Part shown: in pieces, positions 1-64,000 of the stretch
Numbering within the stretch: position 1 is the first letter of the stretch
How the letters are laid out: every line of letters begins with the position of its first letter
Source: Escherichia phage VpaE1_ev108
Length of the DNA: 64,000 nt
Sequence record: LR597658
Strand: one strand, 5' to 3'
Position numbers and translations under genes: made by a program
Notes under the pieces: model-generated
Seen by the model: the letters and a program-made list of their open reading frames with translations, nothing else
Database searches by the model: none
Told to the model about the DNA's origin: nothing

Positions 1-15
1 AACGACCACGCAGAA

Positions 16-2355
16 GTGATTAAGAGTTCAACTTCTTTAGAGACGTCTCAAGCAAAGATTACAATGACACCTGAAATGTTCAGCCTTTTGAGTTCTGGTG
101 TATACACATTTAAAGAAAGGGCAGTTATTCGTGAACTGTCATGTAACGCAGTAGATGCTCAGAAAGAAGCTGGAAAAGAGAACATCCCATTCCATGTGCA
201 TTTACCTACTCGTTTTGAGCCTTACTTTGAAGTTCGTGATTTTGGAACTGGATTAACTCATGACAAAGTTATGAGCTTGTACCTAAACTACGGGGCTTCT
301 ACAAAGAATGACTCCAATGACTACATTGGTGCAATGGGTATCGGCTCAAAGTCACCATTTGCAATTGCTCAGTCATTCACAGTATCTAGCTATGTTGATG
401 GTGTTGTTAATAAGTACTCTGTTTACCTTGAGAATGGTATCCCTCAAGTAACTAAGCTGACAACTAACCCAACAAAAGAACCTAATGGTTTAGCTGTACG
501 TGTGGCAGTTGCTGACCACCGTATCTCAAAGTTCTTTGAAGAAGCTGGTAATGTATACTCATACTTTGCTGTAAAACCAGAAAGTAATATTGTGTACGAC
601 GATGTATTAGCAGATATGAACGTCATTGCCCGTGAAGAGGGTGTTTATGATGCCATGATTCATAAGCAAAGTTGGCGTTCTAGTGGTAACAGGACAGAGT
701 TTAATGTGGTGATGGGTAACATTTCCTACCCTGTTAACATGGAAGCATTACTTGGTGATGACTTCTTCAAAGTATTGCCAGAATTTTTCCGTAGGAGCGT
801 AGACCTTGTAAACATCTACATGCCTATTGGTTCAGTTGCTATTGCAGCTTCTCGTGAAGCATTGCAGATGAATGACACGACAAAAAATGTTATCATTGAG
901 GCTACTAAAAAGATAACTGAAGCCATTACAAAGGATGTTATCAAGAAAGTTAATAGCCAACCTACACTCATGGATGCTGCACAGGCTTATGCTGAGTTAC
1001 GTTTGAACTCACGAGAGATGTTTAATGCTGTGTGTCCAAAGCTAGAGTGGGGAGGCGTTAAGCTTGATTCTCTGGAAGAAGAATTGCTAAACATTCGTCG
1101 TGGGATTATCTACGCAGAAGACGGCTCAGTCATTTATGAACGTGACGGTAAAGGTAATATTAAGGTTGACAGTAAAGGAAACAACATTCCTAAAGTGGAC
1201 TACCTATACAATCCAGTTGCTTATGTCAAGTTCAACTCTTTAGAGAGTAAGATTCGTGCAACAGCACTTTCCTACACTCAAGAGGCAAGTATGTTCAATA
1301 TCTTTGGTGCAATGCGTAAAAGCCAAATTGAACAGTTTTTGTTCGTGATTAATGACCGTCGCAATAAAAACGGAACTGAGAAGACTGTAGGACGCAATCA
1401 AATCTTGCGTGGTGCATGTCGAGACTACGCCAACGAGTCAAGTCTGTTTCACAGATACAATGGTATTGTGTTTGTATTCTCGACTGAAAAAGAGCTAGAT
1501 GACTTAATCAACCTACACAAACTTGATAAAAGCTTGTTAAAGATTGTGAAAATGTCTGATAAGGAGCACCATTACCAGCGCAAAGAAGCTGTAAGGGGTG
1601 TTGTAAAACTCTGGAAAGCTGTTCCAGCAGAAGGTGTAGCTTCCTATAAAGAGGTTTCAGAGGACTTTGATACAATTGAAGAACCTCAGCTTTACATTAA
1701 GGCAGTTGGTGACACAGTTGATGGCGAATGTTTTTGCTCATCTCCAGAAGATGTAGCTAAGTCAGTCGCTAATGTTCTAGGGAAGACAGTCTATGTTTTC
1801 CGAAAAGCAAATTGGAAAAAGATACCAGAAGACTGGATTGAAGTAGATGAGAAGCTCTTGAACGACAGCTTAACTGATGTTCACTGGATTAATCATAACA
1901 GGTATATGACACGTATCTATATGAATGGTGTTCTTGACCTTACAAGCAGTTGGATTATCGCCAGAAACTTTACATTCAATAACAGGAAGATTTCTCGTGG
2001 TTATTGCTATTCACGAGATACTAACAAAACTATCTTCCTAGAAGGCAATGAAGATGCTGTAGAGGCAATGTTCGGTAAAATCCAATACGTTGCTGCACCA
2101 TTTGCATACACTTATACTGTTAGTGTATTGAAAACTTTGAAAGACTGTCTTGACAATGATACAAAGCTTTACAAGAAAATTAAGAAAGCTGGTGACCGCA
2201 TGGTCATTAAGGTGACAAACTACCTTTCAAAAAGAAAACAAGAAAACTTCTTGCTTTCTCATTTAGATTGGAATAAAGTGTCGCCTATCGAAGTGAGTAA
2301 GTTCTTAGGCTTTGATGTGAAGTGTGTTCCAGAAGGGACTACAATTTACGATTAA
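16..2355 (+). CDS. rIIA: rIIA-like protein with N-terminal GHKL-type ATPase fold (frame is open to window start, may be 5'-truncated)
   Basis: 779 aa ORF; GHKL motifs ELSCNAVDA (N-box), RDFGTGL (G1), GAMGIGSKS (G2); followed by second large early ORF as in rIIA/rIIB pairs. Confidence 0.6.
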   Translation: MIKSSTSLETSQAKITMTPEMFSLLSSGVYTFKERAVIRELSCNAVDAQKEAGKENIPFHVHLPTRFEPYFEVRDFGTGLTHDKVMSLYLNYGASTKNDSNDYIGAMGIGSKSPFAIAQSFTVSSYVDGVVNKYSVYLENGIPQVTKLTTNPTKEPNGLAVRVAVADHRISKFFEEAGNVYSYFAVKPESNIVYDDVLADMNVIAREEGVYDAMIHKQSWRSSGNRTEFNVVMGNISYPVNMEALLGDDFFKVLPEFFRRSVDLVNIYMPIGSVAIAASREALQMNDTTKNVIIEATKKITEAITKDVIKKVNSQPTLMDAAQAYAELRLNSREMFNAVCPKLEWGGVKLDSLEEELLNIRRGIIYAEDGSVIYERDGKGNIKVDSKGNNIPKVDYLYNPVAYVKFNSLESKIRATALSYTQEASMFNIFGAMRKSQIEQFLFVINDRRNKNGTEKTVGRNQILRGACRDYANESSLFHRYNGIVFVFSTEKELDDLINLHKLDKSLLKIVKMSDKEHHYQRKEAVRGVVKLWKAVPAEGVASYKEVSEDFDTIEEPQLYIKAVGDTVDGECFCSSPEDVAKSVANVLGKTVYVFRKANWKKIPEDWIEVDEKLLNDSLTDVHWINHNRYMTRIYMNGVLDLTSSWIIARNFTFNNRKISRGYCYSRDTNKTIFLEGNEDAVEAMFGKIQYVAAPFAYTYTVSVLKTLKDCLDNDTKLYKKIKKAGDRMVIKVTNYLSKRKQENFLLSHLDWNKVSPIEVSKFLGFDVKCVPEGTTIYD

Positions 2356-2434
2356 AGTGTTTGACAAGGGGCTTTGAAGCCCCTTAGAATAGCATCACAA
2401 AATGATTTATTAACTAACAAGAGAGAGTAATAAG

Positions 2435-3544
2435 ATGACTACTAAAACTAAAGCACAGATTGACGCAGAAATTTACAAACTGGTTAAAGAAGGTAAGCTG
2501 ACTAAAACAGCTATTGCACAGAAATTTAATACTTCAACCCGTTCAGTTGGTCGTGCTGTAGAGCGTCATGAAGCAACTTTAAAAGGGGATAAGAAGGCAA
2601 CTTCTACACCAGCTACGAAGACTTTGAAGCAAGTTGCTAAGACATTTAAAAAGAAAGCTGACAAACCAGTTGAAAAGGTCGTTAAAGATGCTGTACAGAA
2701 AGCTCCAGTAAATAAACTGCATGAAGCTATGCAGAAAGATGACAAAATTGAGTACATGATTACTGGCGACTCTGTAATTATGACTTATGGTTCAGAATCT
2801 GAAATTGTTGAGTCTACTCATCCGAACTATCAAGAGATTGTAGTTCATGTTGTGAAAGGTGAGTTCAAGAAAGCCTTTGAACTGATGAATATTCGTAAGT
2901 CTATCGAAAACTTCACTCAGGGTGCTATCACAATCAAAGGTGACAAGCTATTCTACGGTGCTGTTGAGATGCGTTCTACTCTGGTTGACCGTATTCTTCA
3001 CATGATGAAGACTGGAGATAAAGGCTTTGAACGCCTTGTGATGTTCTTCGAAAAACTGATGGAAAACCCATCTAAAGACTCTGTAGAACAACTTTGGGGC
3101 TTTGTATCTCACCTTGATGTTGAAATTGATGAAGAAGGCTACATCATTGGTTGGAAGAAAGTATCTACTCGTGAAGGTAAGCTGGTTGACTCCCACACCT
3201 ACAAAGTTCCTAACGATTTGGGTAACATTGTAGAGATGCCACGTTGGATGGTTGATAATAACCGTAACGTGACTTGCTCTCAAGGTCTTCATGTTGGTGC
3301 TTGGGATTATGTTCGTAGCTTCTCAGGTGATACAATCCTGAAAGTTCGTGTCCACCCACGAGATGTTGTATCTGTTCCAACTGATTACAATGATATGAAA
3401 ATGCGTTCATCACGTTATGAAGTTGCAGCTATCGTTGATAGCCAGCGTAATGTTCTGAAAGCATGGGATGGCAAGACTGAAGCTCTACATGTTATCGTTG
3501 GTACTGCTGGCGAACTTATTTCTCAGCGTAAACGTGAAATCTAA
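2435..3544 (+). CDS. rIIB-like protein (putative), N-terminal HTH-like segment
   Basis: 369 aa ORF immediately downstream of rIIA-like gene; SD-like AGAGAG upstream; assignment by position/size only. Confidence 0.4.
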   Translation: MTTKTKAQIDAEIYKLVKEGKLTKTAIAQKFNTSTRSVGRAVERHEATLKGDKKATSTPATKTLKQVAKTFKKKADKPVEKVVKDAVQKAPVNKLHEAMQKDDKIEYMITGDSVIMTYGSESEIVESTHPNYQEIVVHVVKGEFKKAFELMNIRKSIENFTQGAITIKGDKLFYGAVEMRSTLVDRILHMMKTGDKGFERLVMFFEKLMENPSKDSVEQLWGFVSHLDVEIDEEGYIIGWKKVSTREGKLVDSHTYKVPNDLGNIVEMPRWMVDNNRNVTCSQGLHVGAWDYVRSFSGDTILKVRVHPRDVVSVPTDYNDMKMRSSRYEVAAIVDSQRNVLKAWDGKTEALHVIVGTAGELISQRKREI

Positions 3545-3560
3545 TAAGTAATTCTCTTAA

Positions 3561-3587
3561 AAGGCTGCTTCGGCGGCCTTTTTTATT
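3561..3587 (+). terminator. intrinsic terminator
   Basis: GGCTGC-ttcg-GCGGCC hairpin followed by TTTTTTATTT. Confidence 0.6.
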
Positions 3588-3645
3588 TGTATTTTGTGCA
3601 GAGTGCTGTATAATTGTTGTCACGATAAACTAAACAGGAGAACCA

Positions 3646-4194
3646 ATGAAGAAATTGATTCTAGGTTTGTGCTTAATGTTTACAGCACACTTATCTTATG
3701 CAGTTGACTGCCCAGAGCTATCAATTAGCCAAAAAGTGAACATGTTAAAAGCTTACCAGTATGGCGAGAATAACATGGGTAAAGGTTGGGGTATCACTCT
3801 AGCAGCTATAGCCTTACAAGAGTCAGAGTTAGGTCTGAAGGTAGAAAATAAAAAGACACATGATTATGGTATTTTCCAGAATCACTTGAAGACTGTTGTA
3901 AAGCGTAACAAAATTAGCCCTAATGTGGCTAAAAAGAAACTCTTAAGAGACTTTGATTATGCTGCGAAGGAAACTCACAAAGAGCTTGAGTTTTGGACAA
4001 AGGTGCATGGTCAGCCAAAGTCAAAGAAGACTTTACAAAAAGTTTTAGCATCATATAATGCTGGGTATTCGTACAGAATCCCTAAAGCTAAGAAGTATTC
4101 TCAAGATGTCTATAACAACATGAAAGTAATTGCTCAATGTGAATTTGCAACAAACATTTCTAAGGTAAATCATGAAAAAATTAAGAAAGTCTGA
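3646..4194 (+). CDS. secreted lytic transglycosylase-like protein (SLT motifs)
   Basis: signal-peptide-like N-terminus MKKLILGLCLMFTAHLSYA; SLT family-1 motifs ESELG, YGIFQ, SYNAGYS. Confidence 0.5.
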   Translation: MKKLILGLCLMFTAHLSYAVDCPELSISQKVNMLKAYQYGENNMGKGWGITLAAIALQESELGLKVENKKTHDYGIFQNHLKTVVKRNKISPNVAKKKLLRDFDYAAKETHKELEFWTKVHGQPKSKKTLQKVLASYNAGYSYRIPKAKKYSQDVYNNMKVIAQCEFATNISKVNHEKIKKV

Positions 4195-4867
4195 TGAAGT
4201 ACTGTGTCATGCTTATGACTTACATCCTCATGAGTTAGGTCTTGATTCCTGTGTATGGTCTCCAGAACAGTGTAGGGATTTTGAAGACACTGCAAGAGAA
4301 GTTGTATGTTCACTTGAAGAGTTCCACACATCAGAACCAATTGTGAACGTTGTGGACAAAGAGACTGGACAATCTATAGGAGTAAGTCGTGATAGCTTAG
4401 TCATAGTCAATAAAGACCTTGTAGAAAAAGGGAATCTCATCTTAGCAGATATTGATGGTGTTCTTACAAATTTTAATCACGAAGATTGTTCAACGGAATT
4501 GACTGATGGGTCATTCTCACAGTACACTAATCTTCTTGATTCTGTAAGAGCAAAACCAACGTATGTTTTTAGTATTATTGATGCAATTGCTAATCATGCT
4601 GCCATTGGACTCTTGACAGCGAGAGGTGAATCTCAGAGAATACCTACTGAGATGTTTTTAAGGCATAACATAGAGCATGACTACATGCTTTTTATGCGTG
4701 GTTTTGGAACTAACTCTATAAGTGCAGAAAGTTTGAAAGTGAGGATGATTCAGTCTTGCATCCTGCCTTACTTTAATATAGTATGTTTTATAGAAGACAC
4801 AGAGAAGAATGTGCAGAAGGTGAACAGAATCCTTCCACACATTAAAACCATGTTAGTTAAACATTGA
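4172..4867 (+). CDS. HAD-superfamily phosphatase-like protein
   Basis: motif I LILADIDGVL (DxDGx), candidate motif II LLTAR and motif IV FIEDTEKN; overlaps upstream gene by 23 nt. Confidence 0.4.
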   Translation: MKKLRKSDEVLCHAYDLHPHELGLDSCVWSPEQCRDFEDTAREVVCSLEEFHTSEPIVNVVDKETGQSIGVSRDSLVIVNKDLVEKGNLILADIDGVLTNFNHEDCSTELTDGSFSQYTNLLDSVRAKPTYVFSIIDAIANHAAIGLLTARGESQRIPTEMFLRHNIEHDYMLFMRGFGTNSISAESLKVRMIQSCILPYFNIVCFIEDTEKNVQKVNRILPHIKTMLVKH

Positions 4868-4877
4868 GAGAAAACTT

Positions 4878-5342
4878 ATGAACAATATCATTACGGTAGC
4901 ACTGGACGATACGGTAAACAAATCTGCAATAGTTCGTAAAATGATTCAAGGTAACTTTGAAGGTAAAATTTTTCGTGCTGTTAATGTAAAAGCTGATGGC
5001 AGCATTCGTGAATATCGTGCATTATTGAATGTTAAAAAACACGTAAAAGGTGCTGGTTCAACTACTGCACACAAAGAAAACCTGATGACTATCTATGATA
5101 TGGGCAAGGCTTCAGAGTTAGGTGCTGAAGGTATCGTTAAAGAAGGTGCTCCGTATCGCTCTTTCAATCTGGAAACTACTCTTATGCTTTCCTTTACAAG
5201 TGGTTCTAAAACAATCACTTATCTCTTTACTGATGCTGCAACGGTATCTGCTATTAAGGATAGCACTGTCAAAGCTGGCGTAGTTGCTGCTGCAAAAGCT
5301 TCTTCGATGGCTGCGAATATCCTTGCTAAAGTCCTCGGTTAA
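4878..5342 (+). CDS. hypothetical protein
   Basis: 154 aa ORF, GAGAG SD upstream, terminator downstream. Confidence 0.55.
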   Translation: MNNIITVALDDTVNKSAIVRKMIQGNFEGKIFRAVNVKADGSIREYRALLNVKKHVKGAGSTTAHKENLMTIYDMGKASELGAEGIVKEGAPYRSFNLETTLMLSFTSGSKTITYLFTDAATVSAIKDSTVKAGVVAAAKASSMAANILAKVLG

Positions 5343-5353
5343 GGTTAAGATAC

Positions 5354-5380
5354 AGGCTCCTTCGGGAGCCTTTTTCATTT
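5354..5380 (+). terminator. intrinsic terminator
   Basis: AGGCTCC-ttcg-GGAGCCT hairpin followed by TTTTTCATTTT. Confidence 0.65.
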
Positions 5381-5394
5381 TAGGAGATTGTTAA

Positions 5395-5742
5395 ATGACA
5401 TTTAAAGAGTTCTGTCAAGCTACTTTCATAATTGTTTTCTTAGTTGGTGCAGGTGTCTGGGGAGGATACTCTTACAGAGACTATCAAGTTGCTGAAACTG
5501 AGCTAAATAATGAGAAACTAATAAGTGTTGCTAAAGATGCTTATCAGGAAGGTTTAGCCACACTCAGCACCAATTACAAAAATGATTTGAAAGACGTGCT
5601 TGCTAAGAATAAGCACACAAAAGAGGTACTAACATATGAAAAGACTAAGCCAGAGTTTTATAATGTTTGTGTTACTGATAATTATGTCAGGGTGTTCAAC
5701 GAACAAAGTGAACAGTACATTCAAAAACTCCCAAGTAAGTGA
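5395..5742 (+). CDS. membrane protein with N-terminal TM helix (i-spanin-like architecture?)
   Basis: hydrophobic segment FIIVFLVGAGVWGG then charged helical region; GGAGA SD upstream. Confidence 0.45.
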   Translation: MTFKEFCQATFIIVFLVGAGVWGGYSYRDYQVAETELNNEKLISVAKDAYQEGLATLSTNYKNDLKDVLAKNKHTKEVLTYEKTKPEFYNVCVTDNYVRVFNEQSEQYIQKLPSK

Positions 5743-5905
5743 GAGTGACAAGTACACTCAAGAAGAGTCAAGATTCACTGTCAAAGGTAATACTGGTAGT
5801 GATGTGGCAGCAGCCCTTGAGTTTTATCGTGATGGTTTTTACCAGTGCACAATCAAAGCTAATAACCTTATTGATATGATTTTATTAGGAAACAAACAGC
5901 AATGA
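5636..5905 (+). CDS. small lipoprotein (o-spanin-like or exclusion lipoprotein?)
   Basis: lipobox-like signal MKRLSQSFIMFVLLIIMSGC; starts inside 3' end of preceding gene in another frame; AGAGG SD upstream. Confidence 0.45.
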   Translation: MKRLSQSFIMFVLLIIMSGCSTNKVNSTFKNSQVSESDKYTQEESRFTVKGNTGSDVAAALEFYRDGFYQCTIKANNLIDMILLGNKQQ

Positions 5906-6171
5906 CAGAGAATGAAGACACTTTCTATGTAGAAGGGTACTTACTACTACCACGACCAAAAGAAACTTATATGCGTGTTGATTTCTCACCAACCATTATG
6001 GACAACGTGATGTGTCATATCTTTATGCAAGGTGTCACAGCACAGCTTAAGCATGTTGGTAAAGAGTGCAAAATAAAGGTTGACACTCATCCAGAAATCA
6101 AAGAGAATCACTACACATGGTTCTTACCAGACTCTAAAGAAATCTTAGCAGTTCTTAAAACGAGGAAATGA
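5902..6171 (+). CDS. hypothetical protein
   Basis: 89 aa ORF, ATGA start/stop overlap with upstream gene. Confidence 0.5.
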   Translation: MTENEDTFYVEGYLLLPRPKETYMRVDFSPTIMDNVMCHIFMQGVTAQLKHVGKECKIKVDTHPEIKENHYTWFLPDSKEILAVLKTRK

Positions 6172-6482
6172 TTATGCAATTCCAGCCAACAAATCGTGGA
6201 TTTTCTTATGCAGAATTTAAAGATGCTAAAGGGGAAATTTGTACTTTACAAGAGAGTTCATCATATGAACCATGTATCTGGTTAGGTGCTAAAGAGGTCT
6301 CTGTTCAGTACCTAGATGGTGGCTGGAAAACACTTGATATCCCAGCATTAGTAGGCAAAGATTTTGTAGGTAACCAAAGAATGAAACTCAATCAAGAACA
6401 GGTAAAAGAACTGTTGCCGTACCTTCAATACTTTGCTGAAAATGGTGAATTACCAACAGAGGAACTTACAAATGCAGATTAA
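6168..6482 (+). CDS. hypothetical protein
   Basis: 104 aa ORF, GAGGA SD, coupled to upstream gene. Confidence 0.5.
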   Translation: MIMQFQPTNRGFSYAEFKDAKGEICTLQESSSYEPCIWLGAKEVSVQYLDGGWKTLDIPALVGKDFVGNQRMKLNQEQVKELLPYLQYFAENGELPTEELTNAD

Positions 6483-6798
6483 TGGAAGAGACTTTGTAGC
6501 CGTTTACTACGAGAAAGATAAAGAAGTTGGCGTAGCACAAGTAACTTATGGCAATGGTAAGTGGTTATATGGAACAATCGCAGTAGTAGGAACAAGAAGT
6601 GATACAAAAACTTTTAAAGATTGTGTTGACCTTCTTGAAGAATCCATACACAATCATTGGTGTCTGATATGGATGACTGATAACGAAGTGATGGAGCGTT
6701 TCAAAAAGATTGATATCAACATTGACAGTATTGAGCATGTTGATTTATATGAACTAACTGAGAAGGTAAACTATGAAAGTAATACTAGCCAGAGATAA
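6472..6798 (+). CDS. hypothetical protein
   Basis: ORF-track start 6433 overlaps upstream gene by 50 nt; in-frame ATG at 6472 has GAGGA SD 8 nt upstream. Confidence 0.45.
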   Translation: MQINGRDFVAVYYEKDKEVGVAQVTYGNGKWLYGTIAVVGTRSDTKTFKDCVDLLEESIHNHWCLIWMTDNEVMERFKKIDINIDSIEHVDLYELTEKVNYESNTSQR

Positions 6799-7000
6799 AA
6801 AGACACGAAAACTTATAAGGTCAGCAGTATTCATTGGACGAAATGAGGTCATCCCATTTACAGCAAATGATGTGATAGCTTACAGGAAGAACTTAGTATT
6901 CACTGACTGCTTACGTGGCTTCATCTCTGAACCATTGGAAGACTTTAAAAGTCGTTGTGGTAAAGGTATCATCATTCAAGAGGCAATTATTCATGGCTGA
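6773..7000 (+). CDS. hypothetical protein
   Basis: 75 aa ORF in co-directional block. Confidence 0.4.
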   Translation: MKVILARDKKTRKLIRSAVFIGRNEVIPFTANDVIAYRKNLVFTDCLRGFISEPLEDFKSRCGKGIIIQEAIIHG

Positions 7001-7193
7001 CTTCTGTAAAGACTGTTCTATCGAAATGTTCGGACGTGATACAGGTGACTTAAAAGGTCTTATCACTGAAGATGATTTTAAAGCTGGTTATGCAATGCCA
7101 GTAATCTGTGAAGGTTGTGGGTGCATCTGGGTAGACCATGAGGGGCAACGTGTAAAACCTTCAGAAGATAAAGAATCTTGGGAGAGATGCTAA
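6993..7193 (+). CDS. small Cys-rich zinc-ribbon-like protein
   Basis: in-frame ATG at 6993 overlapping upstream stop (ATGGCTGA); CKDC ... CEGCGC motifs. Confidence 0.4.
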   Translation: MADFCKDCSIEMFGRDTGDLKGLITEDDFKAGYAMPVICEGCGCIWVDHEGQRVKPSEDKESWERC

Positions 7194-7979
7194 ATGGGTA
7201 TTGTAAAAATCATCAATGGTGATATCTTTGCTGCATTTGATAAAGGTAAGTTTGACATCATTGGTCATGGTTGTAACTGCATGAACCTAATGGGCGCAGG
7301 TATCGCTGACAAGATTTCTAAACTTTACCCAAAAGCATATGAGACCGATACAGAAGTTTATCTCTATGCAGGTGGTATAGGTCACAAACCCTGTGAGAAT
7401 TTACTAGGTAATTTCTCTGTAGCACGCTTAAAACAAGGTCGTATAGCTAACCTTTACACTCAGCTTAAGACTGGTAAAGATGCCCGATACAGTGCTTTAG
7501 AGTCATCTTTGAAACAGCTTAACAGATACTGTGAAGTTAATCAGTTGAAGAAAGTTGGTTTACCTATGATTGGTGCAGGTATCGGTGGACTTGACCCTCA
7601 AGCCATCACAGTTATCATCAATCAGGTGATGAAGAGTGTAGATGTTTATCTGTATGTCTATGAAGGCGAGATGTACCACAAGTTACGCTCAGGTTGGAAG
7701 AACTACTGTGAACCAGAATACTTTGCAGGTGTAGCAGTGTTCACAGATAACGCAGTTACCCTCTTCAGACGAAGAAAAGGTAAGATACATCAAAGTAACC
7801 CTCCGGTTGAAAAGATGTCTCTAAGTAACGCTCTAGTTACCCACCTGTCAAAGAGCAATCACAGAATTGCTGTAACATTTGGTAGTGATGCAGAAGCTTA
7901 TATCTATGCAAGAACTGATGAGGATATCGAGGCAATCTTCTCTTCACCAGAGCTTACCTTCTTAGACGCAAAGAACTAA
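7194..7979 (+). CDS. Poa1p-like macro domain protein (ADP-ribose / ADP-ribose-1''-phosphate processing)
   Basis: INGDIF ... IIGHGCNCMNLMGAGIADKISKLYPKAYE closely matches the Poa1p-type macro signature (IHSCNC..GGGIA..YPKA); GGGAGAG SD. Confidence 0.7.
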   Translation: MGIVKIINGDIFAAFDKGKFDIIGHGCNCMNLMGAGIADKISKLYPKAYETDTEVYLYAGGIGHKPCENLLGNFSVARLKQGRIANLYTQLKTGKDARYSALESSLKQLNRYCEVNQLKKVGLPMIGAGIGGLDPQAITVIINQVMKSVDVYLYVYEGEMYHKLRSGWKNYCEPEYFAGVAVFTDNAVTLFRRRKGKIHQSNPPVEKMSLSNALVTHLSKSNHRIAVTFGSDAEAYIYARTDEDIEAIFSSPELTFLDAKN

Positions 7980-8048
7980 GAAACCTCGTAGTATATTCAC
8001 AATAGACTAAGCCTTTCTTATCTGGTAAATTTTTCAGGTAAGGAGGGC

Positions 8049-8231
8049 TTTTTCATTTCAGATTTGTGCAGGTAGAGTTCTGTAGAGAAATCTATAGAGA
8101 AAATTTTGAACTCCAAAGAGAAAATTCATTTTCAAACTGTGCAGGTAATCTCCAAAGAGCTTTTTCATTTTCAAAACGTGCAGACCCCGCTCAGGTCGGG
8201 CAAGAAAAATCATTTTAGAATTGTGCAGGTA
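8049..8231. repeat. four direct repeats of ~26 bp (TTCATTTTCAAANYGTGCAGGTA) in intergenic region
   Basis: copies at about 8050, 8121, 8161 and 8205; a related TTTTGTGCAG motif also lies upstream of the gene at 3646. Confidence 0.6.
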
Positions 8232-8246
8232 GGTTTTTATAGACAG

Positions 8247-8290
8247 CCAGCCCAACCCCTCTCCCCCTCTTACTCCCCCTCTCCCCAAAA
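8247..8290. repeat. polypyrimidine (C/T-rich) tract
   Basis: AGCCCAACCCCTCTCCCCCTCTTACTCCCCCTCTCCCC in an otherwise AT-rich genome. Confidence 0.6.
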
Positions 8291-8394
8291 GTCAAGAGAA
8301 AAATTTGTAGCGGATTGAAAAATAATTCTTGATTTGCGTTCTGTTTTGTGGTAGTCGTGCGCACCCGTTTCATTACAGTTTTGCCAAAAATATT

Positions 8395-8438
8395 TTTAAA
8401 ATTTTTATTGACTCTTTGAACGTGGTTATCTAATATTT
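8395..8438 (+). promoter_or_regulatory. sigma70-like promoter
   Basis: TTGACT - 17 nt - TAATAT preceded by AT-rich TTTTTAAAATTTTTA. Confidence 0.5.
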
Positions 8439-8440
8439 AC

Positions 8441-8499
8441 ATCAACGGGGAGGGAATGACCTTCCCCACTAAATAAAATCCTAAACTGGAGATTCAAAA
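8441..8499 (+). repeat. type-A hairpin-leader cassette (copy 1 of 7)
   Basis: CAACGGGGAGGGAATGACCTTCCCC hairpin + ACTAAATAAA(A/G)TCCT(T)AAACT(A)GGAGATTC(A/T)AAAATG leader. Confidence 0.7.
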
Positions 8500-8688
8500 A
8501 TGGCATCAAGAAAAATTAAAGTTGGCGATGAGGTTAACATTAAGCACGAATACTCTTACAAAATGCTAACTATACGCTCTTATAAGGTTTATCAGGTGGA
8601 AGCTATCCACAAAGATAATACTTTTTCCTTAAAAGGGTATAGCGAACGTTTCCCTGCTGAACTCTTTGAGAAATGGAGCGCGAAATAA
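8500..8688 (+). CDS. hypothetical small protein
   Basis: 62 aa ORF directly behind type-A cassette (GGAGA SD). Confidence 0.55.
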   Translation: MASRKIKVGDEVNIKHEYSYKMLTIRSYKVYQVEAIHKDNTFSLKGYSERFPAELFEKWSAK

Positions 8689-8894
8689 TGCTTTACAGTC
8701 GTGAATTGATGGTTACAACTAACGTTAACACAAAGGCAAAACGTTTTTACATGAAAATCTGTGGCGTATGGTCCAGAATATCAGAAGCCGACTATTGCAA
8801 CTATGTAGAAACAGCTATTAATTCTAATTGCTACCTTACAAGAAACACTAAGAAATTTACAAGGCAGGCAGCGATTTACTACTACGACAAATAA
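8688..8894 (+). CDS. hypothetical small protein
   Basis: ATG overlapping upstream stop (TAATG); 68 aa. Confidence 0.45.
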   Translation: MLYSRELMVTTNVNTKAKRFYMKICGVWSRISEADYCNYVETAINSNCYLTRNTKKFTRQAAIYYYDK

Positions 8895-8980
8895 AGTACT
8901 TTACAGGGGGCTTAAAAGCTGATATCTTAAGCCCCAGATAAAGAGCTTTACCACTAAATCCTAAATTGGAGAACTTAAAA
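8892..8980 (+). repeat. type-B hairpin-leader cassette (copy 1 of 6)
   Basis: TAAAGTACTTTACA-GGGGCTTA..TAAGCCCC hairpin-AGATAAAGAGCTTTACCACTAAATCCTAAATTGGAGA..AAAAATG. Confidence 0.7.
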
Positions 8981-9361
8981 ATGGCATACCGTGCACCTAA
9001 ATTCATCAACAAAGACAACTTTCGCAACGCACTGGAGAAGTCACTTGATGAAAATTTTAAAGGTAATGTTATTGTTGTTCACTCGTTTAATTTTAAGTAT
9101 GATGTAAACGGGAATAGAATCAACCATTACACGGCAACCATGTTAGATGGTACACTTTCAAGTGAAAAAGCCATTTTACATGCACTTGCAGGACGTGGTA
9201 AAAACCTGATAAGATGCGATAAGAGACGTTATCAGGGTGGCGCATATGGTTATGATGATGCTGTTTATCATCTTGAAAATATGGGCTATTCAGTGGAAAA
9301 AGCTGGAGTGTCTCAAATAATCGGCAGTGACGGCTATGTGACAATTTTCAAAATTAACTGA
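8981..9361 (+). CDS. hypothetical protein
   Basis: ATG at 8981 behind type-B cassette (ORF-track start 8966 is a TTG inside the repeat). Confidence 0.55.
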   Translation: MAYRAPKFINKDNFRNALEKSLDENFKGNVIVVHSFNFKYDVNGNRINHYTATMLDGTLSSEKAILHALAGRGKNLIRCDKRRYQGGAYGYDDAVYHLENMGYSVEKAGVSQIIGSDGYVTIFKIN

Positions 9362-9449
9362 TAAAGTACTTTACAAGGGGCTTATAGTTCGATAAAGTAA
9401 GCCCCAGATAAAGAGCTTTACCACTAAATCCTAAATTGGAGATTCAAAA
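9362..9449 (+). repeat. type-B hairpin-leader cassette (copy 2)
   Basis: near-identical to copies at 10786 and 11915. Confidence 0.7.
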
Positions 9450-9707
9450 ATGGCTATTATCAAAAACGTTGTAATTCCTGCAAAAACTCGTGATGACGCT
9501 CGCATCATGGCGAAAAAGTTAGGCGGGAAAGTGGTTGACAATGGAAAACAATCCGCTGTAAGGTGGAACGTGAAGTCGGATAAGCAATTAACCTTAAAAC
9601 GTAATTCAAACAACCTTTTTAAAGGTGTAAAATCACTCGGTAAAGTGAACGTGTTTACCAAAAAAGGCTATAAAATGCACTTATCATTAACTGGCAATTT
9701 AATCTGA
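9450..9707 (+). CDS. hypothetical basic small protein
   Basis: 85 aa ORF behind type-B cassette. Confidence 0.55.
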   Translation: MAIIKNVVIPAKTRDDARIMAKKLGGKVVDNGKQSAVRWNVKSDKQLTLKRNSNNLFKGVKSLGKVNVFTKKGYKMHLSLTGNLI

Positions 9708-9802
9708 TAAAGTACTTTACAGGGGGCTTAAAAGTTGGTATCTTAAGCCCCAGATAAAGAGCTTTACCACTAAATCAAGTCCTTAAACTAGGAGACTCAA
9801 AA
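9707..9802 (+). repeat. type-B hairpin-leader cassette (copy 3, variant loop)
   Basis: GGGGGCTTAAAAGTTGGTATCTTAAGCCCC hairpin + conserved leader. Confidence 0.7.
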
Positions 9803-10099
9803 ATGAAATTATCAAATAAAGTTAGGGAAAATCTAAGCAAGTTACTCAACAAAATTGATTTTATCGAGACCTCAAGAAATACTCATGAGGTTATGGAATG
9901 GTTACACGGCAAAATAAAAGGCCGTCGTGTAGTGATTTGCTTATGGAATAGTTGCAGGGAGTATAAAAAGCCTGTATTGCAAATTAATGTTTATGATGAT
10001 ACTTGTAAAAGTCCTGTTAAGTCTGAAAGTGATTTACTAGAGTCTTATGAGATAACTTTAAATGGCAAAGTATCACGTAAAGAGGAAGCACCATGTTAA
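9803..10099 (+). CDS. hypothetical protein
   Basis: 98 aa ORF behind type-B cassette. Confidence 0.55.
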   Translation: MKLSNKVRENLSKLLNKIDFIETSRNTHEVMEWLHGKIKGRRVVICLWNSCREYKKPVLQINVYDDTCKSPVKSESDLLESYEITLNGKVSRKEEAPC

Positions 10100-10425
10100 T
10101 GATGGGTATCACTGCAATCATTGCCATTATAGCACTGTACAAGGCTTATAGCGCATATAATTTGGCAAGTAAGGCAATCACGCAACAGGTTAATAATAGC
10201 CTTGTAATGAGCTTTCTGGAGCGTTTAAGTGATGAACAAATAAAACGGTTAGAAATGAGCTTCAGATTTCAATCAAAAACTTATCAAATCAGCGACATTT
10301 TCAAAGATAATTTTCAGCTTGTCGATGATTATAACTCTCTGATAAATGCTTTAAATATCAGTGACTTAAAAGACTATTACACTGTAATTGTCCAAGAACT
10401 GAACAAACGAAAAAATTTCTCTTGA
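10093..10425 (+). CDS. hypothetical membrane protein
   Basis: N-terminal hydrophobic helix MLMMGITAIIAIIALY; overlaps upstream stop. Confidence 0.5.
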   Translation: MLMMGITAIIAIIALYKAYSAYNLASKAITQQVNNSLVMSFLERLSDEQIKRLEMSFRFQSKTYQISDIFKDNFQLVDDYNSLINALNISDLKDYYTVIVQELNKRKNFS

Positions 10426-10450
10426 TTTTAGTTTTAAAAACAAGTAAATT

Positions 10451-10515
10451 ACTAATCAACGGGGAGGGAATGACCTTCCCCACTAAGTAAAGTCCTTAAA
10501 CTAGGAGATTCTAAA
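10451..10515 (+). repeat. type-A hairpin-leader cassette (copy 2)
   Basis: ACTAATCAACGGGGAGGGAATGACCTTCCCC + leader. Confidence 0.7.
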
Positions 10516-10788
10516 ATGTACACTACTAACAACGGTCGCACCTTAAACGTAACCCTACGCCACTATGTAAACGGTGTAATGCACTTCGAGGATTTACAAG
10601 CTGAACAGCACATTTTGGATTGGCAACTTGCAGGATTCCAAAAAACTGCTACCGGATACGGGAAAAAGATTCCAACTAGCTGGAAAGTATACTACGAAGG
10701 CCGTTTGCGTAGAATTTATCAAGATGTATGCGGCAATAGCGCATCAAGTTACATCATAGTAAAAGGCAAAAAGCTGCATTTAGCATAA
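10516..10788 (+). CDS. hypothetical protein
   Basis: 90 aa ORF behind type-A cassette. Confidence 0.55.
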   Translation: MYTTNNGRTLNVTLRHYVNGVMHFEDLQAEQHILDWQLAGFQKTATGYGKKIPTSWKVYYEGRLRRIYQDVCGNSASSYIIVKGKKLHLA

Positions 10789-10873
10789 AGTACTTTACAA
10801 GGGGCTTATAGTTCGATAAAGTAAGCCCCAGATAAAGAGCTTTACCACTAAATCCTAAATTGGAGATTCAAAA
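10786..10873 (+). repeat. type-B hairpin-leader cassette (copy 4)
   Basis: repeat begins at the upstream stop codon. Confidence 0.7.
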
Positions 10874-11278
10874 ATGGCTATTAATAATCGTGAGTTATCT
10901 ATCTTAAAAGCACGTTTGACCGTCAACCGGATTAATGTTATCACATCATCAGCACCAGATGAAACATTGCAAAACATTATTGGGAAGATTCAAAGTATTA
11001 TCTTAGACGTTGAAAGCGTAAAAAACTCATTGGCTGACGTTGCAGCCGGTATCACGCTAGACGGTGCACAACATGAAATGGCCGACATGTTAGGCAAATC
11101 AAAGGTAATGAATAAAGAGCTTGATTTAAAGATGTTCCGATTTGCTGTTAAAGTGTGGCTATCCGTCGAGTATGACGCTAATTTTGCAATCGCTGATTTC
11201 TTTGCCACTTGGTTACAACGTAACTTAACAAATCATGATTTCCGTGATGTCTGTGATGCAATCTACGCAGAACTTTAA
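10874..11278 (+). CDS. hypothetical protein
   Basis: 134 aa ORF behind type-B cassette. Confidence 0.55.
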   Translation: MAINNRELSILKARLTVNRINVITSSAPDETLQNIIGKIQSIILDVESVKNSLADVAAGITLDGAQHEMADMLGKSKVMNKELDLKMFRFAVKVWLSVEYDANFAIADFFATWLQRNLTNHDFRDVCDAIYAEL

Positions 11279-11316
11279 AAAGATGTTGACACTGATTTTT
11301 AGATAGATTAAATTAC
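11275..11316 (+). promoter_or_regulatory. sigma70-like promoter
   Basis: AAAAAGATG-TTGACA - 17 nt - TAAATT. Confidence 0.5.
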
Positions 11317-11378
11317 TCATCAACGGGGAGGCAATAACCTCCCTACTAAATAAAGTCCTTAAACTAGGAGATTCTAAA
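11314..11378 (+). repeat. type-A hairpin-leader cassette (copy 3, compensatory stem variant)
   Basis: GGGGAGGCAATAACCTCCCTAC: stem changed on both strands relative to other copies. Confidence 0.7.
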
Positions 11379-11576
11379 ATGGCTATTATTAACGGCTTAA
11401 CCATTGAAACAACACACATCAAAGATATCAAAGTTGGTGATGTAGTCCTTTCCCACGGCGTAGAAAAAACTGTCACTGCAAAGGATATCAAAGAGGATTC
11501 TTTCATGGGTAGAACTCTCTTCGGTGATTCTTATTGCTTAGGTTATCTTGCAGTTTTAAAAGTTGTCAAAAATTAA
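11379..11576 (+). CDS. hypothetical small protein
   Basis: 65 aa ORF behind type-A cassette. Confidence 0.5.
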   Translation: MAIINGLTIETTHIKDIKVGDVVLSHGVEKTVTAKDIKEDSFMGRTLFGDSYCLGYLAVLKVVKN

Positions 11577-11577
11577 G

Positions 11578-11669
11578 TAATAAAGTACTTTACAAGGGGC
11601 TTAAAAAGTTGGTATCTTAAGCCCCAGATAAAGAGCTTTACGCAGTCCTTAAACTAGGAGATTAAAAAA
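11578..11669 (+). repeat. type-B hairpin-leader cassette (copy 5)
   Basis: GGGGCTTAAAAAGTTGGTATCTTAAGCCCC + leader variant. Confidence 0.7.
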
Positions 11670-11915
11670 ATGATGAACTATTTCAATGTCCCTGATACCT
11701 GCCGACTATTGACACAAGAAGAAAACTTGGGTAAACCTTTTCTTTACCACATGCCAGACAACACCCCAAAAACTTATAGTTACAATGTCAACCGTTTTAC
11801 CGCATACGCTGCAAAGAACGGTTATAAGTTGGTCACTCAAAAAGTAATGCTGGTTACAACCGCTGACGAGATTCCTACAGTTGCAGTTAAACTAATTTTC
11901 TCAAAAAAAAGTTAA
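11670..11915 (+). CDS. hypothetical protein
   Basis: 81 aa ORF behind type-B cassette. Confidence 0.55.
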   Translation: MMNYFNVPDTCRLLTQEENLGKPFLYHMPDNTPKTYSYNVNRFTAYAAKNGYKLVTQKVMLVTTADEIPTVAVKLIFSKKS

Positions 11916-12004
11916 ATAAAGTACTTTACAAGGGGCTTATAGTTCGATAAAGTAAGCCCCAGATAAAGAGCTTTACCACTAAATCCTAAACTGGAGATTC
12001 AAAA
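11915..12004 (+). repeat. type-B hairpin-leader cassette (copy 6)
   Basis: near-identical to copies at 9362 and 10786. Confidence 0.7.
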
Positions 12005-12568
12005 ATGAAATGCTATCACGGAACTACCCTCAAAAACTTTGTAAACCTGCTGAATGGTGGCGACAAGCCGGAAGGAATCTGGAACTGCTCATACATGGAT
12101 GATTGTTTCTACGTTTACCCAATGAACAAGATTATCAAAACGGAATGTCTGGAAGATGAGGAAGATTCTTACATTCGTGAACGCTGCATTCAAAACGCTT
12201 TAGAATCTGGGCTTATTACGGCAGCTTTCCAAATGGAAACGCAGGACGTAATTGTCATTGAGATGGATATCCCAGAGGAAGAGCTAGAGGATGATTATTC
12301 TTGTGACAACATGAGCGATATCGCCAGCTTTACCGGACACTTTGATAAAAATTGGATTATTGGCCTTCACTCGACGAAATTTAGTGCGATGTATGCACCT
12401 TTCTTTGTACCAGATGCAACTAACCGCAATTTAGGCTATGTTGACGATGATTTGTTAAGTATGGCGAAAATTGTACAGAATAGCGGTGATAGTTCCGTGT
12501 TTTGTGACTTGCTGGATAAAATCACGGCAAACATCACAGAGCGCAATTTAAAAGACTTTTTAGGTTAA
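12005..12568 (+). CDS. hypothetical acidic protein
   Basis: 187 aa ORF behind type-B cassette. Confidence 0.55.
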   Translation: MKCYHGTTLKNFVNLLNGGDKPEGIWNCSYMDDCFYVYPMNKIIKTECLEDEEDSYIRERCIQNALESGLITAAFQMETQDVIVIEMDIPEEELEDDYSCDNMSDIASFTGHFDKNWIIGLHSTKFSAMYAPFFVPDATNRNLGYVDDDLLSMAKIVQNSGDSSVFCDLLDKITANITERNLKDFLG

Positions 12569-12631
12569 TCAGTACAAAGACACCAACTTCCAACTTAAGG
12601 CCCATACAGGGCCATTTAAAGGGCTTAAATC

Positions 12632-12865
12632 ATGCTTACAACCATTTATCTTATCCTTTCTATTTGTAATGGTCATTCATGTGATTTTAAAGGGCTTGAG
12701 GAGTTTACAGGGAGTAAAGAAAATGCTATTCAAGTTTGCCAGATAGCAAGACAAGACTATCCCGCCAGTGATGATATTCAATGCTACTTTAAGACAGAAG
12801 ATGAAGACGGCGTCTATTTTGACAGTGTCGATGGTCAATATGAAATTATCATTGAAAAAGACTAG
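12632..12865 (+). CDS. hypothetical small protein
   Basis: 77 aa ORF; preceded by a different hairpin (GGCCCATACAGGGCC). Confidence 0.45.
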   Translation: MLTTIYLILSICNGHSCDFKGLEEFTGSKENAIQVCQIARQDYPASDDIQCYFKTEDEDGVYFDSVDGQYEIIIEKD

Positions 12866-12890
12866 ACAAGCCTGATAAAAGTCTGTAAAT

Positions 12891-12956
12891 TGTCAATCAA
12901 CGGGGAGGGAATGACCTTCCCCACTAAATAAAGTCCTTAAACTAGGAGATTCTAAA
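12891..12956 (+). repeat. type-A hairpin-leader cassette (copy 4)
   Basis: TGTCAATCAACGGGGAGGGAATGACCTTCCCC + leader. Confidence 0.7.
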
Positions 12957-13298
12957 ATGGCTTATGTAACTGTAATTACCGATAAAGAAGATTCATCTTG
13001 GTCAACTCAAGTAAGTGATAAGATGTCACCTATGCAGTGCCTAAAATACTTTGAGCAGTGGAACAAAGGCGAGGATGTCAGCCCCTTTCAAGTGATGCAA
13101 ATTATCCATACAGATAACGAAGGGAACAAAACGACACTTAATAGCGAGTATTACGCAAATCGTTTTGAGAGTCGAGTTGAAACGATGAAGGGGCTGCGTG
13201 AGGCCGGATATGGGCACATTGCCGCCTTGTTATGGGATAGCCTACTAAAAAATCAGCGTATCAGCTATGTAAAACCTGAAAAAATATTCATCAGTTAA
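12957..13298 (+). CDS. hypothetical protein
   Basis: 113 aa ORF behind type-A cassette. Confidence 0.55.
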   Translation: MAYVTVITDKEDSSWSTQVSDKMSPMQCLKYFEQWNKGEDVSPFQVMQIIHTDNEGNKTTLNSEYYANRFESRVETMKGLREAGYGHIAALLWDSLLKNQRISYVKPEKIFIS

Positions 13299-13319
13299 TC
13301 AATAACTTACAAAAAACTT

Positions 13320-13360
13320 TTAAAAAGATGTTGACAATCCCTCTTGACATTGGTAACTTT
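13320..13360 (+). promoter_or_regulatory. sigma70-like promoter (tandem TTGACA boxes)
   Basis: TTAAAAAGATG-TTGACA - 17 nt - TAACTT. Confidence 0.45.
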
Positions 13361-13454
13361 GTTCGAGGGGGGTTTATCTAAAAGGGATTAACTTAAAAGA
13401 TTCTTTATAGATAGACTTAAAAAAATTGCTTGCAATCAGATATCAAAACAAGTA

Positions 13455-13522
13455 AATTACTCATCAACGGGGAGGCAATAACCTCCCTACTAAGTAAAGT
13501 CCTTAAACTAGGAGATTCTAAA
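13455..13522 (+). repeat. type-A hairpin-leader cassette (copy 5)
   Basis: same compensatory stem variant as copy 3. Confidence 0.7.
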
Positions 13523-14053
13523 ATGAACAAGTTCAAAGCTATCAACTATATTCGTTCAAATAATGTAATGTCTAAGCCCGTTAAAGATACCTATGAATTT
13601 CGTTGTAATGGGGTACACTTTGCAACCATTACCAAATCAGAAAACGGGGCTTATTACGTTCATCGTCGTAATGTTGCAACCGTTGTAGTCTCTCACTTTA
13701 TGCAAGCTGTCGCGGAATTATTACCGTTATTCTTAGAGATTTATCTAGATGAGTGTAAAAACGTTCACAATCACGTTAAAAACCTTTTAAATAGTTATAA
13801 AATGGCTTATGAACGTTCTATCAAGTCCTTAAACAAGTTTTACAACGCACCTAAAAATACTGTATCAATAGCCTATGCTGCAAATGGTGAGATGGTAAAC
13901 TTATCCAATGTGGAAGAAATCAAGCTGCATGATTTACGCCCTAGCGGTTACTCTAAGACTCTCGGTGAAGGTTTAACGTTCAATATCAAGAACTTAGAGA
14001 AAACTTTAAAAGATATTGAAAAAGATATTGACGAGACAATCAAAAATCTGTAA
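13523..14053 (+). CDS. hypothetical protein
   Basis: ATG at 13523 behind cassette; ORF-track start 13430 would translate through the repeat. Confidence 0.55.
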   Translation: MNKFKAINYIRSNNVMSKPVKDTYEFRCNGVHFATITKSENGAYYVHRRNVATVVVSHFMQAVAELLPLFLEIYLDECKNVHNHVKNLLNSYKMAYERSIKSLNKFYNAPKNTVSIAYAANGEMVNLSNVEEIKLHDLRPSGYSKTLGEGLTFNIKNLEKTLKDIEKDIDETIKNL

Positions 14054-14114
14054 ATTGTCAATCAACGGGGGATGACCTCCCCCACTAAATAAAATCCTAA
14101 ACTGGAGATTCAAA
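14051..14114 (+). repeat. type-A hairpin-leader cassette (copy 6, variant stem GGGGGA/TCCCCC)
   Basis: CAACGGGGGATGACCTCCCCCAC + leader. Confidence 0.7.
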
Positions 14115-14378
14115 ATGGAACACGTCGAACTGACCACACTTTTACAAATTGCAACCGACAAAGAGGATGTAGCACTATTCCATCGTATCGAGAGTGATTT
14201 GTTCAATGGTGAAATCATTAAAGAGTCTTACGAAGTTGTCGGATTCAAAGACGGTAAAGCGTTCGGATTCTTTGACCTCGACAAAGGCAAAGCGGTTACA
14301 AAATATGATGTTTTATCTTGTGAGATTCTGACAAAATACAACGAAAAAAGACTTGCAACATACGCCAACATGCAGTAA
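14115..14378 (+). CDS. hypothetical protein
   Basis: 87 aa ORF behind type-A cassette. Confidence 0.55.
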   Translation: MEHVELTTLLQIATDKEDVALFHRIESDLFNGEIIKESYEVVGFKDGKAFGFFDLDKGKAVTKYDVLSCEILTKYNEKRLATYANMQ

Positions 14379-14458
14379 ATTACTAATCAACGGGGAGGGA
14401 ATGACCTTCCCCACTAAATAAAGTCCTTAAACTACTTCCTAAACTGGAGATTCTAAAA
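14376..14458 (+). repeat. type-A hairpin-leader cassette (copy 7, leader partly duplicated)
   Basis: leader contains CCTTAAACTACTTCCTAAACTGGAGA duplication. Confidence 0.7.
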
Positions 14459-14707
14459 ATGGCAACTATCCGCGCTACTGTTAACGAGTTCGGTTTTTCC
14501 TCTCTGGATGTTAAATTTGACATTGCAGGCACTGATAACACCTTTGAAATGGTGAAAAGTCTTATCAGTCAGACCATCAAAGATTATAATCCTTCGGATG
14601 AGTTCTGGGAGGAAACAAAACAAGAAGTTCTCAAGGATGGTTATACTTATCACTATTGGGGAGAAAAAATCGTCTCCCTGTACTACAACAAACAAGATTA
14701 TAACTAA
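14459..14707 (+). CDS. hypothetical protein
   Basis: 82 aa ORF behind type-A cassette. Confidence 0.55.
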   Translation: MATIRATVNEFGFSSLDVKFDIAGTDNTFEMVKSLISQTIKDYNPSDEFWEETKQEVLKDGYTYHYWGEKIVSLYYNKQDYN

Positions 14708-14745
14708 TCGACGCAGCGGGGCTAAATAGCCCCAGATACCTCAAC

Positions 14746-14770
14746 AGCCCCTATTTAAAGGGGCTTTTTT
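14746..14770 (+). terminator. intrinsic terminator closing the small-ORF array
   Basis: GCCCCT-atttaa-AGGGGC hairpin followed by TTTTTT; preceded by a type-B-like hairpin GGGGCTAAATAGCCCC. Confidence 0.6.
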
Positions 14771-16341
14771 ACGTCTATCCAATCCTTATACAATCCCTTT
14801 CCAGAATCTTATCAGACCTTAAAAGCAATAACTCTATAGTCTACTCTATAACCTCTTATCAAATCAACTTAAATAAAAGCCAATAACCCCCAGAAAGGGG
14901 ATGGCCCATTTAAACGCTCTATAAAGCTCTATAACAGCCTTATCAACCTAACTTAAGGGATTGCATTAACCAACCTTAAAAAGCTCTTTACAGGGCTTTA
15001 TAGAGACTTAAAAGAATCTTATAAGGGTGTAAGCTTTATTATCTCATTAGTATTCTTGTGAATATCTAAACAACCCCTTGATAGTCACTAAAAAGTATGT
15101 TATAGGGGCTTTAAAGTTACTTTGAAGTAGCTTAAAAGTTACGTAAAAGAGGCTATAAAGTTACGTAAATGCTAGCCCCCTTAACATTTTCTTAACAATT
15201 TCTTAACAAACCCTACATAGTTATGCTTGTTAGCAACTTGTTAGCCCCTTGTTAAATCTCTGTTAATACCACGTAAAAGCTTTGTAAGAGTCTTTGACAT
15301 AGCCTTTAAAGCTTCTGTAAAGCCCTATAAAGAGCTTTCTTCATAGTTGGGGTGTAATTACTAGGAAGAGCCTTAAAAGAGCTTACAAGGAGCTATAGAG
15401 AGCTTTTAAGAGGGCTATTTAAAGAGTCACTAAGAGGGAAAGGGAACGATAAGAAAGAGATAGTGACCATGTTAATAGCTTGTTAAAAAGATTAAACACT
15501 TGTTAGAGACTTGTTAATTATCTTAACAAAATAACTCTTAACATTTAACTACTTAGCTCTTGTTAGTCATCTGTTAAGATTCTGTAAAGACTATTCAGCA
15601 CTTGTTAGAAAACTGTTACAACCTTGTTAGACTTGTTAAGAATCTGTTAAGACCTTTGAAGAGTTGTTAAGAAGATGTGAGAACTGTTAAGAGATTGTTA
15701 AGGATATTTTAAAATTTTGCAAAGGGGATGTTACAGGGATGTTAAGGGCTACCAAGCAGATATACATCTTCTACAGATATTTTTCAGTTCCTTCAAAGAC
15801 CCTAAAAAATGACTTGATAGTCCTATTTTATAAAAATTTTAAGATTCTGAATAATTACCTATACAGCCTTTTAAAAATACAGGTAATAACAGGCTTATAA
15901 GATACCTTGTTAGTACCGTGTTAGACCTTGTGAGATAAGGTCTGTAAAGATATTCCTGTTAAGTTTGTTAAAACAGTCTATATAGAGGCTTAGTAGCACC
16001 TAGTGAACACCTATAGAGAGTAACATAGCTGACATAGAGATTAAGAGGTGTATAGGAGCTTCTAAGAGGATGTAGAGAGATGGTTAAGGTGATTGTATAG
16101 GTTGTTTAGAAGGCTTGTTAGAGGGCTATTTAGAAGGGCTATACAGAGGGCTATTAAGACCACTAGATAGATACTAAGATACTATATAGTACTATATAAC
16201 TATATAGAGAGTAAGATTAAGAAGGTTGTTAAGAAGGATAGATATTTTATTCACATATGATGGTGACCCAGAGGTTGGGACAACCGATAAAATTTTATAA
16301 AAATTAAAAAGCCCCCGATTAAGGAGGCTCTTAAGATATTT
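14771..16341. promoter_or_regulatory. 1.6 kb ORF-free, motif-dense region between convergent gene blocks (candidate origin / regulatory hub)
   Basis: no ORF of 60 aa or more on either strand; more than 20 copies of YTGTTAAG/CTTGTTAG between about 15180 and 16240; tandem ~20 bp units of GCT(A/T)T(A/T)AAAG.. and palindromic CTTWWAAG 8-mers. Confidence 0.5.
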
Positions 16342-16890
16342 TTAAATCAGTGTTTCCAGAACTGTTTTTAGGGATGACTTAGTTGTCTGATAAAAATGAG
16401 TGAATCCATTGTTGTTATCAAATATCTGCATCATGATATCATCTCCCTTGATTGGGTACACTCGGATATCATAGTGAAAACCATTAAAGACACAAGAACC
16501 ACTATAGAATGCACTAAAGTCAGCCACTGAGATATACTCTTCATGACCTGAGATTTTTATACAGACACCCTTACTTGGTCTCTTAGGGTTGATATCTTCC
16601 ATCACAGACATACTCTGTCCACCAAGAGATACCATAGTGACCACTTTACGGTTCTTCTGTTTAAAGTACATCTTAACTTTCTGTAAAGTGTCTTCATAGA
16701 ACGGATAAGACCTTTCTACAAAGATTCCTTCAAGTGGCTCTTTACCATTTTCAACTTCTCGGTTATGCCGTACTGCAAAGATAATTTGTTCGAACCAGTC
16801 AAGATTTTCTTCGGAGAGTGCTTCCCGAACATCCTTCCAGTCAAGTACTAAGTAGTTACCTTCAACTTCTTTTAAGTTATCTTTTTCCAT
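16342..16890 (-). CDS. hypothetical protein
   Basis: start moved to in-frame ATG at 16890, 13 nt below upstream stop; ORF-track start 16965 would overlap by 62 nt. Confidence 0.45.
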   Translation of the reverse strand: MEKDNLKEVEGNYLVLDWKDVREALSEENLDWFEQIIFAVRHNREVENGKEPLEGIFVERSYPFYEDTLQKVKMYFKQKNRKVVTMVSLGGQSMSVMEDINPKRPSKGVCIKISGHEEYISVADFSAFYSGSCVFNGFHYDIRVYPIKGDDIMMQIFDNNNGFTHFYQTTKSSLKTVLETLI

Positions 16891-16903
16891 AGCTATCACA
16901 CCA

Positions 16904-17368
16904 TTATCGTAAAACTTGATATTCTGGTACTGCGAATTTATTACTATTGTTCTTGATGAGGTCATCCTCTGAAACTAAAAATGTAATACCACATAAGTGT
17001 CTGTAACGACTATCATACTCGAATATCTTAAACAGATATTTACCATCATGATAAACCTGTTGCACTTCACCTTCTGCAACAATCTCGCCTGTAATAAAAT
17101 TTTTTAGTTTATACACATTACCAACTTTAGGTACTGTTTTCATCTCAGGCTCTTTTAGTGCTACACCTATTTTTGCATCACCGAGTAAATGAGAACTCTC
17201 AAAAGCTACGTGTTTCATATAAGCTTCTGAGCATTCCCAGATAAAACAATGTACAAGAACCTTAGCAGCATGTCTTGAACAGTTCAACTTATCACAAATT
17301 TCTGTGTACATCTCATCTTTAGTAGAATTGTCAAGCATTGCTCTTTGCACTACTTCTTTAATTTTCAT
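16904..17368 (-). CDS. hypothetical protein
   Basis: 154 aa ORF in co-directional minus block. Confidence 0.5.
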   Translation of the reverse strand: MKIKEVVQRAMLDNSTKDEMYTEICDKLNCSRHAAKVLVHCFIWECSEAYMKHVAFESSHLLGDAKIGVALKEPEMKTVPKVGNVYKLKNFITGEIVAEGEVQQVYHDGKYLFKIFEYDSRYRHLCGITFLVSEDDLIKNNSNKFAVPEYQVLR

Positions 17369-17786
17369 AAGCTCTCCGAATAACCCTATTAAGCATCTCT
17401 AAAGTCAGCTTTCCAGATTCTAAATGCGGCATAACAAGCTTTAAAGCTTTTTCAACATCATGCACAACATCTATTATACCTTCTGCATAGGCTTCCACAA
17501 GGATATCTTTTACGTTTTGTGGATTACCTTTTTGTGGTATCACTAGGCACATATCAAACTCATTTGCTTGGGGATGGTTCTTACCACGCCAGAAACCGTC
17601 CTTATCAAAGCTTATAAAGTTATCCTCATTAAAATTAATACCACAAACCTCAAATTTGTCTAGCACTATGCAATTGAGAGGGTAAAAATCACTCATATCA
17701 CTAATTCCAAGAAACTTAACAGTAGCTATATACCTCTGTGTCTTTGCATCTACAATGTCAAGCTCTTTACCTACATGCTCTTTCAT
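17358..17786 (-). CDS. hypothetical protein
   Basis: 142 aa ORF. Confidence 0.5.
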   Translation of the reverse strand: MKEHVGKELDIVDAKTQRYIATVKFLGISDMSDFYPLNCIVLDKFEVCGINFNEDNFISFDKDGFWRGKNHPQANEFDMCLVIPQKGNPQNVKDILVEAYAEGIIDVVHDVEKALKLVMPHLESGKLTLEMLNRVIRRAYEN

Positions 17787-17838
17787 TTCGCTACCTTCTA
17801 AGTTTCTACAAAGGGGCTATCAAGTAACCCCTAAGTTA

Positions 17839-18063
17839 TTACTCAGACTTTTCAGTCTTCTTATCGGATTTCTTACTAGTCTTCTTCTCAGCTTTCTGTT
17901 CAGACTCCTTCTCAGGAGTTGCCTTGATAACCATATCAAGAAGCTCTGATAAGTCACTCTTCAGCAAAGTAACAGGCTGCTCGTTGTAGAAGTTTTTGTC
18001 AAGATAAACTTTAAACTCTTCTATAGAAGGAAATCCAAAAATTGGTACAGGTGTCTTAATCAT
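17839..18063 (-). CDS. hypothetical small protein with Lys/Glu-rich tail
   Basis: 74 aa ORF. Confidence 0.45.
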   Translation of the reverse strand: MIKTPVPIFGFPSIEEFKVYLDKNFYNEQPVTLLKSDLSELLDMVIKATPEKESEQKAEKKTSKKSDKKTEKSE

Positions 18064-18139
18064 TACTTAGTCTCTCCATAGGCATCTTTTAAGATTGCCT
18101 TGTTAATCATTTCAGCGATTGCAAAACGAACACATACAG

Positions 18140-18643
18140 CTATAATTGTAGGTTGCATTCTTTACTTACCTCTTCAAGTTTAATCTCCGAGTCCTTAAGT
18201 CGTTTCTTATGAACTCTGAATCTCATTAGTGCGATGATGATACCAACTAAAGGGACAGCATACAAGTACCAAACATCATATACCTTTGCAGTAATCTGTG
18301 TAATGGTTAAGTCTTGAGCTATGGAACTGATTGCTGATACTGCCAGTAATGTTGCTAGGAAAAATGCCAGTACCATTACCGTACTTAAACAACCTCTGGC
18401 ATGGTGTTCATGCTTAATGCACTTATTCTTTTCGTCAACAACCCTGTTGTAGTCATTTGTAAAGTCTCTGTAGAAAGCTTTCAAGTATTCTTGAGTGTAG
18501 CCTTCAAAGCAACCTGTACCATACCAATAATCACCACCAAAGTGTGCTATGATACCGGTATCCCCATTTGGTTTGGTTACTCTCAAAGAGGTGTGATGAC
18601 GAGTATCTTGATAGTCTATTTTGTATCTTTCTTCATAAATCAT
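18140..18643 (-). CDS. hypothetical membrane protein
   Basis: start at ATG 18643 (ATGA overlap with upstream stop, GAGGGA SD); hydrophobic segment VMVLAFFLATLLAVSAISSIA. Confidence 0.5.
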   Translation of the reverse strand: MIYEERYKIDYQDTRHHTSLRVTKPNGDTGIIAHFGGDYWYGTGCFEGYTQEYLKAFYRDFTNDYNRVVDEKNKCIKHEHHARGCLSTVMVLAFFLATLLAVSAISSIAQDLTITQITAKVYDVWYLYAVPLVGIIIALMRFRVHKKRLKDSEIKLEEVSKECNLQL

Positions 18644-18873
18644 TTTCCAATCCCTCTCAATCGTTTGTTCCACTCAAGGTCAACAAGTCTTTGCAGGACT
18701 TTCCCTCTAGGTGTTACACCTTTTAAATCTGCATCGTAGCAACGGTAAAAGTCACCTTCAGCGTGTTTACCATAGCATTTTCTGATATTCTGACTTCTAC
18801 GATATTGTTCTAATAGGGACAGCTTGTAGTAATCTTCAACTGTAGTTAGTTTTTTCATTCTTTCACCACGCAT
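18640..18873 (-). CDS. hypothetical small protein
   Basis: 77 aa ORF. Confidence 0.45.
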   Translation of the reverse strand: MRGERMKKLTTVEDYYKLSLLEQYRRSQNIRKCYGKHAEGDFYRCYDADLKGVTPRGKVLQRLVDLEWNKRLRGIGK

Positions 18874-18931
18874 CTTCTTAAGAAGCTAAAAAGGGAACTA
18901 CCTCTCAATAGCTCCCATTATAATCAATATT

Positions 18932-19522
18932 TTATACTCGGCAAGAGTACTTCTTAGGCATTAATGCGCTACGTTTGTTACTCTCTTCACTCAACAATGC
19001 GATAAAGTCATCACCTTTACCTTTCCACGGGCTGAATGAAGGGATATGCTCACGAATAGCCTCAATAACCGTCTTAAGTGCTGTATTTTTCATCCACCAA
19101 TCAGAATCTGCTGATGCCACTACGTAGTATCCACCTTCATCAGTCAGAATTGGCTCTGAGATACATGGTGAAATCAAAGTTGTGACGATTGAACCATTGT
19201 TCATGTAGTATGTACGCTTAATAACCTTTTCAAGAAGCTTGTGAAGGTCACCAAATAGTGTTACAAGTTCTTTGTGGTCGATGTCTTTTTCAAGGCTTGC
19301 TCGGTACTTCAATAGTGCAGCATCAACCTCTCTGTCATTAAACTTGAAATATTGAACTTCATCAACAAGGCAAACACTGATATTGTTCACATTCATAGTC
19401 AACTTACAAACTTTTGCAGGAGAGTTGATGCTTGGTTGAAAAAGTGCAACACACCCTTCAATGTTTCCAAAATGTTGGACTAGTGTTACTTGTGGAGTAA
19501 TATTCTGTTGCTCTTCGGACAT
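18932..19522 (-). CDS. hypothetical protein
   Basis: 196 aa ORF. Confidence 0.5.
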   Translation of the reverse strand: MSEEQQNITPQVTLVQHFGNIEGCVALFQPSINSPAKVCKLTMNVNNISVCLVDEVQYFKFNDREVDAALLKYRASLEKDIDHKELVTLFGDLHKLLEKVIKRTYYMNNGSIVTTLISPCISEPILTDEGGYYVVASADSDWWMKNTALKTVIEAIREHIPSFSPWKGKGDDFIALLSEESNKRSALMPKKYSCRV

Positions 19523-19866
19523 TACAGTTTCCTCATTAAATACTTTTTAAGTTGTGTGTTAGGTTTCTCAAAAACTTCTATAGAAGATATCTTGACAGAT
19601 TCACCACGCATACCTGTGTGTTTGAATATATAGTACTCTAACATCCCTATGTACTTTGCTGGTAAGTCATGCTTGACATATACCGTCACAGAATCTTCAA
19701 ACTCAACAACCTTTGTACCATCTTTGTAGTTAAACTCTTTAGGATGGTTGTAGTTGTCTATATCGTACATTAAGAAGAGTCTTTTACGTTGTAAGTCAAG
19801 CTTATTTGTTAAAGACTCTTTGATATCTGAGAAGTTTTTGTACACTGTGACATGGAGCTTACTCAT
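19522..19866 (-). CDS. hypothetical protein
   Basis: 114 aa ORF. Confidence 0.5.
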   Translation of the reverse strand: MSKLHVTVYKNFSDIKESLTNKLDLQRKRLFLMYDIDNYNHPKEFNYKDGTKVVEFEDSVTVYVKHDLPAKYIGMLEYYIFKHTGMRGESVKISSIEVFEKPNTQLKKYLMRKL

Positions 19867-20152
19867 CGTTAAACTCTCTGACGAAGAAATAGTTGACTTT
19901 GTTATTACCTACCATAAGGTCAAAGCAGGTATTCTCAAAAGGTTTGTTGTAGGCATCATATGAAACATATGGGTCAGCTACTTGCTTAGTAGTGAGCTTT
20001 TTACTTGATGGATTTAAGAGGCCACCATACAGTTTCTTGATAGCCTCTTCTACAACAGACCAGATGATTTCGTCAGTAATTTCTTCGTACAGGTCAAGTT
20101 CACGCTCTAGTGAGAAGTCACAAATAGGGAAAATAACCTGTACTTTACTCAT
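19859..20152 (-). CDS. hypothetical protein
   Basis: 97 aa ORF. Confidence 0.5.
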   Translation of the reverse strand: MSKVQVIFPICDFSLERELDLYEEITDEIIWSVVEEAIKKLYGGLLNPSSKKLTTKQVADPYVSYDAYNKPFENTCFDLMVGNNKVNYFFVREFNDE

Positions 20153-20550
20153 TAACGAATCACCTGTGAGACTTGAATTGCTTCAGTTACTGACAAGTCA
20201 CCTACTTTCTCTTCTTTGATAAAGGTGAAGGTAAGTTCAACAGGCTCTCGCTCTTCTTGCTCAACTGGAACACCATTAAGCTCATCAAAGATTGATTGTG
20301 TTGTCCAATCTTCACCACCATCTGGGTAGTGGATTGCGTAAAGAGGGAACTCCCTGTCAAACCAACCAAATACAGGACAACCATCTTCATCATCTCGTAC
20401 TCGATGAAGTGTGCTTCCAGACCCTGTAAACTGAAGGAATAAATCTCCGTTGCACTTGTATATTACTGCATCGGCAAAACCTATATCTTCTCGACCATCA
20501 TGGCCAAACGTGTCAACTTTTACTTGGATATCTCTAACATCTTTATTCAT
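20152..20550 (-). CDS. hypothetical acidic protein
   Basis: 132 aa ORF. Confidence 0.5.
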   Translation of the reverse strand: MNKDVRDIQVKVDTFGHDGREDIGFADAVIYKCNGDLFLQFTGSGSTLHRVRDDEDGCPVFGWFDREFPLYAIHYPDGGEDWTTQSIFDELNGVPVEQEEREPVELTFTFIKEEKVGDLSVTEAIQVSQVIR

Positions 20551-20941
20551 AAAAACCTCTCTCTGCTTGTTCGATTTTTGCTCTTAAAGTTTCGCAATGA
20601 TGTAGATGGTAGTTAGCTTCTTGTTCATGTGTTGCTAACTGCCTTTCCAGAACAGTTTTATAGTAACCTGCAAGTTGCTCTTTTGTCAATGGGTGCTCTG
20701 AAATAATATCAAGTCCACTTTCGCCAAGAGGGTTGAATTGTCCATGCTCATTGACATTGTAAGTCTCAAACTTGAACAGACCATTGTTCACAGACTCAAT
20801 AGGCGACAGCTCAACAAGCTCTACAGTAAACCGTGTATATACCTTGTCACCTCTTGAAACCACATTGTTTCCGACAATGCGTACAAGCGAGCCATTACGA
20901 GTGTACTTAAAAGTTCCAAAGTCACTAGCCCAAAGTTTCAT
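20543..20941 (-). CDS. hypothetical protein
   Basis: 132 aa ORF; AGGAG SD; follows terminator. Confidence 0.5.
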   Translation of the reverse strand: MKLWASDFGTFKYTRNGSLVRIVGNNVVSRGDKVYTRFTVELVELSPIESVNNGLFKFETYNVNEHGQFNPLGESGLDIISEHPLTKEQLAGYYKTVLERQLATHEQEANYHLHHCETLRAKIEQAERGFYE

Positions 20942-20956
20942 AGCTTTCTCCTTAGA

Positions 20957-20994
20957 AAATAAAAAAAAAAAAAAAAAGGCTCCCGAAGGAGCCT
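20957..20994 (-). terminator. intrinsic terminator with 17-nt homopolymer run
   Basis: on the minus strand AGGCTCC-ttcg-GGAGCCT hairpin followed by T17 (A17 at 20961-20977 on plus). Confidence 0.7.
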
Positions 20995-21003
20995 ATGAAG
21001 ATA

Positions 21004-21468
21004 TTATTTTGGATATACACTGTCAAGATAAATGTCAGCTTCCATTCTACGTCTGTTTTTCAGGCCGTTTGAAGTGACCTTCTTACCTTTTACTGTGACC
21101 TTGTTCCACCACTGCATAGCTTCTGCACAACCGACCTTATTACCAGCATTGTGGCGCTTGATAAATGTAGAGTCCTGCATAGCTGTGATACCAATGTTGT
21201 ATGTTTCACTTACAAGTGCATCAAACTCATTCTGAGAAGTTGGAACCTTGATGGCTTTGTTCACTGCTGCAACGAACTTTTCAACATCTGCAAGAAGATA
21301 CTGTTCAGCTTGTTCAGCGGTAATCTTCATACCCATCTTAACAGGCTTCCCACCAATACGAATTGTCCCATACCCAATTGTGGGGATTCCAGCAGAATCT
21401 TCGTAAGCCTCAAGCTTAAGACCTTCAAAGAACTTAATAGCTTCTAAACCTTTTCTTGAGAGTTGCAT
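21004..21468 (-). CDS. endolysin, T4-type lysozyme (GH24)
   Basis: LEAIKFFEGLKLEAYEDSAGIPTIGYGT matches the catalytic Glu/Asp/Thr region of T4 lysozyme-family proteins. Confidence 0.8.
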   Translation of the reverse strand: MQLSRKGLEAIKFFEGLKLEAYEDSAGIPTIGYGTIRIGGKPVKMGMKITAEQAEQYLLADVEKFVAAVNKAIKVPTSQNEFDALVSETYNIGITAMQDSTFIKRHNAGNKVGCAEAMQWWNKVTVKGKKVTSNGLKNRRRMEADIYLDSVYPK

Positions 21469-22352
21469 TATGCCTCCCCTGCTGGGTTAACAGTAACTGT
21501 TGCTGCATTAGATGTTACAGAGCCACCTGCACCAGTAACTACACAGGTGTAGCTTCCTGCATCAGCAGCGGTTGCACCTTCTTTGGTGTAAGTTGCAGCA
21601 GTTGCGTCTGGGATGACTTCCTCACCTTTCTTCCACTGATAACCTGTTGCACCTGTTGCCACAACATTCAACGTTAAGGTCTCACCTTCATTGATTTCTT
21701 GATTGGTTGGCTGTTGAGTGATGACAGGAAGTGCATTCACAGTCACTGTTGCTGCATCTGAGGTAACACTTGTTCCACCCTCTCCAGATACAACACAAGT
21801 GTATGAACCAGCGTCAGAAGGTGCTACTGACTGTTTTGTGTAAGTTGCAGAATTGGCACTAGGGATGTCCTCACCATCCTTCTTCCACTGATATCCAGTG
21901 GCGTTAGTTGCTAGAATGCTTAGAGTAAGTGTGCCACCCTCATTGACTGTTTGACCTGTTGGTTGCTGAGTAATTGCTGGTGGCTTAATAGCATCCTTCA
22001 ACTTAGCATTCAACATTGAGAACGGCTTAACTCTTGCCAACCATTCACAGTAAATTGTGTCAACATCTTTACCATTGATGATTGCATACTGCAAATCCAT
22101 GAAGAAATCAGCAGTTCTCATCTGTGCACCAACACTGTAAAGCAATTCATCACTAAATGGAACTTTGTAGTCTGGTTTGTAGTCAAACTTCTTAACTTCT
22201 GCAATATCAGCTTCAGGCCAATACGAACTATAGGTAAGTGGTAAAATAGCCTCTTGATATGTTCTAAAATCATATCTCTTACCAGCCTTTACGTTCGCAA
22301 CGAAGCCCTTCACAAACTCTTTGAAGTCTGGGTAAGTCTTTGCTTTAATCAT
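21468..22352 (-). CDS. hypothetical protein with two C-terminal Ig-like repeats
   Basis: two ~85 aa repeats (..TGYQWKK.GE.IP.A..ATYTK......DAGSYTCVV.G.GG); N-terminal ~125 aa paralogous to next gene. Confidence 0.5.
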   Translation of the reverse strand: MIKAKTYPDFKEFVKGFVANVKAGKRYDFRTYQEAILPLTYSSYWPEADIAEVKKFDYKPDYKVPFSDELLYSVGAQMRTADFFMDLQYAIINGKDVDTIYCEWLARVKPFSMLNAKLKDAIKPPAITQQPTGQTVNEGGTLTLSILATNATGYQWKKDGEDIPSANSATYTKQSVAPSDAGSYTCVVSGEGGTSVTSDAATVTVNALPVITQQPTNQEINEGETLTLNVVATGATGYQWKKGEEVIPDATAATYTKEGATAADAGSYTCVVTGAGGSVTSNAATVTVNPAGEA

Positions 22353-22720
22353 TTCTTTTTAGCCTCTAAATGTGCGTTTAGTCTAAAATAACCTTTGTGA
22401 TGCGGAGATACATCACCAACAACAATACCTTTAACCTTATAGCCTTTACCAATTACATACTGGATATCCATAAGGAATCTTCCAAGACCAACAATATGGA
22501 ACATTGGATATAATAGATTCTCAGAATCTGGAATATTGATTTCAGGTTTGTAGGTGCGTTGTTCGCTTGTTGGTGTAATATCTTCTTCAGGCCATTTACT
22601 GAGTCTCCATGTCAAAGGTGTTGGGATAACATCATTAAGGTTGTACCTTTCACCATTTTGCACGGAATTGATATAGGATTGTAGGAAGCAATAAAAGTCT
22701 TTTGCACTCTTAGCTTTCAT
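22349..22720 (-). CDS. hypothetical protein, paralog of N-terminal domain of 21468-22352
   Basis: shared pattern MKAK..F..F......V..G.RY .. YKP .. LLY .. MDLQY.I..GK .. LNA.L. Confidence 0.5.
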   Translation of the reverse strand: MKAKSAKDFYCFLQSYINSVQNGERYNLNDVIPTPLTWRLSKWPEEDITPTSEQRTYKPEINIPDSENLLYPMFHIVGLGRFLMDIQYVIGKGYKVKGIVVGDVSPHHKGYFRLNAHLEAKKK

Positions 22721-22767
22721 TAAATATCCTTATAAATAGTTAAAGGGGCATCAGCCCCTATTCACAC

Positions 22768-23358
22768 TTAAGCTTTGGTCTTAAGTAGGTTCTTAAGTTT
22801 TTTAAGATTCATACTCTCATCAAACTTAAAACCAAATCCATTGACATAATCAATGAACTCGGATTTCTTACTGAGTGACAATGCGTAACTCATATCAAAG
22901 TTCTTACTTGTTTCTGCGTCTGGACTAGAGTTCACATCAAATGAAATTTCTGTAGGCTCTTGCTTACTTTTCCTCATATTATCAACCAACAAACATGTAT
23001 AGTTTGCTGGATAGAAGTTTACACTACCATCAACGTAGCTGTACTTATTATTATGGATAAGGTTGGAAAATACCTTAAGGAATGTTTCTGAGTCGTGGCA
23101 AACAAGTTTGAATTGGCTGCTCTCTCCAAGCGCAACTAATGAGTACGGACTTTCACTATCAAAGTCATAATTTGGATTCGATGCCGTCACTGTTACACGC
23201 ATCAAGTTATTAGCAATAGTCTTCTGTTTAAAAGAATTTTGAACATAGTGAAGACCTCTATCACACTGATTGACTAGCTCTTTAAGCAGGTCATTTGCAT
23301 ATGGTGAATTAATTGATACAGAGCCATCACTATTGTAATTAAAACTTACTGTTAACAT
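22768..23358 (-). CDS. hypothetical protein
   Basis: 196 aa ORF. Confidence 0.5.
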   Translation of the reverse strand: MLTVSFNYNSDGSVSINSPYANDLLKELVNQCDRGLHYVQNSFKQKTIANNLMRVTVTASNPNYDFDSESPYSLVALGESSQFKLVCHDSETFLKVFSNLIHNNKYSYVDGSVNFYPANYTCLLVDNMRKSKQEPTEISFDVNSSPDAETSKNFDMSYALSLSKKSEFIDYVNGFGFKFDESMNLKKLKNLLKTKA

Positions 23359-23585
23359 TTTTCAGTTCTCCTGCGGTTTATAATTTTGCTGCAATAGAGA
23401 AACGAAGTAAACTCACTGGAAGAAACCATTAAGTGTTGTTCACTAGATTGAGCCATTGCCCTGAAATACATTCCAGTCAAAGCATCATAGTGACTATTCT
23501 TTCCAATTGAGGTTATATAGCCATGACTCTTTGCAGTTTGATATAAATCTATAATATCTGCGATTTCTAATTGGGAACTACACAT
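23352..23585 (-). CDS. hypothetical small protein
   Basis: 77 aa ORF. Confidence 0.4.
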   Translation of the reverse strand: MCSSQLEIADIIDLYQTAKSHGYITSIGKNSHYDALTGMYFRAMAQSSEQHLMVSSSEFTSFLYCSKIINRRRTEKC

Positions 23586-23749
23586 AGATAATCCTCTTGT
23601 CTTCTGTAATTTTGAAAGAACAGGTACAGACCAATTTCAGAGGACGAATAGTAGATTAATTCTACCCTTTTTGATTCCTTACAGTGATTGGTATTCTTAC
23701 CTTTCTTCGGTTTATTTGATTTTCTCATTAAGTCTCCTTTGTAGAACAA
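23567..23749 (-). CDS. hypothetical small basic protein
   Basis: 60 aa ORF, first gene of the minus block. Confidence 0.35.
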   Translation of the reverse strand: MFYKGDLMRKSNKPKKGKNTNHCKESKRVELIYYSSSEIGLYLFFQNYRRQEDYLCVVPN

Positions 23750-23821
23750 GGCAGACCTACAGCTTTAAGTAAGATGGTACAGTAATCCATACAACAAGTC
23801 AAGAACTATTGCAAGTTAAAA

Positions 23822-23870
23822 AAGTTGTTGACAAAGTACTTGACAAGGTGTAGGCTTATAAATACTTAGA
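23822..23870 (+). promoter_or_regulatory. tandem sigma70-like promoters in divergent intergenic region
   Basis: AAAAAGTTG-TTGACA..TTGACA followed by TAGGCT / TACTTA at 17-nt spacing. Confidence 0.4.
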
Positions 23871-23977
23871 AGATAACTTAAAAGGTTCCTCTAAAAAGGC
23901 TATTTAAACAGATATCTTTCTGGATATCTATCTTTTATCTTAAAAGCCTTTTAAGAGGTCTTATAAGAGGCATACCA

Positions 23978-24349
23978 ATGAAAAACAGAACAAACAAAGG
24001 CCAGTTTAAAAAAGGCCAGTCTGGAAACCCATCTGGAAGACCAAAAGGCTCTCGTAACAAAAGCTCACTTGTAAAAGCTCAACTGACCATTGATAATTCT
24101 GCTGAGTTTGCTGCAAAGTTGTTTGAGGCGATTGTTACAAGGGACGCTGCTAAGCTTGCAGAGTTCGGGTTAAACACAGACGACGTAACCATCAAGAGCA
24201 TGATTGAGGTAGGTAAAACTATCTTTACTCACTCAGCAGGTGAGATGAAAGCACTTGCAGCAGACACTAAGAAGACTCCTGATAATGGTGGTCAACAACA
24301 GACAGATAACAAACCAACGTTCTCTGCTGTTGCAACCCTCAAAAAATAA
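23978..24349 (+). CDS. hypothetical protein with GNPSGRPKG motif
   Basis: 123 aa ORF, AGAGG SD; basic Gly/Pro N-terminus. Confidence 0.5.
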   Translation: MKNRTNKGQFKKGQSGNPSGRPKGSRNKSSLVKAQLTIDNSAEFAAKLFEAIVTRDAAKLAEFGLNTDDVTIKSMIEVGKTIFTHSAGEMKALAADTKKTPDNGGQQQTDNKPTFSAVATLKK

Positions 24350-24392
24350 TTTTAAAAGGTGTTGACAGACTCTACAAAGTTGCTCTAAAGTC
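24345..24392 (+). promoter_or_regulatory. sigma70-like promoter
   Basis: TTTTAAAAGGTG-TTGACA - 18 nt - TAAAGT. Confidence 0.45.
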
Positions 24393-24430
24393 TGTCACAT
24401 CAACAAACAAAATGAGAGAAGAGAGTAAAT

Positions 24431-25846
24431 ATGAGCGAATTATTTAAACATGCGCACCTTCATGCAGGTCGAACTGAAAATGGTGCTATAAACCATACTT
24501 CATCAATGTCTGCTCTTGTAGACTTTTACAAAGCTGCGGGTTCTAGCCGTAGCAATGTAGAAATCTTACCAGACCTGTTCTACAAAGCTTTGCGTGAGGA
24601 TGTTGATGTTGCAGTTCGTATTTTGCTTCATATGCGAGATGTACGAGAGGGTATGGGTGAGCGTAAAGCTTTCCGAACCGTTTTGCTTCAAGCAATTGAA
24701 GATAAAGTTTTAGAGCCTACACAGGTTCTTCGCATTATGGATAAGATTGCAGAACTTGGTCGTTTTGATGACTTCAAAATCTTCGTAGGTACTCGTTTCG
24801 AGACAGATGCCTTCAAACATTTAGAAGCAGCATTACTAGACCCTGCAACAGCAGGTTTGGCAGCTAAGTGGTTACCACGAGTAAAACCACGTCATAAGCA
24901 GTTTGTAAAACGTTTCTGCAAGTTTGCCAACTTGAGTGAGAAAGAGTACCGCACACTGTTGTCTGCACTATCTGATACAGTTGAGCAAAAAATCTCTGCT
25001 AATGAGTTTGGTAAGATTGACTACAGTAAGATTCCTTCTCTTGCTGCTGCACGTTACCAAAAGCTGTTTAACCGTAAAGATGGAGAGCGTTACAAAGCTT
25101 ACATCGAGTCCTTATCAAAAGGTGAGACTAAGATTAACGCTGGTGCTGTTTACCCATACGATGTGATTAAATCTGTTAAGTATGGTAATGCAGATGTTGC
25201 TAATGAGCAGTGGAAAGCACTACCAAACTGGATGGCAGAAGGTGAAAACATCTTGTGTATGTCTGATGTATCAAGTTCAATGTCTTGGGTGAATTTTGGC
25301 TCCATTACTGCTCTGGATATTGGTGTATCACTTGCCTTGTATGTAGCAGAACGCAATACAGGTTGCTTTAAGAATGAGTTAATGGTTTATTCAACAAACC
25401 CTCACTTCATCGAACTGAGTGGTGATTTACGAAACCGTCATCGTCAGGTGATGCGACACGTTGAATATGGCTCAACTAACTTACAAGCAGCTTTTGACCG
25501 CATTCTTGAAACAGGTAAAAGAAACAACTTGACTCAGAAAGATATGCCAAGTAAGCTTATCATCTTCTCCGATATGGAGTTCAATCAGGTTGATGGAGCT
25601 AACGGTCGTACAAACTTTGAAGCAATTCAGAGTAAGTACAAAAAAGCTGGATATGAGATGCCACAACTGGTATTCTGGTACTTAGCAAACCGTAATGGTA
25701 CTTGCGAAGTATCTGTTAAGGATAACGGTGTAGCAATGGTATCAGGGTTCTCTCCAGCCACTTTAAAAGCTCTGCTTGGTGGTGAGAAGTTTGACCCAAT
25801 CAGCGTAATGCTCAAAGCAGTAATGATTGACCGTTATATCTGGTAA
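24431..25846 (+). CDS. Ro60/TROVE-like protein with C-terminal vWA domain (MIDAS motif)
   Basis: GENILCMSDVSSSMSW (DxSxS MIDAS, cf. Ro60 ..DVSASM as recalled), GSTNLQAAF, LIIFSDMEFN vWA motifs; ~270 aa helical N-terminal region; GAGAG SD. Confidence 0.6.
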   Translation: MSELFKHAHLHAGRTENGAINHTSSMSALVDFYKAAGSSRSNVEILPDLFYKALREDVDVAVRILLHMRDVREGMGERKAFRTVLLQAIEDKVLEPTQVLRIMDKIAELGRFDDFKIFVGTRFETDAFKHLEAALLDPATAGLAAKWLPRVKPRHKQFVKRFCKFANLSEKEYRTLLSALSDTVEQKISANEFGKIDYSKIPSLAAARYQKLFNRKDGERYKAYIESLSKGETKINAGAVYPYDVIKSVKYGNADVANEQWKALPNWMAEGENILCMSDVSSSMSWVNFGSITALDIGVSLALYVAERNTGCFKNELMVYSTNPHFIELSGDLRNRHRQVMRHVEYGSTNLQAAFDRILETGKRNNLTQKDMPSKLIIFSDMEFNQVDGANGRTNFEAIQSKYKKAGYEMPQLVFWYLANRNGTCEVSVKDNGVAMVSGFSPATLKALLGGEKFDPISVMLKAVMIDRYIW

Positions 25847-25849
25847 AAA

Positions 25850-25895
25850 GTTTTAAAAAGGGTATTGACAATGTGTTTAATACCCTTTAATATGT
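25850..25895 (+). promoter_or_regulatory. sigma70-like promoter upstream of tRNA island
   Basis: TTTTAAAAAGGGTA-TTGACA - 17 nt - TAATAT. Confidence 0.55.
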
Positions 25896-25949
25896 TCTAC
25901 ATAGAAACGAAATGAGAGCTTTTCTAAGATACTGAAAAATATTTTAAAA

Positions 25950-25990
25950 AAGTTCTTGACAATCACTAAAAAATAATGTTAAAGTGGTTA
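25950..25990 (+). promoter_or_regulatory. sigma70-like promoter upstream of tRNA island
   Basis: TTTTAAAAAAGTTC-TTGACA - 18 nt - TAAAGT. Confidence 0.45.
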
Positions 25991-26011
25991 CATAGAGTTT
26001 GAAAAGTTTAT

Positions 26012-26088
26012 CTCTGTTTAGCTCAGCTTGGTAGAGCGTTCCGTTTGGGGCGGTAAGGCCGGAGGTTCAAGTCCTCCAACAGAGACCA
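26012..26088 (+). tRNA. tRNA-Pro (anticodon UGG)
   Basis: acceptor CTCTGTT/AACAGAG, T-arm GGAGG-TTCAAGT-CCTCC, loop ttTGGgg, encoded CCA. Confidence 0.6.
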
Positions 26089-26095
26089 AATTAAT

Positions 26096-26173
26096 GTTCC
26101 AGTAGACAAAATGGTAAAGTCACCACTCTTTCAAAGTGGATATCTGAGGGTTCAAATCCCTTCTGGAACGCCA
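26096..26173 (+). tRNA. tRNA-Glu (anticodon UUC)
   Basis: acceptor GTTCCAG/CTGGAAC, T-loop TTCAAAT, anticodon stem CCACT/AGTGG, loop ctTTCaa, CCA. Confidence 0.65.
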
Positions 26174-26178
26174 GTTTT

Positions 26179-26256
26179 GACAGAAGACCAATTACAGCAA
26201 ACTTAATCTTATTCATCTGAAGGTAAATCGGACAAAGAAGAGATTTGGTCTGGTCA
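26179..26256 (+). repeat. E1: conserved bulged-stem element (CAGAAGACCAA ... TTGGTCTGG)
   Basis: 5' block CAGAAGACCAATTACAGCAA and 3' block TTGGTCTGG form a 7 bp helix enclosing ~52 nt. Confidence 0.5.
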
Positions 26257-26264
26257 TTAAGAAT

Positions 26265-26341
26265 TGCGGGTATAGAGAAAGGGCGTCTCACATGTCTCAT
26301 TAGCATGGTATCGGCAGGTTCGACTCCTGCACCCGCCTCCA
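26265..26341 (+). tRNA. tRNA with CAU anticodon (Met, fMet or Ile-lysidine type)
   Basis: T-arm GCAGG-TTCGACT-CCTGC, acceptor with mismatch at pair 1-72, loop ctCATta, CCA. Confidence 0.5.
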
Positions 26342-26345
26342 AATT

Positions 26346-26415
26346 TACAGAAGACCGTTTACAGCAATATTTATTAAATTTTTAGCGGAAAAAATTGAAA
26401 GATACGGTCTGGTAA
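26346..26415 (+). repeat. E2: conserved bulged-stem element (CAGAAGACCGT ... ACGGTCTGG)
   Basis: same flanks as E1 with compensatory AA/TT to GT/AC change in the helix. Confidence 0.5.
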
Positions 26416-26425
26416 TACTAAACAT

Positions 26426-26502
26426 GGTTAGGAAGCACATAAGGTATGTGCGGTCGCCTGTTAAGCGAATGGCACAGGGTTCGAATCCCTGACTAACCGC
26501 CA
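26426..26502 (+). tRNA. tRNA-Asn (anticodon GUU)
   Basis: T-arm CAGGG-TTCGAAT-CCCTG, loop ctGTTaa, CCA. Confidence 0.65.
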
Positions 26503-26571
26503 AATTTAGGAGAGAAGCGATTGCTCACCGATTTGTAAGGTGCAAGTCCTTAGCCTGAATAGAAATTAAAT

Positions 26572-26659
26572 GTGTCGTTATCCCGTAGATGGTAGCGGTG
26601 GGGACTGTAAATCCCTTGTCATTGAGACTCGGTAGGTTCGACTCCTACACGGCACACCA
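26572..26659 (+). tRNA. tRNA-Tyr (anticodon GUA), long variable arm
   Basis: 88 nt; acceptor GTGTCGT/ACGGCAC, anticodon stem GGGGA/TCCCT, loop ctGTAaa, T-loop TTCGACT, CCA. Confidence 0.65.
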
Positions 26660-26664
26660 ATAAA

Positions 26665-26742
26665 GGTTATGTAGTTTAATTTGGTTAAAATACTCCCCTG
26701 TCACGGGAGATGATGAGGGTTCAAATCCCTTCGTAACCGCCA
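26665..26742 (+). tRNA. tRNA-Asp (anticodon GUC)
   Basis: anticodon stem CTCCC/GGGAG, loop ctGTCac, T-loop TTCAAAT, CCA. Confidence 0.7.
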
Positions 26743-26801
26743 ATTTTGAGAGGGCTATTTAGCCCCTCCCTTAAAGGGTTCTTACGAGTATTCTTTAAAG
26801 G

Positions 26802-26880
26802 AGCAGAAGACCAAATTCAGCAAGTTACTTAAAATTTCAAGCCAATTTAATTTTGAAAAATTTAAAACTTGGTCTGGCTC
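26802..26880 (+). repeat. E3: conserved bulged-stem element (CAGAAGACCAA ... TTGGTCTGG)
   Basis: same conserved flanks, ~54 nt AT-rich insert. Confidence 0.5.
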
Positions 26881-26888
26881 AACAAATT

Positions 26889-27024
26889 TACAGAAGACCG
26901 TTTACAGCAAAACTTAACAATCTATTTCTCCGGTAAAGAAAAGGCGAAGGTTCGATTCCTTCACTCGGCAGATGTCGAGTTGGTGTAATGGTAGTACTTA
27001 AGATGATAAACAACGGTCTGGTAA
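26889..27024 (+). ncRNA. E4: candidate structured RNA, bulged stem enclosing a tRNA-like T-arm (Y-RNA-like?)
   Basis: CAGAAGACCGT ... ACGGTCTGG helix; interior has perfect T-arm GAAGG-TTCGATT-CCTTC, a second hairpin ACTCG..CGAGT and D-loop-like AGTTGGTGTAATGGTAG, but no acceptor stem. Confidence 0.35.
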
Positions 27025-27170
27025 TTATCTTTGTAGATAAGTTATTAAGCTTACCTGTGAGTATGCGACCACAAAGGGTGAAAGGGTAAATTCTAGATTT
27101 AAACCCAAAAAGGCACATCGCTACAGACCTTAAGCAAGTCTGGGTAGCTTATCTACAAAGATAATTTAAT

Positions 27171-27246
27171 GGAAGTGTAGCAGAATGGTGATGCGGCAGA
27201 CTTTTAATCTGACAGGCGATGGGTTCGAATCCCTCCACTTCTACCA
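27171..27246 (+). tRNA. tRNA-Lys (anticodon UUU)
   Basis: acceptor GGAAGTG/CACTTCT, loop ctTTTaa, T-loop TTCGAAT, CCA. Confidence 0.6.
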
Positions 27247-27250
27247 ATAT

Positions 27251-27327
27251 GGTTCAGTCGCAGATAAGGTAATGCAAGGGTCTCATAAGCCCTATGAATG
27301 TGGGTTCGATTCCCATCTGAACCTCCA
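27251..27327 (+). tRNA. tRNA-Met (anticodon CAU; GGG/CCC anticodon stem)
   Basis: acceptor GGTTCAG/CTGAACC, loop ctCATaa, T-arm GTGGG-TTCGATT-CCCAT, CCA. Confidence 0.65.
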
Positions 27328-27328
27328 A

Positions 27329-27404
27329 GCTGGTATAGTTAAGAAGGTTATAACACTCCCCTGATAAGGGAACATCGGTGGTTCGATTCCACCTACCAGT
27401 ACCA
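27329..27404 (+). tRNA. tRNA-Ile (anticodon GAU)
   Basis: loop ctGATaa, T-arm GGTGG-TTCGATT-CCACC, CCA. Confidence 0.65.
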
Positions 27405-27411
27405 ATTTCAA

Positions 27412-27450
27412 TAAAGTTGTTGACATTGAGATGTGACTACTTTATAGTAA
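27412..27450 (+). promoter_or_regulatory. sigma70-like promoter internal to tRNA island
   Basis: AAAGTTG-TTGACA - 17 nt - TATAGT. Confidence 0.55.
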
Positions 27451-27651
27451 CCTTAGTTTTCGTTGCGTAGCGTCTATTTTGCAAATTTAAAATAAATGCA
27501 AACGACAATGTTTTTCTGGCAGTAGCTTGATAGGCTAAACACCAGTGAGGTCTTCCAATCCCTCATCAAAGAATTTGGCGTACTCGCCCACGGTATGATT
27601 AATAAGGTGGGCATCTTTAAGGGCTTTCTAAGAGAGTCTTTAAAGATTAAT

Positions 27652-27728
27652 GCACCCTTAGTTCAACTGGACAGAGCAAATGACTTCTAATCATTGAGTT
27701 ACAGGTTCGAATCCTGTAGGGTGTGCCA
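27652..27728 (+). tRNA. tRNA-Arg (anticodon UCU)
   Basis: acceptor GCACCCT/AGGGTGT, anticodon stem AATGA/TCATT, loop ctTCTaa, T-arm ACAGG-TTCGAAT-CCTGT, CCA. Confidence 0.7.
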
Positions 27729-27870
27729 ATTAGTTAGCAGATTACTTAGACGACCTAAGCGGGTCTTCCTGTAGGGAGGTGGTCTGTATCTCATGTTTTC
27801 CAGAACATGTAAATAATCTGAGAAGGGGCTTTACAGTGTTGAGATAATACGGTAAGCTTCGAATTATAGT

Positions 27871-27953
27871 ATGGGACGATGTTAAGACTCTAAGGCATGA
27901 GCAACGGCTTCCAACACCGTTTCAAAGGGGTTCAACTCCTCCGTCCCATGCCA
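27871..27953 (+). tRNA. tRNA-Trp-like (anticodon CCA), atypical 83 nt with enlarged D region
   Basis: perfect acceptor ATGGGAC/GTCCCAT, T-loop TTCAACT, loop ttCCAac, CCA; D-arm cannot be folded canonically. Confidence 0.4.
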
Positions 27954-27966
27954 AAATCTTATTAGG

Positions 27967-28054
27967 GGTAGGTAGCGGCTAATGGTAGCCAAACTGTCTT
28001 GAAAACAGTTGCCACTGTAGAGATACGGTGAGGGTTCGACTCCTTTACTTACCG
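27967..28054 (+). tRNA. tRNA-Ser (anticodon UGA), long variable arm, no encoded CCA
   Basis: 88 nt; anticodon stem ACTGT/ACAGT, loop ctTGAaa, 3-bp D stem, T-loop TTCGACT. Confidence 0.6.
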
Positions 28055-28210
28055 CCTAATAAGATTTAAAGCCAAGCTTCATTCGGATGTTGCTTTGGTA
28101 TCCCGCGTGTATTGTTGTACACACTGATAAAGCACCTAGTAGGTGTCACGGAGAAGAGATAATATCAAGCTCTCCAAAGGTTCTAGTCACCGGATTAAAC
28201 AAGACTATGC

Positions 28211-28233
28211 AAAGACCTTTTTAGGTCTTTTTA
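28211..28233 (+). terminator. hairpin plus T-run inside tRNA island
   Basis: AAGACC-ttttta-GGTCTT followed by TTTTAG; stem uses the same AGACC/GGTCT motif as the E elements. Confidence 0.35.
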
Positions 28234-28311
28234 GAGGGCTTCTAAGGTTATTACAGCTTGTTGTGGAACCTTGTTGCTTAGGTTCTTAGAAGTTCTCTAA
28301 AAAGATTTAAT

Positions 28312-28389
28312 GGGAGATTGACGGTAATTGGTAAACCTATCTCGCTTAGAACGAGATGTTTGAGGGTTCGAATCCCTTGTCTCCTACCA
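28312..28389 (+). tRNA. tRNA with UAG anticodon (Leu by anticodon; class-I length)
   Basis: acceptor GGGAGAT/GTCTCCT, anticodon stem TCTCG/CGAGA, loop ctTAGaa, T-arm GAGGG-TTCGAAT-CCCTT, CCA; short variable arm. Confidence 0.5.
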
Positions 28390-28396
28390 AATTAAT

Positions 28397-28472
28397 GCAG
28401 GTGTAGCAAAATGGTTATGCGGCTGACTCTTAATCAGTAAGACGATGGGTTCAATTCCCTCCACCTGTACCA
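28397..28472 (+). tRNA. tRNA-Lys (anticodon CUU)
   Basis: acceptor GCAGGTG/CACCTGT, loop ctCTTaa, T-loop TTCAATT, CCA. Confidence 0.55.
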
Positions 28473-28477
28473 AAAAT

Positions 28478-28553
28478 GGGGTCATAGTTTATATGGTTAA
28501 AATTCGAGTTTTGCAAACTTGGGAACTGAGTTCAATTCTCAGTGACTCCACCA
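28478..28553 (+). tRNA. tRNA-Ala (anticodon UGC)
   Basis: G3:U70 pair in acceptor stem, loop ttTGCaa, T-arm CTGAG-TTCAATT-CTCAG, CCA. Confidence 0.7.
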
Positions 28554-28559
28554 ATTAGT

Positions 28560-28634
28560 GCATCCATAGTTTAAACGGGAAAATTACAGTCTTCCAAACT
28601 GAGGTTGAGGGTTCGATTCCCTCTGGATGCTCCA
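28560..28634 (+). tRNA. tRNA-Gly (anticodon UCC)
   Basis: perfect acceptor GCATCCA/TGGATGC, loop ctTCCaa, T-loop TTCGATT, CCA. Confidence 0.7.
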
Positions 28635-28641
28635 AATTAAT

Positions 28642-28717
28642 GCTTCTATCGTATAATTGGCTATTACGGTTGCCTTGTAAGTAACTTATCAGGGTTCGAA
28701 TCCTTGTGGGAGCACCA
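28642..28717 (+). tRNA. tRNA-Thr (anticodon UGU)
   Basis: anticodon stem GTTGC/GTAAC, loop ctTGTaa, T-arm CAGGG-TTCGAAT-CCTTG, CCA. Confidence 0.65.
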
Positions 28718-28814
28718 ATTTAGAGGTCAAGTGAAAGACCGCTTTGAGTCAACTGAAGACCGTAACAAATTCCACGGAGTTGAGTTAGCGGCACAACTCC
28801 AGACCTCTTCTCAC

Positions 28815-28889
28815 ACTCGCTTAGTTTATATGGTAAAACACCACCCTTACAAGATGAAGAAAAAGGTTCAAGTCCTTTAGTGAGTACCA
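28815..28889 (+). tRNA. tRNA-Val-like (anticodon UAC), weak anticodon stem, possible pseudo-tRNA
   Basis: acceptor ACTCGCT/AGTGAGT, D-arm GTTT..AAAC, loop ctTACaa, T-arm AAAGG-TTCAAGT-CCTTT, CCA; anticodon stem pairs only 3 of 5. Confidence 0.4.
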
Positions 28890-28890
28890 T

Positions 28891-28968
28891 GTTCCAGTAT
28901 CCCAATTGGCAGAGGATGCAAGCTCAAACCTTGTACTAGTGACGGTTCGAATCCGTCTTGGAACACCA
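28891..28968 (+). tRNA. tRNA with CAA anticodon (Leu by anticodon; class-I length)
   Basis: acceptor GTTCCAG/TTGGAAC, anticodon stem GCAAG/CTTGT, loop ctCAAac, T-arm GACGG-TTCGAAT-CCGTC, CCA. Confidence 0.5.
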
Positions 28969-28973
28969 ATTTT

Positions 28974-29049
28974 GCAGGATTAGTTCAAATGGATAGAGCA
29001 ACAGTCTACGAAGCTGTTAATAGGGGTTCGAATCCCTTATCCTGCGCCA
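28974..29049 (+). tRNA. tRNA-Arg (anticodon ACG)
   Basis: perfect acceptor GCAGGAT/ATCCTGC, D-arm GTTC..GAGC, loop ctACGaa, T-loop TTCGAAT, CCA. Confidence 0.7.
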
Positions 29050-29068
29050 ATTTAAAGAGGCTATTTAG

Positions 29069-29626
29069 ATGAGATATTTGAAGTATGCTTCATGGATTTT
29101 CTTAGCTTTGTTAGAACCATTTGCAGCAATCTTAGCAGTTATCTTAGCACCTTTTGTAGTTCCATTCTACAGTGAGAAGAAAGGACACTTACCTTTCGGG
29201 TTCAGATGGATGGAGACATATGACAACCCAATTGATGGTGATGAAGGTCACGTTAAAAGATGGGCTAATATTAGATGGATTGGTAAACTAGGTGTCTACA
29301 TGCAAAGAGTCGGATGGCTCTGGAGAAACAAAGCTTATAACTTCTCTTACCATGTGTTAGGAAGAGATGTAAAAGATGTTACTAAGTGGAAAGGTAATAT
29401 CAACGTAAGTTCTAACCCTGAAGATAATCAGACAGGTTATCTCCTAATGTGGAACAGTAATGCTTGGGGATTATTCGCTTTTACCCCATCAATTAAAATC
29501 TTTGGTAAACAGTTTTACTGGAGAATTTATATTGGGTGGAAGCTAAAAAGTGTTGTCCCAGAAGAAAGAGCATTCTCAAGGGAAAGAGTTATGTTGGCAT
29601 TCTTTATTCATCCACTAAGAAAGTAA
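29069..29626 (+). CDS. hypothetical Trp-rich membrane protein embedded in tRNA island
   Basis: 185 aa ORF; N-terminal hydrophobic segment WIFLALLEPFAAILAVILAPFVV; AAGAGG SD; TTA/AGA-rich codon usage unlike structural genes. Confidence 0.55.
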   Translation: MRYLKYASWIFLALLEPFAAILAVILAPFVVPFYSEKKGHLPFGFRWMETYDNPIDGDEGHVKRWANIRWIGKLGVYMQRVGWLWRNKAYNFSYHVLGRDVKDVTKWKGNINVSSNPEDNQTGYLLMWNSNAWGLFAFTPSIKIFGKQFYWRIYIGWKLKSVVPEERAFSRERVMLAFFIHPLRK

Positions 29627-29634
29627 AGATTTAA

Positions 29635-29710
29635 AGGGGATTAGTTTACAAGGTTAAAACCTCGGTCTTTGAAATCGAAGAAGTTGGTTCAATTCCAACA
29701 TCCCCCGCCA
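29635..29710 (+). tRNA. tRNA-Gln (anticodon UUG)
   Basis: anticodon stem TCGGT/ATCGA, loop ctTTGaa, T-arm GTTGG-TTCAATT-CCAAC, CCA. Confidence 0.55.
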
Positions 29711-29712
29711 AT

Positions 29713-29791
29713 GCTCCATTACTCCAATTGGCAGAGAGGCCAGACTTAAAATCTGTGTTATGTATCGGTTCGAATCCGATATGGAGTACCA
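29713..29791 (+). tRNA. tRNA with UAA anticodon (Leu by anticodon; class-I length)
   Basis: acceptor GCTCCAT/ATGGAGT, loop ctTAAaa, T-arm ATCGG-TTCGAAT-CCGAT, CCA; variable region about 8 nt. Confidence 0.45.
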
Positions 29792-29796
29792 AATTT

Positions 29797-29872
29797 AGCG
29801 GTATAGCATAACTGGCAATGCAGCAGCCTCTGAAGCTGTCCTATTAAGGTTCAAATCCTTATGCCGCTGCCA
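29797..29872 (+). tRNA. tRNA-Gln (anticodon CUG)
   Basis: anticodon stem GCAGC/GCTGT, loop ctCTGaa, T-arm TAAGG-TTCAAAT-CCTTA, CCA. Confidence 0.6.
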
Positions 29873-29903
29873 CTTCTAAGGATTCTTGCGAGAGTCCTTA
29901 AAT

Positions 29904-29979
29904 GTGGCCTTATCATAAACGGTAATGACCCATGCTGTGAACATGGTCTATACGGGTTCAAATCCCGTAGGTCACCCCA
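29904..29979 (+). tRNA. tRNA-His (anticodon GUG)
   Basis: anticodon stem CCATG/CATGG, loop ctGTGaa, T-arm ACGGG-TTCAAAT-CCCGT, CCA. Confidence 0.65.
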
Positions 29980-29984
29980 ATTTA

Positions 29985-30061
29985 TAGTCCAAGTAGCTTA
30001 TATGGTTAAAGCGCGTGTCTGAAAAACATGAGAAGAGGGTTCAAATCCCACTGGACTACCA
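29985..30061 (+). tRNA. tRNA-Phe (anticodon GAA)
   Basis: perfect acceptor TAGTCCA/TGGACTA, loop ctGAAaa, T-loop TTCAAAT. Confidence 0.6.
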
Positions 30062-30077
30062 ATTTCAAAGGTGCTTA

Positions 30078-30812
30078 ATGAAAGAGATGACAGAACAAGG
30101 TAAGGAGATTTTTAATCTCTTAAAAACCGGTAAAGGGTTCTCTAACCCACTTATTACTGGTGCAGCAGTTCTCGGTGGAACCGTAGCTGCTTCTACATCA
30201 CTTGTAAGCTCTATTAGTTCTGTAACAGACCCTACAATGAAGGAGAAACTTGTTGCTGCTGGACTTACAACAGTCCTTCTAAACAGCTTTACAACAAGCC
30301 TTACAAGCACTACAGCAACTACTAAAACTCTGACAGACTACGGTCAAAAGTCTATTGATGAGTTTTCATCACGTATGCAGGTAGCAAAGGGGTATTCCAA
30401 TGTTATGGGTGCAGCAGGAGAACAAGTTGGTTGTACACCATTCAGTGGTATCATGGGTGTTGCTACAGAGTATGGTCAAAAAGCTATTGACATGATGAAC
30501 AGTACACTAGATAGTGTTAATGGTGTGTTAAGTGACTTGCAAGATGCTATTGATAAGGGTCTTGATACTGTTTCTGATTTAGCTAATCAGGCTGTTAGTA
30601 AGATTAATGAAGGTATTTCAAAGATTACAGCTTATGCAGATGAAGTTGTGCAGATGATTGAAGAAGAAGCTGCCCTTATTGCAGAGTACCTTAAAACGAA
30701 TATCAATGGGTTCTTAGCAGGTATCTTACCAGACTGGTTTGATGATGCCTGTAAAACTGGTGTAATTGACACTATTGCAACACCAGAAATGAAGAGCGCA
30801 TTACAGAAATAA
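30078..30812 (+). CDS. hypothetical Ser/Thr-rich coiled-coil protein
   Basis: start moved to ATG 30078 because ORF-track start 30015 lies inside tRNA-Phe; 244 aa. Confidence 0.5.
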   Translation: MKEMTEQGKEIFNLLKTGKGFSNPLITGAAVLGGTVAASTSLVSSISSVTDPTMKEKLVAAGLTTVLLNSFTTSLTSTTATTKTLTDYGQKSIDEFSSRMQVAKGYSNVMGAAGEQVGCTPFSGIMGVATEYGQKAIDMMNSTLDSVNGVLSDLQDAIDKGLDTVSDLANQAVSKINEGISKITAYADEVVQMIEEEAALIAEYLKTNINGFLAGILPDWFDDACKTGVIDTIATPEMKSALQK

Positions 30813-30813
30813 T

Positions 30814-30906
30814 GGAAGATTAACCCTAAAAGGTAAGGGAGCAGTTTGCTAAACTGCCAGTAGCTGAGAAATCGGTGTACCAGTTCAAGTCTGGTATCTT
30901 CCTCCA
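30814..30906 (+). tRNA. tRNA-Ser (anticodon GCU), long variable arm
   Basis: 93 nt; acceptor GGAAGAT/ATCTTCC, anticodon stem GCAGT/ACTGC, loop ttGCTaa, T-arm ACCAG-TTCAAGT-CTGGT, CCA. Confidence 0.65.
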
Positions 30907-30910
30907 ATTT

Positions 30911-30986
30911 GAATCCGTGACAGAAATGGCTATGTGCCTGTCTGCAAAACAGGTTTATAAGGGTTCGAGTCCCTTCGGATTCTCCA
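30911..30986 (+). tRNA. tRNA-Cys (anticodon GCA)
   Basis: perfect acceptor GAATCCG/CGGATTC, anticodon stem CCTGT/ACAGG, loop ctGCAaa, T-loop TTCGAGT, CCA. Confidence 0.7.
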
Positions 30987-31023
30987 AGTTATTTTACTCT
31001 CTCTCAATTAAAATAATAATAAT

Positions 31024-31084
31024 GCCCTGCTATAAGTATTCTTCCTTTCGCTACCGAAGAGTATTTTTAGACAGGGCTTTTTTA
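31024..31084 (+). terminator. compound hairpin terminator after tRNA island
   Basis: GCCCTG ... CAGGGC outer stem with inner TATTCTTC/GAAGAGTA hairpin, followed by TTTTTTT. Confidence 0.5.
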
Positions 31085-31148
31085 CAGAGTTATACTTTAT
31101 AAGAAGGCTTATACAGTATGTCTCTGACGTACATTGTGGTTTCTCCTT

Positions 31149-31172
31149 GACGGTCTCTGTGCCGTCTTTTTT
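31149..31172 (+). terminator. intrinsic terminator
   Basis: GACGG-tctctgtg-CCGTC followed by TTTTTT. Confidence 0.6.
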
Positions 31173-31208
31173 AAGGAGAAACATGGTTAATTATTTGGAG
31201 AAAACATA

Positions 31209-31409
31209 ATGAGTGAGACCGTTTATAAAGAACTTTATGAAGCTAACAAAAAGCTAGAATTTATGCAGAATACTATCATGGCAATTGCAGACAGACTGTC
31301 TGTAGCAACAGGTATTGATATTAAAGAAGCATCTATGGATGCACTTCTTGATGCCGTTGATGCAAAGTTCGAAGTTAAGAAAGAAGAGACTGCTACAGAC
31401 TCTGAATAA
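31209..31409 (+). CDS. hypothetical small acidic protein upstream of terminase
   Basis: 66 aa ORF, GGAGA SD. Confidence 0.5.
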   Translation: MSETVYKELYEANKKLEFMQNTIMAIADRLSVATGIDIKEASMDALLDAVDAKFEVKKEETATDSE

Positions 31410-31430
31410 TTCTATTTGCGGAGGTGCTTA

Positions 31431-33032
31431 ATGGACTTAAATGCTGTTAAGCAGAAGCGAGTGGAAGATGTTAGGAAAGTCCTAGCTGGAGAGTTGGGGC
31501 TTTCTGATGAAGTAAAAGAAATTATCAAATCATTCGGTAAAGACCCCTCTAAATTCCTTCCAACTCAAATTCTGACTTTATTAAGATACACACCAGACCA
31601 AGTTCGCCTTATCTTTAAATTGATGACTGATAAGAACTATGTAGCCCCTCAGCCGGGTTCTCAAGAGGTCTTTTTAAATACTAATGCTGACTTGGTTCTC
31701 TATGGTGGTGCTGCGGGTGCTGGTAAGACTGCTGCATTGTTAATGGACTCTTTAAGGTTTATTGACGACCCTAACTATAATGCTGTATATTTCCGTCGAA
31801 ATACAACACAGTTACAAGGTGGTTTATGGCCTGCTGCAAAGAAACTATTTGGTAAGTTTGGTGGGGTTCCTCACGAGCAGAAGATGACTATCACATTCCC
31901 TTCTGGGGCAACTATCAAGTTTACTTATTTAGAACTTGAAAAACACGCTGAAGGTCATCAGGGTATTGAATACTCAGCTATTTACTTTGACGAAGGTACA
32001 CACTTCTCTGCTTCACAGATTTCATACCTACAAACCCGTCTACGTTCTGGTGCTGAAGGTGATTCATACATGAAGATTTCTATGAACCCAGACAGAGACC
32101 ACTTTATTTACGATTGGGTAGAACCTTTCTTAGATGAAGAAGGTTATCCAGACCCTGAAAAGTGTGGTCGTATTCGTTGGTATGTAATGAATGATGGTGT
32201 GATGGTTTCTGATTGGGAGAGAGACAAGATTCTTGAAATGTTCCCTCTTGAGATTCCTCAAACATACACCTTTATCTCTGGTACGATTGATGATAACCCA
32301 ATCCTTGACTTCTTAGAACCTAAGTACCGTGGTAAGTTGGAAAACAACACCCCTGTAAACGTTGCAAGACTTCGTTTCGGTAACTGGAAGGCTCGTGCAG
32401 AAGGTTCAAACTACTGGCAAAGACAATGGTGTGAGATTGTTGATTCACTCCCAGAAGATGTATTTGATGTTAGAGCATGGGACTTAGCAGCAACTTTACC
32501 ATCTGAGATTAACCCTAATCCAGACTGGACAGCAGGTGTTAAGATGGGTAAATCTAAAAAAGACGGTTGCTATTATATCATTGATGTAGTAAGATTTAGA
32601 GATAGACCCTCTGGAGTCGAAACACAAATTAATTTGACTGCTGAAAGTGACGGTAAGCGAACTGGTATTTTTATCCCTCAAGACCCAGGCGCTGCTGGTA
32701 AATCCTACGCAACATCCCTCATCAGGAAACTTGCCGAGAAAGGTTATCGAGCAAGAGCTAAACCAACAAATAAAGATAAAGTTACCCGATTTGCGGGGTT
32801 TTCTGCTGCTTCTGAAGCTGGACTTGTAAAAGTCTTGAGAGGTAGTTGGAATGAAGCTTACTTCCAAGAACTTGAAGGCTTTTGTGGTGATGGTAAAACT
32901 AAAGATGACCAAGTGGATGCTACCAGTGATGCTTTCAACAGTCTTAACGAAGTTAAATTATTCAAGCCACCATCAATGGGTGCTCACACAGACTTAGTGA
33001 GAGGAAACCCATATGAGGGGCTTAGACGTTGA
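31431..33032 (+). CDS. terminase large subunit
   Basis: Walker A LYGGAAGAGKT, ATPase then nuclease-sized C-terminal region; ATG 31431 with GGAGG SD (ORF-track start 31416 is TTG). Confidence 0.8.
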   Translation: MDLNAVKQKRVEDVRKVLAGELGLSDEVKEIIKSFGKDPSKFLPTQILTLLRYTPDQVRLIFKLMTDKNYVAPQPGSQEVFLNTNADLVLYGGAAGAGKTAALLMDSLRFIDDPNYNAVYFRRNTTQLQGGLWPAAKKLFGKFGGVPHEQKMTITFPSGATIKFTYLELEKHAEGHQGIEYSAIYFDEGTHFSASQISYLQTRLRSGAEGDSYMKISMNPDRDHFIYDWVEPFLDEEGYPDPEKCGRIRWYVMNDGVMVSDWERDKILEMFPLEIPQTYTFISGTIDDNPILDFLEPKYRGKLENNTPVNVARLRFGNWKARAEGSNYWQRQWCEIVDSLPEDVFDVRAWDLAATLPSEINPNPDWTAGVKMGKSKKDGCYYIIDVVRFRDRPSGVETQINLTAESDGKRTGIFIPQDPGAAGKSYATSLIRKLAEKGYRARAKPTNKDKVTRFAGFSAASEAGLVKVLRGSWNEAYFQELEGFCGDGKTKDDQVDATSDAFNSLNEVKLFKPPSMGAHTDLVRGNPYEGLRR

Positions 33033-33048
33033 TAGCTAGGTGAGAAGA

Positions 33049-34515
33049 ATGGCAGAAATTACAGAAACACAAGAAAGCTTACCACCATTTAGAATGGGTG
33101 AAGTAGGTTCTTTGGGTCTGAAGGTTAAGAATGGAAGAATCTATGAAGAACCTCGTCAGGCACTAAGGTTCCCTGAAAGTATTAAAACTTTCCAATTAAT
33201 GATGCGTGACCCTGCTGTAGCAGCATCTGTGAATATTATTAAGATGTTTGTCAGAAAAGTCAACTGGAGATTCGTACCTCCAAAGGGAAAAGAGCAAGAC
33301 CCTAAAATGCTTGAAAGAGCAGACTTCTTTAATTCTTTAATGGATGACATGGAGCATGATTGGGCAGATTTTATTAACTCTGTAATGTCATTCTGCACTT
33401 ATGGGTTCTGTGTTAACGAAAAGGTTTATAAGAAACGTCAGGGTAAAAAAGGAAAGTACCAGTCAAAATTTGATGATGGTCTAATTGGGTGGGCTAAATT
33501 ACCAATCAGAAACCAGTCAACACTTGATAAGTGGTATTTTGACGAAGACTTTAGGAAAGTTACTGGTGTTAGACAGAATCTGAGAAATGTTTCACATATT
33601 GCTGGAGCAATTAATCTTGGAGAAAGACCTCTAACAAGAAAACTTCCACGAGCTAAATTCATGCTGTTTAAGTATGACGATGAATATGGAAATCCAGAAG
33701 GTCGTTCACCACTACTTAATGCTTATGTACCGTGGAAATATAAAGTACAGATTGAAGAGTATGAGGCTGTTGGCGTTTCAAGAGACTTAGTAGGTATGCC
33801 AAAGATTGGTTTACCACCAGACTATCTAGATGAAAATGCAGAACCTGAAAAGAAAGCTTTCGTACAATACTGCAAAACTGTTGTTAACGATATGATTGCT
33901 AATGATAGAGCAGGTTTAATCTGGCCTAGATATATCGACCCAGATACTAAAGAGGATATCTTTGAGTTCTCATTAGTTTCTAGACAGGGTGCTAAAGCAT
34001 ATGATACAGGTTCTATCATTGACAGATATTCCAAGCAAATCATGATGGCATTTATGTCGGATGTTCTTGCTATGGGTCAGTCAAAATATGGTTCATTCTC
34101 TCTTGCAGATTCTAAGACAAGCCTGTTAGCAATGTCAGTAGATATTCTGCTGAAGCAAATTAAGAACGTAATTAACCGTGATTTAGTTGCACAGACTTAT
34201 GCTCTTAATATGTGGGATGATGAAGAACATGTACAAATCACATATGATGATATCGAAACTCCAGACCTTGAAGCAATTGGTTCTTATATTCAGAAGACTG
34301 TTGCAGTAGGTGCTTTGGAAGTTGACAAAGAGCTATCTAACAAACTTAGAGAGCATATTGGTCTCCCTCCTGCTGATGAGTCTCAGCCAGTATCTGAAAA
34401 GCTTTCTCCAAATAGCCAAAGCCGCTCAGGAGATGGTTATAAGACCGCTGGAGAAGGTACTGCAAAGACACCTTCAGCGAAAGACCCAAGCACAGCAAAT
34501 AAGGCAAATAAATAA
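33049..34515 (+). CDS. portal protein
   Basis: ~490 aa ORF immediately after terminase, followed by protease/scaffold and capsid genes. Confidence 0.65.
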   Translation: MAEITETQESLPPFRMGEVGSLGLKVKNGRIYEEPRQALRFPESIKTFQLMMRDPAVAASVNIIKMFVRKVNWRFVPPKGKEQDPKMLERADFFNSLMDDMEHDWADFINSVMSFCTYGFCVNEKVYKKRQGKKGKYQSKFDDGLIGWAKLPIRNQSTLDKWYFDEDFRKVTGVRQNLRNVSHIAGAINLGERPLTRKLPRAKFMLFKYDDEYGNPEGRSPLLNAYVPWKYKVQIEEYEAVGVSRDLVGMPKIGLPPDYLDENAEPEKKAFVQYCKTVVNDMIANDRAGLIWPRYIDPDTKEDIFEFSLVSRQGAKAYDTGSIIDRYSKQIMMAFMSDVLAMGQSKYGSFSLADSKTSLLAMSVDILLKQIKNVINRDLVAQTYALNMWDDEEHVQITYDDIETPDLEAIGSYIQKTVAVGALEVDKELSNKLREHIGLPPADESQPVSEKLSPNSQSRSGDGYKTAGEGTAKTPSAKDPSTANKANK

Positions 34516-35015
34516 TGGCTGAAGTTATCTCTATTTCAAATGCTACACGAGTGCATTCGTATAGAGGTGTTCTTATTATCACTGACAAATTATCTGTAGA
34601 GGCTGGCTCAAGGGTCAGCCTTTCAGGTTATGTAAGTGATGGTGGAACCTCTGACGTTTTCACTATTTGCAGGTTACTTGATGCACCAATGAGTGGAAAA
34701 CCGTTTATTTTAGGAAATTGTAGTGAAATTGTTAAAATTCCATTTGACAGTTCATGCCTTTTGGGTGTAAAGTTATATAACTGCGAGAATAAACGTATCA
34801 ATGTTAATAGCATTGAAGCCGCTTTCATTACCCTCGACACTGCATTTCAATCTCCAATGACAGTTAATAAAGAAACAAACAGACTTGAGTACATTTTTTC
34901 ACAAAATGATTACAAAGTACTTGTCAAAGGTAAAGTATATGATATGATTGTAAATGTGGTAGATGAATCTGGTAACCATTCAACAGTCCTTAAACAAAAA
35001 GTAAGGTTTAATTAA
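34515..35015 (+). CDS. hypothetical head-module protein
   Basis: 166 aa ORF coupled to portal stop. Confidence 0.5.
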   Translation: MAEVISISNATRVHSYRGVLIITDKLSVEAGSRVSLSGYVSDGGTSDVFTICRLLDAPMSGKPFILGNCSEIVKIPFDSSCLLGVKLYNCENKRINVNSIEAAFITLDTAFQSPMTVNKETNRLEYIFSQNDYKVLVKGKVYDMIVNVVDESGNHSTVLKQKVRFN

Positions 35016-35347
35016 TGGGAACATTAACTATTGATGGTAAGAATAAAATCCTCGCCACGCTAACCCCAACGACTATTATTTTACACAATGTAGACCCAAC
35101 GGCAGACCCTACAGCAAATAAGGTTACTCAGCCAGTGGCTATTTATTTTTCTGAACCGGATAATGGCTTAATTGCCTCAGAAGATACAGTTAATATTACT
35201 GTTCCAGCTTCTGCAACGGTCTCACACTATAGCTTGTGGGATGCTAACGATAAATGCGTGGCAACTGGTGCTCTTAGCAAACCTCAATTCTTTGCTGAAG
35301 AAGGTATCTATGTTATCTCTTCAGTCTCTGTAGATTTAAACAAATAG
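35015..35347 (+). CDS. hypothetical head-module protein
   Basis: 110 aa ORF. Confidence 0.5.
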   Translation: MGTLTIDGKNKILATLTPTTIILHNVDPTADPTANKVTQPVAIYFSEPDNGLIASEDTVNITVPASATVSHYSLWDANDKCVATGALSKPQFFAEEGIYVISSVSVDLNK

Positions 35348-35358
35348 GGTGAGTAAAA

Positions 35359-36705
35359 ATGAGTTCGAATATCTTCAGACTTGCTGATAGATTATTCAAC
35401 CAACCTTTACTAGCCACTGAATCATTAGCTCACTCAGCAGCAACTTATGTGAATAACAGATTGCTGGGTGATGTCCAAGCAGCAGTAAACTTTGATAAAC
35501 CCAAAGGTGAAGCAAGAAGTCTTTTAAAAGTAAAAGATGACATTGCTATTATCCCTATTATGGGTGGTTTAACCCATCGTATGACATTCATTGATGCAAT
35601 GTGTACAGGTGGATTAAGCTCTTATGAAGGTTTGCGTAGAGGCTTTGACGAAGCTTTAGCAGATGAGTCAATCAAGACTATTGTTCTGCACATCGATTCT
35701 GGTGGTGGTGAAGCTTCAGGTTGCTTTGAATTAGCACGTCACATCATGGCTTCAAGAGGCCAAAAGAAAATTATTGCTTATGTAGATGAGTTCGCTTGTT
35801 CCGCTGCATATGCTCTTGCATCTTCTGCTGAAGAAATTATTGCATCACCAGATGCAGATGTTGGTTCTATTGGTGTAATCATGGTTCATCAGGAATTAAC
35901 TAAGGCATTTGAAAAGAATGGCGTAACAATTAACGTCATCAAAGCTGGTGAGTTTAAAGGTATGGGTTCACCATTCCAAGCACTTTCAGAAGAAAGCAAA
36001 GAAAGACTTCAAAAGAGAATTAATGATACCTACGCAACCTTTACAGGTTTTGTAGCTGAAGCTCGTAATCTCTCTGAAGAAGCTGTAAAGAATACTGAGG
36101 CGAATGTTTATTCTGCTCAGGAAGCTCTTGAACTTGGTTTAATTAACTCAATCATGTCTCAAGATGATTTCTTAAATTACTTACAAGGTTCTGAAGAGGC
36201 TCCTGTAAGTTTAAACGTTAACAATTCAGGTGAAGAAATGACTGAACAAGAAAAGCAAGAACTAGAAGCTTTGCGTCTTCAGGTTGCTCAAATGAAAGCT
36301 AAAGAACAGGAAGCTGCTTTGTCAGATTTGACTAATAAGATTTCTGCTTCTGCTGAAGCTTTTGGATTTGATGCAAAAGAAGCTGCAACGACTATTTTAG
36401 GTGCTGGTCTTGATAACCCTCTGAGTGTTCTGTTTATGAATGCTATGGAAGGTGCTAACCAGAAACTTAATGAAACTATCGCGTCCCATGCTTCTGCAAT
36501 GGAAGAAAAAGAATCAGAAATTACCAAGCTGAAAGAAACTGCTGGTGCTGTTCTTGAACATTCTAATGCTATGGAAGAAATGGGTAATGACGGCGAAGCT
36601 GATTTGGTTGAAGAAGAAAAAGAACCAGCTAAGAATGCTTCCGAAGACACCGCTGAACAACGCAAACTGGCTCTCCAGAATGCTCTAAAATCTCTTATCA
36701 AATAA
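35359..36705 (+). CDS. prohead protease (S49/ClpP-like) fused to scaffold-like coiled-coil domain
   Basis: IIPIMGGL ... LHIDSGGGE ... SAAYALASSAEEIIASP resembles S49 peptidase core; C-terminal 150 aa Glu/Ala/Lys-rich coiled coil. Confidence 0.65.
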   Translation: MSSNIFRLADRLFNQPLLATESLAHSAATYVNNRLLGDVQAAVNFDKPKGEARSLLKVKDDIAIIPIMGGLTHRMTFIDAMCTGGLSSYEGLRRGFDEALADESIKTIVLHIDSGGGEASGCFELARHIMASRGQKKIIAYVDEFACSAAYALASSAEEIIASPDADVGSIGVIMVHQELTKAFEKNGVTINVIKAGEFKGMGSPFQALSEESKERLQKRINDTYATFTGFVAEARNLSEEAVKNTEANVYSAQEALELGLINSIMSQDDFLNYLQGSEEAPVSLNVNNSGEEMTEQEKQELEALRLQVAQMKAKEQEAALSDLTNKISASAEAFGFDAKEAATTILGAGLDNPLSVLFMNAMEGANQKLNETIASHASAMEEKESEITKLKETAGAVLEHSNAMEEMGNDGEADLVEEEKEPAKNASEDTAEQRKLALQNALKSLIK

Positions 36706-36716
36706 GGAACACAATA

Positions 36717-37094
36717 ATGGCATATCAAGGTTTTACTAAGTTAGGTAACAGAGAACCTCTGAATGATATCATTCTTTGGGAACAGATTACCCCAACAGGC
36801 CACTCTCGTAAAGAGTACACTCCACAGGCATCTACAGAGTATCGTGTAGGTGAAGTTCTGAAAGCAGATGGTACTAAGGTACAAGCTGGAGAAGAAGCCC
36901 AAGCAGACTCTGTATGTATCGTTAATTTCTACGCAGACCTGCAACTGTCTTATCATGGTCAGTTGAAAGTAGTAGGTATCCACCGTGATGCAGAACTGAA
37001 AGACCTGCTAACTCTTGAATCAAGCGTTGATGCTACTGAAGTCAAGAAAGCTCTGGCTGCTAAAGGTATTGATTTCGTACCAACTGGCCTGTAA
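36717..37094 (+). CDS. hypothetical capsid-associated protein (decoration?)
   Basis: 125 aa ORF between protease and capsid genes, codon usage of highly expressed genes. Confidence 0.45.
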   Translation: MAYQGFTKLGNREPLNDIILWEQITPTGHSRKEYTPQASTEYRVGEVLKADGTKVQAGEEAQADSVCIVNFYADLQLSYHGQLKVVGIHRDAELKDLLTLESSVDATEVKKALAAKGIDFVPTGL

Positions 37095-37127
37095 TAACAA
37101 TAATAAGACATTCTGGAGAATTTTACA

Positions 37128-38234
37128 ATGTTGACTAATTCTGAAAAAAGCAGATTTTTCCTTGCTGACCTGACTGGTGAAGTCCAGTCTATCCCAAATA
37201 CTTATGGGTATATTTCCAACTTAGGTCTGTTCCGTTCAGCACCAATCACCCAAACTACTTTCCTTATGGACTTGACTGATTGGGATGTTAGCTTGCTTGA
37301 TGCGGTAGACCGTGATAGCCGTAAAGCAGAGACTAGCGCACCTGAGCGTGTTCGTCAAATCAGCTTCCCAATGATGTACTTCAAAGAAGTTGAAAGCATC
37401 ACTCCTGATGAAATTCAGGGTGTACGTCAGCCAGGCACTGCAAACGAACTGACTACTGAAGCTGTAGTACGTGCTAAGAAGCTGATGAAGATTCGTACCA
37501 AGTTCGATATTACTCGTGAGTTCCTGTTTATGCAAGCTCTGAAGGGTAAAGTTGTTGATGCTCGTGGTACTCTGTACGCTGACCTGTACAAGCAGTTCGA
37601 CGTTGAGAAGAAGACTATTTACTTTGACCTTGACAATCCTAATGCTGATATCGACGCTTCTATTGAAGAACTGCGTATGCACATGGAAGATGAAGCTAAG
37701 ACTGGCACTGTAATCAACGGTGAAGAGATTCACGTAGTTGTTGACCGTGTATTCTTCAGCAAACTGGTTAAGCATCCTAAGATTCGTGATGCTTATCTTG
37801 CACAGCAGACTCCACTGGCTTGGCAACAGATTACTGGTTCTCTGAGAACTGGTGGTGCTGACGGCGTTCAGGCTCATATGAATACTTTCTACTACGGTGG
37901 TGTTAAGTTTGTCCAGTACAACGGTAAGTTCAAAGACAAGCGTGGTAAGGTTCACACTCTGGTTAGCATTGACAGCGTAGCAGACACTGTTGGTGTTGGT
38001 CATGCTTTCCCTAACGTAGCTATGCTGGGTGAAGCTAACAACATCTTCGAAGTTGCATATGGTCCATGTCCTAAGATGGGTTACGCAAATACACTTGGTC
38101 AGGAACTGTACGTATTCGAATACGAAAAAGACCGTGACGAAGGTATTGACTTCGAAGCTCACTCTTACATGCTGCCATACTGTACTCGTCCTCAGTTGCT
38201 GGTAGATGTTCGCGCTGACGCTAAAGGCGAATGA
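37128..38234 (+). CDS. major capsid protein (putative)
   Basis: 368 aa ORF at canonical position after protease/scaffold; high-expression codon bias. Confidence 0.6.
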   Translation: MLTNSEKSRFFLADLTGEVQSIPNTYGYISNLGLFRSAPITQTTFLMDLTDWDVSLLDAVDRDSRKAETSAPERVRQISFPMMYFKEVESITPDEIQGVRQPGTANELTTEAVVRAKKLMKIRTKFDITREFLFMQALKGKVVDARGTLYADLYKQFDVEKKTIYFDLDNPNADIDASIEELRMHMEDEAKTGTVINGEEIHVVVDRVFFSKLVKHPKIRDAYLAQQTPLAWQQITGSLRTGGADGVQAHMNTFYYGGVKFVQYNGKFKDKRGKVHTLVSIDSVADTVGVGHAFPNVAMLGEANNIFEVAYGPCPKMGYANTLGQELYVFEYEKDRDEGIDFEAHSYMLPYCTRPQLLVDVRADAKGE

Positions 38235-38255
38235 TATTCTTAAGGAGGGTTATGA

Positions 38256-38705
38256 ATGTGTTATACAGGCGACCCAGCCAATAACCCTCTTGATAGAGTA
38301 AGAATCCTCTGCACAGACACCAATAATGATGAAATTCTTATTGAACAGTCTGTGCTAGAGTGGTTCTATCTAGAATCTGGAAAGGATGAAAAGAAAGCAG
38401 CCATCAAAGCTCTTAAATATTTACTCTTTCAAGTAGCCAAGATGGGAGATGAGAAGGTTGGTGGTGTTTATTTACGTAACTCTTCCAGATTCAAATCTCT
38501 GAAAGCTGTTTATGACGACCTTGTTAAAAGCTCTGTTTCAGGACTACCCTATGCAGGTGGTATTAATCAGTGTGATATTGACATGCGTCGTCAGAATCCT
38601 TGCTCTGTCAAGAAATACACAGAATATGGTGATGCTGCCAGATACGAAGGCAGAGATTACTGCAACCGTGTTAATGGCGTATTTATTATCGAGCGAGATG
38701 AATAA
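38256..38705 (+). CDS. hypothetical head-tail joining protein
   Basis: 149 aa ORF, AAGGAGGG SD. Confidence 0.45.
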   Translation: MCYTGDPANNPLDRVRILCTDTNNDEILIEQSVLEWFYLESGKDEKKAAIKALKYLLFQVAKMGDEKVGGVYLRNSSRFKSLKAVYDDLVKSSVSGLPYAGGINQCDIDMRRQNPCSVKKYTEYGDAARYEGRDYCNRVNGVFIIERDE

Positions 38706-39187
38706 TGGTTAAAAGGGTTATTCACCCCGCTAGAGCAAAATTAGTCGGGGCTATGAAGAACTTGCAAACGGCTAATGCTCAAGTTGGGTATTTTCAAGAA
38801 CAAGGTCAACATAGCTCTGGTTTTTCTTATCCTGCTTTAATGTATTTGCAAGAAGTTATTGGGGTTCCTTCAGCTTCTGGTAAAGTATATCGTAGGTTGT
38901 TTGAAATCACTATGATGCTAAACAAACAGACCTTGTTAGAGCAGACTAAGAAGAATCTATATAAGCAACTTAGCAGTCTCAACACAGACCCTTCAAATAC
39001 CTTAGAAGCATTTGCAAAGAATGCTCAAAAGGCAATTAAAAGGGGTTTTGGTAATTCTGCTATCCTCCCTCCTAACGCACCTTCCACAGTCAAGAAAAAA
39101 GGCTTTAACGCACCTCTTGTTGAGACAGGTGACTTAAGGGATAACCTTGCTTATAAAATTTCTACTAAGAAGGGTATTAAAAAATGA
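38705..39187 (+). CDS. hypothetical head-tail joining protein
   Basis: 160 aa ORF. Confidence 0.45.
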   Translation: MVKRVIHPARAKLVGAMKNLQTANAQVGYFQEQGQHSSGFSYPALMYLQEVIGVPSASGKVYRRLFEITMMLNKQTLLEQTKKNLYKQLSSLNTDPSNTLEAFAKNAQKAIKRGFGNSAILPPNAPSTVKKKGFNAPLVETGDLRDNLAYKISTKKGIKK

Positions 39188-39585
39188 GACTCTTAAACAG
39201 ACACAGCTTTGTAGTAAAGCGTAAAGTCTCTGAAGACGGTTATTATAATGATGATGGTGATTGGGTAGCTTCACAAGATATTGTAGAGGTTAACTGTAAA
39301 GGTAATATCCAGCCATATATCAAAGGTTCTGTAAAGAATGGTACACAGATTGCTTTACCGGAAGGTATTAGACTAACCGATACAAGAATCCTGTATACTA
39401 CATATAAACTTAGAACTTCAGATGATGTAGAGTGGAATGAGTCTGATATTGTTATGATTGATGGTCATGAGTATGAAGTATTTATGACTATGGATTGGTC
39501 ACAGCAATTAGCCCATACATCCCATTATGAATATATCATTATTAGAAGGGATAAAATGAATGCAGTTAGAAACAGCAGAACTTGA
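39184..39585 (+). CDS. hypothetical head-tail joining protein
   Basis: 133 aa ORF. Confidence 0.45.
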   Translation: MRLLNRHSFVVKRKVSEDGYYNDDGDWVASQDIVEVNCKGNIQPYIKGSVKNGTQIALPEGIRLTDTRILYTTYKLRTSDDVEWNESDIVMIDGHEYEVFMTMDWSQQLAHTSHYEYIIIRRDKMNAVRNSRT

Positions 39586-40159
39586 AAAAGGTCTAGTTAG
39601 AACCTTAGTGGATGTTATTGGTCACAGATTAGCTCGTGATAAAAATAATAGACCAAACGTAATTAGAGCTTACCCTTCTGATAACTCAAATGACAAAGGT
39701 TTAAAACCTGACCAGCCATTTATTACCGTATATTGTCAAGATGCTGCAACACCTTATGGTTGGGTTCTTGATAAGTTTGTTGAAGATGATGTAGTTTGTT
39801 ACAGAATCGCTTTTCAGATTCCTGTATTGATTACGGTAAATGGTAAAGGTGCTCACAGTATTATGCTTGAGCTTAAACAAAGATTAGAGATGAGTTCAGT
39901 CAGAGATTTAATCCTTGAAGAAACAGGAGCTACAGTATTAGACACTGGAGCAATCCCTAACGATTACACTTATCTCAATACAGATTTCGAAAATTCTGCG
40001 CCTCTTGTTGTAACTCTTGTAAAAAACTCAGTCCTGAAAGATGAACGTGGAAGTATTATTGAGCGTGTCATTGTTGATGGTGAGTTGGTTTATGAAGAAG
40101 GGCAAGAGCCACCAGAATATACTATCCATCTAGATGTAGACTCCAAAGGGGTAAAATAA
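39560..40159 (+). CDS. hypothetical tail completion protein
   Basis: 199 aa ORF. Confidence 0.45.
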   Translation: MQLETAELEKGLVRTLVDVIGHRLARDKNNRPNVIRAYPSDNSNDKGLKPDQPFITVYCQDAATPYGWVLDKFVEDDVVCYRIAFQIPVLITVNGKGAHSIMLELKQRLEMSSVRDLILEETGATVLDTGAIPNDYTYLNTDFENSAPLVVTLVKNSVLKDERGSIIERVIVDGELVYEEGQEPPEYTIHLDVDSKGVK

Positions 40160-41512
40160 ATGTGGAATCCAATTGTTAATGTAGATATTACATTGAACAC
40201 CGCAGGAACTACAAGAGAAGGTTTTGGTTTGCCACTATTCTTAGCTTCAACAGATAACTTTGAAGAAAGAGTGCGTGGTTACACTTCCTTAACTGAAGTT
40301 GCTGAAGATTTCGATGAGAATACTGCTGCATATAAGGCTGCTAAACAACTTTGGAGTCAGACTCCTAAAGTAACTCAGCTTTATATTGGTAGACGCGCTA
40401 TGCAGTACACTGTATCAATTCCTGATGAGGTTACTGAGAGCACGGACTACTCAATTACTGTAGCTGTCGGTGGGGGAATGTCACAACCATTCCAGTACAC
40501 CTCACAAGGTGAAGATACTGCCGAGAATGTATTACAACAGTTTAAAACACAGATTGAAGCTGACCAATCAATTAAAGATAAAGTTTCAGTCAATGTTACT
40601 GGTAGCAACGGTTCTGCCACAATGGTCATCTCCAAAGCTGGTGACAATGATTTCGTGAAGGTAACCACTACAGCACAAACTGTGTCTATTGCAAGCACAA
40701 CTGCTGATACAGCGTCAACTGCTCTGGCAGCTATTGAAGCTTATTCTACCGACTGGTATTTCATTGCAGCAGAAGACAGAACTCAACAGTTTGTCTTAGC
40801 AATGGCTTCTGAGATTCAGGCTCGTAAGAAAATCTTCTTCACAGCTAACTCTGATGTAGCAGCACTACAAGGTACAGAATTAAACAGTGCAAATGATGTT
40901 CCAGCACAGCTTGCTAAGAGTATGTATACTCGCACAGTTTGCTTGTGGCATCACACAGCGGCAGAAGATTATCCAGAGATGGCATATATTGCTTATGGTG
41001 CTCCATACGATGCAGGGTCAATTGCTTGGGGTAATGCTCAGTTGACTGGTGTAGCTGCTTCTTTACAGCCAGCTAATAAGAGACCTCTGACAAGCATTCA
41101 GAAGTCAGCTTTAGATGCACGTCACTGTAACTTTATCGACCTTGATGGTGGTGTTCCAGTGGTTCGTAGAGGGATTACTTCTGGTGGGGAATGGATTGAT
41201 ATCGTCCGTGGTGTTGACTGGTTAGAATCAGACCTGAAAACTTCTCTGAGAGACTTGCTAATTAACCAGAAGGGTGGTAAGATTACTTATGATGATACTG
41301 GTATTACCCGTATTCGTCAAGTCATTGAAACCTCTCTACAAAGAGCAGTCAACAGAAACTTCCTGTCATCTTACACAGTTAATGTTCCTAAAGCCTCTCA
41401 AGTTGCTTTGGCAGACAAGAAAGCTCGTATCCTGAAAGATGTTACCTTCGCAGGTATCTTAGCAGGGGCTATCTTGGATGTTGACTTGAAAGGTACAGTG
41501 GCTTACGAATAA
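40160..41512 (+). CDS. tail sheath protein (putative)
   Basis: 450 aa ORF immediately upstream of a 148 aa tube-sized gene and chaperone/tape-measure genes. Confidence 0.5.
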   Translation: MWNPIVNVDITLNTAGTTREGFGLPLFLASTDNFEERVRGYTSLTEVAEDFDENTAAYKAAKQLWSQTPKVTQLYIGRRAMQYTVSIPDEVTESTDYSITVAVGGGMSQPFQYTSQGEDTAENVLQQFKTQIEADQSIKDKVSVNVTGSNGSATMVISKAGDNDFVKVTTTAQTVSIASTTADTASTALAAIEAYSTDWYFIAAEDRTQQFVLAMASEIQARKKIFFTANSDVAALQGTELNSANDVPAQLAKSMYTRTVCLWHHTAAEDYPEMAYIAYGAPYDAGSIAWGNAQLTGVAASLQPANKRPLTSIQKSALDARHCNFIDLDGGVPVVRRGITSGGEWIDIVRGVDWLESDLKTSLRDLLINQKGGKITYDDTGITRIRQVIETSLQRAVNRNFLSSYTVNVPKASQVALADKKARILKDVTFAGILAGAILDVDLKGTVAYE

Positions 41513-41527
41513 TAGAGGTAAATTGGA

Positions 41528-41974
41528 ATGGCTATGTATCAGCAATATTCCCCTAAAGACGTTGTATGTAGCTGGAATGGTATTGCCATTGAAGGCTTTG
41601 CCCCAGACTCATTTTTACGTCTACAGAGAACATCACCACTTATCACACCAGTTGTAGGTGCAGGTGGTCAGGTTGCTCTGACAAGAAATGCAGACAAGAC
41701 AGGTACTATTGAGATTGAGCTAATGCAGACTTCTCTCTCTAACCAGATGCTTTCTGCAATTCAAGCTAAACAAGACAACATGGAACTTGAAGAAGATATC
41801 TCTTCTAACTTCGTAATCTACGACCCATCAGGCTCTGTTCTGGCAACTGGTATTAATGCTTGGTTGCAGGAATTACCACAGATTGAACTTGGGCGTGACC
41901 AGAACTCTAAAACTTGGATTTTTGGTTGTGAGAAGCTAGACTACACTTCTACAATTCCAGCGTCAAGTGTTTAA
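41528..41974 (+). CDS. tail tube protein (putative)
   Basis: 148 aa ORF followed by strong terminator. Confidence 0.5.
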   Translation: MAMYQQYSPKDVVCSWNGIAIEGFAPDSFLRLQRTSPLITPVVGAGGQVALTRNADKTGTIEIELMQTSLSNQMLSAIQAKQDNMELEEDISSNFVIYDPSGSVLATGINAWLQELPQIELGRDQNSKTWIFGCEKLDYTSTIPASSV

Positions 41975-41986
41975 TAAATCCTATAA

Positions 41987-42019
41987 GGGGGAGACTTTAA
42001 AAGGTCTTCCCCTTTTTTG
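41987..42019 (+). terminator. intrinsic terminator
   Basis: GGGGGAGAC-tttaaaag-GTCTTCCCC followed by TTTTTT. Confidence 0.7.
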
Positions 42020-42047
42020 TTTCTTTTAAAAGTATTAAGGAATCACA

Positions 42048-42446
42048 ATGAAAACAGAATCTAAAGTAATTAATGGTAAGAAAGTAAATATCGTTCTGCT
42101 TGGGGCAAGAGATGGTATTAAGATGTCTATGAAGTTGGGTAAAATTGTTGTTCCAACCTTTGCACAGATGCTATCAAGTCTGACTGATAAAGATAAGAAA
42201 GAGGCTCCAATGGTTCCATTTAAAGAACTTGTTGAAGCTTGTTTTGACAGAATTGAAGAAATTAACCTTGAAGAAATGGCTACCCTGTTATTTCAAGGGG
42301 CAACTGTTGATGACTTCCCACTCAATATTGATACATACTTCCAAGCAAACTACGGTGAGTTTATTGATTACTTAGCATTTGCGCTGGAGGCAAACTTCGG
42401 AAGTTTTTTCGAAGCAAGCATTTTCAAAAGCCTAACTTCTCAGTAA
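42048..42446 (+). CDS. tail assembly chaperone (putative)
   Basis: 132 aa ORF between tube and tape measure. Confidence 0.45.
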   Translation: MKTESKVINGKKVNIVLLGARDGIKMSMKLGKIVVPTFAQMLSSLTDKDKKEAPMVPFKELVEACFDRIEEINLEEMATLLFQGATVDDFPLNIDTYFQANYGEFIDYLAFALEANFGSFFEASIFKSLTSQ

Positions 42447-42448
42447 AC

Positions 42449-42687
42449 ATGGGTAATACTCTACAGACACCACTAACTGATGCTGCTGTAGAGGCAACCT
42501 ATGAAGAAGCAGACGAGATGAAATTTGTGCTTGCTATTTATGGTATGGAAGGGTGTAAAGAAACACTTGACCAACTCTTTGCTATGACATTCTCTGATTT
42601 ATTATCATTGAGACAATTTCTTGAAATTCAGAGGTCGTATAAAGAGGAAATTGCTTACAACGAACTTAGAAGAGCAGGAAAAATGTA

Positions 42688-42688
<1 letters not shown>
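42449..42688 (+). CDS. tail assembly chaperone, second ORF (putative)
   Basis: 79 aa ORF starting 2 nt after upstream stop. Confidence 0.4.
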
Positions 42689-50707
<8,019 letters not shown>

Positions 50708-50709
50708 TA

Positions 50710-51882
50710 ATGGCAGTAGGTGAAATTCAAATTAGTGCCTTGCCTCAAGCATCCTTACCAATTGACCTTAGTGATATCTTCCATCTTAAGCAGGGTATTG
50801 AGGATAAGAGGTGTACTCTTGAGCAATTACTTGCTCCACACGCAAGCCTAAGAAATAACCCTCATGGTGTTACTAAAACACAAATTGGTTTAGATAATGT
50901 TATTAATGCTCTTCAGTTAGTCGCTGCAAATAACTTATCAGATATTGTTAATGTAGCTGAGGCAAGAGCAAATCTACAGATTATGTCTTCAGAAGAGGTT
51001 AATAACCTTGTCCAGCAACATATCAAGGACAAGAGTAACCCACACAATACAACTAAGGCACAGGTTGGTTTAAGTAATGTTCAGAACTGGACAACATCTA
51101 ATCTGTATAACGAAGATGCAGATAAGTATGCTACAGCAAGAGCAGTAAATAACTTGTACAAGGCTGTTCAGGCTTCTTATCCAGTAGGTACTATCCATCT
51201 TTCTATGAACTCTGCAAACCCTTCCACATACTTAATTTGTGGAGGTACTTGGGAGTTAGTTTCAAAAGGCAGGGCATTGGTTGGCTATGACTCTGATACA
51301 AGACCAGCAGGTTCTGTATTTGGCGCTTCAACTGTCACTTTGTCAGTTAATAACATGCCTCAGCACTCCCACTCTGTGTCTCTTAGCGGTGGTGGTCACA
51401 CTCATAATGCAACTGTGTCAATTTCAGCTTTTGATTATGGGACTAAGACTACAAACTCTTTTGACTATGGGACAAAAGCTACTAACACAACTGGTAACCA
51501 TACACACAGTGTGTCAGGTAACACTAGCACCAATGGTACTCACAACCATGATGTGTATCCTAGAGAAAATGATGGCACTGGTAATGCTGTGGCTGACTCT
51601 AATGGTGGTGGTGCAAGAAGGACATCAAGGACTTCTAGTGATGGTGCGCACTCACACAGCTTTAACGTCACATCTGGTGCATCAGGTGACCACAGCCACA
51701 CGGTTGGTATTGGTGCTCACAGTCATACAGTTGGTATTGGTTCACATACGCATAGTGGCACTGTAACAGTTTCTTCTTCTGAACATACACATAGTGGCAA
51801 TACAAATAGTGTTGGTGGAGGTCAGGCAGTTAATATTGAACAGCCATCCTTCGTACTGTATGTATGGCAGAGAACAGCTTAA
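50710..51882 (+). CDS. tail fibre protein with C-terminal His-x-His repeat array
   Basis: C-terminal third has at least 8 HxH units (GGGHTHNATVS, GNHTHSVSG, GAHSHSFNV, GDHSHTVGIGAHSHTVGIGSHTHSG, EHTHSG). Confidence 0.65.
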   Translation: MAVGEIQISALPQASLPIDLSDIFHLKQGIEDKRCTLEQLLAPHASLRNNPHGVTKTQIGLDNVINALQLVAANNLSDIVNVAEARANLQIMSSEEVNNLVQQHIKDKSNPHNTTKAQVGLSNVQNWTTSNLYNEDADKYATARAVNNLYKAVQASYPVGTIHLSMNSANPSTYLICGGTWELVSKGRALVGYDSDTRPAGSVFGASTVTLSVNNMPQHSHSVSLSGGGHTHNATVSISAFDYGTKTTNSFDYGTKATNTTGNHTHSVSGNTSTNGTHNHDVYPRENDGTGNAVADSNGGGARRTSRTSSDGAHSHSFNVTSGASGDHSHTVGIGAHSHTVGIGSHTHSGTVTVSSSEHTHSGNTNSVGGGQAVNIEQPSFVLYVWQRTA

Positions 51883-51891
51883 TTTCTTTAC

Positions 51892-51913
51892 AGGGGCTTT
51901 ATAGCCCCTTTTA
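51892..51913 (+). terminator. hairpin, weak terminator
   Basis: AGGGGCT-tta-TAGCCCCT followed by TTTTAAG. Confidence 0.35.
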
Positions 51914-51928
51914 AGAGGAAAATTTATA

Positions 51929-54280
51929 ATGGCAGATTACAAATTGAGTGAGCTAAACTCAATCGACACAATCCGTTCAGATGACCTTCTTCATGTCAGA
52001 GTTAAAAAGAGACCTGAAATGCTGGGTGATGAAGACCGTCGAATGACCTATCAAGATTTCTTAACATCTTTTAAGCTTGAAAGATTTGTTCAGATTGCTG
52101 GTAGCACTATGACGGGTGACTTAGGAATTGTTAAGCTACTTTACGGTGGCAAGGCTGTATTCGACCCCACAGGCTCTTCTGAGATTACTGTTGGTGATGT
52201 TTTAAAGACTTTTAAAATCAACGCAAACGGCCTTAAACTAACTATTGCAGACGCTTCAAGGTCGGCAACTGTTTATCATACTTTGAATAAGCCAAGCCCT
52301 AATGAACTTGGGATGAGAACTAATGAAGAGAATGACGCAAGGTATGCAAGACTAGCCGTGAATAATACCTTTAGAGGTACTCAAGCTATCCTCTCTGACA
52401 ATGAAGCGCTCATTATTAAAAATATCACTCAAGGTGCTCCACTCTATCTTCGTGGTCAAGATGCAGATGGTACTAACAGATGGTATCTAGGTAATGATAA
52501 TAGGGGTACAAATAATCTTGTATTGAAGAATGTAAAGTCTGACGTTTCAATTGCTATTTTAGAGAATTTGGTGACAGTCAACAGAACTCTTCAAATTGCT
52601 GGCCAAGTTCAGCCTTCAAGTTTTGCTAACTTAGATGCTAGGTATTTTACCCAGACAGCAGCTAATCAGAGATTTGCGCAGTTAGCTGGCAATAATACAT
52701 TTAGTGGTTCTAATATTTTCACTAATTTTGTTATTAAGAAGAATGCTAATGCTATTACTATTCAAAATGTAGATACAACTGCGGCTTTGTATATCCAAGC
52801 AAGGAAATCAGATGGAACTAATAAGTGGTACATTGGTAATGATGGTGATGAAAACATTGTAAACATCTATAACTATTTAGCAAAAACACAAATCTCATTA
52901 GGTAACACCATTACCATGAGCAGAACAGTCCAAATTGGTGGTCAAGTACAACCTTCTGATTGGACTAACATTGATTCTAGATATATTCCGGCAGCCACTT
53001 TGAGTAATCTCCCTAAACTTAATGTGTCTAATACTTTTACAAATGTGCAAACTATTGTATCTAACAACGAGGGTTTGGTATTAAGGAACTTGACACAGGG
53101 GCAGCCACTATATATCCGTGGTGTTGATACTGAGAATGTTTCTAGATGGTGGTTAGGTGTAGGTGGTCCAAACTCTAATGTGGTAACACTTAACAACAAC
53201 TATTCTGACACTAAAATCTCACTTGGTGGCTCATCAGTAATGACTAATAAGAGCTTAGCTATTACTGGTCAAGTACAACCTTCTGACTTCTCTAACTTAG
53301 ATGCTAGATACTATACCCAATCTGCCGCAAACGCAAGGTATATGCTTGCAAGTATCACTGGTACAGCTTCTGAAAAGGATGGTGATGGTGTTGCATGGGA
53401 TGCAAAAACAGGTCTTTATAAGGTTACTAACACCACTGGACAGTCTTCTTCACTTGTATATCACATGTTTTTAGGGACTAGTTCTACACCATCTGCACAA
53501 TTAAAGTTTTCGTTTAAAAATGGTGGGATGTGGTATAGAACATCAAGAGATGCCTATGGCTTCGAAGTTAATTGGTCTAAAGTTTACACGGAAGCACAAA
53601 AACCAACCCCTTCAGAGATTGGTGCATACACTAAAGCTGAAACTGACCAGAAAATTGCAACAGCAATTAGTGACTCTACAGACCTTAACAAAATCTATCC
53701 AGTTGGTATTGTAACGTGGTTTAACAGTAATGTTAACCCTAATACAGCACTCCCTGGTCTAACTTGGACGTACCTGAATAATGGTGTTGGTAGAACTATC
53801 AGAATCGCAGCAGCAAACGGTTCAGATGTTGCTACAACTGGTGGTTCAGATTCTGTGACATTAGCTGTTGGTAACTTACCATCACACACTCACAGTTTCT
53901 CTGCTACCACTTCATCTTTTGATTATGGTACGAAGAACACTAACAGTACTGGTGCACATACCCATTCAGTTAGTGGTACTGCTGCATCTGCTGGGCAACA
54001 CGCACACAGAATTTCACAGGGTGACAACGCTAACGTTTCATCAGGTAGAGTCGCATCTTCAAACTCTGCTCAGACCCATGTTGGTTGGACTGAAAATGAT
54101 GGTGTTCACACCCACTCAGTTAGTGGTACTGCTGCATCTGCTGGTGGACATGCTCACTCTGTAGGTATTGGTGCTCACAGCCACACAGTTAGTGGTAACA
54201 CTGGTGGTACAGGTTCTGGTTCAGCATTTAGTGTTACTAACCAGTTCTACAAGTTAATGGCTTGGGTAAGAACTGCTTAA
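51929..54280 (+). CDS. long tail fibre protein with internal repeats and C-terminal HxH array
   Basis: 783 aa; repeated blocks (..LYLRGQDADGTNRWYLGND.. / ..LYIQARKSDGTNKWYIGND.. / ..LYIRGVDTENVSRWWLGVG..); C-terminal HTHSFS, GAHTHSVSG, HAHSVGIGAHSHTVSG. Confidence 0.65.
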   Translation: MADYKLSELNSIDTIRSDDLLHVRVKKRPEMLGDEDRRMTYQDFLTSFKLERFVQIAGSTMTGDLGIVKLLYGGKAVFDPTGSSEITVGDVLKTFKINANGLKLTIADASRSATVYHTLNKPSPNELGMRTNEENDARYARLAVNNTFRGTQAILSDNEALIIKNITQGAPLYLRGQDADGTNRWYLGNDNRGTNNLVLKNVKSDVSIAILENLVTVNRTLQIAGQVQPSSFANLDARYFTQTAANQRFAQLAGNNTFSGSNIFTNFVIKKNANAITIQNVDTTAALYIQARKSDGTNKWYIGNDGDENIVNIYNYLAKTQISLGNTITMSRTVQIGGQVQPSDWTNIDSRYIPAATLSNLPKLNVSNTFTNVQTIVSNNEGLVLRNLTQGQPLYIRGVDTENVSRWWLGVGGPNSNVVTLNNNYSDTKISLGGSSVMTNKSLAITGQVQPSDFSNLDARYYTQSAANARYMLASITGTASEKDGDGVAWDAKTGLYKVTNTTGQSSSLVYHMFLGTSSTPSAQLKFSFKNGGMWYRTSRDAYGFEVNWSKVYTEAQKPTPSEIGAYTKAETDQKIATAISDSTDLNKIYPVGIVTWFNSNVNPNTALPGLTWTYLNNGVGRTIRIAAANGSDVATTGGSDSVTLAVGNLPSHTHSFSATTSSFDYGTKNTNSTGAHTHSVSGTAASAGQHAHRISQGDNANVSSGRVASSNSAQTHVGWTENDGVHTHSVSGTAASAGGHAHSVGIGAHSHTVSGNTGGTGSGSAFSVTNQFYKLMAWVRTA

Positions 54281-54359
54281 TCCCTTGTTGACTGATTGTT
54301 AAGATGGTGTTAATATTCTTTATGGGTATTCTCACCATCTTGGCTGATGAGGTGATTAA

Positions 54360-54554
54360 ATGCCTACAATCCTAGCAATTCTTCTAAAAAATCTAGGTAG
54401 CTTCTTCTGGAAACTCATTTTATCCCTCCTAAGTGAATACATGATTGAGAAAGTGTTCTTTAAGCTTGCAAGATACCTTGCGAGTAAAACAGACACACCT
54501 ATTGATGATGAGTTCGTAGATAACTTAGAAAAAGCTTTTAAGGGGGAGAAATAA
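54360..54554 (+). CDS. small membrane protein (holin-like?)
   Basis: 64 aa, hydrophobic N-terminus ILAILLKNLGSFFWKLILSLL, GAGGTG SD. Confidence 0.4.
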   Translation: MPTILAILLKNLGSFFWKLILSLLSEYMIEKVFFKLARYLASKTDTPIDDEFVDNLEKAFKGEK

Positions 54555-54926
54555 ATGAAGTGGCTAGAGGAAGCTTTTAAAAATAATATTGGTGCAATTG
54601 TAGTTGGTATTTTTAGTGTTATTGGGATGTATACCACTATGCAAGTTTCAAGTGGTAAACAAGAAGTGTCTGTCACAACAAAGTTACAGCAGCTAGATAA
54701 TTATTCCAAAAGTAACTATTCAGCTATTCGTGATTTACAGTCTGACATGAGACTGATTCAGCTAGGGATGGAGAACCAGAAAGTTCAGTTAGAGAATGTT
54801 AAGGGTGAAAACGCAAAACTTACCAAAACTCTTGATAAATTCTCTGACAGTGTGAATAATCTGGCTCAATCAGTATCAGCCCTCCAAGCTATTACTGAGA
54901 AGAACACAAAGAATACTGAAAAATAA
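54555..54926 (+). CDS. membrane-anchored coiled-coil protein
   Basis: N-terminal TM segment IGAIVVGIFSVIGMY followed by coiled coil; 123 aa. Confidence 0.45.
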   Translation: MKWLEEAFKNNIGAIVVGIFSVIGMYTTMQVSSGKQEVSVTTKLQQLDNYSKSNYSAIRDLQSDMRLIQLGMENQKVQLENVKGENAKLTKTLDKFSDSVNNLAQSVSALQAITEKNTKNTEK

Positions 54927-54931
54927 AATTT

Positions 54932-54960
54932 AAGGCTCCTTTTTACGGGAGCCTTTTTTG
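54932..54960. terminator. terminator hairpin between convergent blocks
   Basis: AGGCTCC-tttttacg-GGAGCCT followed by TTTTTTGTTTT on plus; AT-rich run on the other side. Confidence 0.6.
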
Positions 54961-54962
54961 TT

Positions 54963-55862
54963 TTACTTACCTACTGACAGAGGTGCTTCAATCTTCCCTG
55001 CATGTTGGTAGTTGTTAATGCCACCAATAAAATCACTTGCAGTAAGATGTTTTAAGTCACTTAAAGTGTTAAGTGGTAGCCCAATCTCAAAAGTAGGTGC
55101 ATGGAACTCTTCATTGTTCATCAGTTCATAAACCTGCTTCATATGGTTATGATAAATCTGAGTATCTCCAAAGACACCTATCAAGTATCGTGGAGTGTAT
55201 CCAGTCATCTTACAAAGAACTTCTAAGATGAAGCCATAAGACGCAATATTAAACGGAAGTCCTAAAAAGGTGTCTACAGAACGCTGATACCATTGTAAGT
55301 CAACTTCACCTTCATTAGTGATATAAATCTGAAACAGAACATGGCAAGGTGCTAAAGCCATCGAGTTAGCTGAAATATCTGCTGCATTCCAAGCATTAAC
55401 AAGCATGTAACGGTCTGTGATATCACCTTTCATCTTCGTTACTAAGGTTTCTAACTGGTCTACAACACAACCATTATGACCCTCAAAGTTTCTCCACTGA
55501 ACCCCGTAGATTCTACCACCTGCATCCTCTAACCAGTCTTGTTCAGAGGAATAATTAGAGCTTAACCAGCGTTTAAAATCATCTGACCAGATAGTCCAGC
55601 GTTCCCCATCATTTTCACCCCAAGTACGGTAACGAAGTTCACCAAGCTTATTCTCACCGTTCAGGAACCATAAAGCTTCCCCAATAACTTGCCGTGTAAA
55701 CACCTGTTTAGATGTTAAGAGTGGAAAACCAGTACGCATATCAAAGCGAAACTGTGGTGGAGCAAATGCAGAGATAACATCTCCAGTTCTTGTAGTACGC
55801 AGTTCACCAACGGATAAAACATGGTTCAGGATATTTTTGTAACTTGTATCTGCTTGTGACAT
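54963..55862 (-). CDS. thyA: thymidylate synthase
   Basis: 299 aa; conserved motifs EALWFLNGE, catalytic ALAPCHVLFQ, no interruption. Confidence 0.85.
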   Translation of the reverse strand: MSQADTSYKNILNHVLSVGELRTTRTGDVISAFAPPQFRFDMRTGFPLLTSKQVFTRQVIGEALWFLNGENKLGELRYRTWGENDGERWTIWSDDFKRWLSSNYSSEQDWLEDAGGRIYGVQWRNFEGHNGCVVDQLETLVTKMKGDITDRYMLVNAWNAADISANSMALAPCHVLFQIYITNEGEVDLQWYQRSVDTFLGLPFNIASYGFILEVLCKMTGYTPRYLIGVFGDTQIYHNHMKQVYELMNNEEFHAPTFEIGLPLNTLSDLKHLTASDFIGGINNYQHAGKIEAPLSVGK

Positions 55863-55863
55863 A

Positions 55864-56409
55864 TCAAAAGTGTCCTTTTACTTGTGGAACATAAATTTCA
55901 AAGGTTGCTTTACCATCCTCTGATGGTTTTGACTGTACCTTTGTAAATACACGGTTATCATACAGCTTCTCAAAGAAGTTTTCAAAAGGTAAATACACAG
56001 TGGCCTCTTCAGTAACTTTATGGAAAACTGTATGGAAAACTACACCAGCATATGGTAAAGCATTGACAAGGACACCTGCACCACCAATTACAAAGATATC
56101 TTCATCAATAGAGCTATCGAGATACTTCAAAAATGCTCCAAAGGATTCTTTGCTGGCCTTAGCATACATTACCTCATCTTTGCCAAAGTCTATGCCTAAG
56201 TATGGTACAGAGTTTGTTAAGATGAGGTTTGCACGTTCTGGTAAAGGTTTACTACCCAGAGTCTTGAAAGTCTCATTCCCCATTACTACTAAGTTGTTTT
56301 TAGTGAGTCTCTTAAACTCTTGCATATCCTGTTTATGTCGAGGCCACGGCATACCAGTTGGAGTACCAAACTCCCCATTTTCACCACTTGCAAAGATTAA
56401 TTTAATCAT
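55864..56409 (-). CDS. frd: dihydrofolate reductase
   Basis: 181 aa; MIKLIFASGENGEFG..GMPWPRHKQDMQEFKRLT..VVMGNETF; stop abuts thyA start. Confidence 0.8.
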   Translation of the reverse strand: MIKLIFASGENGEFGTPTGMPWPRHKQDMQEFKRLTKNNLVVMGNETFKTLGSKPLPERANLILTNSVPYLGIDFGKDEVMYAKASKESFGAFLKYLDSSIDEDIFVIGGAGVLVNALPYAGVVFHTVFHKVTEEATVYLPFENFFEKLYDNRVFTKVQSKPSEDGKATFEIYVPQVKGHF

Positions 56410-56666
56410 TTTGTAAATCCTTTCTTAATGAACCAGTTGATAACATTCTTCACAGCTTTATTGCTATGGTAGATTAAGTGTGGTGTAGGTTGGTATGAAC
56501 CATAAGCCCAGAAAGCAATGATTTCATTACATCCTGTACACCTTGTACTCTCTTCAGCAATATGACCGTTGACTATTTCACTTACCTCGCCTTGTAAGTC
56601 TGTACACCCACAATGTGGGCATCGGATAGGTGTTCCATCAGACTCATAGCAGTGTTCAATTTTCAT
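56406..56666 (-). CDS. small Cys-rich zinc-binding protein
   Basis: 86 aa; CPHCGC ... CTGC motifs. Confidence 0.45.
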   Translation of the reverse strand: MKIEHCYESDGTPIRCPHCGCTDLQGEVSEIVNGHIAEESTRCTGCNEIIAFWAYGSYQPTPHLIYHSNKAVKNVINWFIKKGFTK

Positions 56667-57182
56667 CTATTTAACCTCAAAAACTGGCTCAAGAACCAAT
56701 ATAAAGTCTACACAGTCATCTTCTTCATCCAGAATACCATCAAAGTTCTTAGGAACGAAGTCGAAGAGGCTCATCACAAAGCAGTCAGAAGTGACCTTGA
56801 TAGTTCCTCCCATGTTCTCTACAGTTAACACTGTACGACTTTCTTTTACCTCCCTCAGAAGATTACCCACAAAGTCATCTAAGAAGTACTTCATTAGTGA
56901 CTTAAAACCTTTAGGATAATCTGTACCAGAGTATGTTTCAATCTGAGGCACAAGCTTAACATTTATACTAGTCTTTGTTAAGAACGTGTTAGAGAACATA
57001 CTATCAGGTAACTTACAAACACTCTTTCCAGTACCTTCATGTTCAATCTCAACAAAACCAGCTTCGTCGCCACATGTAACTATTTTAAAAGATGCTTCAT
57101 TCTCATACTGTGAAGCCATAAACTTTTTAAGCATCTCTTTAAGGAAATCTGCATGAGCATCTTGTAAGTAGATATCAATCAT
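56667..57182 (-). CDS. hypothetical protein
   Basis: 171 aa ORF. Confidence 0.5.
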   Translation of the reverse strand: MIDIYLQDAHADFLKEMLKKFMASQYENEASFKIVTCGDEAGFVEIEHEGTGKSVCKLPDSMFSNTFLTKTSINVKLVPQIETYSGTDYPKGFKSLMKYFLDDFVGNLLREVKESRTVLTVENMGGTIKVTSDCFVMSLFDFVPKNFDGILDEEDDCVDFILVLEPVFEVK

Positions 57183-57195
57183 AGTTAATCACCTA

Positions 57196-57555
57196 TTATG
57201 GGAACAAACACTTAATGTCATCGTTTTTGAAAACGAAACTTGTGTAGTTATGACCATCAACATCCAACCAAACAGCCTGAACATCTACACCATCAAGATT
57301 CTGGTAAAGCTCTTTGATGAAGTGGTCTTTCACAATCTGGCTACTAGTGGTTTCCAGCTTGATGTTTGAGATTGCTGAACCTACAGCCATATAGCCCATG
57401 ACACGTTTCTTCTCAGTGTGCTTAATCTTACCATCTTTGTAAGCCATAATGAGATTGGAGAGAATCTTCACACCATAATACTTTTCAAGGTGAGTTGGTA
57501 CGCCATAAAAGCCTAATGCGAAGTTTTCAGAGTGGATAATGTTTTCACGTTTCAT
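57196..57555 (-). CDS. hypothetical protein
   Basis: 119 aa ORF. Confidence 0.5.
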   Translation of the reverse strand: MKRENIIHSENFALGFYGVPTHLEKYYGVKILSNLIMAYKDGKIKHTEKKRVMGYMAVGSAISNIKLETTSSQIVKDHFIKELYQNLDGVDVQAVWLDVDGHNYTSFVFKNDDIKCLFP

Positions 57556-57556
57556 A

Positions 57557-57856
57557 TTAATCTGCCAACCTTAAATTGAAATTAACACCAAATTTTTCAC
57601 ATACTTCCAACATATACTCAAGGGAGACGTTACCAGTGAGATGGATTATGTTGGATACACGAGCCTGAGAGATACCACAAATTTTAGCAACTTGCTCTTG
57701 AGAAAGACCTCTGGATTTAATCTCTCTCTTAAAACGATGTGCAACGAAGTCTCTCATTTCGTCTACATCCATTGGACAAATATAACTCTCCATTTCAGCC
57801 TCTCTATCAGCCTCCCAATCATCTTGTGGGGCATAAGGGTCAAAAACCTCATTCAT
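57557..57856 (-). CDS. XRE-type helix-turn-helix DNA-binding protein
   Basis: LSQEQVAKICGISQARVSNI HTH; start set to ATG 57856 (GGAAG SD) 2 nt after upstream stop. Confidence 0.55.
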   Translation of the reverse strand: MNEVFDPYAPQDDWEADREAEMESYICPMDVDEMRDFVAHRFKREIKSRGLSQEQVAKICGISQARVSNIIHLTGNVSLEYMLEVCEKFGVNFNLRLAD

Positions 57857-58061
57857 CTTTCTTCTTCCGTTTGCGTGAAGTGTCAATCAATGAATCTATG
57901 TTTGTAGCCCTAACCTTTTCACGTTCATCATTAAGATAATCATCAAGAGCCTTTTCAATCTGTGAATCATCTTGACAGATAACTGTAAAGACTGTAAATC
58001 CGTCTGTATCGTCAATTATCTTACCATAACCGCTTCTGGGATGTAACTTTTTAAGAGCCAT
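57849..58061 (-). CDS. hypothetical small protein coupled to HTH gene
   Basis: 70 aa ORF, Lys-rich C-terminus. Confidence 0.4.
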   Translation of the reverse strand: MALKKLHPRSGYGKIIDDTDGFTVFTVICQDDSQIEKALDDYLNDEREKVRATNIDSLIDTSRKRKKKDE

Positions 58062-58062
58062 A

Positions 58063-58446
58063 TCAAATACCTGTGCAGCTTCTATTTTCTAAGAAATACT
58101 CCACACCATACATAGCTTTTTGCATCAAATCTTCTTTAAACTGAATACGATGATTGAGCATAGTCTGTACATCAATATCGTCATGGTGTTTCTCTTTAAT
58201 ACTTGCAGATTGCAGGAAATACTCTGCAAGAACACGATACTGGTAGTCAGTCACCTTATCGGTCATCTCTGTCAAAGACTCTTCAGAGATTGGTTTAAGT
58301 AGCTCACCATTAGCTAGGGCAACACCTTTTACAATCTGGCAAGTGTCTTCTGGAACACCTGATAAGTCCACATTTGGAAGTTCTGTTGCATTGACTGGTA
58401 AATTCATTGCCATAACCATTGCAGCAGCTAATAAAATCTTTTTCAT
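58063..58446 (-). CDS. secreted/periplasmic protein
   Basis: signal peptide MKKILLAAAMVMAMNLPVNA; 127 aa. Confidence 0.5.
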   Translation of the reverse strand: MKKILLAAAMVMAMNLPVNATELPNVDLSGVPEDTCQIVKGVALANGELLKPISEESLTEMTDKVTDYQYRVLAEYFLQSASIKEKHHDDIDVQTMLNHRIQFKEDLMQKAMYGVEYFLENRSCTGI

Positions 58447-58555
58447 AATGACCTCAAAGTTATATTAAATTTTGTATTACATTGAGTATAAAAATAAGCT
58501 ATAACACCTGACTTGTCAACAGATTTTATAGCTTATTTGGCAGATTTTTTATAAG

Positions 58556-58800
58556 GCTACTGCCATCCTTCCATACATTACCTTACCACACCTAACCATA
58601 CCTAACCAAACTACACCATACAATACCTTGTTAAAAGACCCTTTTAAAGACCTTTTAAAAAGGTAAGTCTCATTTTAATGTAGCTGAGACTAACTACCCA
58701 CACCAGACCCTACCTTACCACACCAGACCTCACCCTACCCCACCATACCGTATACTACCTCATTAAAAGACCCTGTTTAAAGACCTTTTAAAAAGGAGCC
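58556..58800. repeat. long direct repeat LR1 (~250 bp) with 70 bp core shared with LR2
   Basis: core 58631-58700 near-identical to 60023-60093; core motif AAGACCCTNTTTAAAGACCTTTTAAAAAGG present twice in LR1; CA-rich degenerate flanks. Confidence 0.7.
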
Positions 58801-58815
58801 TCCGAAGAGGCTGCC
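58790..58815 (-). terminator. intrinsic terminator (minus strand)
   Basis: minus-strand GCAGCCTC-ttcg-GAGGCTCC hairpin followed by TTTTTAAAAGG. Confidence 0.5.
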
Positions 58816-58823
58816 TAGTCAAC

Positions 58824-59264
58824 TTAGAAAGGTTTTCTACGTTGCTTGTTAATGTTAGCTTTCATAGCAGCTAAATGGTTTTGCTGTTCAATCAGTCGTG
58901 AACGTTCTTGATGACTAAGTGCCATAGTGTTCACATTCTCAATTGCTTGAGTGGCTTGCTTTAAAGCACGACCAATCTTACCAGACATTTTGCGTTTTGC
59001 AATAGTTGCTTGATGCTTAGGTTCAACCAAACGATAACCAACACCCATTGAAGCAACCAGATAAATCTTCTCTTCTTTAAGAAGTTTCTCAATAAACTTC
59101 TCAAGTCGGTTTAGACGTGTAAGTGCATAAGCCTTCATTTCATCTTCGTACTTAACAATGTCACCTTGATAAGTTGGCTTCACAATACCTAAGAAGGTGT
59201 CCATCTCGGAATGTGATACAGTGTCACCGTAACTAAACTTTGCTGCTAATGCTTTTGTATTCAT
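58824..59264 (-). CDS. hypothetical protein with basic C-terminus
   Basis: 146 aa ORF bracketed by LR1/LR2. Confidence 0.5.
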   Translation of the reverse strand: MNTKALAAKFSYGDTVSHSEMDTFLGIVKPTYQGDIVKYEDEMKAYALTRLNRLEKFIEKLLKEEKIYLVASMGVGYRLVEPKHQATIAKRKMSGKIGRALKQATQAIENVNTMALSHQERSRLIEQQNHLAAMKANINKQRRKPF

Positions 59265-59266
59265 AA

Positions 59267-59872
<606 letters not shown>

Positions 59873-59946
59873 TTAGTTGATTGTTAAGTTGTTTGTAAAG
59901 AACCCTCAACAGAAGACTCTTTAGAAACTTGGTAGATTTTTAACGT

Positions 59947-60185
59947 GGCTACTACCATCCACCCATACTTTACCTAACCAAGCCGAACATCACACAACCA
60001 GACCGAGCCGCACCCCGCCTTATTAAAAGACCCTCTTTAAAGACCTTTTAAAAAGGTAAGTCTCATTTTAATGTAGCTGAGACTAACTACCCATACCCTA
60101 CTTTACCTTACCGTACAGTACTTTACCCGACCACACCGGACAATACTTAACCCTACCTCACCCGACCGGACATCACTTAAAAACC
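59947..60185. repeat. long direct repeat LR2
   Basis: GGCTACTACCATCC ... core 60023-60093 matching LR1; CA/CG-rich degenerate flanks. Confidence 0.7.
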
Positions 60186-60423
60186 CTTTTCAAAGACTCT
60201 TAAGTGATGCTGGTGAGTACCCGTTGGTTTATGATGCTCAGTATACTCACCAAATTTTCTATGTCAACAACTTTTATAAAAAAGTTCTGATAGCTATATG
60301 CGTCACGAAACAAAAGATTGTAAACAAGACACCCATTGCAAAAGATGTGTCCAAAAGCTTACTTGCAACGTATGACAATACAAAGACAACCAGTATAAAT
60401 AGAATGACTGTACTGAACATAGT

Positions 60424-61524
60424 TTACTCATAATCCCTAATAACTAGCCCTACAGGAAACTGTAAAGAACCTTTACGAGTCATCTTCTGGAACTGAACAG
60501 TTAAAGGTTTCCCGATAAACTCTTCAGGATGTTCAGCAAGATACTGTTTCTTCTCGTGTGTAGTTTTCCATGAAACATCTACAAAGACGTTAGGAAGAGT
60601 CTCTACAACGAACTTGCCATGACCACGCTTATCGGTCTTTACACCAGTCACTTTAAACTCTTCAGTGTGCATCTTCTTGTGCTTAATCAAGAAGTATGAA
60701 CGGTGACAACACTCATAGAAGGAGTCTTCAGAGATTGAACGGTACATTGCACCTTCAAACTTAGCTTCAACCCACTTATCATGAGCTTCATCAAACTCTT
60801 CCCAAGAATTTACACGGATAGTCTGTACAGGAACCACTCTACAGGTATCCCCAATCTCAACAATGGGTGAGTTATCAATAACTTCACGACGCTCAGGCCA
60901 AGATTTTGAATTGTCACAGATATCATACCAGTAGAATTTAAGAAGGTGACGGTCTGGATTGTCAGCATTCTTAATCATAGAGACAATATCTTCTAAGTCC
61001 CAACCATGAGCATAAATCTCACCATCAAAGTCTTCAACTTGTGGATGTAATTTAAGCAACAAAAGCAAATCTGGAATTAGTTCTGCTGGAACGTTGTAAA
61101 CAGTATTCTCACGAGAATAAGCTGTGAAGCTAACTGAATCAGCATCTCTTGAAATTCTACAACGAACACCATCAAGTTTTGGTTGAGCATCAGCAGGAAA
61201 TTTCAAATACTTTGCATGACTAACCTTTGCAGCATCATGAGCAAGCTGTACACCTACCTTCTCAGTATTCTGTGCAGACTCTTTTGTGTAAGCATAACCT
61301 TTACGGTCAACTTGCTTTTTATACTTAGCAGCAACTTCAAAGAGGGCTTGCTGTTCAGCATTACGCTCATTCTTTTTACCGATGTTTTTAGGCTCTGCTG
61401 TATACTCTTCAAACATCATCTTGCCATTTTCTTTACCGTAGGTTGTAATAACTTTGTCACCTACAGCAACGCATGACCAGACGTTGAAAGAGCCATCTTT
61501 ATTTTGTTTGTACAGAATTGTCAT
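60424..61524 (-). CDS. ATP-dependent DNA ligase
   Basis: 366 aa; adenylation motif I KLDGVRC, FDGEIYAHG (motif III/IV-like), size like T7-type ligases. Confidence 0.75.
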   Translation of the reverse strand: MTILYKQNKDGSFNVWSCVAVGDKVITTYGKENGKMMFEEYTAEPKNIGKKNERNAEQQALFEVAAKYKKQVDRKGYAYTKESAQNTEKVGVQLAHDAAKVSHAKYLKFPADAQPKLDGVRCRISRDADSVSFTAYSRENTVYNVPAELIPDLLLLLKLHPQVEDFDGEIYAHGWDLEDIVSMIKNADNPDRHLLKFYWYDICDNSKSWPERREVIDNSPIVEIGDTCRVVPVQTIRVNSWEEFDEAHDKWVEAKFEGAMYRSISEDSFYECCHRSYFLIKHKKMHTEEFKVTGVKTDKRGHGKFVVETLPNVFVDVSWKTTHEKKQYLAEHPEEFIGKPLTVQFQKMTRKGSLQFPVGLVIRDYE

Positions 61525-61727
61525 TTTCTCTTACCACCAATCTCTACGTCGATAACTTGAACATCGCCAGCAACATCAAACTTATGTATGATGCTTTCCA
61601 CAGTATAAGTCCAACCATCAATGCGAACCATCTCACCTTCTCGTGGAACTATTGGATTACGTTGAGCTACAGTTGTAGTGGAGTGAACAACATCATAACG
61701 ATAGATATAGTTTACTAATACTTCCAT
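61521..61727 (-). CDS. hypothetical small protein
   Basis: start moved to ATG 61727 (GAGGT SD), just below upstream stop; ORF-track start 61826 overlaps lipoprotein gene by 89 nt. Confidence 0.45.
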   Translation of the reverse strand: MEVLVNYIYRYDVVHSTTTVAQRNPIVPREGEMVRIDGWTYTVESIIHKFDVAGDVQVIDVEIGGKRK

Positions 61728-61737
61728 CGTTAAAACC

Positions 61738-61995
61738 TCACTCAATAACCGTAGTATGTGATTGACCATTTTTGCCATAGCTATAAGATGTTGTTGTTTG
61801 AGAGTTTGGGCATCTGACAACAACAATATCTCTGCTTATAGCATCACCATTGAGTTTGTAGATTTTGCAGTCTTGCATCTCTGGAGGGAGGCTGTAAGAA
61901 GCATCTTTGTTTTCATAAGATGGGTTGCAGCCAGCCAGAAAAATTACTCCAAGTGCAACCATTGCTTTCACACAACTCTTAACCTTATTGTTCAC
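61738..61995 (-). CDS. small lipoprotein
   Basis: lipobox MVALGVIFLAGC; 85 aa. Confidence 0.55.
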   Translation of the reverse strand: MNNKVKSCVKAMVALGVIFLAGCNPSYENKDASYSLPPEMQDCKIYKLNGDAISRDIVVVRCPNSQTTTSYSYGKNGQSHTTVIE

Positions 61996-62127
61996 GATAG
62001 TCTACCTCTCTGTATGTTTTTAAATAGTGAGTGATGAGTTCTGGTAATTCACTACGTTTAACGTTTGAACGAAGAAGTGTCCAGTCAAAACCTTTACCAA
62101 CCCTTCCCCAGAGACTGTACATTTTCT

Positions 62128-62361
62128 TCATAGCAACTCCAGAATATCAATACGTTCGCCTTTGAGTACTCCAGTACGGTCTTTTGCAATCTTACCGTCA
62201 ACGATAAGGATGTGTGTAGACCTTAAAGCATCGTTGTTAAAGGTTTTTACGAACTTGCTAGGCATGACTACAATGGACATCTCCTGAATTAACTCTGGAG
62301 TGTAGCAGTTATCATGAAGTTGCTGAATAACGTCTGCAAGTGTCATTTTTGATGTCTCCAA
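62128..62361 (-). CDS. hypothetical small protein
   Basis: 77 aa ORF. Confidence 0.45.
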   Translation of the reverse strand: METSKMTLADVIQQLHDNCYTPELIQEMSIVVMPSKFVKTFNNDALRSTHILIVDGKIAKDRTGVLKGERIDILELL

Positions 62362-62552
62362 TACTCAATGTCAATAAGTTCTTGTGCAATGCTTTTAAGG
62401 TTACCTTTCAAGAAAACCTTCTCAGAACCTGAAAGAGATGAATTGTCAATTAACCTGTTCATTCTCTCAAACAACTTCTGCTTACGATTTTTGATAGTCT
62501 CCTTTGAAGCACCTTTCATCATTGCTGCATGGGTTCTTCCACGATGGCTCAT
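62343..62552 (-). CDS. hypothetical small basic protein
   Basis: 69 aa ORF. Confidence 0.4.
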   Translation of the reverse strand: MSHRGRTHAAMMKGASKETIKNRKQKLFERMNRLIDNSSLSGSEKVFLKGNLKSIAQELIDIEYWRHQK

Positions 62553-62603
62553 AATCCCTCCTATACAAGATGTAGTATAAGGTACTCTTCCCTGAGCACC
62601 TTG

Positions 62604-63119
62604 TCAACTTAGTTTTGCAAACTCTCCGTGGAGTTTAATAGCAGCTTCACAGTAAGCTTTATGGGCTTCTTCTTCTGTTGTGTATGTTCCTATATGTATG
62701 GTCTTGCCATTATGGTTAATCTGGGCTATCCACTTACCAGACTTGCTTCTACTTGTGCCTTTTAAGTTTTTTGATGTTCTAGGTTGTCTCCTATTAGACA
62801 TGTTCTGCTCTTTTGTGGCCTCTCTTAGATTGTCCCAAGCGTTATTCAAACCATCTCCATCTTTGTGGTCAATGTGTTTATCAGGCCACTTACCTGTCAT
62901 CCAGAACCAAGCAATTCGGTGATTGCCTGTCCTGTATCCTAAAATCTGTGTGTGCATATACACACCAGACCTTGTGCGCTTAATTGCTCCGGCTTGGCTT
63001 CCAATAACCACCCTACTACTATGTGGAGGTCTGCCAATCCATGTTAAGACCCCTGTTTCGGGGTCATAATCTAACCAAGACTTTAACTGTTCATGTGTGA
63101 ATCCACAATCTCTCATCAA
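62604..63119 (-). CDS. HNH homing endonuclease with C-terminal AP2-like DNA-binding domain
   Basis: HNH motif HIDHKDGDGLNNAWDNLR; AP2-like GKWIAQINHNGKTIHIGTYTTEEEAHKAY; start overlaps DNA polymerase stop (ATGA). Confidence 0.75.
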   Translation of the reverse strand: MMRDCGFTHEQLKSWLDYDPETGVLTWIGRPPHSSRVVIGSQAGAIKRTRSGVYMHTQILGYRTGNHRIAWFWMTGKWPDKHIDHKDGDGLNNAWDNLREATKEQNMSNRRQPRTSKNLKGTSRSKSGKWIAQINHNGKTIHIGTYTTEEEAHKAYCEAAIKLHGEFAKLS

Positions 63120-64000
63120 TGCACCTCATACCAGCTCTTACCAACCTTACCTGTGCCAGTTACAAGCGTCTCACTCTTCAAACCTAAATTCTTAGATGCC
63201 TGACCATACATCCAGTCAGTTATGGCTTTAACTTCTTGAGTCATACTTTCTGGGCATTCCCAACTGTTTTCATCGTGGTATGCCAGCAAAAGCCTAGCAC
63301 CGATTGCTGGTTTTCGTCCATTTAATTTTGTCAACCCTTCTTCACATGCTCTTCTACAAGCAAGGTTAATTGCCTCATTTTGAATCTGAGCCTCCGAACC
63401 CATAAGCAAATAATTCAATAACTTATGTGGAGATTTACACCACAACCAAGCTCCAGCAACCTTTACGAAGCCCCCTTTAGAGATTGCAGCGGTCTTACCA
63501 AACACCTCTTCAAGTGCCTTTTTAGTTGCTTTGTAGTCAGCTTCCAAGTCATCTAGCAGCTTCTTAATTTTAGGCAAACGAATAAAGTAAGTCTGTTTAG
63601 TCAGTGCACCTTCCTGAGTAGTTGCAGCTTTAATCGTCTTAGCAAACTTCTCATCACCTGCACCGAACAGCAGTGCATAGATACCATTCTTAGCTTTCTT
63701 ACGGCCTTTGCTAATCTCATGGAGAAGGTTCTCATCCTGAGTAGCTCGACAAGTCAAGATATCCTGCTCATCATTCAAGCTAAAGTAAATACTGTTCAAT
63801 GTATGTGCATCAGTCCCTGAATAGACAACGTACAGGTCATTCTCAGAGTCATAGCGAAGGTACTTATCAATCTCTGGGTTCAGGTACTCATCAAAATGTT
63901 TGCAGTAATAGCGTCCATCTTCTTGACGAATGAACTCAATTTCTTCTTTACCTTGCGTTACCGCTTTGGTGAAGTCTTTATCACCCATAAAGTTACAAAG
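63116..64000 (-). CDS. family-A DNA polymerase, C-terminal part (gene continues beyond window end)
   Basis: palm motifs KNGIYALLFGAG (motif B-like) and LLAYHDE (motif C); ends ..GKSWYEVH; upstream portion lies beyond 64000. Confidence 0.7.
   Translation of the reverse strand, partial: LCNFMGDKDFTKAVTQGKEEIEFIRQEDGRYYCKHFDEYLNPEIDKYLRYDSENDLYVVYSGTDAHTLNSIYFSLNDEQDILTCRATQDENLLHEISKGRKKAKNGIYALLFGAGDEKFAKTIKAATTQEGALTKQTYFIRLPKIKKLLDDLEADYKATKKALEEVFGKTAAISKGGFVKVAGAWLWCKSPHKLLNYLLMGSEAQIQNEAINLACRRACEEGLTKLNGRKPAIGARLLLAYHDENSWECPESMTQEVKAITDWMYGQASKNLGLKSETLVTGTGKVGKSWYEVH

Follow-up and report, generated by a model that had tools for sequence, protein, structure and literature searches.

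Upstream of the endolysin gene of Escherichia phage VpaE1_ev108 lie two adjacent genes whose products begin with a common domain, one of them continuing into Ig-like repeats, which raises the question of what the two proteins do and why they are encoded next to a lytic enzyme. The original prediction, made on a window of 64,000 nucleotides (the whole stretch of DNA that was analysed; record LR597658), offered two answers, a lysis-associated role or a role on the virion surface. Our analysis indicates that the longer gene is largely already known, encoding a described capsid decoration protein, and that its short paralog is the less-known part of the locus.

Gene organization of the locus

The phage is a Felixounavirus (a Felix O1-like myovirus), showing 97.6% nucleotide identity to Felixounavirus genomes, and the gene layout of the locus matches Felix O1 ORF35/36/37. 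Three genes are encoded on the minus strand, with the Ig-bearing gene being the downstream of the two paralogs, as predicted. The first (22349-22720) encodes a 123 aa protein orthologous to Felix O1 ORF37, VpaE1 gp40 and Sf13 gp23; the second (21468-22352) encodes a 294 aa protein orthologous to Bas63 Hex-Dec, Sf14 gp20 and Felix O1 gp36; and the third (21004-21468) encodes the neighbouring lysozyme, a GH24 endolysin (PF00959, E 6.7e-41; phrog_7 endolysin). The reading frames overlap at both junctions. The TGA stop of the short paralog overlaps the ATG of Hex-Dec in the sequence ATGA (22352-22349), and the TAA stop of Hex-Dec shares one base with the endolysin ATG in the sequence TAATG (21470-21466). 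Translation of the short paralog and Hex-Dec is probably coupled.

The 5' boundary of this unit is marked by a GC hairpin (GGGGC-TGAT-GCCCC then TTTA; 22745-22758, minus strand) that sits between an upstream gene for a 196 aa protein and the short paralog. The same hairpin sequence is found in the Felix O1 table of rho-independent terminators and is kept in phages REP11 and Z31. The 3' boundary is set by a strong intrinsic terminator after the endolysin gene (AGGCTCC-TTCG-GGAGCCT then a long T run; 20977-20994, minus strand), identified by a terminator scan and by reading of the sequence. We propose that the three genes form a compact unit with overlapping starts and stops, bounded by these two hairpin terminators. 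A sigma-70 promoter scan returned 6 sites compared to 8.4 in shuffled sequence, and we claim no promoter. The motif CTATTTATAAGG, present 5' of the short paralog, was commoner than expected (4 versus 0.46), with the remaining sites not obviously preceding late genes. The upstream 196 aa protein had no match in PADLOC or NCBIfam.

The longer protein is the capsid decoration protein Hex-Dec

A search of PDB sequences with the 294 aa protein returned 9ncf_S (E 3.3e-248) and 9c2d_S (E 3.6e-165), both collinear from residue 1, and the alignment to both ran without gaps through residue 122, covering the capsid-binding domain (CapBD; residues 1-122, 21987-22352, minus strand) shared with Sf14 gp20 and Bas63 Hex-Dec. 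The protein also matched phrog_3995 over its full length (E 2.5e-170). The two PDB entries hold cryo-EM models of orthologs on the centres of capsid hexamers (9NCF chain S for Bas63 Hex-Dec and 9C2D chain S for Sf14 gp20, which is also chain S of 9C3A; PMC12609058, PMC11821841), and the Felix O1 ortholog, gp36, was detected by mass spectrometry in CsCl-purified virions in 2010 (14 peptides, 44% coverage). The 294 aa protein is the already described Hex-Dec, a Hoc-like decoration protein of the hexamer centres of the capsid.

The contacts by which Hex-Dec binds the head are also conserved. In Sf14, Arg79 and Arg107 are reported to form salt bridges with Asp221 of the major capsid protein (MCP) (PMC11821841). 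Both residues, shared with Bas63 Hex-Dec and Sf14 gp20 along with the N-terminal CapBD and the Ig-like repeats, are present in the 294 aa protein (..AQMRTAD.. and ..WLARVKP.., respectively). The MCP of this phage, encoded at 37128-38234 on the plus strand (9ncf_A, E 3e-247; 9c2d_A, E 5e-234), has Asp221 (...PKIRDAYL...) and no indel before residue 221 relative to 9ncf_A or 9c2d_A; it is 99% identical to the partner MCP of Bas63 and Sf14 and likewise to Felix O1 gp58. The MCP gene is ~15 kb from the Hex-Dec gene and on the opposite strand, an arrangement similar to that of Bas63, where the Hex-Dec gene is found >10 kb outside the structural module (PMC12609058). In both Bas63 and Sf14 this gene occupies the same place as here, outside the structural module and directly upstream of the endolysin gene.

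Hex-Dec orthologs occupy 60 of the 80 hexamers, those that are pentamer-adjacent, at the facet edge / quasi-3-fold (PMC12609058, PMC11821841). Transferring site and contacts from the orthologs of Sf14 and of Bas63, the latter at 33-fold lower divergence, we propose that the ~120 aa CapBD of Hex-Dec inserts as a monomer in the centres of the 60 pentamer-adjacent hexamers of a T=9 head, that it is anchored partly by the salt bridges of Arg79 and Arg107 to MCP Asp221, and that the two Ig-like domains would project outward as a flexible fibre. The Hex-Dec CapBD is under purifying selection (dN/dS about 0.06).

Ig-like domains and comparison with T4 Hoc and T5 pb10

Pfam searches bore out the two Ig-like repeats that had been read from the sequence of the longer protein, with Ig_3 (E 2.5e-22), Ig_2 (E 2.1e-19) and I-set (E 8.6e-16) each matching two stretches. 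The first domain (residues ~123-207; 21732-21986, minus strand) was matched by Ig_3, Ig_2 and I-set and the second (residues ~208-294; 21471-21731, minus strand) by Ig_2 on residues 209-288 and I-set on residues 209-283. Aligned to each other, the repeats (residues ~124-207 against ~208-290) have 70% amino acid identity (E 7e-38) and 67% DNA identity, and TRF did not detect a tandem repeat in the DNA underlying the duplication. Alignment to the four-domain Hex-Dec of Bas63 placed the first Ig domain on Ig1 of that protein, and the second was closest to its fourth, C-terminal Ig domain; residues 125-292 also aligned to Bas63 residues 292-458 (Ig3-Ig4), the Ig2/Ig4 part being nearly identical. 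The number of Ig domains per Hex-Dec is already documented to vary from one to four within the genus (PMC12609058). The phage described here has two, as do Felix O1, Moogle and Sf13, compared to three in Sf14 gp20 and four in Bas63.

The tandem Ig domains make Hex-Dec similar to T4 Hoc, and two PHROG families match this region (phrog_2973, E 4e-29; phrog_4069, E 7e-27). However, the likeness is confined to generic Ig domains, since the matches to PHROGs labelled as Hoc-like head decoration cover residues 120-292 and none falls on residues 1-119. The domain order is also reversed, with the capsid-binding domain being C-terminal in Hoc and N-terminal in Hex-Dec, and Hex-Dec, unlike Hoc, is found on only a subset of hexamers. 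The Bas63 CapBD has been described as larger than the Hoc anchor, topologically distinct from it and pseudo-C2 symmetric (PMC12609058), and the CapBD model retrieved no Hoc chain in fold searches of the PDB and BFVD. Hex-Dec acts in the manner of Hoc, but its anchor is not homologous to that of Hoc. A similar picture emerged for T5 pb10 (PDB 5LXK, 8ZVI), whose Ig domain matches residues 132-207 of the 294 aa protein (E 1.6e-12), whereas its capsid-binding domain shows no sequence or fold similarity to the CapBD. In the T5 capsid, which is T=13, all hexamers are occupied (PMC5292684).

By analogy with T4 Hoc, the Ig domains of Hex-Dec may help the phage adhere to cell surfaces, glycans or mucus, or may control the aggregation of particles. 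Ig fibres of the Hoc type can influence the adherence of phages to mucus, their aggregation and their immunogenicity, and such fibres make convenient scaffolds for display.

The short paralog is an old duplicate of the capsid-binding domain

The prediction that the two proteins share an N-terminal domain of ~120 aa was supported by BLASTP, which showed 36% identity over 101 aa between the short paralog and the N-terminus of Hex-Dec (E 3e-15), and by reciprocal profile matches, in which phrog_4463 and phrog_3995 each matched both proteins. The short paralog matches phrog_4463, a family labelled as of unknown function, over its full length (E 3.4e-80). It had no Pfam match and no Ig domain, ending at residue 123 just past the CapBD, and returned nothing from PADLOC or NCBIfam. 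In sequence searches it matched the same capsid chains as Hex-Dec (9ncf_S, E 1.2e-11; 9c2d_S, E 5.2e-11). An AF2 model built with a more diverse alignment reached a pLDDT of 76 (an earlier run with a shallow alignment, at pLDDT 53, was discarded), and 9c2d_S and 9ncf_S were its only significant matches in the PDB (TM 0.70-0.71), with no further match at E<0.1. A BFVD structure search with this model matched only Ounavirinae proteins. The protein is a plain member of the Felix O1 ORF37 family, with no distinguishing feature, and is 98-100% identical to many Felixounavirus proteins; peptides of the 123 aa protein include, for example, DFYCFLQSYINSVQNGER and FLMDIQYVIGK.

Phylogenetic analysis separated the short and long CapBD proteins into two clades, each with 100% bootstrap support. 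A metagenomic lineage of 87 kb is represented in both clades, its short copy showing only 45% identity. The short paralog arose from one old tandem duplication of the Hex-Dec CapBD. This kinship is not discussed in either of the structural papers (PMC12609058, PMC11821841).

A possible role of the short paralog in head assembly or decoration

The original prediction of a virion-surface role extended to both proteins. For Hex-Dec it is upheld by the ortholog structures and by the mass spectrometry of Felix O1 gp36, but the short paralog is missing from the virion lists and maps of relatives that could be examined. The Felix O1 virion proteome, which applied a coverage cut-off of at least 25% and caught proteins of 9.7-13 kDa, lists 17 proteins, and gp37 is not one of them. 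The short paralog is likewise not in the table of Sf14 structural proteins (PMC11821841) and, to judge from the VpaE1 text, gp40 is not among the virion proteins named there as new compared to Felix O1. The cryo-EM maps of Bas63 and Sf14 show no density on the other hexamers that the short paralog could explain (PMC12609058, PMC11821841), with the proviso that icosahedral maps can average out low-copy or symmetry-mismatched components. These absences from virion lists are negative evidence rather than proof of absence.

One explanation is that the short paralog is nevertheless a second, Ig-less decoration protein at the hexamer centres of mature virions, either filling the 20 true-3-fold hexamers that lack Hex-Dec or competing with Hex-Dec and so tuning the number of Ig fibres per head. 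Such a role would agree with its fold, which matches that of the solved CapBD, with the purifying selection acting on it, with the late expression of the Felix O1 ortholog together with Hex-Dec, with the overlap of its stop codon and the Hex-Dec start, and with the presence of Hex-Dec on only 60 of 80 hexamers. In addition, a distant lineage (L007-L009) has, as its only family member at the Hex-Dec position, a CapBD protein without Ig domains, which indicates that decoration by a CapBD-only protein on its own is plausible, and the Hex-Dec of Z31 is truncated to its CapBD. However, the absence of the protein from the Felix O1 virion proteome and from the virion proteins named in the VpaE1 text argues against this explanation, and a pseudo-C2 monomer would be a poor fit to a 3-fold-symmetric hexamer. 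Moreover, compared to Bas63 Hex-Dec and Sf14 gp20, the short paralog has in common the CapBD fold only, lacking the Ig domains, Arg79 and, mostly, Arg107: the position of Arg79 is taken by an invariant glycine (Gly78) in every member examined, and that of Arg107 is His here, Gln in most orthologs and Arg only in the L011 lineage. Overall, we consider a second decoration protein in the mature virion improbable.

The loss of the two arginines does not in itself prove that the short paralog has lost capsid binding, because some single-copy Hex-Dec homologs in the alignment also lack Arg79 and because the short copy of the L011 lineage has Arg at position 107. Net charge and pI were also uninformative on binding to the acidic hexamer centre, since neither separated the short and long CapBD clades.

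We favor the proposal that the short paralog works inside the cell as a dispensable accessory to head assembly or decoration, rather than as a stable component of the virion. It might transiently occupy hexamer centres or, alternatively, it might escort or regulate Hex-Dec. In a first version of this proposal, the protein would be a pseudo-C2 plug, sitting transiently in the skewed hexamer centres of the procapsid and being released or replaced at head expansion. In a second version, it would pair with Hex-Dec, controlling when and on which hexamers Hex-Dec binds. The combined interpretation, in which the 294 aa protein is Hex-Dec and the 123 aa protein is an old CapBD duplicate acting as a dispensable, non-virion factor of head assembly or decoration, is in our view likely to be correct. 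Taken by itself, the claim that a decoration protein has here given rise to a previously unrecognised factor for head assembly or decoration, one that stays out of the virion, is more tentative, and on balance doubtful. If true, a short paralog that modulates Hex-Dec loading or procapsid maturation would represent a decoration domain reused as an assembly regulator, and this might account for the presence of Hex-Dec on just 60 of the 80 hexamers.

Conservation and loss of the short paralog

Examination of 252 phage records revealed an intact short paralog in 232 and no intact copy in about 19, with pseudogenes in about 8% of relatives. In REP11 and Z31, the gene has lost its ATG and carries an identical deletion of ~220 nt as well as frameshifts, and genomes of Kolesnikvirus and of the LPML1 type lack the gene. 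These losses in some viable relatives show that the short paralog is dispensable in some isolates. Together with the ~2-fold faster evolution of the short protein compared to the Hex-Dec CapBD, they could also suggest a functionless leftover of the duplication that is in the process of being lost. Several findings argue otherwise. The dN/dS of the short paralog is about 0.15, which is in the same range as that of the endolysin (0.13) and the upstream gene (0.12), compared to 0.06 for the Hex-Dec CapBD. The 21 aligned cluster representatives are 120-124 aa long (most are 122-124 aa) and have 67 invariant columns, and the same overlapping gene junctions are kept in the metagenomic lineage with the short copy of only 45% identity. 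The short copies also form one orthologous clade with full bootstrap support, and the Felix O1 member is transcribed: RT-PCR showed ORF36 and ORF37 both to be maximal at 60 min, grouping them with late morphogenesis genes. Thus, the purifying selection, the fixed length and the late transcription of the Felix O1 ortholog identify the short paralog as a working gene, and it is very unlikely to be a decaying remnant.

The range of the short paralog is narrow, comprising only Felixounavirus, Mooglevirus, Suspvirus and one deeper metagenomic lineage. An exhaustive profile search of 1.84 billion representatives returned only 12 clusters, and because all of these were Ounavirinae-like, remote homology provided no functional lead. 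The short paralog is an ancient copy, under selection and expressed late, of a capsid-binding fold confined to this lineage; it is apparently not in the particle, and its general importance is limited by the narrow taxon range and by its dispensability in some isolates.

Relationship to the endolysin and to tail annotations

The other role in the original prediction, an association with lysis, was based on proximity to the lysozyme gene, and would make both proteins holin-, spanin- or lysis-regulator-like. In its favor, the pair directly adjoins the GH24 endolysin with a start/stop overlap, this adjacency is conserved across Ounavirinae-like phages, and Felix O1 has no annotated holin beside its lysin. 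However, neither protein contains a TM-like segment (19-residue Kyte-Doolittle maxima of 1.14 and 1.04, none >1.6), and in Felix O1 the lysin, ORF35, peaks at 25 min whereas ORF36 and ORF37 peak late. For the longer protein, a function in lysis is largely refuted by two cryo-EM structures that show orthologs bound to the capsid and by the detection of an ortholog in virions by mass spectrometry. The adjacency reflects conserved synteny within a small transcription unit, and the endolysin keeps its position directly after Hex-Dec in all relatives examined. We conclude that the endolysin is a neighbour of the Hex-Dec pair and not its functional partner, and we reject the lysis-associated role, which now has very little to recommend it.

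Least credible of all, and also rejected, is the view that the 294 aa protein belongs to the tail, with the short paralog as an accessory there, as implied by GenBank entries ("tail protein" or "putative tail protein"), the "tail" label of phrog_3995, the UniRef name of several short paralogs and the naming of gp36 as "major tail protein" in the Felix O1 paper, since cryo-EM places the ortholog at hexamer centres of the head, the PHROGs labelled "major tail protein" (phrog_158, 853 and 3575) match only the Ig region (residues ~96-208), PHROG and Pfam searches found no tail-tube, sheath or other tail domain, and the Bas63 authors call the tail annotation wrong (PMC12609058). According to the same authors, this mislabelling of Hex-Dec is found in most Felixounavirus genomes (PMC12609058). 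The value of the longer gene lies mainly in its correct annotation as a head decoration protein rather than a tail protein, which is relevant to Felix O1-type phages used in diagnostics and therapy for Salmonella and E. coli. UniRef names such as "Tail protein" on short paralogs imply that their similarity to Hex-Dec has been picked up automatically.

Organization of the locus

ORF calling placed three genes back-to-back on the minus strand: a short gene of 123 aa (22349-22720), a gene of 294 aa (21468-22352) and a 154 aa endolysin gene (21004-21468), whose GH24 phage lysozyme domain (PF00959, E = 6.7e-41) bears out the expected neighborhood of a lysozyme. Many Felixounavirus genomes match this 2.5 kb region at 95-98% identity. 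In Felix O1 the same trio is ORF37 (123 aa), ORF36 (294 aa, labeled 'tail protein') and ORF35 (endolysin), and the architecture of the gene pair is identical to that of ORF36/37, sequenced since 2000. The stop of the short gene overlaps the start of the 294 aa gene in ATGA, consistent with translational coupling of the two, and the stop of the latter overlaps the lysin start in TAATG. A GC hairpin found also in the Felix O1 terminator listing lies 5' of the short gene; 3' of the lysin gene the window has a strong terminator.

Two minor features were noted in the flanks. The endolysin terminator is followed by an unusually long run of ~18 T (~20955-20976, minus strand), and the 12-mer CTATTTATAAGG (22728-22739, minus strand), which lies between the upstream hairpin and the ribosome-binding site of the short gene, has four matches in the window with at most one mismatch, compared to 0.46 expected by chance.

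The long protein is a head decoration protein

Orthology to solved structures, together with proteomics, shows that the 294 aa protein is what decorates the head of Felix O1-type phages at the hexamer centres; its nature was already published in a 2010 proteome and in 2025 cryo-EM studies. A PDB sequence search retrieved Bas63 'Hex-Dec' (9NCF chain S, 460 aa, E = 3.3e-248) and Sf14 gp20 (9C2D/9C3A chain S, 372 aa, E = 3.6e-165), both collinear with the 294 aa protein from residue 1. The virion-surface role in the original prediction thus holds for this protein, since these orthologs were solved on the capsid and Felix O1 gp36 was detected in CsCl-purified virions (14 peptides, 44% coverage; 2010 proteome).

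Hex-Dec and Sf14 gp20 are monomeric, Hoc-like decoration proteins found solely on hexamers next to pentamers (quasi-3-fold, facet edge), not on those at the true 3-fold axes (PMC11821841, PMC12609058). In Sf14, Arg79 and Arg107 of the capsid-binding domain (CapBD) form salt bridges to Asp221 in three of the six major capsid protein (MCP) subunits (PMC11821841). Both arginines are kept in the 294 aa protein, and the MCP (37128-38234, plus strand; 99% identical to that of Felix O1) keeps Asp221, with no indel before it. Hex-Dec works like Hoc of T4; however, its anchor is not a Hoc homolog: its domain order is reversed, its topology is distinct and no Hoc chain was found in fold searches of PDB and BFVD with the CapBD model.

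The two predicted Ig-like repeats were recovered by Pfam domain search (Ig_3, E = 2.5e-22; Ig_2, E = 2.1e-19; I-set, E = 8.6e-16) at residues ~124-207 and ~208-290, with 70% mutual identity (E = 7e-38; 67% at the DNA level). The genus carries one to four such domains, whose flexibility prevented their resolution in the maps (PMC11821841, PMC12609058); sampled relatives encode forms of 210 aa (one Ig), 294 aa (two) and 377 aa (three), and, compared to Bas63, the two-Ig form corresponds to Ig1 plus Ig4. By analogy with T4 Hoc, we infer that the Ig fibre may mediate adhesion or aggregation. The label 'tail protein', wrong in most genomes (PMC11821841, PMC12609058), probably arose because the PHROG 'major tail protein' and 'Hoc-like' matches cover only the Ig region.

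The short paralog has the CapBD fold

The tandem genes are paralogs with a common N-terminal domain, as predicted (36% identity over 101 residues, E = 3e-15; reciprocal PHROG family matches). The short protein, whose orthologs are Felix O1 ORF37, VpaE1 gp40 and Sf13 gp23, belongs to phrog_4463, annotated 'unknown function'. Its sequence matches both solved Hex-Dec chains (E about 1e-11), and its extent is exactly that of the resolved CapBD (120-122 residues). An AF2 model built from a diverse alignment (pLDDT 76, pTM 0.75) had 9c2d_S and 9ncf_S as its only significant PDB matches (TM 0.70-0.71; next E = 0.36), and in BFVD it matched Ounavirinae proteins only. Neither structural paper mentions the short paralog, with 'paralog', 'gp19' and 'gp21' absent in the relevant sense (PMC11821841, PMC12609058), and a literature search found no use of the name Hex-Dec in other papers. 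In searchable papers we found no discussion of the short paralog's CapBD kinship, age, selection or loss pattern, a question that is small and lineage-restricted.

Selection, distribution and loss of the short paralog

Pairwise Nei-Gojobori dN/dS across nine genomes was 0.15 for the short paralog, compared to 0.06 for the Hex-Dec CapBD, 0.13 for the endolysin and 0.12 for the upstream 196 aa gene. An alignment of the short protein from 21 cluster representatives shows 67 invariant columns, among them the block PMFHIVGLG. The position of Hex-Dec Arg79 is an invariant Gly, and that of Arg107 is His or Gln, with Arg only in the metagenomic scaffold L011. Some single-copy homologs also lack Arg79, so its loss from the short paralog is suggestive rather than decisive.

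Of the 252 matching phage records, 232 carried an intact short copy (match spanning 80% or more of the query), in Felixounavirus, Mooglevirus and Suspvirus; about 19 had a Hex-Dec match alone. In REP11 and Z31 the short gene is a pseudogene with an identical lesion (ATG lost, ~220 nt internal deletion, frameshifts) between an intact upstream hairpin and Hex-Dec start, indicating that the gene is inessential for plaque formation. In more distant Ounavirinae, namely Erwinia Kolesnikvirus, 'Listeria' phage LPML1 and a metagenomic locus (L010), a single CapBD gene is flanked by a ~200 aa gene and the lysozyme gene. In three Logan metagenome contigs (L007-L009), the sole CapBD-family gene is Ig-less and encodes 153 aa with a lysine-rich C-terminal tail; in L007, from a distant Ounavirinae-like phage, it lies at 6001-6462 and lacks both Ig and BIG2 domains. 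This decoration family thus freely swaps its displayed module, which can be Ig, BIG2 or absent.

The 87 kb scaffold L011 retains the tandem, in which a short gene of 122 aa, a long one of 298 aa and the lysozyme gene overlap at their junctions; its short copy is only 45% identical to that of the window. In a neighbor-joining tree, every short copy fell into one clade and every long CapBD into another (100% bootstrap each), indicating one old duplication with both copies retained since.

In Shigella phage Z31 (MN655999, 2498-3070), the genome of which has the short pseudogene, Hex-Dec is also broken, inside its single Ig domain. What is left is an ORF of 134 aa encoding the CapBD alone, plus a 55 aa remnant; either a naturally Ig-less Hex-Dec or a sequencing error could account for this. 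'Listeria phage LPML1' (OK283618), classified in Ounavirinae, and 'Staphylococcus phage SA1' (GU169904), whose short paralog is 99% identical, both carry Ounavirinae genes including this locus; their Gram-positive host labels look doubtful, possibly reflecting contamination or mis-assignment.

Proposed role of the short paralog

By RT-PCR in Felix O1, ORF36 and ORF37 are maximal at 60 min, with the portal and tail-fibre genes; the genes on either side, ORF35 (lysin) and ORF38, reach their maximum at 25 min. The Felix O1 virion proteome lists 17 proteins and lacks gp37, even though it detected proteins as small as 9.7-13 kDa. In the text of the VpaE1 paper, the only virion proteins called new relative to Felix O1 are gp54, gp58 and gp68, which to that extent excludes gp40. 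These data are consistent with a CapBD-fold protein that is functional yet dispensable, expressed late and probably not part of the virion. We favor an accessory function in the assembly or decoration of the head: the short paralog might transiently occupy hexamer centres, or might escort or regulate Hex-Dec.

The main rival, a low-copy Ig-less decoration protein, such as one sitting on the 20 hexamers of the true 3-fold axes, appears unlikely. No density was reported on other hexamers of Bas63 (PMC12609058); the rival keeps some weight because the virion data amount to negative evidence and because, in the distant lineage of L007-L009, an Ig-less CapBD protein is the sole member of the family. 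The lysis-associated role originally proposed is unsupported, as no TM-like segment occurs in any of the proteins and the lysin neighborhood is conserved synteny.

Neighboring genes

In Felix O1 as in distant lineages, the gene of the 196 aa protein (22768-23358, minus strand; phrog_4034; 185-207 aa across relatives) always stands 5' of the one or two CapBD genes. It is under purifying selection, and the only clue to its annotation is a faint match of the L007 homolog to Pfam Phage_Inh_N. Even in distant metagenomic relatives, a DUF2828 gene and a DUF5681 gene keep their divergent orientation to the ~190 aa gene, CapBD gene and lysozyme gene. A 471 aa protein (24431-25846, plus strand) is encoded directly upstream of a 24-gene tRNA array (26012-30061, plus strand); its L007 homolog has DUF2828 and DUF7788, and REP11 labels it 'RNA-binding protein', a possible identity for this neighbor of the phage tRNA cluster.

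Follow-up and report, generated by a model that had tools for sequence, protein, structure and literature searches.

A divergent promoter pair and a constrained, predicted inverted-repeat leader with CTTWWAAG words ahead of ORF41 in Felix O1-like phages

INTRODUCTION

Several described phage systems bear on the locus reported here. In the divergent promoter-operators of lambda OR, P22, and 434, palindromic sites accompany back-to-back promoters, while in the lambda PL-nutL-N region a hairpin leader follows the promoter and in lambda cosB repeated words stand before Nu1. Sites bound by the small terminase (TerS) adjoin or lie within the TerS gene itself in lambda, P22, and SPP1. For T7, Dunn and Studier are said to have described in 1983 short repeated heptamers (CCTAAAG-like) that flank the terminal repeat; we know of no copy of these heptamers in a T7 promoter leader.

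The locus described here lies between two divergent genes of a Felix O1-like phage. Like lambda OR, P22, and 434, it has back-to-back promoters with palindromic sites; unlike them, it belongs to a virulent phage, and its palindromes stand at +15 to +105 in a predicted leader, off the -35 and -10 elements. The likeness to the T7 concatemer junction concerns the terminus only, where arrays of CTTWWAAG, CTATAAAG, and TGTTAAG words at 14.8 to 16.3 kb flank a direct terminal repeat (DTR) of a few hundred base pairs. All positions refer to the window, by which we mean the whole stretch of 64,000 nucleotides that was analysed.

Felix O1-type phages are in wide use for the typing and biocontrol of Salmonella and E. 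coli. The Felix O1 genome paper (Whichard 2010) predicted one promoter, P41, at this site, and left temporal control, the read-through of many terminators, and the small terminase unexplained (PMC3185647). ORF41 and ORF42 were placed, by RT-PCR only, in the class with maximal expression at 25 min (PMC3185647), and our literature search found no Felixounavirus transcriptome. Of the non-coding blocks near the start of a 30-kb transcription unit for tRNAs, packaging, and structural proteins, the region is the best conserved, and it offers a concrete starting place for the study of gene control in Felix O1-type phages.

RESULTS

Location of the region between two divergent gene blocks

Sequence search identified the 64-kb window as the genome of a Felixounavirus (Felix O1-like myophage). 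The 5-kb stretch around the region is 97 to 98% identical to the Felixounavirus genomes LF82P9, garuso, and Felix O1 (NC_005282), with at least 80% of the stretch covered in 246 records. As annotated in Felix O1, the region separates minus-strand ORF40, which opens the leftward 40-24 block, from plus-strand ORF41, which opens the rightward 41-79 block; ORF42, about 24 tRNA genes, the large terminase (TerL), and the structural genes come after ORF41. The original prediction that the region separates divergent genes was borne out, the ORF40 homologue starting at 23728 (minus) and ORF41 at 23978 (plus). The ORF40 homologue corresponds to phrog_8138, which has no known function there. As set out below, the region is a divergent promoter pair, P40/P41, together with the constrained inverted-repeat leader of the ORF41-ORF42-tRNA operon (Table 1).

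Table 1. Coordinates of the features in and around the ORF40-ORF41 gap and at the genome terminus
Feature	Position	Strand	Basis or remark
DTR, ~579 bp	15175-15753	.	mapped from phages ZX4221 and HP1
ORF40 homologue	23567..23728	-	53 aa, basic N-terminus; Felix O1 annotation; AAGGAG ribosome site and ATG visible
P40, sigma-70-type promoter	23774..23802	-	TTGACT, 17 nt, TACCAT; promoter scan
P41, sigma-70-type promoter	23815..23856	+	A-rich tract, TTGACA 23828-23833, 17-nt spacer, -10 TAGGCT 23851-56
Predicted leader (5' UTR) of the ORF41 operon	23862..23977	+	conserved part ~105 nt; start placed from the -10
Long interrupted hairpin / nested inverted repeats	23877..23967	+	34 predicted pairs
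First copy of CTTAAAAG	23877-23884	+	context TAACTTAAAAGG; a fourth copy, beyond the three of the original prediction
Apical stem-loop AGATATC-tttctg-GATATCT	23910..23929	+	arms 23910-23916 and 23923-23929; invariant in Felix/Moogle/SUSP types
19-bp perfect palindrome TCTTAAAAG-c-CTTTTAAGA	23938-23956	.	formed jointly by CTTAAAAG and CTTTTAAG
Second copy of CTTAAAAG	23939-23946	+	sequence
Copy of CTTTTAAG	23948-23955	+	sequence
Copy of CTTATAAG	23960-23967	+	overlaps the ORF41 Shine-Dalgarno AAGAGG (23965-70)
ORF41, DUF5681 protein	23978..24349	+	123 aa; Pfam PF18932, E 2e-14
ORF42	24431-25846	+	471 aa; DUF2828 and DUF7788 domains

Promoters P40 and P41

At the sequence level, both P41 and P40 have a -35 box, a spacer of 16 to 18 nt, and a TAnnnT -10 element, as sigma-70 promoters do. 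P40 is invariant across all Felix/Moogle/SUSP-type relatives, and the relative L072, whose ORF41 is 69% identical, has TTGACT-N17-TATTGT at the same place. A second TTGACA (23840-23845) inside the P41 spacer is also conserved, but it lacks a conserved -10 of its own. Seventeen nucleotides past the first TTGACA, the P41 -10 in relatives always reads TAnnnT (TAGCCT, TAAGTT, TAGTGT, TAAAGT, TAAGGT, TACTCT), and such fixed T, A, and final T with drifting inner bases is the usual signature of a -10 element. The consensus promoter scan missed P41 because its -10 is too weak. The layout of A-tract, TTGACA, 17 to 18 nt, and -10 recurs at about 10 sites in the window, P41 included.

From the position of the -10, we infer a P41 start near 23862-23865, which would put all four CTTWWAAG copies and the AGATATC repeat downstream of it. 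The first CTTAAAAG is kept 18 to 21 nt past the -10 in the window and in the relatives L072, L073, L074, and L075 despite differing flanks. A T4-type late promoter was considered for TATAAATA at 23857-23864 and rejected, since relatives have AATAAATA, AATAAAAC, or CATAAAAC there and the element is not conserved.

Other promoter-like sites were seen in the window. A second twin-TTGACA promoter (TTGACA-N7-TTGACA) lies at 13331/13344, and the 11-mer TAACTTAAAAG occurs downstream of both twins, at 13389-13399 and 23874, which suggests a small class of alike promoters and leaders. Between ORF41 and ORF42, a TTGACA-18-TAAAGT promoter-like site (24362-24397) is spanned as a whole by an inverted repeat of 12 nt, TGACAGACTCTA / TAAAGTCTGTCA, a possible operator or hairpin. 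A module of about 130 nt occurs three times on the minus strand, at 58447-58823 and 59870-60273, in intergenic DNA close to strong TTGACA promoters; each copy starts with TTTTAAAAGGTCTTTAAAnnGGGTCTTTTAA and continues with GGT-rich short repeats (ggtatggtggggtagggtgaggtctggtg...), and the stem GTCTCAGCTACATTAAAATGAGAC precedes two of the copies. These modules had no Rfam match at the gathering threshold.

Conservation of the ORF41 leader

Compared with Moogle/SUSP-type phages, the leader is 91 to 94% identical, against 77 to 80% for the ORF41 coding sequence and 82 to 96% (mostly 82 to 86%) for ORF40, and in a set of 15 different upstream sequences, taken from relatives in IMG/VR whose ORF41 is 78 to 100% identical, only about 8 positions of 23862-23964 vary. 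The non-coding leader is under stronger constraint than the neighbouring genes. Across three genera, the loops and unpaired stretches of the predicted fold vary as little as its stems. No ORF was found in the leader. A search with Rfam 15 matched only tRNAs in the window, the best permissive scores reaching about 20 bits against thresholds of 100 to 141. The lack of any Rfam match, and of a PDB sequence match for ORF42, led us to reject a described RNA family or an ORF42 partner of the Y-RNA type.

In Erwinia phage phiEa104, whose ORF41 is 60% identical, TATCTATCT...CTTAAAAGcCTTTAAAG...CTGTAAAG is kept in an otherwise unalignable leader; an extra promoter is inserted downstream in this leader, and no long hairpin is predicted (z +0.3). 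A metagenome scan for intermediate leaders returned only close relatives and distant DUF5681 genes in unrelated contexts, the ORF calls downstream of the metagenome DUF5681 genes being unreliable in GC-rich contigs.

Enrichment and arrangement of the CTTWWAAG words

The two TTGACA boxes, the AGATATC inverted repeat, and the three CTTWWAAG words on which the original prediction rested are all where it had put them. It had taken the three words for palindromic 8-mers; they are present, but CTTAAAAG and CTTTTAAG are reverse complements of each other and not palindromic in themselves. What they form together is the 19-bp perfect palindrome, whose centre is 1 nt, so that it could not make a hairpin of its own; sites bound by dimers typically have such a centre. 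In IMG/VR, each Ounavirinae genome has a single copy of the 17-mer CTTAAAAGCCTTTWAAG. The leader copies are inverted and spaced irregularly, at 62, 9, and 12 nt. The AAGAGG string lies 7 nt from the ORF41 ATG, and the CTTATAAG copy that overlaps it is variable in relatives, where it changes together with the ribosome site.

We counted 39 CTTWWAAG words in the whole window against 10.8 +/- 3.1 expected, and none of 100 shuffles reached this number. In 23730-23977 there are 4 against 0.12 expected from dinucleotide shuffles of the region itself (0 of 2,000 reached 4). The excess over what an AT-rich genome would give thus holds window-wide and against local shuffles; it is not due to chance, and the observation is confirmed. 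Twenty-three of the 39 copies fall in about 7.5 kb of intergenic DNA. Some copies elsewhere belong to terminator hairpins or ribosome sites (3556, 8911, 9727, 51908). A 57-bp direct repeat known from Felix O1 has copies at 8899-8955 and 9715-9771 (CTTTACAGGGGGCTTAAAAG...AAGCCCCAGATAAAGAGCTTTACC), and each copy contains a GGGGCTTAA/TTAAGCCCC hairpin around a CTTAAAAG word as well as a promoter-like arrangement, TTTACA-17-TATCTT.

Nested inverted repeats of the leader

Folding of the plus-strand RNA 23877-23967 gave a minimum free energy of -28.4 kcal/mol (z -2.7), and the minus strand of the same stretch gave -32.1 kcal/mol (z -3.3). In the predicted plus-strand fold, the first CTTAAAAG pairs with CTTATAAG, the third copy of the original prediction, beside the ribosome site, CCUCUAAAAAGGCU pairs with AGCCUUUUAAGAGG, and the AGAUAUC repeat makes the tip. 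At the pair 23889/23957, Felix types have C-G, the relative L029 has U-G, and Moogle/SUSP types have U-A. In a model-based alignment of six sequences, pairing holds in 91.7% of the cells and 3 pairs show changes in both partners, which was matched by 9 of 500 shuffles; the covariation score for these six sequences, effectively two lineages, was not above that of shuffles.

Inspection and folding of the L072 leader revealed AGAACAT-ctttct-ATGTTCT at the tip, where both bases differ in 4 of the 7 pairs around a retained loop, and the whole leader is predicted to form a longer version of the same hairpin (-42.8 kcal/mol). At the corresponding position, different stems are found in the Hafnia-type and L073 leaders, and a TCTTWTWTCTTAA tract comes after each of them. 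The covariance model recovered the Felix-type leaders and L072, although its alignment left the shifted L072 apical stem unpaired; Hafnia-type matches were weak and on both strands. Plus-strand z scores of ten leaders from all lineages ranged from -1.4 to -5 against shuffles, and no consistent strand bias was found among them, the minus strand being equal or better in Felix-type leaders. Taken together, these comparisons indicate nested inverted repeats that are probably under selection, whether as active RNA or as duplex DNA. An intrinsic terminator or attenuator at the AGATATC hairpin was rejected: it was unflagged by the scan, there are 2 G-C pairs in its stem, and conservation does not extend to the U tract, the tail AUCUUUUAUC after the stem being replaced by AUCUCUUAUC in relatives.

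The 14.7 to 16.3 kb region and the genome ends

The non-coding region at 14.7 to 16.3 kb sits between the terminators of two converging gene blocks. The deposited sequences of several relatives begin precisely at position 15175 of the window. In the record of phage ZX4221, an exact 591-bp duplication occupies the two ends, Citrobacter phage HP1 has an annotated repeat_region 1..570, and both repeats map to 15175-15753. These records place the physical genome ends in this region, and the length of the DTR, about 579 bp, is in line with the 608 bp measured for UAB_Phi87 (PMC4837284). The start of the UAB_Phi87 record itself was discarded as a marker of the genome end, since that record was opened inside the tRNA region and not at the termini.

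The original prediction had the CTTWWAAG family filling 14.8 to 16.3 kb. The family is enriched there, with 9 copies in 14708-16341 against 0.75 expected (dinucleotide shuffles of the region itself, 0 of 2,000 reaching 9), but the dominant repeat is TGTTAAG/CTTGTTA/CTTAACA, with 24 copies. Five CTTWWAAG copies stand in the 400 bp before the DTR and 3 inside it. The left border of the DTR has three CTTAACA words and then three TGTTAGC/TGTTAAA words, with a regular distance of 11 bp throughout, and in its right part TGTTAAG words are 9 to 20 bp apart, the distance being twice 11 bp. Across 21 Felixounavirus terminal regions, the CTTWWAAG columns (0.911) do not stand out in conservation from those around them (0.910).

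The leader and the terminus were compared in four Ounavirinae lineages, with expectations from local shuffles. For CTTWWAAG, the Felix type has 4 copies in the leader (0.09 expected) and 9 at the terminus (0.70), Hafnia phage SarahDanielle 2 (0.05) and 4 (0.44), Erwinia phage phiEa104 2 (0.07) and 1 (0.40), and Pectobacterium phage Wc4-1 none in the leader and 1 at the terminus (0.24). TTAACA is missing from the leaders of the first three, which have 20, 3, and 25 copies at the terminus, respectively; Wc4-1 has 5 in the leader (0.33) and 20 at the terminus (2.33), both of its loci having switched to TCTTAACAG/TTAACA. The terminal regions of both phiEa104 (25 copies) and Wc4-1 (20 copies) are strongly enriched in TTAACA-type words. 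The motif family is thus common to leader and terminus in three of four lineages, which is suggestive but no more. Extended similarity between leader and terminus was not found; there are word-level matches of 11 to 15 nt only.

ORF41 and the small-terminase position

The N-terminal basic arm of ORF41, KKGxSGNPxGRPKGSRNK with its GRP core, is near-invariant in the alignment. In 3 of 3 unrelated contigs, a DUF5681 gene stands directly before the large terminase, overlapping it or a few bases apart, the terminase being recognised as Terminase_6N/3/3C in two contigs and as phrog_38 (E 2e-99) in the third. By this gene order, DUF5681 occupies the small-terminase position, and ORF41 is a candidate for the missing TerS of Felix O1-like phages. 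In the window, ORF41 lies 7 kb from TerL, with ORF42 and the tRNA island between them, which would have displaced it, and a small ORF (31209-31409, 66 aa, no assigned function) is directly upstream of TerL. ORF41 had no PDB or NCBIfam match, and its AlphaFold model (mean pLDDT 64), a disordered basic arm and three helices, was not reliable enough for a fold search. Among the six adjacent genes (ORF41, ORF42, and four leftward genes), none has a Pfam domain for DNA binding, helix-turn-helix or other. ORF42, which is named "RNA-binding protein" in PHROGs and vWFA in some records, is directly upstream of the array of about 24 tRNA genes and is absent from this place in some relatives (Hafnia-type, phiEa104).

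DISCUSSION

The explanation that we prefer is a leader that acts after initiation. Host sigma-70 RNA polymerase would initiate at P41, and the CTTWWAAG words and the AGATATC repeat would be the arms and the tip of one hairpin (23877-23967) whose 3' base abuts the ORF41 ribosome-binding site. The nascent leader would fold in cis, possibly with a phage or host protein bound, and would thereby govern how the ORF41 message is translated or processed or how stable it is, and perhaps also the read-through into the long downstream operon. To this cis-acting RNA mechanism, for which we infer the start, the RNA as the active form, and the regulatory outcome, we assign a probability of about 0.4. It is consistent with the TTGACA-17-TAnnnT arrangement, which in every lineage puts the motifs past the predicted start; with a constraint on the leader that exceeds that on the ORF41 coding DNA; with fold scores below those of shuffles in the window and in all ten leaders; with the well-paired six-sequence alignment, its three double changes, and the wobble intermediate in the 23889/23957 series; with the apical stem of L072, exchanged for another complementary stem around a kept loop; and with the other stems at the same place in Hafnia-type and L073 leaders. 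The last CTTWWAAG copy overlaps the Shine-Dalgarno sequence. We count with these points the published Felix O1 data, in which ORF41/42 fall in the 25-min class and temporal control and terminator read-through are left unexplained (PMC3185647).

Several of these observations can be read in terms of duplex DNA. The alternative, which we regard as possible but doubtful, is that a phage-encoded dimeric or multimeric factor binds CTTWWAAG-type palindromes at leader and terminus as DNA operators, acting as a roadblock or through a loop at P41 and having a second function at the genome end. The missing strand bias in folding is what DNA palindromes would give, with scores equal on both strands, and loops as invariant as the stems, within a leader invariant as a whole, point to sequence-specific recognition and not to structure alone. 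The perfect 19-bp palindrome, which with its 1-nt centre cannot form a hairpin by itself, is unique per genome and survives in phiEa104 although no long hairpin is predicted there, and the covariation on which an RNA fold would draw comes from effectively two lineages and scores no higher than shuffles. The RNA-leader reading also leaves unexplained why the same words are enriched beside the genome end, whereas operators would account for enrichment at both loci against local shuffles, for the concentration in intergenic DNA, and for a motif family common to leader and terminus in the Felix, Hafnia, and Wc4-1 lineages, of which Wc4-1 switched both. The first copy, at about +15 from the predicted start, is at a common repressor position, and this distance is kept in five lineages. 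Against operators, no cognate regulator was found among the six adjacent genes, the motif columns of the terminal region are not preferentially conserved, and the phiEa104 terminus is without the CTTWWAAG enrichment. The main palindrome lies about 80 nt past the predicted start (+77 to +95) and not over the -35 or -10, one pair has a U-G intermediate, and L072 swaps the AGATATC stem yet keeps the CTTAAAAG words, which is easier for a hairpin than for a half-site. The shared DNA-binding factor of the original prediction is therefore supported in part: the motif is enriched at both loci and the family is shared in three of four lineages, but the unfavoured terminal columns and the unenriched phiEa104 terminus speak against it, and copies that lie past the predicted P41 start as hairpin arms fit an RNA or structural role as well as an operator. 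RNA-level control is at least as likely. Moreover, with the physical genome end at 14.8 to 16.3 kb, any factor common to both sites would act in packaging or end recognition and would not be a transcription factor.

A form of this idea that we consider unlikely treats the leader words as a packaging-recognition array like lambda cosB before Nu1, ORF41 being the missing TerS that binds the repeats of the leader and of the DTR flanks; binding upstream of its own gene would be autoregulation or the trace of an ancestral pac/cos-type site, and binding to the related repeats of the DTR flanks would direct end formation. A recognisable TerS was reported to be absent from Felix O1 (PMC3185647). The DUF5681-TerL gene order in the three unrelated contigs, the invariant basic arm with its GRP core, the DTR inside the 14.7 to 16.3 kb repeat region, and the motif families shared by leader and terminus across lineages all agree with this idea, as does the placement of TerS sites in lambda, P22, and SPP1. 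However, the TerS assignment comes from gene order only, with no PDB or NCBIfam match and a pLDDT of 64; ORF41 is 7 kb from TerL, which another small ORF directly precedes; the ends (15175, 15753) are cut 8 kb from the leader and not close to it; and the main DTR repeat is TGTTAAG, not CTTWWAAG. Its most specific version, in which gp41 is a small terminase that reads TCTTAnnAG-family words at its own leader and at the arrays flanking the DTR, seems to us improbable; if it were true, one protein would couple its own expression to DNA-end recognition and packaging, and the leader palindromes would be a displaced cosB-like site. That the words have no dedicated function and are by-products of AT-rich intergenic DNA, of A/T tracts at terminator stems, and of AAGAGG strings is very unlikely. 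Several copies elsewhere do lie in terminator hairpins or ribosome sites and the terminal columns show no special conservation, but the enrichment holds against dinucleotide shuffles of the regions themselves, the leader is conserved more than the adjoining genes, and lineages with diverged sequence still have the first copy in its place and the architecture of the hairpin. Scarcely probable at all is a replication origin with a promoter and an unwinding element, at which the P41 transcript would prime replication in an AT-rich repeat block. A promoter is indeed followed by repeat-rich DNA of 33% GC, and the cumulative GC skew turns near 22 to 24 kb; the skew, however, tracks the direction of transcription throughout the window and so adds no separate support, the leader copies lack the regular phasing and the direct orientation of iterons, unlike the 11-bp phased TGTTAAG/CTTAACA of the DTR, and no initiator or replication gene is adjacent.

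The element, promoters with a structured palindromic leader, is undescribed so far but conventional. The main by-products of the analysis are the placement of the genome ends and the argument from gene order that puts DUF5681 in the TerS position; if a link between ORF41 and the genome terminus were true, the packaging recognition system of the subfamily would have been identified.

Among known systems, an RNA leader at this locus would most resemble lambda PL-nutL-N and the early leaders that are processed by RNase III (the lambda N leader, T7 early mRNA), which share with it a strong host-type promoter and a conserved hairpin leader. As in PL-nutL-N, the gene of a small basic protein heads a long operon with many terminators to pass; unlike PL-nutL-N, the ORF41 leader has no similarity to boxA/boxB and no Rfam match, and ORF41 is a DUF5681 protein that is not N-like. 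The resemblance to lambda cosB, with its R sites and I1 before Nu1, lies in repeated words directly upstream of a gene in the TerS position and in related words at the genome end. It differs from cosB in that the ends here are 8 kb from the gene and have direct terminal repeats in place of cohesive ends, the TerS role being suggested by gene order.

What the first reader, a model, noticed from the sequence alone, without database searches (positions are those of the whole stretch)
24431..25846. Phage-encoded Ro60/TROVE-like vWA protein placed directly upstream of the tRNA island
The 471 aa product has a clear C-terminal vWA domain with an intact MIDAS motif (GENILCMSDVSSSMSW; IIFSDMEFN) that closely resembles the Ro60 vWA region as I recall it, preceded by ~270 aa of helical sequence of the right size for a reduced TROVE ring. 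In bacteria Ro60 orthologs (Rsr) are encoded beside Y-RNA-like RNAs that carry tRNA-like domains. Here the gene is followed by two promoters and a tRNA cluster containing non-tRNA structured elements. A phage Ro-type RNP could act in RNA quality control or tRNA repair during infection, or as a counter-defence against anticodon nucleases.
Basis: partly seen in the sequence, partly recalled or inferred. Interest (0 to 1): 0.85.

Follow-up and report, generated by a model that had tools for sequence, protein, structure and literature searches.

The report
Phage Ro60-like protein with Y-like RNAs
A Felix O1-type phage encodes a protein with the ring-plus-vWA fold of the RNA-quality-control protein Ro60 (already reported for a 98%-identical ortholog that counters the Ppl defence), and next to it, between the first tRNA genes, lie four small RNAs of a family not found in Rfam or the papers searched, which accompanies this protein family in many unrelated phages and probably forms its RNA partners.

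Summary

This part is already published. Bas63 gp130, 98% identical and in the same position, was reported in 2024 as Ro60-like, and as a counter to the Ppl defence that works alone in T7.

What appears new is the RNA partner. Four elements (26178-27025) share a closing helix, an invariant AGA/G internal loop and a CAGCAA box. The fourth contains a circularly permuted tRNA-like core (T arm, closed 7-bp hairpin, D arm) like bacterial YrlA, with compensatory changes across genera.

A covariance model built only from distant phages ranks exactly these four elements top in the 64-kb window. In 75 distant DUF2828 loci it gives 60 hits, all on the gene's strand and mostly flanking the gene. Some distant long forms match Rfam YrlA better than an accepted phage YrlA does.

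Verdict: a Ro60-like protein with a divergent Y-RNA-like family. RNA binding and mechanism remain untested.

The parts
24362..24391 (+). sigma70-like promoter (TTGACA-18-TAAAGT) upstream of the Ro60-like gene
   Evidence: consensus match only, 10 of 12
24431..25846 (+). Ro60-like protein gene (DUF2828 + DUF7788; helical ring domain aa 1-265, vWA/MIDAS domain aa 270-455); ortholog of Bas63 gp130
25857..25888 (+). 12-bp hairpin followed by a T-rich tail just after the stop codon (terminator-like); overlaps the first island promoter
25865..25893 (+). promoter-like site 1 of the tRNA island (TTGACA-17-TAATAT)
25956..25985 (+). promoter-like site 2 of the tRNA island (TTGACA-18-TAAAGT, with TG)
26178..26257 (+). 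E1, short Y-like RNA: helix A UGAC/GUCA, AGA/G internal loop, helix B AGACCAA/UUGGUCU, CAGCAA box. It fills the tRNA-Glu/tRNA-Met spacer.
   Evidence: R1 31.8 bits, E 1.3e-5
26345..26416 (+). E2, short Y-like RNA (UUAC/GUAA; AGACCGU/ACGGUCU; CAGCAA box). It fills the tRNA-Met/tRNA-Asn spacer.
   Evidence: R1 40.3 bits, E 7e-8
26801..26881 (+). E3, short Y-like RNA (GAGC/GCUC; AGACCAA/UUGGUCU; CAGCAA box)
   Evidence: R1 29.6 bits, E 5e-5
26888..27025 (+). E4, long Y-like RNA: the same closing stem and box enclosing a circularly permuted tRNA-like core. Hairpin 26925-26941; T arm 26946-26962; closed 7-bp acceptor-like hairpin 26963-26980; UG; D arm 26983-26997.
   Evidence: R1 16.5 bits, E 0.15
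26012..30986 (+). tRNA island (26 tRNA genes) in which E1-E4 are embedded

Best explanation
The gene encodes a divergent Ro60-type protein: a helical ring closed by a vWA/MIDAS domain, filed in Pfam as DUF2828 + DUF7788.

It is encoded together with its own Y-RNA-like partners. These are three short RNAs (E1-E3) and one long RNA (E4). In each, the 5' and 3' ends pair in a conserved stem (AGR-NNNN / NNNN-YCU, followed by G), and a single-stranded CAGCAA box comes right after the 5' strand. I infer this stem-plus-box module to be the protein-binding site. It sits where canonical YrlA has its GNCGAA-containing Ro60-binding stem.

E4 also carries a circularly permuted tRNA-like domain like the effector-binding domain of bacterial YrlA.

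The RNAs are transcribed with the tRNAs from the two promoters after the gene. Because they fill the spacers between tRNAs, ordinary tRNA 5' and 3' processing would release them (inferred).

The resulting RNP would act on RNA during infection. It could gate or tether the ring to a tRNA-recognising host factor such as PNPase, as shown for Deinococcus, Salmonella and Thermus phage Ro60.

Independently of these RNAs, the protein protects the phage from the Ppl defence system (shown for Bas63 gp130).

What is shown: the fold, the MIDAS motif, the RNA structures with covariation, the synteny, and the anti-Ppl phenotype of the ortholog. What is inferred: protein-RNA binding, release by tRNA processing, and the effector.
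For: Protein:
- Confident model (pLDDT 89, pTM 0.88).
- MIDAS residues are invariant across the family.
- In a profile search of PDB sequences, Ro60 is the only vWA protein that appears, although the hit is not significant (E 0.7).

RNA in the window:
- Four copies of the box-plus-stem arrangement, with 0 expected by chance.
- All four fold with the same closing architecture.
- Helix A occurs in four mutually complementary versions, and the two inner pairs of helix B switch between GU/AC and AA/UU, while the AGA/G loop and the AGACC/GGUCU core never change.
- For E4, RNAalifold recovers the closing helices, T arm, closed hairpin and D arm. Three hairpin pairs are doubly compensated across three lineages: ACUCGGC/GUCGAGU, ACACGU/GCGUGU, ACCCUUC/GAAGGGU.
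- E4 ortholog lengths differ by non-multiples of three, so the region is not coding.

Link to the protein family:
- Covariance model R1 was built from 32 elements of distant loci only. Over the whole window, both strands, filters off, its four best hits are E2, E1, E3 and E4 (7e-8, 1.3e-5, 5e-5, 0.15). The next hit is at 0.55.
- In 75 distant loci (884 kb, both strands) R1 gives 60 hits at E<=0.01. All 60 are on the gene's strand, they fall in 45 loci, and 28 were not in the training set. Most lie within a few hundred nt of the gene.
- R1 also hits fresh loci: L127 (14 nt after the gene) and L125.
- It gives no hit beside the canonical Ro60 of Bxz1.
- Many of these loci have no tRNA within 6 kb, so the RNA tracks the gene, not tRNAs.

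Permuted T-hairpin-D modules near the gene in distant loci:
- 9 free hits on the gene strand, 0 on the opposite strand, 0-1 per shuffle.
- Several match Rfam YrlA at 41.9, 39.2 and 38.9 bits (E 7e-6 to 5e-5). The accepted Bxz1 YrlA scores 32.5 bits.
- These long forms are enclosed by the same stem-plus-box module.

Function: deleting Bas63 gp130 gives tiny plaques on a Ppl host, and this is complemented (PMC11482910). Thermus phage Ro60 binds adjacent Y-like RNAs and host PNPase (PMC12135203).
Against: - No binding or expression data exist for E1-E4.
- gp130 alone, from a plasmid or inserted into T7, restores T7 growth on Ppl. The island RNAs are therefore not needed for the one phenotype that is known.
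- TROVE and vWA_Ro60 HMMs do not match. A profile comparison with a real phage Ro60 aligns only 40 columns around the MIDAS loop, at 67% probability.
- Rfam YrlA does not match E4 even at E<=10 on 201 nt, and E4's T and D stems do not carry the sequences conserved in YrlA.
- The distant YrlA-like hits are all below Rfam's gathering score of 69.
- The pair statistics on alignment A4 are circular, because elements were selected for complementarity.
- 30 of 75 loci gave no R1 hit.
- One phage group carries the RNA array with no DUF2828 gene within 8 kb.
- No AC stem is conserved in E4.
Confidence: 0.6

Rival explanations
1. The protein acts alone as a protein-protein inhibitor. Its vWA/MIDAS face binds and blocks Ppl, or another host factor, directly. 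The neighbouring RNA elements play no part in its function.
Against: It does not explain why a specific RNA family flanks the gene, always on its strand, in 45 of 75 very divergent loci. It also does not explain why YrlA-type tRNA mimics recur there. Nor does it explain why the whole Ro60 ring is conserved rather than just the vWA domain. The two roles are not mutually exclusive.
Confidence: 0.2
2. The stem-plus-CAGCAA elements are cis-acting signals rather than trans-acting partner RNAs. They could be UTR elements that regulate or stabilise the DUF2828 mRNA (possibly autoregulation by the protein), or processing or termination signals in the tRNA precursor.
For: In many distant loci the element begins about 30 nt after the stop codon, or ends a few nt before the start codon, which is where UTR elements sit. 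The AAGG-type 5' strand resembles a Shine-Dalgarno sequence in some loci.
Against: The elements occur upstream or downstream, and in arrays of up to five or six (L083). In the window they are separated from the gene by a terminator-like hairpin, two promoters and two to six tRNAs. They lack U-tracts. Long forms carry a complete tRNA-like domain, which has no obvious cis role. In the window the stem is AGACC, which is not Shine-Dalgarno-like.
Confidence: 0.15
3. E4 is only a decayed pair of tandem tRNA genes (the 3' half of one and the 5' half of the next), and E1-E3 are remnants of duplicated spacers. None of them has a function.
For: Tandem tRNAs do give the same T-arm ... D-arm pattern; L089, L097, L106 and L107 were such false positives. 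Rfam's tRNA model matches the 3' two-thirds at 22 bits.
Against: The hairpin between the T and D arms keeps 6-7 pairs through three unrelated sequences. The element is conserved across Felixounavirus, Mooglevirus and Suspvirus, while the flanking spacer is not. The interiors of E1 are replaced between phages, but the closing stem and box stay invariant. A model built from distant phages recognises the elements.
Confidence: 0.03
4. The protein is a generic vWA protein with an unrelated helical domain, and its resemblance to Ro60 is superficial.
For: No TROVE or vWA_Ro60 HMM hit. Sequence identity to Ro60 structures is 12-16%.
Confidence: 0.02

Closest known systems
Bas63 (Escherichia phage JohannRWettstein) gp130, PhageMaP preprint 2024 (PMC11482910)
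   Same: It is the same gene: 98% identical, 471 aa, in the same position directly upstream of tRNA-Pro. It is reported as structurally similar to Ro60 and as a counter to the Ppl defence. The authors suggest that some adjacent 'tRNA genes' may be Y RNAs.
   Different: The paper names no candidate RNA. Here the candidates are spacer elements E1-E4, not annotated tRNAs. Two annotated Bas63 mini-ORFs (137 and 138) overlap E3 and E4. The family-wide RNA synteny is not in that paper.
Canonical bacterial and phage Ro60 (Rsr) with YrlA/YrlB Y RNAs (Chen et al. 2014, PMC4201824; Thermus phage phiLo Ro60, PMC12135203)
   Same: A ring plus vWA/MIDAS fold. Small RNAs are encoded within a few kb on the same strand. 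Short and long RNA forms both occur. The long form has a permuted tRNA-like domain in the order T arm, closed acceptor hairpin, D arm. The 5' and 3' ends pair in a stem, with a conserved motif at the junction of the 5' strand and the loop.
   Different: The protein is not detected by the TROVE or vWA_Ro60 HMMs, and the ring domain is about 100 aa shorter than in Xenopus Ro60. The RNA motif is AGR-stem plus CAGCAA instead of GNCGAAN0-1G. E4's T and D stems lack the sequences conserved in YrlA. In Ounavirinae the RNAs are embedded in a tRNA operon.
Pfam DUF2828 (PF11443) / DUF7788 (PF25043); PHROG 850 'RNA-binding protein'
   Same: The protein is a full-length member. The family is large: at least 2303 clusters and at least 583 viral contigs.
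   Different: These entries carry no mechanism. The PHROG and RefSeq name 'RNA-binding protein' is an annotation, not a test.
ROT/TROVE proteins with tRNA-like partners in jumbo phages (Iyer et al. 2021, PMC7824862); Ro60-related ORF 64 of Vibrio phage pir03 (PMC7765460)
   Same: They express the same general idea, that some large phages carry Ro-type RNA-binding proteins for RNA repair or conflict. Vibrio jumbo phages are among the homologs found here.
   Different: No RNA partner family was defined for the DUF2828-type proteins.

Membership tests
Ro60 / TROVE (Pfam PF05731 + PF25045 vWA_Ro60) | Significant match to the TROVE domain HMM | tested here: not met
   No TROVE hit at E<=1. The same library hits Bxz1 Ro60 at 9e-50.
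Ro60 / TROVE (Pfam PF05731 + PF25045 vWA_Ro60) | Significant match to the Ro60-type vWA HMM | tested here: not met
   No vWA_Ro60 hit at E<=1, against 4e-54 for Bxz1 gp220. hhalign of the family profile against Bxz1 gp220 aligns only 40 columns around the MIDAS loop, probability 67%.
Ro60 / TROVE (Pfam PF05731 + PF25045 vWA_Ro60) | Helical-repeat ring closed by a vWA domain (the Ro60 fold) | tested here: met
Ro60 / TROVE (Pfam PF05731 + PF25045 vWA_Ro60) | Intact MIDAS motif (DxSxS ... T ... D) | tested here: met
   D279, S281, S283, T349 and D381 are invariant in 45 sequences.
Ro60 / TROVE (Pfam PF05731 + PF25045 vWA_Ro60) | Y RNA encoded nearby on the same strand (the criterion of Chen et al. 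2014: within 4 kb) | tested here: met
   E1-E4 lie 0.3-1.2 kb downstream on the same strand. Family-wide synteny is shown. These are Y-like by architecture, not by the Rfam model.
Ro60 / TROVE (Pfam PF05731 + PF25045 vWA_Ro60) | Binds Y RNA on the outer surface and misfolded RNA ends in the central cavity | not testable with these tools
   Needs EMSA, RIP-seq or a structure.
DUF2828 / DUF7788 (PF11443 / PF25043); PHROG 850 | HMM matches above the curated thresholds | tested here: met
   DUF7788 148.8 bits (cut-off 27.1); DUF2828 101.5 bits (cut-off 29). PHROG 850 full length, 8e-184.
YrlA (Rfam RF02553), for element E4 | Covariance-model score at or above the gathering score (69 bits) | tested here: not met
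   No YrlA hit at E<=10 on 201 nt. The model is narrow, though: an accepted phage YrlA (Bxz1) scores only 32.5 bits.
YrlA (Rfam RF02553), for element E4 | Permuted tRNA-like domain: T stem-loop, closed acceptor-like hairpin, 2 nt, D stem-loop | tested here: met
   26946-26997. The hairpin covaries across three lineages. Descriptor false-positive rate is 0.23% per T arm.
YrlA (Rfam RF02553), for element E4 | Conserved D-stem and T-stem sequences (GCUC/GAGC; GCGGG/CCCGC) | tested here: not met
   E4 has GUGU/GUAC (GCAC in most relatives) and GAAGG/CCUUC. Several distant DUF2828-linked long forms do have GCUC...GAGC.
YrlA (Rfam RF02553), for element E4 | GNCGAAN0-1G motif in the 5' strand of the Ro60-binding stem | tested here: not met
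   The equivalent position holds UUA-CAGCAA. The one GGCGAAGG, at 26943, lies at the hairpin/T-arm junction, and one occurrence is about what I estimate chance would give in 5 kb (a rough estimate of mine, not computed).
Y RNA in the broad sense | 5' and 3' ends paired in a conserved stem that bears the protein-binding site, with a variable loop region | tested here: inconclusive
   The stem and conserved motif are present and covary. RNA ends, and binding to the protein, are not determined.

The most novel reading that the evidence does not exclude
DUF2828/DUF7788 proteins and the 'AGR-stem + CAGCAA box' RNAs form a widespread second lineage of Ro60-Y RNA ribonucleoproteins. The lineage is specific to tailed phages (hundreds to thousands of genomes) and has gone unrecognised. 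It has its own RNA recognition code. Its short and tRNA-mimic long RNAs are cut out of tRNA operons, or out of the gene's own transcript. The particle is used against host immunity, with Ppl as the first known target.
Probability: 0.5. Interest if true: 0.75.

Novelty: new variant of a known kind. Interest (0 to 1): 0.6.

Why it matters

What the analysis adds is a concrete, testable partner. The 2024 paper could only guess that 'some tRNA genes' might be Y RNAs. The sequence data point instead to four defined spacer RNAs, and to a conserved stem-plus-CAGCAA module that follows the protein family through phages sharing only about 40% protein identity.

If the RNAs bind the protein, this defines a second, phage-specific branch of the Ro60-Y RNA system with a different recognition motif. 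It would give a genetically tractable E. coli model (Bas63, with existing knock-out libraries) for how Ro-type RNPs work. It would also link tRNA-mimic RNAs to anti-defence.

A practical point for annotation: mini-ORFs called over E3/E4 in deposited genomes are probably not genes.

Tried and rejected
1. GNCGAAN0-1G motif. Its single hit in the island (26943) looked striking. By my rough estimate one hit in 5 kb is about what chance gives, and it is not at the position the motif occupies in YrlA. I gave it no weight.
2. Rfam scans of the island found only tRNAs above threshold. The weak tmRNA, MIR473 and sX4 hits are noise or tRNA-like fragments.
3. Sequence search of the PDB, with the single protein and with a profile, gave no significant hit.
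4. A covariance model of the permuted tRNA-like core from distant loci was abandoned, because MAFFT misaligned the arms. I used a strict descriptor scan with controls instead.
5. Pair statistics on alignment A4 look perfect but are circular, because elements were selected for complementarity. I relied on strand bias, position and cross-detection instead.
6. The conserved upstream DUF5681 gene travels with the system only in Ounavirinae and L010.
7. Rnl1 RNA ligase and a metallophosphatase neighbour the gene in only 2 and 4 of 75 loci, and no protein neighbour was shared among the three loci whose neighbours I inspected.
8. No supplements or per-gene PhageMaP data were accessible for the mini-ORFs overlapping E4. 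The alignments of Chen et al. were not held either.
9. Literature searches for DUF2828, YrlA in phages, the Ppl mechanism and Felix O1 small RNAs gave nothing beyond the papers cited.
Full report
**1. The observation**

The ORF at 24431-25846 (+) exists as described and encodes 471 aa. The quoted motifs are present. The MIDAS residues D279, S281, S283, T349 and D381 are invariant in an alignment of 45 homologs that go down to 40% identity. Two sigma70-like sites with perfect -35 boxes (25865 and 25956) separate the gene from 26 tRNA genes on the same strand, at 26012-30986. The window is a Felix O1-type myovirus (Felixounavirus), 99% identical here to deposited genomes. Those genomes label the gene 'vWFA protein', 'RNA-binding protein' or 'hypothetical'.

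**2. What the protein is**

Pfam assigns DUF7788 (aa 274-455, 2e-43) and DUF2828 (6e-29). TROVE and vWA_Ro60 do not match at E<=1, although they hit the genuine Ro60 of mycobacteriophage Bxz1 at 1e-50 or better. PHROG 850 ('RNA-binding protein') matches over the full length. Sequence searches of the PDB give nothing significant. The family profile brings up Ro60 as the only vWA protein, but at E 0.7. hhalign against Bxz1 Ro60 aligns only the MIDAS loop, at 67% probability.

The family is large: at least 2303 clusters and at least 583 viral contigs.

The helical domain therefore matches the Ro60 ring, not just the vWA domain. The protein has the Ro60 fold but is not a member of the TROVE family by sequence.

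**3. What is already known**

The PhageMaP preprint (PMC11482910, October 2024) studied Bas63, GenBank MZ501086. Its gp130 is 98% identical to this protein and sits in the same place. The authors report the following:
- High structural similarity to Ro60.
- The gene lies directly upstream of the tRNA genes, and some of these 'tRNA genes' might be Y RNAs.
- Deleting gene 130 gives tiny plaques on a host carrying Ppl (an ATPase + PHP-domain defence protein), and the defect is complemented.
- gp130 alone, from a plasmid or inserted into T7, restores T7 growth on Ppl.

Related statements exist elsewhere. A 'Ro60-related' ORF was noted in Vibrio jumbo phage pir03 (PMC7765460). ROT/TROVE proteins with tRNA-like partners were noted in jumbo phages (PMC7824862). 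A crystal structure of Thermus phage Ro60 shows that it binds two adjacent Y-like RNAs and host PNPase (PMC12135203).

**4. The RNA partner candidates in the window**

The island's first kilobase holds four copies of a 20-nt box, CAGAAGACC-N3-4-W-CAGCAA. Each is followed 55-125 nt later by GGUCUGG, with none expected by chance.

All four elements fold with the same closing architecture. The elements are E1 26178-26257, E2 26345-26416, E3 26801-26881 and E4 26888-27025. The architecture is:
- a 4-bp outer helix,
- an invariant asymmetric internal loop (AGA on the 5' side, G on the 3' side),
- a 7-8-bp inner helix, AGACCNN/NNGGUCU,
- the single-stranded CAGCAA box.

Across paralogs and orthologs the outer helix appears as UUAC/GUAA, UGAC/GUCA, GAGC/GCUC and UUGC/GCAA. 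The two inner pairs of the inner helix switch between GU/AC and AA/UU. The loop and core stay fixed. The interior of E1 is completely replaced between phages, while its ends are conserved.

E1 and E2 fill the spacers between tRNA-Glu and tRNA-Met and between tRNA-Met and tRNA-Asn, to within 3-9 nt. Ordinary tRNA end-processing would therefore release them as RNAs whose ends pair. This step is inferred.

**5. E4 is a tRNA mimic of the YrlA type**

Inside the same closing stem, E4 has, in order:
- a hairpin (26925-26941),
- a perfect T arm, GAAGG-UUCGAUU-CCUUC (26946-26962),
- directly after it a closed 7-bp hairpin, ACUCGGC-AGAU-GUCGAGU (26963-26980),
- UG,
- a D arm, GUGU-AAUGGUA-GUAC (26983-26997).

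This is the module order of the effector domain of bacterial YrlA (T stem-loop, closed acceptor stem, D stem-loop). It can be read from the Rfam consensus and from the YrlA structure paper.

In 15 distinct orthologs from Felixounavirus, Mooglevirus and Suspvirus, RNAalifold recovers both closing helices, the T arm, the hairpin and the D arm without guidance. Three hairpin pairs show double compensatory changes across three unrelated hairpin sequences.

Ortholog lengths differ by non-multiples of three, so the minus-strand mini-ORFs annotated there (Bas63 genes 137 and 138) are not coding.

A strict descriptor for this module finds one hit in the 64-kb window, which is E4. Its false-positive rate is 0.23% per real T arm.

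E4 is not detected by the Rfam YrlA model, and it lacks YrlA's conserved T and D stem sequences. No AC stem is conserved.

**6. The RNA family follows the protein family**

In 75 viral contigs encoding homologs of only 38-47% identity, the same descriptor finds nine free-standing permuted T-hairpin-D modules. All nine are on the gene's strand and none on the other strand. Several directly flank the gene.

Rfam's YrlA model scores some of them higher than the accepted YrlA beside Bxz1 Ro60, though all are below the gathering score of 69:

| Sequence | Score (bits) | E-value |
|---|---|---|
| L017 | 41.9 | 7e-6 |
| L025 | 39.2 | 4e-5 |
| L083 (full-length model match) | 38.9 | 5e-5 |
| Bxz1 YrlA (accepted, for comparison) | 32.5 | |

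These long forms are enclosed by a closing stem followed by the same box: UUUCAGCAAA, ACAGCAAC, or the variant CCGCAAUAAAA.

A regex census then showed short stem-plus-box elements next to most of the genes. Features that were not imposed kept recurring: an AGR start, a WW spacer and a G after the 3' strand. Counts were 141 on the plus strand, 57 on the minus strand and 16-37 in shuffles.

I built covariance model R1 from 32 such elements of distant loci only. Results:
- Whole window, both strands, filters off: the four best hits are E2 (40.3 bits, 7e-8), E1 (1.3e-5), E3 (5e-5) and E4 (0.15, penalised for its 70-nt insert). The next hit is at 0.55.
- The 75 distant loci (884 kb, both strands): 60 hits at E<=0.01, all on the gene's strand, in 45 loci. 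28 were not in the training set. Most lie within a few hundred nt of the start or stop codon.
- Newly fetched loci: hits again in L127 and L125.
- The canonical Ro60 of Bxz1: no hit.

Many of the positive loci have no tRNA within 6 kb, so the RNA tracks the gene rather than tRNA clusters.

In canonical YrlA, the 5' strand of the Ro60-binding stem carries GGCGAAUG, which is the GNCGAAN0-1G motif. Here the equivalent position carries the CAGCAA box.

**7. Interpretation**

The most economical reading is a Ro60-Y RNA system in divergent form. The protein has the Ro60 fold, and its family has co-evolved with its own Y-like RNAs. These come as short forms (YrlB-like) and tRNA-mimic long forms (YrlA-like), sharing a distinct stem-plus-CAGCAA recognition module.

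By analogy with Deinococcus, Salmonella and Thermus phage Ro60, the long form would tether the ring to a tRNA-recognising factor such as PNPase. The RNAs would also gate access to the cavity.

The only experimental phenotype is anti-Ppl, and it does not need the phage RNAs. So the protein may have an RNA-independent activity, or it may use host RNAs. The role of E1-E4 remains open.

**8. Caveats**
- There is no expression or binding evidence.
- Sequence-level homology to TROVE is not demonstrated.
- The YrlA-like hits are below Rfam's gathering score.
- 30 of 75 loci gave no R1 hit.
- One phage group (L090, L093 and relatives) has the RNA array (short, long, short, then tRNA-Gln) with no DUF2828 gene within 8 kb.
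- Protein neighbours are not conserved.
- A cis-regulatory role for the short elements is not excluded.

**9. Verdict**

The added value is a defined candidate RNA partner family. Together with the protein it constitutes a new variant of the Ro60-Y RNA system. I found no report of it in Rfam or in the searched literature.

Noticed in passing
window 27868-27951 (+): A cloverleaf-like tRNA-like RNA that neither ARAGORN nor Rfam calls. It has a long acceptor stem ending in GCCA, a T arm GGGGUUCAACUCCUC, and a 9-nt 'anticodon' loop CUUCCAACA containing CCA (Trp). No tRNA-Trp is among the 26 called tRNAs. Fold z-score -2.74.
   Followed up: partly
window 28221-28310 (+): A long, nearly perfect hairpin between tRNA-Ser and tRNA-Leu (z -4.26). 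It gives a spurious Rfam MIR473 hit (32.7 bits). Its function is unknown.
   Followed up: partly
window 27420-27448 (+): A near-consensus sigma70 promoter (TTGACA-17-TATAGT, 11 of 12) inside the tRNA island. This suggests the island is more than one transcription unit.
   Followed up: no
window 27346-27651 (+): Weak sub-threshold tmRNA-type Rfam hits (29.2 and 15.9 bits) around a T-arm-like GUGAGGUCUUCCAAUCCCUCAU in a 247-nt gap. Probably another tRNA-like remnant.
   Followed up: no
L035, L041, L044, L056 (about 4.4-5.3 kb downstream of the DUF2828 gene); L031 (upstream): Phage-encoded tmRNA genes lie on the same strand near the DUF2828 gene in several distant phages.
   Followed up: no
L090 2413-2663 (-), L093 8424-8674 (+), L099, L101, L120: A different phage group carries the same RNA array (short, long tRNA-mimic, short) at the head of a tRNA-Gln cluster, but no DUF2828 gene lies within the 8 kb available. 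The gene may be elsewhere in the genome or absent.
   Followed up: partly
L003 8749-8901 and 8913-9023 (Bas63 genes 137 and 138); window ORF 26888-27118 (-): Annotated minus-strand mini-ORFs overlap E3/E4. Ortholog length differences that are not multiples of three argue that they are not genes. Existing 'g137' knock-outs would in fact be E4 knock-outs.
   Followed up: partly
L085 (NC_027293, Citrobacter phage Moogle): The record annotates its tRNA genes on the opposite strand to the homologous tRNA genes in the related records I fetched (Mordin, Sf13, CHB7). This is probably an annotation error.
   Followed up: no
window 23978-24349 (+): The DUF5681 gene directly upstream of the Ro60-like gene is a conserved neighbour in Ounavirinae and in L010, but in none of the other 74 distant loci.
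   Followed up: yes
L025 11696-11922 (+): A group I intron (Rfam 71.5 bits, above the gathering score) lies a few kb downstream of a DUF2828 gene in a distant phage.
   Followed up: no
interiors of the short elements (alignment A4; window E1-E3): The loop regions are A-rich (46% A, 10% G) and carry extra GCAA repeats beyond the first box (15 observed against 3.7 expected). These may be additional binding sites.
   Followed up: partly
L127 6279-7391 and L013, L028: A T4 Rnl1-type RNA ligase and a metallophosphatase lie beside the DUF2828 gene in a few phages (2 and 4 of 75 loci). This is suggestive of RNA repair but is not conserved.
   Followed up: yes

Follow-up and report, generated by a model that had tools for sequence, protein, structure and literature searches.

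The short stretch at positions 25,850 to 25,990 of Escherichia phage VpaE1_ev108 (LR597658; the 64,000 nucleotides analysed here are called the window) raises the question of which RNA polymerase starts transcription of the genes behind it. The window is that of a Felixounavirus (subfamily Ounavirinae), Felix O1/wV8-like at 97 to 99% identity; Felix O1 has no gene for an RNA polymerase of its own, and two of its sites, P41 and P45, have been given as host-type promoters (PMC3185647). The earlier note on this DNA had proposed at least eight promoters with a TTGACA -35 box, a shared A/T-rich upstream element and a 17- to 18-nt spacer to a TAnnnT -10 hexamer. We find that all eight sites exist, with -35 hexamers starting at 8408, 11286, 13331, 23828, 24362, 25865, 25956 and 27420, spacers of 17 or 18 nt and, in the same order, the -10 hexamers TAATAT, TAAATT, TAACTT, TAGGCT, TAAAGT, TAATAT, TAAAGT and TATAGT; TTGACA is present in seven of them, and TTGACT at 8408. 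Judged from sequence, they form a genuine, if ordinary, family of predicted host-type promoters in a Felix O1-like phage.

Two members stand in tandem on the plus strand ahead of tRNA-Pro, which begins at 26012. P1 has a UP-like A/T element, TAAAAAGTTTTAAAAAGG, at 25844..25861 (-56 to -39 from the predicted start), with TTTTAAAAAG at 25851-25860, and a core at 25865..25893 made up of the -35 TTGACA (25865-25870), a 17-nt spacer and the -10 TAATAT (25888-25893); its predicted start lies at about 25900/25901, within TACATAG. A 12-bp inverted repeat, AAAGGGTATTGA...TTAATACCCTTT (25857..25888, no strand assigned), covers the -35 and the spacer and was picked up by the scan as terminator-like. P2 (25935..25985) consists of the UP-like element AAAAATATTTTAAAAAAG at 25935-25952, with TTTTAAAAAAG at 25942-25952, the -35 TTGACA at 25956-25961 and the -10 TAAAGT at 25980-25985, and its 18-nt spacer ends in TGT, an extended -10; the predicted start, at about 25992, is 20 nt ahead of the tRNA gene. 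Across 25 distinct Felixounavirus/Mooglevirus sequences, the UP-like elements, -35, -10 and start regions of both promoters are nearly invariant apart from isolated single-base changes (such as TTTC for TTTT in the P1 UP-like element of one sequence); the P1 hexamers are invariant, and the P1 spacer positions and the P1-P2 interval vary. At the same position as P2, an Erwinia Kolesnikvirus keeps the architecture as GAAAAAC-TTG-TTGACA-N17-TATGAT. A 7-codon small ORF after P1 was rejected as a candidate because its ATG is lost in Mooglevirus.

The other members lie elsewhere in the window. On the plus strand, promoter 8408 (8387..8436; TTGACT-N17-TAATAT, upstream AAAATATTTTTAAAATTT) heads an array of small genes and is followed by a type B leader hairpin (see below); here the shared upstream element claimed earlier, which as an A/T-rich block is present at the sites, reads TTTTTAAAATTTTTA and not ...AAAAAG. 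Promoter 11286 (11265..11314; TTGACA-N17-TAAATT) lies within a type B cassette and is about 3 substitutions from a 39-bp direct repeat of the Felix O1 paper (PMC3185647). Promoter 13331 (13310..13359; TTGACA-N17-TAACTT) has an extended -10 through TGG, with type B promoter 13430 about 100 bp downstream and a positional counterpart at 81722 in Pistou. Absent from the earlier list is promoter 14028 (14007..14056; TTGACG-N17-TAAATT), which scores 27.1 with the weight matrix described below although it is outside the training set, and which appears in the BPROM list for UAB_Phi87. Promoter 23828 (23807..23856; TTGACA-N17-TAGGCT) sits in a divergent intergenic region, back-to-back with a minus-strand candidate (TTGACT-N17-TACCAT, -35 at 23802-23797), and promoter 24362 (24341..24391; TTGACA-N18-TAAAGT) is found ahead of a vWFA/DUF2828 ('RNA-binding protein') gene at 24431; at the latter, across 25 relatives, the -35 is invariant, the -10 has one variable position and the spacer varies. 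Promoter 27420 (27399..27448; TTGACA-N17-TATAGT) lies inside the tRNA island, so that the internal tRNA-island promoter of the earlier note is real as a motif; in Kolesnikvirus its -35 and the TA...T of its -10 are kept and the spacer has diverged. Sites 23828 and 27420 are Felix O1 P41 and P45, respectively (Whichard 2010, PMC3185647), and homologues of 24362, 14028 and of the type A and type B units appear in the UAB_Phi87 BPROM list (Bardina 2016, PMC4837284). On the minus strand, promoter 58519 (58491..58540; TTGACA-N17-TATTTT) is upstream of the leftward early/replication genes, and promoter 60267 (60240..60288) reads TTGACA-N16-TATACT with TTTTTTATAAAAG upstream.

With respect to architecture, the -35 is TTGACA in 9 of 11 core members and TTGACT or TTGACG in the remaining two, and the spacer measures 17 nt in eight, 18 nt in two and 16 nt in one. 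All -10 hexamers fit TAnnnT but agree with TATAAT at only 3 to 5 of six positions, TAGGCT at 23828 being a poor -10, so that the strength claimed for these promoters is only partly supported; an extended -10 (TGn) is limited to 25956 and 13331. The logo of the 11 sites has an A+T-rich block between -40 and -60, with A at -45 to -40 in 7 to 11 sites, TT at -47/-46 in ten and a further A-tract at -55 to -52, one helical turn upstream of the proximal A-tract; toward the -35 follow G-39 (9/11), a variable -38, T-37 (11/11) and G-36 (7/11). As a sequence pattern, this upstream logo matches proximal and distal UP-element subsites in register with the -35. The proximal subsite consensus is reportedly AAAAAARNR, in work by Estrem et al. 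from 1999. UP elements are located between -40 and -60 (PMC2988021), and their adenines at -41 to -43 are critical positions (PMC4390567). Aligned in register with the UP region of E. coli rrnB P1, the 25-nt stretch ahead of the P2 -35 agrees with it at 17 positions, a level attained by a fraction of just 6e-5 of the window's 25-mers; site 8408 reaches 16/25 and the other nine sites 7 to 12/25 (background mean, 7.1), and the primary-sequence resemblance to rrnB P1 is confined to these 2 of 11 promoters. Among relatives, the -35, -10 and upstream elements are constrained while spacers and flanks vary, and the same design recurs in non-homologous contexts, namely, in Felix O1 and in the Erwinia Kolesnikvirus Pistou, including before tRNA-Pro.

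The family is far from random. The composite motif AAA[AG]G-N2-4-TTGACn-N16-18-TAnnnT has 10 matches in the window, at 8 distinct sites; 300 dinucleotide-preserving shuffles gave 0.15 on average and never more than 2. All eight composite TTGACA sites are intergenic, although non-coding DNA makes up only 17% of the window, and all are oriented as the downstream genes. Among the 76 occurrences of TTGACA in the window, an A-rich -45 to -40 region tends to be accompanied by a -10 at the right distance (odds ratio 22, p = 8e-5). Scanning the window with a weight matrix trained on the eight flagged sites recovers 13 sites at a score of at least 18, versus 0.10 expected; the further sites include 14028(+), 11925(+), 60267(-) and 58519(-). 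Taken alone, loose matches to the sigma70 core show no enrichment over shuffles in this AT-rich window (62 versus 54 expected), and the case therefore depends on the composite motif and on conservation. The exact TTTTAAAAAG also occurs at 58653, 58786 and 60046, in repeats that are not promoters. The T4 late-promoter motif, TATAAATA, was found four times in the window (4.5 expected), and with its count at expectation a T4 late promoter was rejected as an alternative reading of site 23828.

We consider it likely that these sites are promoters for the unmodified host sigma70 RNA polymerase, equipped with UP elements; the earlier proposal to this effect agrees with their anatomy, position, orientation and conservation. 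Sigma region 4 would sit on the consensus TTGACA and sigma region 2 on TAnnnT 17 to 18 bp downstream, while the two alpha C-terminal domains would occupy the UP element, composed of the proximal A-tract at -45 to -40 (followed by G-39) and the distal A/T block at -56 to -46. Through this alpha contact, the phage promoters could out-compete host promoters without a phage-encoded factor. P1 and P2, 91 bp apart, would together feed the 26-gene tRNA array in the manner of rrn P1/P2, and the P1 stem-loop probably attenuates or stabilises transcripts arriving from the upstream gene. The other members would drive the small-gene array, gene 41/42 and the leftward replication genes, as well as a structured tmRNA-like RNA in the tRNA island. 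The early timing proposed before finds mixed support: in Felix O1, RT-PCR detected ORFs 16, 20-22, 45, 46, 48 and 49 at 5 min, whereas the ORFs downstream of 23828 and 24362, numbers 41 and 42, were placed at 25 min (PMC3185647), in a noisy table in which structural genes are also entered as 'early'. In the literature searched for Felixounavirus transcriptomes, start-site maps, footprints, reporters and in vitro transcription we found nothing for these sites, and the wV8 genome paper and GenBank record give no promoter information for the flagged region.

Beyond what the earlier note described, we observe the overlap of P1 with a hairpin that has been annotated as a bidirectional terminator, a structured RNA after 27420 and a repeated cassette system to which 8408, 11286 and 14028 belong, with 13331 directly upstream of a type B cassette. 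Six type A cassettes are found on the plus strand at 8879..12014, with the -35 TTTACA at 8900, 9370, 9716, 10794, 11589 and 11925. They read ATAAAG-TAC-TTTACA-N17/18-TAAAGT or TATCTT, with the -10 in the loop of a GGGGCTTA/TAAGCCCC hairpin that is followed by a conserved leader, a Shine-Dalgarno sequence and ATG. Type B cassettes (10401..14458, plus strand) have weaker -35 hexamers (TTGATT at 10422, TAGACA at 12863, TTGCAA at 13430 and 14353) and consist of an A5-6 tract, the -35-like hexamer, N17, TAAATT, N6 and a 5' leader hairpin, CAAC-GGGGAGG...CCTCCCC, before a conserved Shine-Dalgarno sequence and ATG. Upstream of the -10, type B copies are not homologous to one another; the A5-6 tract and the -35-like hexamer are nonetheless kept, even within unrelated coding sequence. 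Together with 8408, 11286 and 14028, the type A and type B units are paralogous repeats of 84 to 99 nt, with 13 cassettes between 8.4 and 14.5 kb. The cassette hairpins have folding energies of -16 to -18 kcal/mol (folded segments), and no U-tract follows those of types A and B, which makes a terminator function doubtful. The region 11400-12860 is present in only 50 of 240 relatives, five breakpoints versus Felix O1 or adrianh are located inside cassettes, and the only cassette in Felix O1 is chimeric between window cassettes 11279 and 12866. Mobile regulatory cassettes of this general kind have been described in T4-type phages as promoter-early stem-loops, or PeSLs (Arbiol 2010, PMC2839356; Comeau 2014, PMC4122927).

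Such paralogy could mean that the likeness among the sites reflects common descent, with one mobile cassette having spread and many copies being inactive relics. While paralogy is plain for sites 8408, 11286 and 14028 and for the type A/B units, and cassettes mark recombination breakpoints, P1, P2, 24362, 23828, 27420, 13331, 60267 and 58519 share functional elements only, their spacers and flanks being unrelated; moreover, type B copies preserve A-tract and -35-like hexamer in non-homologous upstream parts, and the elements are conserved across genera. We regard descent alone as a very unlikely explanation. Chance matching in AT-rich DNA, with which a G+C content of 38.8% and loose sigma70 matches as common as in shuffles would agree, has a negligible probability: it is refuted by the shuffle controls, as the observed numbers exceed expectation 50- to 100-fold, and neither the exclusively intergenic placement nor the conservation across genera fits it.

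The remaining alternatives concern individual elements. P1 (25857-25893) might be merely an intrinsic terminator or attenuator of the upstream gene, possibly a bidirectional one, in which the hexamers are incidental. Its exact sequence is given as the bidirectional terminators t42 and t43 in the Felix O1 paper (PMC3185647), the 12-bp stem flagged by the scan folds at -13.5 kcal/mol (z -3.2), two arm substitutions in relatives preserve U-G pairing in the plus-strand RNA, and on the minus strand the TTTTAAAAAG element would supply a U-run after the stem. The stem, however, has 3 G-C pairs only, and the plus strand continues with AAUAUGUUCU instead of a U-tract; TTGACA, TAATAT, the upstream element and TACATAG are nearly invariant and match those of hairpin-less P2 and the rest of the family, and PeSLs provide a precedent in which an overlapping promoter and stem-loop both work. 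A terminator alone is thus quite improbable, and a dual role is more likely; as P1 overlaps the t42/t43 hairpin, we read it as a composite promoter/stem-loop. The upstream element (T)TTTAAAAAG-N-TG could, in turn, bind a protein other than the alpha C-terminal domain, either a phage on/off regulator or host Fis, IHF or H-NS. G-39, T-37 and G-36 are conserved beyond the need of a generic UP consensus, which leaves room for an additional factor; CTTTTAAAAG is palindromic, and the related palindrome CTTWWAAG is enriched in non-coding DNA (39 versus 10.8 expected), an independent enrichment suggesting that some A/T-palindrome-binding factor may exist. Against this, C is not conserved at -49/-50, so that the promoter-linked element is not a palindrome, its register to the -35 is fixed and coincides with the proximal UP subsite, an activator would be superfluous given a perfect -35, and the Kolesnikvirus counterpart GAAAAAC retains the A-tract and loses the flanks. 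T-37, moreover, belongs to the extended -35 consensus in its classical form, tcTTGACat. Binding by such another protein is unlikely overall, and host polymerase with alpha contacts remains our preferred reading.

Directly downstream of promoter 27420, we observe an unannotated tmRNA-like RNA at 27454..27651 on the plus strand, followed by tRNA-Arg at 27652. Its 5' part, UAGUUUUCG (27454-27462), is similar to UUCGAC, the D-loop motif in the tRNA-like domain of tmRNA; AUAAAU and the resume codon GCA (27492-27500) lead into a tag ORF, ANDNVFLAVA (27498-27527), whose stops (27528-27533) sit in a tag-end hairpin (27516-27545), and two H-type pseudoknots follow at 27546-27580 and 27579-27612. The tag frame is kept in eight BLAST-derived homologues, and its window and Pistou versions are separated by 4 synonymous changes and one exchange of a stop codon for another. 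Homologues collected with an IMG/VR pattern scan were included, and 14 tag variants have the form AN[DE]xx[FY]LAVA, with 10 codons and one or two stops after them. The four pseudoknot stems covary, with about 4 to 7 compensatory variants each. An AUG-initiated frame overlapping the tag was rejected, as it is not conserved among homologues.

A tRNA-like domain (acceptor stem with G3-U70, T-arm, 3' CCA) was not found in the Ounavirinae form. ARAGORN at default settings did not detect the RNA, and the domain that it assembled at relaxed settings was rejected, having been built from the neighbouring tRNA-Lys and the promoter spacer. In the long forms, a candidate pairing of 5' GGCGAAAUCYGG with 3' CCGGAG...CCGGCCACCA, assessed by manual search, lacked consistent covariation and was rejected. 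Rfam models RF04321 (29.2 bits) and RF00023 (15.9 bits) both score below the gathering cut-off of 47, with homologues scoring similarly, and an Rfam scan of 23700-31300 gave nothing but tRNAs above threshold. Homologues adjoin tRNA clusters or lie in late-operon leaders of many unrelated enterobacterial phages, including Ounavirinae, Ackermannviridae, Schitoviridae, Roufvirus, a lambdoid Enterobacter phage and an E. coli prophage, as well as on E. coli plasmids of about 105 to 113 kb (possibly phage-plasmids); of 5,426 complete E. coli genomes, 291 carry them. We tentatively suggest, with some reserve, that promoter 27420, by virtue of its position immediately upstream, drives a tmRNA-derived RNA with a tag and covarying pseudoknots but no recognisable tRNA-like domain. 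A 2014 census placed phage ssrA genes in mycobacteriophages and Bacillus phage G only (PMC4131195).

As regards the promoters, the return is modest: a coherent map of predicted host-type promoters for Felix O1-type phages, which are widely used in typing and biocontrol of Salmonella and E. coli. This map would account for prompt firing of the tRNA array and small early genes without an own polymerase or known sigma modifiers, replaces the terminators t42/t43 of the published annotation by a composite promoter/stem-loop, and offers compact promoters, predicted to be strong and factor-independent, with a defined UP-like element for practical use. The two by-products outweigh the promoters in importance. 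Cassettes that mark gene-shuffling breakpoints would take the PeSL concept outside T4-like phages. Should the RNA be functional, phages would commonly import either a variant RNA for trans-translation or a decoy of tmRNA/SmpB, with a tag terminus AVA instead of the ClpXP-targeting LAA, and an RNA this widespread would bear on how phages handle ribosome stalling and host trans-translation.

The kind of promoter described here is well known from T4 early promoters, rrn P1/P2 and PeSL cassettes, and several members had been predicted before. In the Felix O1 annotation (PMC3185647), however, P1 appears as t42/t43, and P2, 24362 and 13331 are missing from the promoter list; annotations of Felix O1-like phages give the 39- and 57-bp cassette repeats as direct repeats only and describe no shared upstream element. 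As in T4, whose 'uber' UP/-35/TGn/-10 early promoters capture host polymerase immediately after infection (Hinton 2010, PMC2988021), a virulent myovirus without its own RNA polymerase combines near-consensus sigma70 elements with an A/T-rich UP region at -40 to -60. Unlike in T4, the -35 is TTGACA and not of the GTTTAC type favoured there (PMC4122927), the -10 is weaker and the T4-typical extended -10 is found in 2 of 11 sites only, and neither an Alt/Mod-type ADP-ribosyltransferase nor AsiA/MotA is known for Felix O1 (published genome; PMC3185647). The tandem arrangement for stable RNA resembles E. coli rrn P1/P2, with a spacing of 91 bp here and 119 bp in rrnG, but the -35 is consensus instead of the TTGTCA of rrnB P1, and the discriminators GTTCTAC and GGTTAC are not G+C-rich (GCGCCACC in rrn P1), so that one would not expect stringent or growth-rate control. 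The putative RNA after 27420 shares with tmRNA (ssrA) the AUAAAU before a GCA resume codon, a tag and stops in a hairpin and two H-type pseudoknots, and differs from it in that the Ounavirinae form is without acceptor stem, T-arm and CCA and its tag ends in AVA, not LAA. As a lesser reading, the promoter/stem-loop cassettes may be PeSL-like recombination modules outside the T4-like phages (Tevenvirinae), the only setting in which PeSLs have been defined: type A units, type B units and P1 have a near-consensus sigma70 promoter, an AT-rich upstream, a stem-loop over or near the -35/-10 and a Shine-Dalgarno sequence with ATG, and, like PeSLs, units of about 60 to 100 bp occur in many copies before small ORFans of a variable, hyperplastic region and coincide with indel/replacement breakpoints, which here fall inside cassettes. 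In contrast to PeSLs, the Ounavirinae cassettes have different sequences and come in two types, one with the hairpin over the -10 and one with the hairpin in the 5' leader, neither of them with a U-tract.

All eight promoters that the earlier note had placed in the window are present as it described them, with -35 boxes starting at 8408, 11286, 13331, 23828, 24362, 25865, 25956 and 27420. In the tandem candidate pair upstream of tRNA-Pro, both on the + strand, P1 consists of TTTTAAAAAG (25851-25860), TTGACA (25865-25870), a 17-nt spacer and TAATAT (25888-25893), and P2 of TTTTAAAAAAG (25942-25952), TTGACA (25956-25961), an 18-nt spacer ending in TGT, and TAAAGT (25980-25985). TACATAG lies at the expected start of P1 and P2 alike, and the predicted P2 start falls ~20 nt 5' of tRNA-Pro. 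We also observe a conserved initial transcribed sequence, CATCAAC or TACATAG, at starts 8443, 10457, 11321, 12898, 13465, 14063, 14388, 24398, 25900 and 25992, with CATCGAAAC(G)AAAC or CATCAAC in the Erwinia phage, which suggests that these bases favour initiation or have a function at the 5' end.

With respect to chance, the composite pattern AAA[AG]G-N2-4-TTGACn-N16-18-TAnnnT occurs at 8 distinct sites in the window versus 0.15 expected, and non-coding DNA, although only 17% of the window, holds every one of them. Among the 76 TTGACA words in the window, a correctly spaced -10 is tied to an A-rich -45 to -40 segment (odds ratio 22, p = 8e-5). A weight matrix trained on the eight sites yields 13 sites scoring at least 18 versus 0.1 expected, and recovers 14028, 60267(-), 58519(-) and one type A promoter/stem-loop cassette of the small-gene array. 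Since loose core matches alone show no enrichment in the window and the bare word TTTTAAAAAG is also found in unrelated repeats near 58.6-60.0 kb, the signal lies in the combination of elements.

Aligned on the -35 box, the core set (the eight promoters plus 14028, 60267(-) and 58519(-); n = 11) has the consensus AAAA at -55 to -52, TT at -47/-46, AAAAAA at -45 to -40 and G at -39, followed by a variable -38, T at -37, G at -36 and then TTGACA. The proximal-subsite UP consensus is AAAAAARNR, ending one base 5' of the -35 box, and the phage motif is in register with it. The rrnB P1 UP sequence, verified in E. coli genomes, is matched in register at 17 of 25 positions by the P2 upstream region and at 16 of 25 by that of 8408; the remaining sites fit the UP consensus, not rrnB P1 itself. 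UP elements span -40 to -60 (PMC2988021), the adenines at -41 to -43 being the critical proximal positions (PMC4390567).

Felixounavirus genomes (among them LF82P9, adrianh and wV8) are 97-99% identical to the window over 25000-27000. In 25 distinct Felixounavirus and Mooglevirus sequences, with the upstream protein gene as anchor, both P1 and P2 keep their UP block, -35, -10 and start motif practically unchanged, with isolated single-base changes; variation is found in the P1-P2 interval, at spacer positions and at the end of the upstream gene. Promoter 24362 has the same conservation footprint. Furthermore, Felix O1 has all sites, including non-homologous ones of the same design, and the Erwinia phage Pistou (Kolesnikvirus, 43.7% G+C) carries GAAAAAC-TTG-TTGACA-N17-TATGAT 5' of tRNA-Pro and about ten further promoters in which an A5 tract covers -44 to -40.

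Anatomy in register, non-randomness and conservation thus support the proposal of host sigma70 promoters with UP elements, and on the best reading the host sigma70 holoenzyme would be recruited, with alpha-CTD contacts adding strength. Felix O1 is without an RNA polymerase or known modifiers, and five host-type promoters are listed for it (PMC3185647). Its P41 is site 23828 and its P45 is site 27420, so that the internal tRNA-island promoter proposed earlier is a published one; the UAB_Phi87 BPROM list (PMC4837284) includes homologues of 24362, 14028 and cassette promoters. The P1 sequence, in contrast, appears in the Felix O1 paper as terminators t42 and t43, and the cassette sequences merely as 39- and 57-bp direct repeats (PMC3185647). 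A 12-bp stem crosses the P1 -35 and spacer (-13.5 kcal/mol, z -3.2), and P1 is, judged by its sequence, a composite of promoter and stem-loop. Early timing holds only in part: Felix O1 RT-PCR assigns ORFs 16, 20-22, 45, 46, 48 and 49 to 5 min, whereas ORFs 41 and 42 come at 25 min, and the support is weak because some structural genes also appear at 5 min (PMC3185647).

In the window (38.8% G+C), rightward nucleotide-metabolism genes and the small-gene array occupy the part up to 14.7 kb. They are followed by 1.6 kb of non-coding DNA (14708-16340) dense in the repeats CTTGTTA[AG], CTGTTAA and CTTAAAAG, leftward genes at 16.3-23.7 kb and a divergent intergenic region (23750-23977). Next come genes 41 and 42 (rightward), then the tRNA island (26 tRNA genes, 26012-30986) and structural genes; from 55 kb on, replication genes run leftward. 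From ~15190 on, the non-coding DNA matches the published UAB_Phi87 direct terminal repeat, which places the physical genome end inside the window. Back-to-back with 23828, in the same 25-bp upstream region, lies a candidate leftward promoter, TTGACT-N17-TACCAT (23774-23802, -); it could drive the leftward operon, where no promoter was found in Felix O1 (PMC3185647). A family-like site in the ORF49 homologue (30474-30521, +; GGTCAAAAAGCTA-TTGACA-N17-GATAGT or N19-TAGTGT; matrix score 18.4), ~330 nt 5' of tRNA-Ser, may be an internal promoter. The palindrome-like CTTWWAAG (CTTAAAAG, CTTATAAG, CTTTAAAG, CTTTTAAG) has 39 copies in the window versus 10.8 expected (e.g., 14818-15410, 23877-23967, 26793 and 27638), 24 of them in non-coding DNA, with clusters in the terminal-repeat region and directly 5' of gene 41; it may bind a protein or form part of a non-sigma70 promoter. 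Intergenic regions 58447-58823 and 59870-60423 (- strand orientation) have in common GGT-rich degenerate repeats (GGTATGGTGGGGTAGGGTGAGG...) and the unit TAGTTAGTCTCAGCTACATTAAAATGAGACTTACCTTTTTAAAAGGTCTTTAAA, and look like an iteron/origin or a repeated small-RNA locus.

Two repeated units alternate in the intergenic gaps at 8.3-14.7 kb (8290-14710, +), ahead of small ORFs. Type A reads ATAAAG-TAC-TTTACA-N17/18-TAAAGT or TATCTT, with a GGGGCTTA/TAAGCCCC hairpin whose loop contains the -10; type B runs from an A5-6 tract through a -35-like hexamer, N17, TAAATT and N6 to a CAAC-GGGGAGG...CCTCCCC leader hairpin. Both end 3' in a conserved Shine-Dalgarno and ATG. Homology breakpoints among the window, Felix O1 and adrianh are located in the cassettes. 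Felix O1 has a single cassette, chimeric between window cassettes 11279 and 12866; these two bracket a 1.5-kb, four-ORF difference, a segment carried by only 50 of 240 relatives. The mechanical ORF 13430-14053 begins with a TTG at 13430 inside a type B cassette; its true start is probably the cassette ATG (13523-13525).

Directly 3' of promoter 27420 lies an unannotated structured RNA (27454-27651, +), and conservation of the 200 nt from this promoter to tRNA-Arg reaches from Felixounavirus to Kolesnikvirus and includes compensatory changes. The tag region, AUAAAU-GCA AAC GAC AAU GUU UUU CUG GCA GUA GCU UGA UAG, has a predicted tag ANDNVFLAVA and two stops (27498-27533); the Pistou tag is ANDAQFLAVA, and relative to the window it has four synonymous substitutions and one stop codon exchanged for another. 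Four stems, making two H-type pseudoknots, and a tag-end hairpin have ~4-7 compensatory variants each. Distant BLAST matches to the core (72-87% identity) come from Ackermannviridae, a Schitoviridae phage, Roufvirus, a 110-kb Klebsiella phage and a lambdoid Enterobacter phage, and nearly all are unannotated; a sigma70-like promoter stands directly 5' of the 5' UAGUUUUCG motif in other phages. A pattern scan of IMG/VR returned 109 loci; together with the other loci collected, the tags fall into 14 variants that follow AN[DE]xx[FY]LAVA. Of 5,426 complete E. coli genomes, 291 carry the element, with 198 plasmid copies (plasmids of ~105-113 kb among the matches listed; one examined copy adjoins a tRNA cluster); the one chromosomal copy examined is in a prophage, between the Q antiterminator and holin genes, and PGAP annotates no E. 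coli copy among the matches listed. Rfam tmRNA matches to the RNA are all sub-threshold, ARAGORN calls it at relaxed settings only, with a tRNA-like domain pieced from tRNA-Lys and promoter spacer, and no credible acceptor or T-arm was found for it. We regard this conserved, putatively tmRNA-like RNA as a lead; a census of phage ssrA genes names mycobacteriophages and Bacillus phage G only (PMC4131195), and a later description may exist.

An orphan tRNA-like piece (26928-26990, +; weak Rfam tRNA match, 22 bits) has CUCCGGUAAAG, a perfect T-arm GAAGGTTCGATTCCTTC (26946-26962), a 3' acceptor-like strand ACTCGGC-A and at once the matching 5' strand GTCGAGT with D-arm-like sequence, and its halves appear to be circularly permuted; long-form tmRNA-like RNAs of other phages have a similar 5' segment. 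In Felix O1 (record ~25628-25760) the sequence from the P45 -10 to the tag is unlike the window, the UAGUUUUCG 5' part being replaced, and its tRNA island contains inserted HNH endonuclease genes (ORF44, 45 and 47), which points to homing-endonuclease-driven remodelling around the RNA.

The promoter family is of a well-known kind, this instance being partly published and partly mis-annotated. Its proposed likeness to T4 early promoters lies in sigma70 recruitment and alpha-CTD contacts (PMC2988021). The rrn P1/P2 promoters are likewise tandem, spaced 119 bp apart in rrnG; the phage discriminators are not G+C-rich, and stringent control would therefore not be expected. The P1 stem over the -35 and spacer resembles the design of the promoter-early stem-loop (PeSL) cassettes of T4-type phages, and types A and B match the PeSL concept in a different phage subfamily (Ounavirinae), which makes candidate PeSL-like cassettes outside T4-like phages a further lead.
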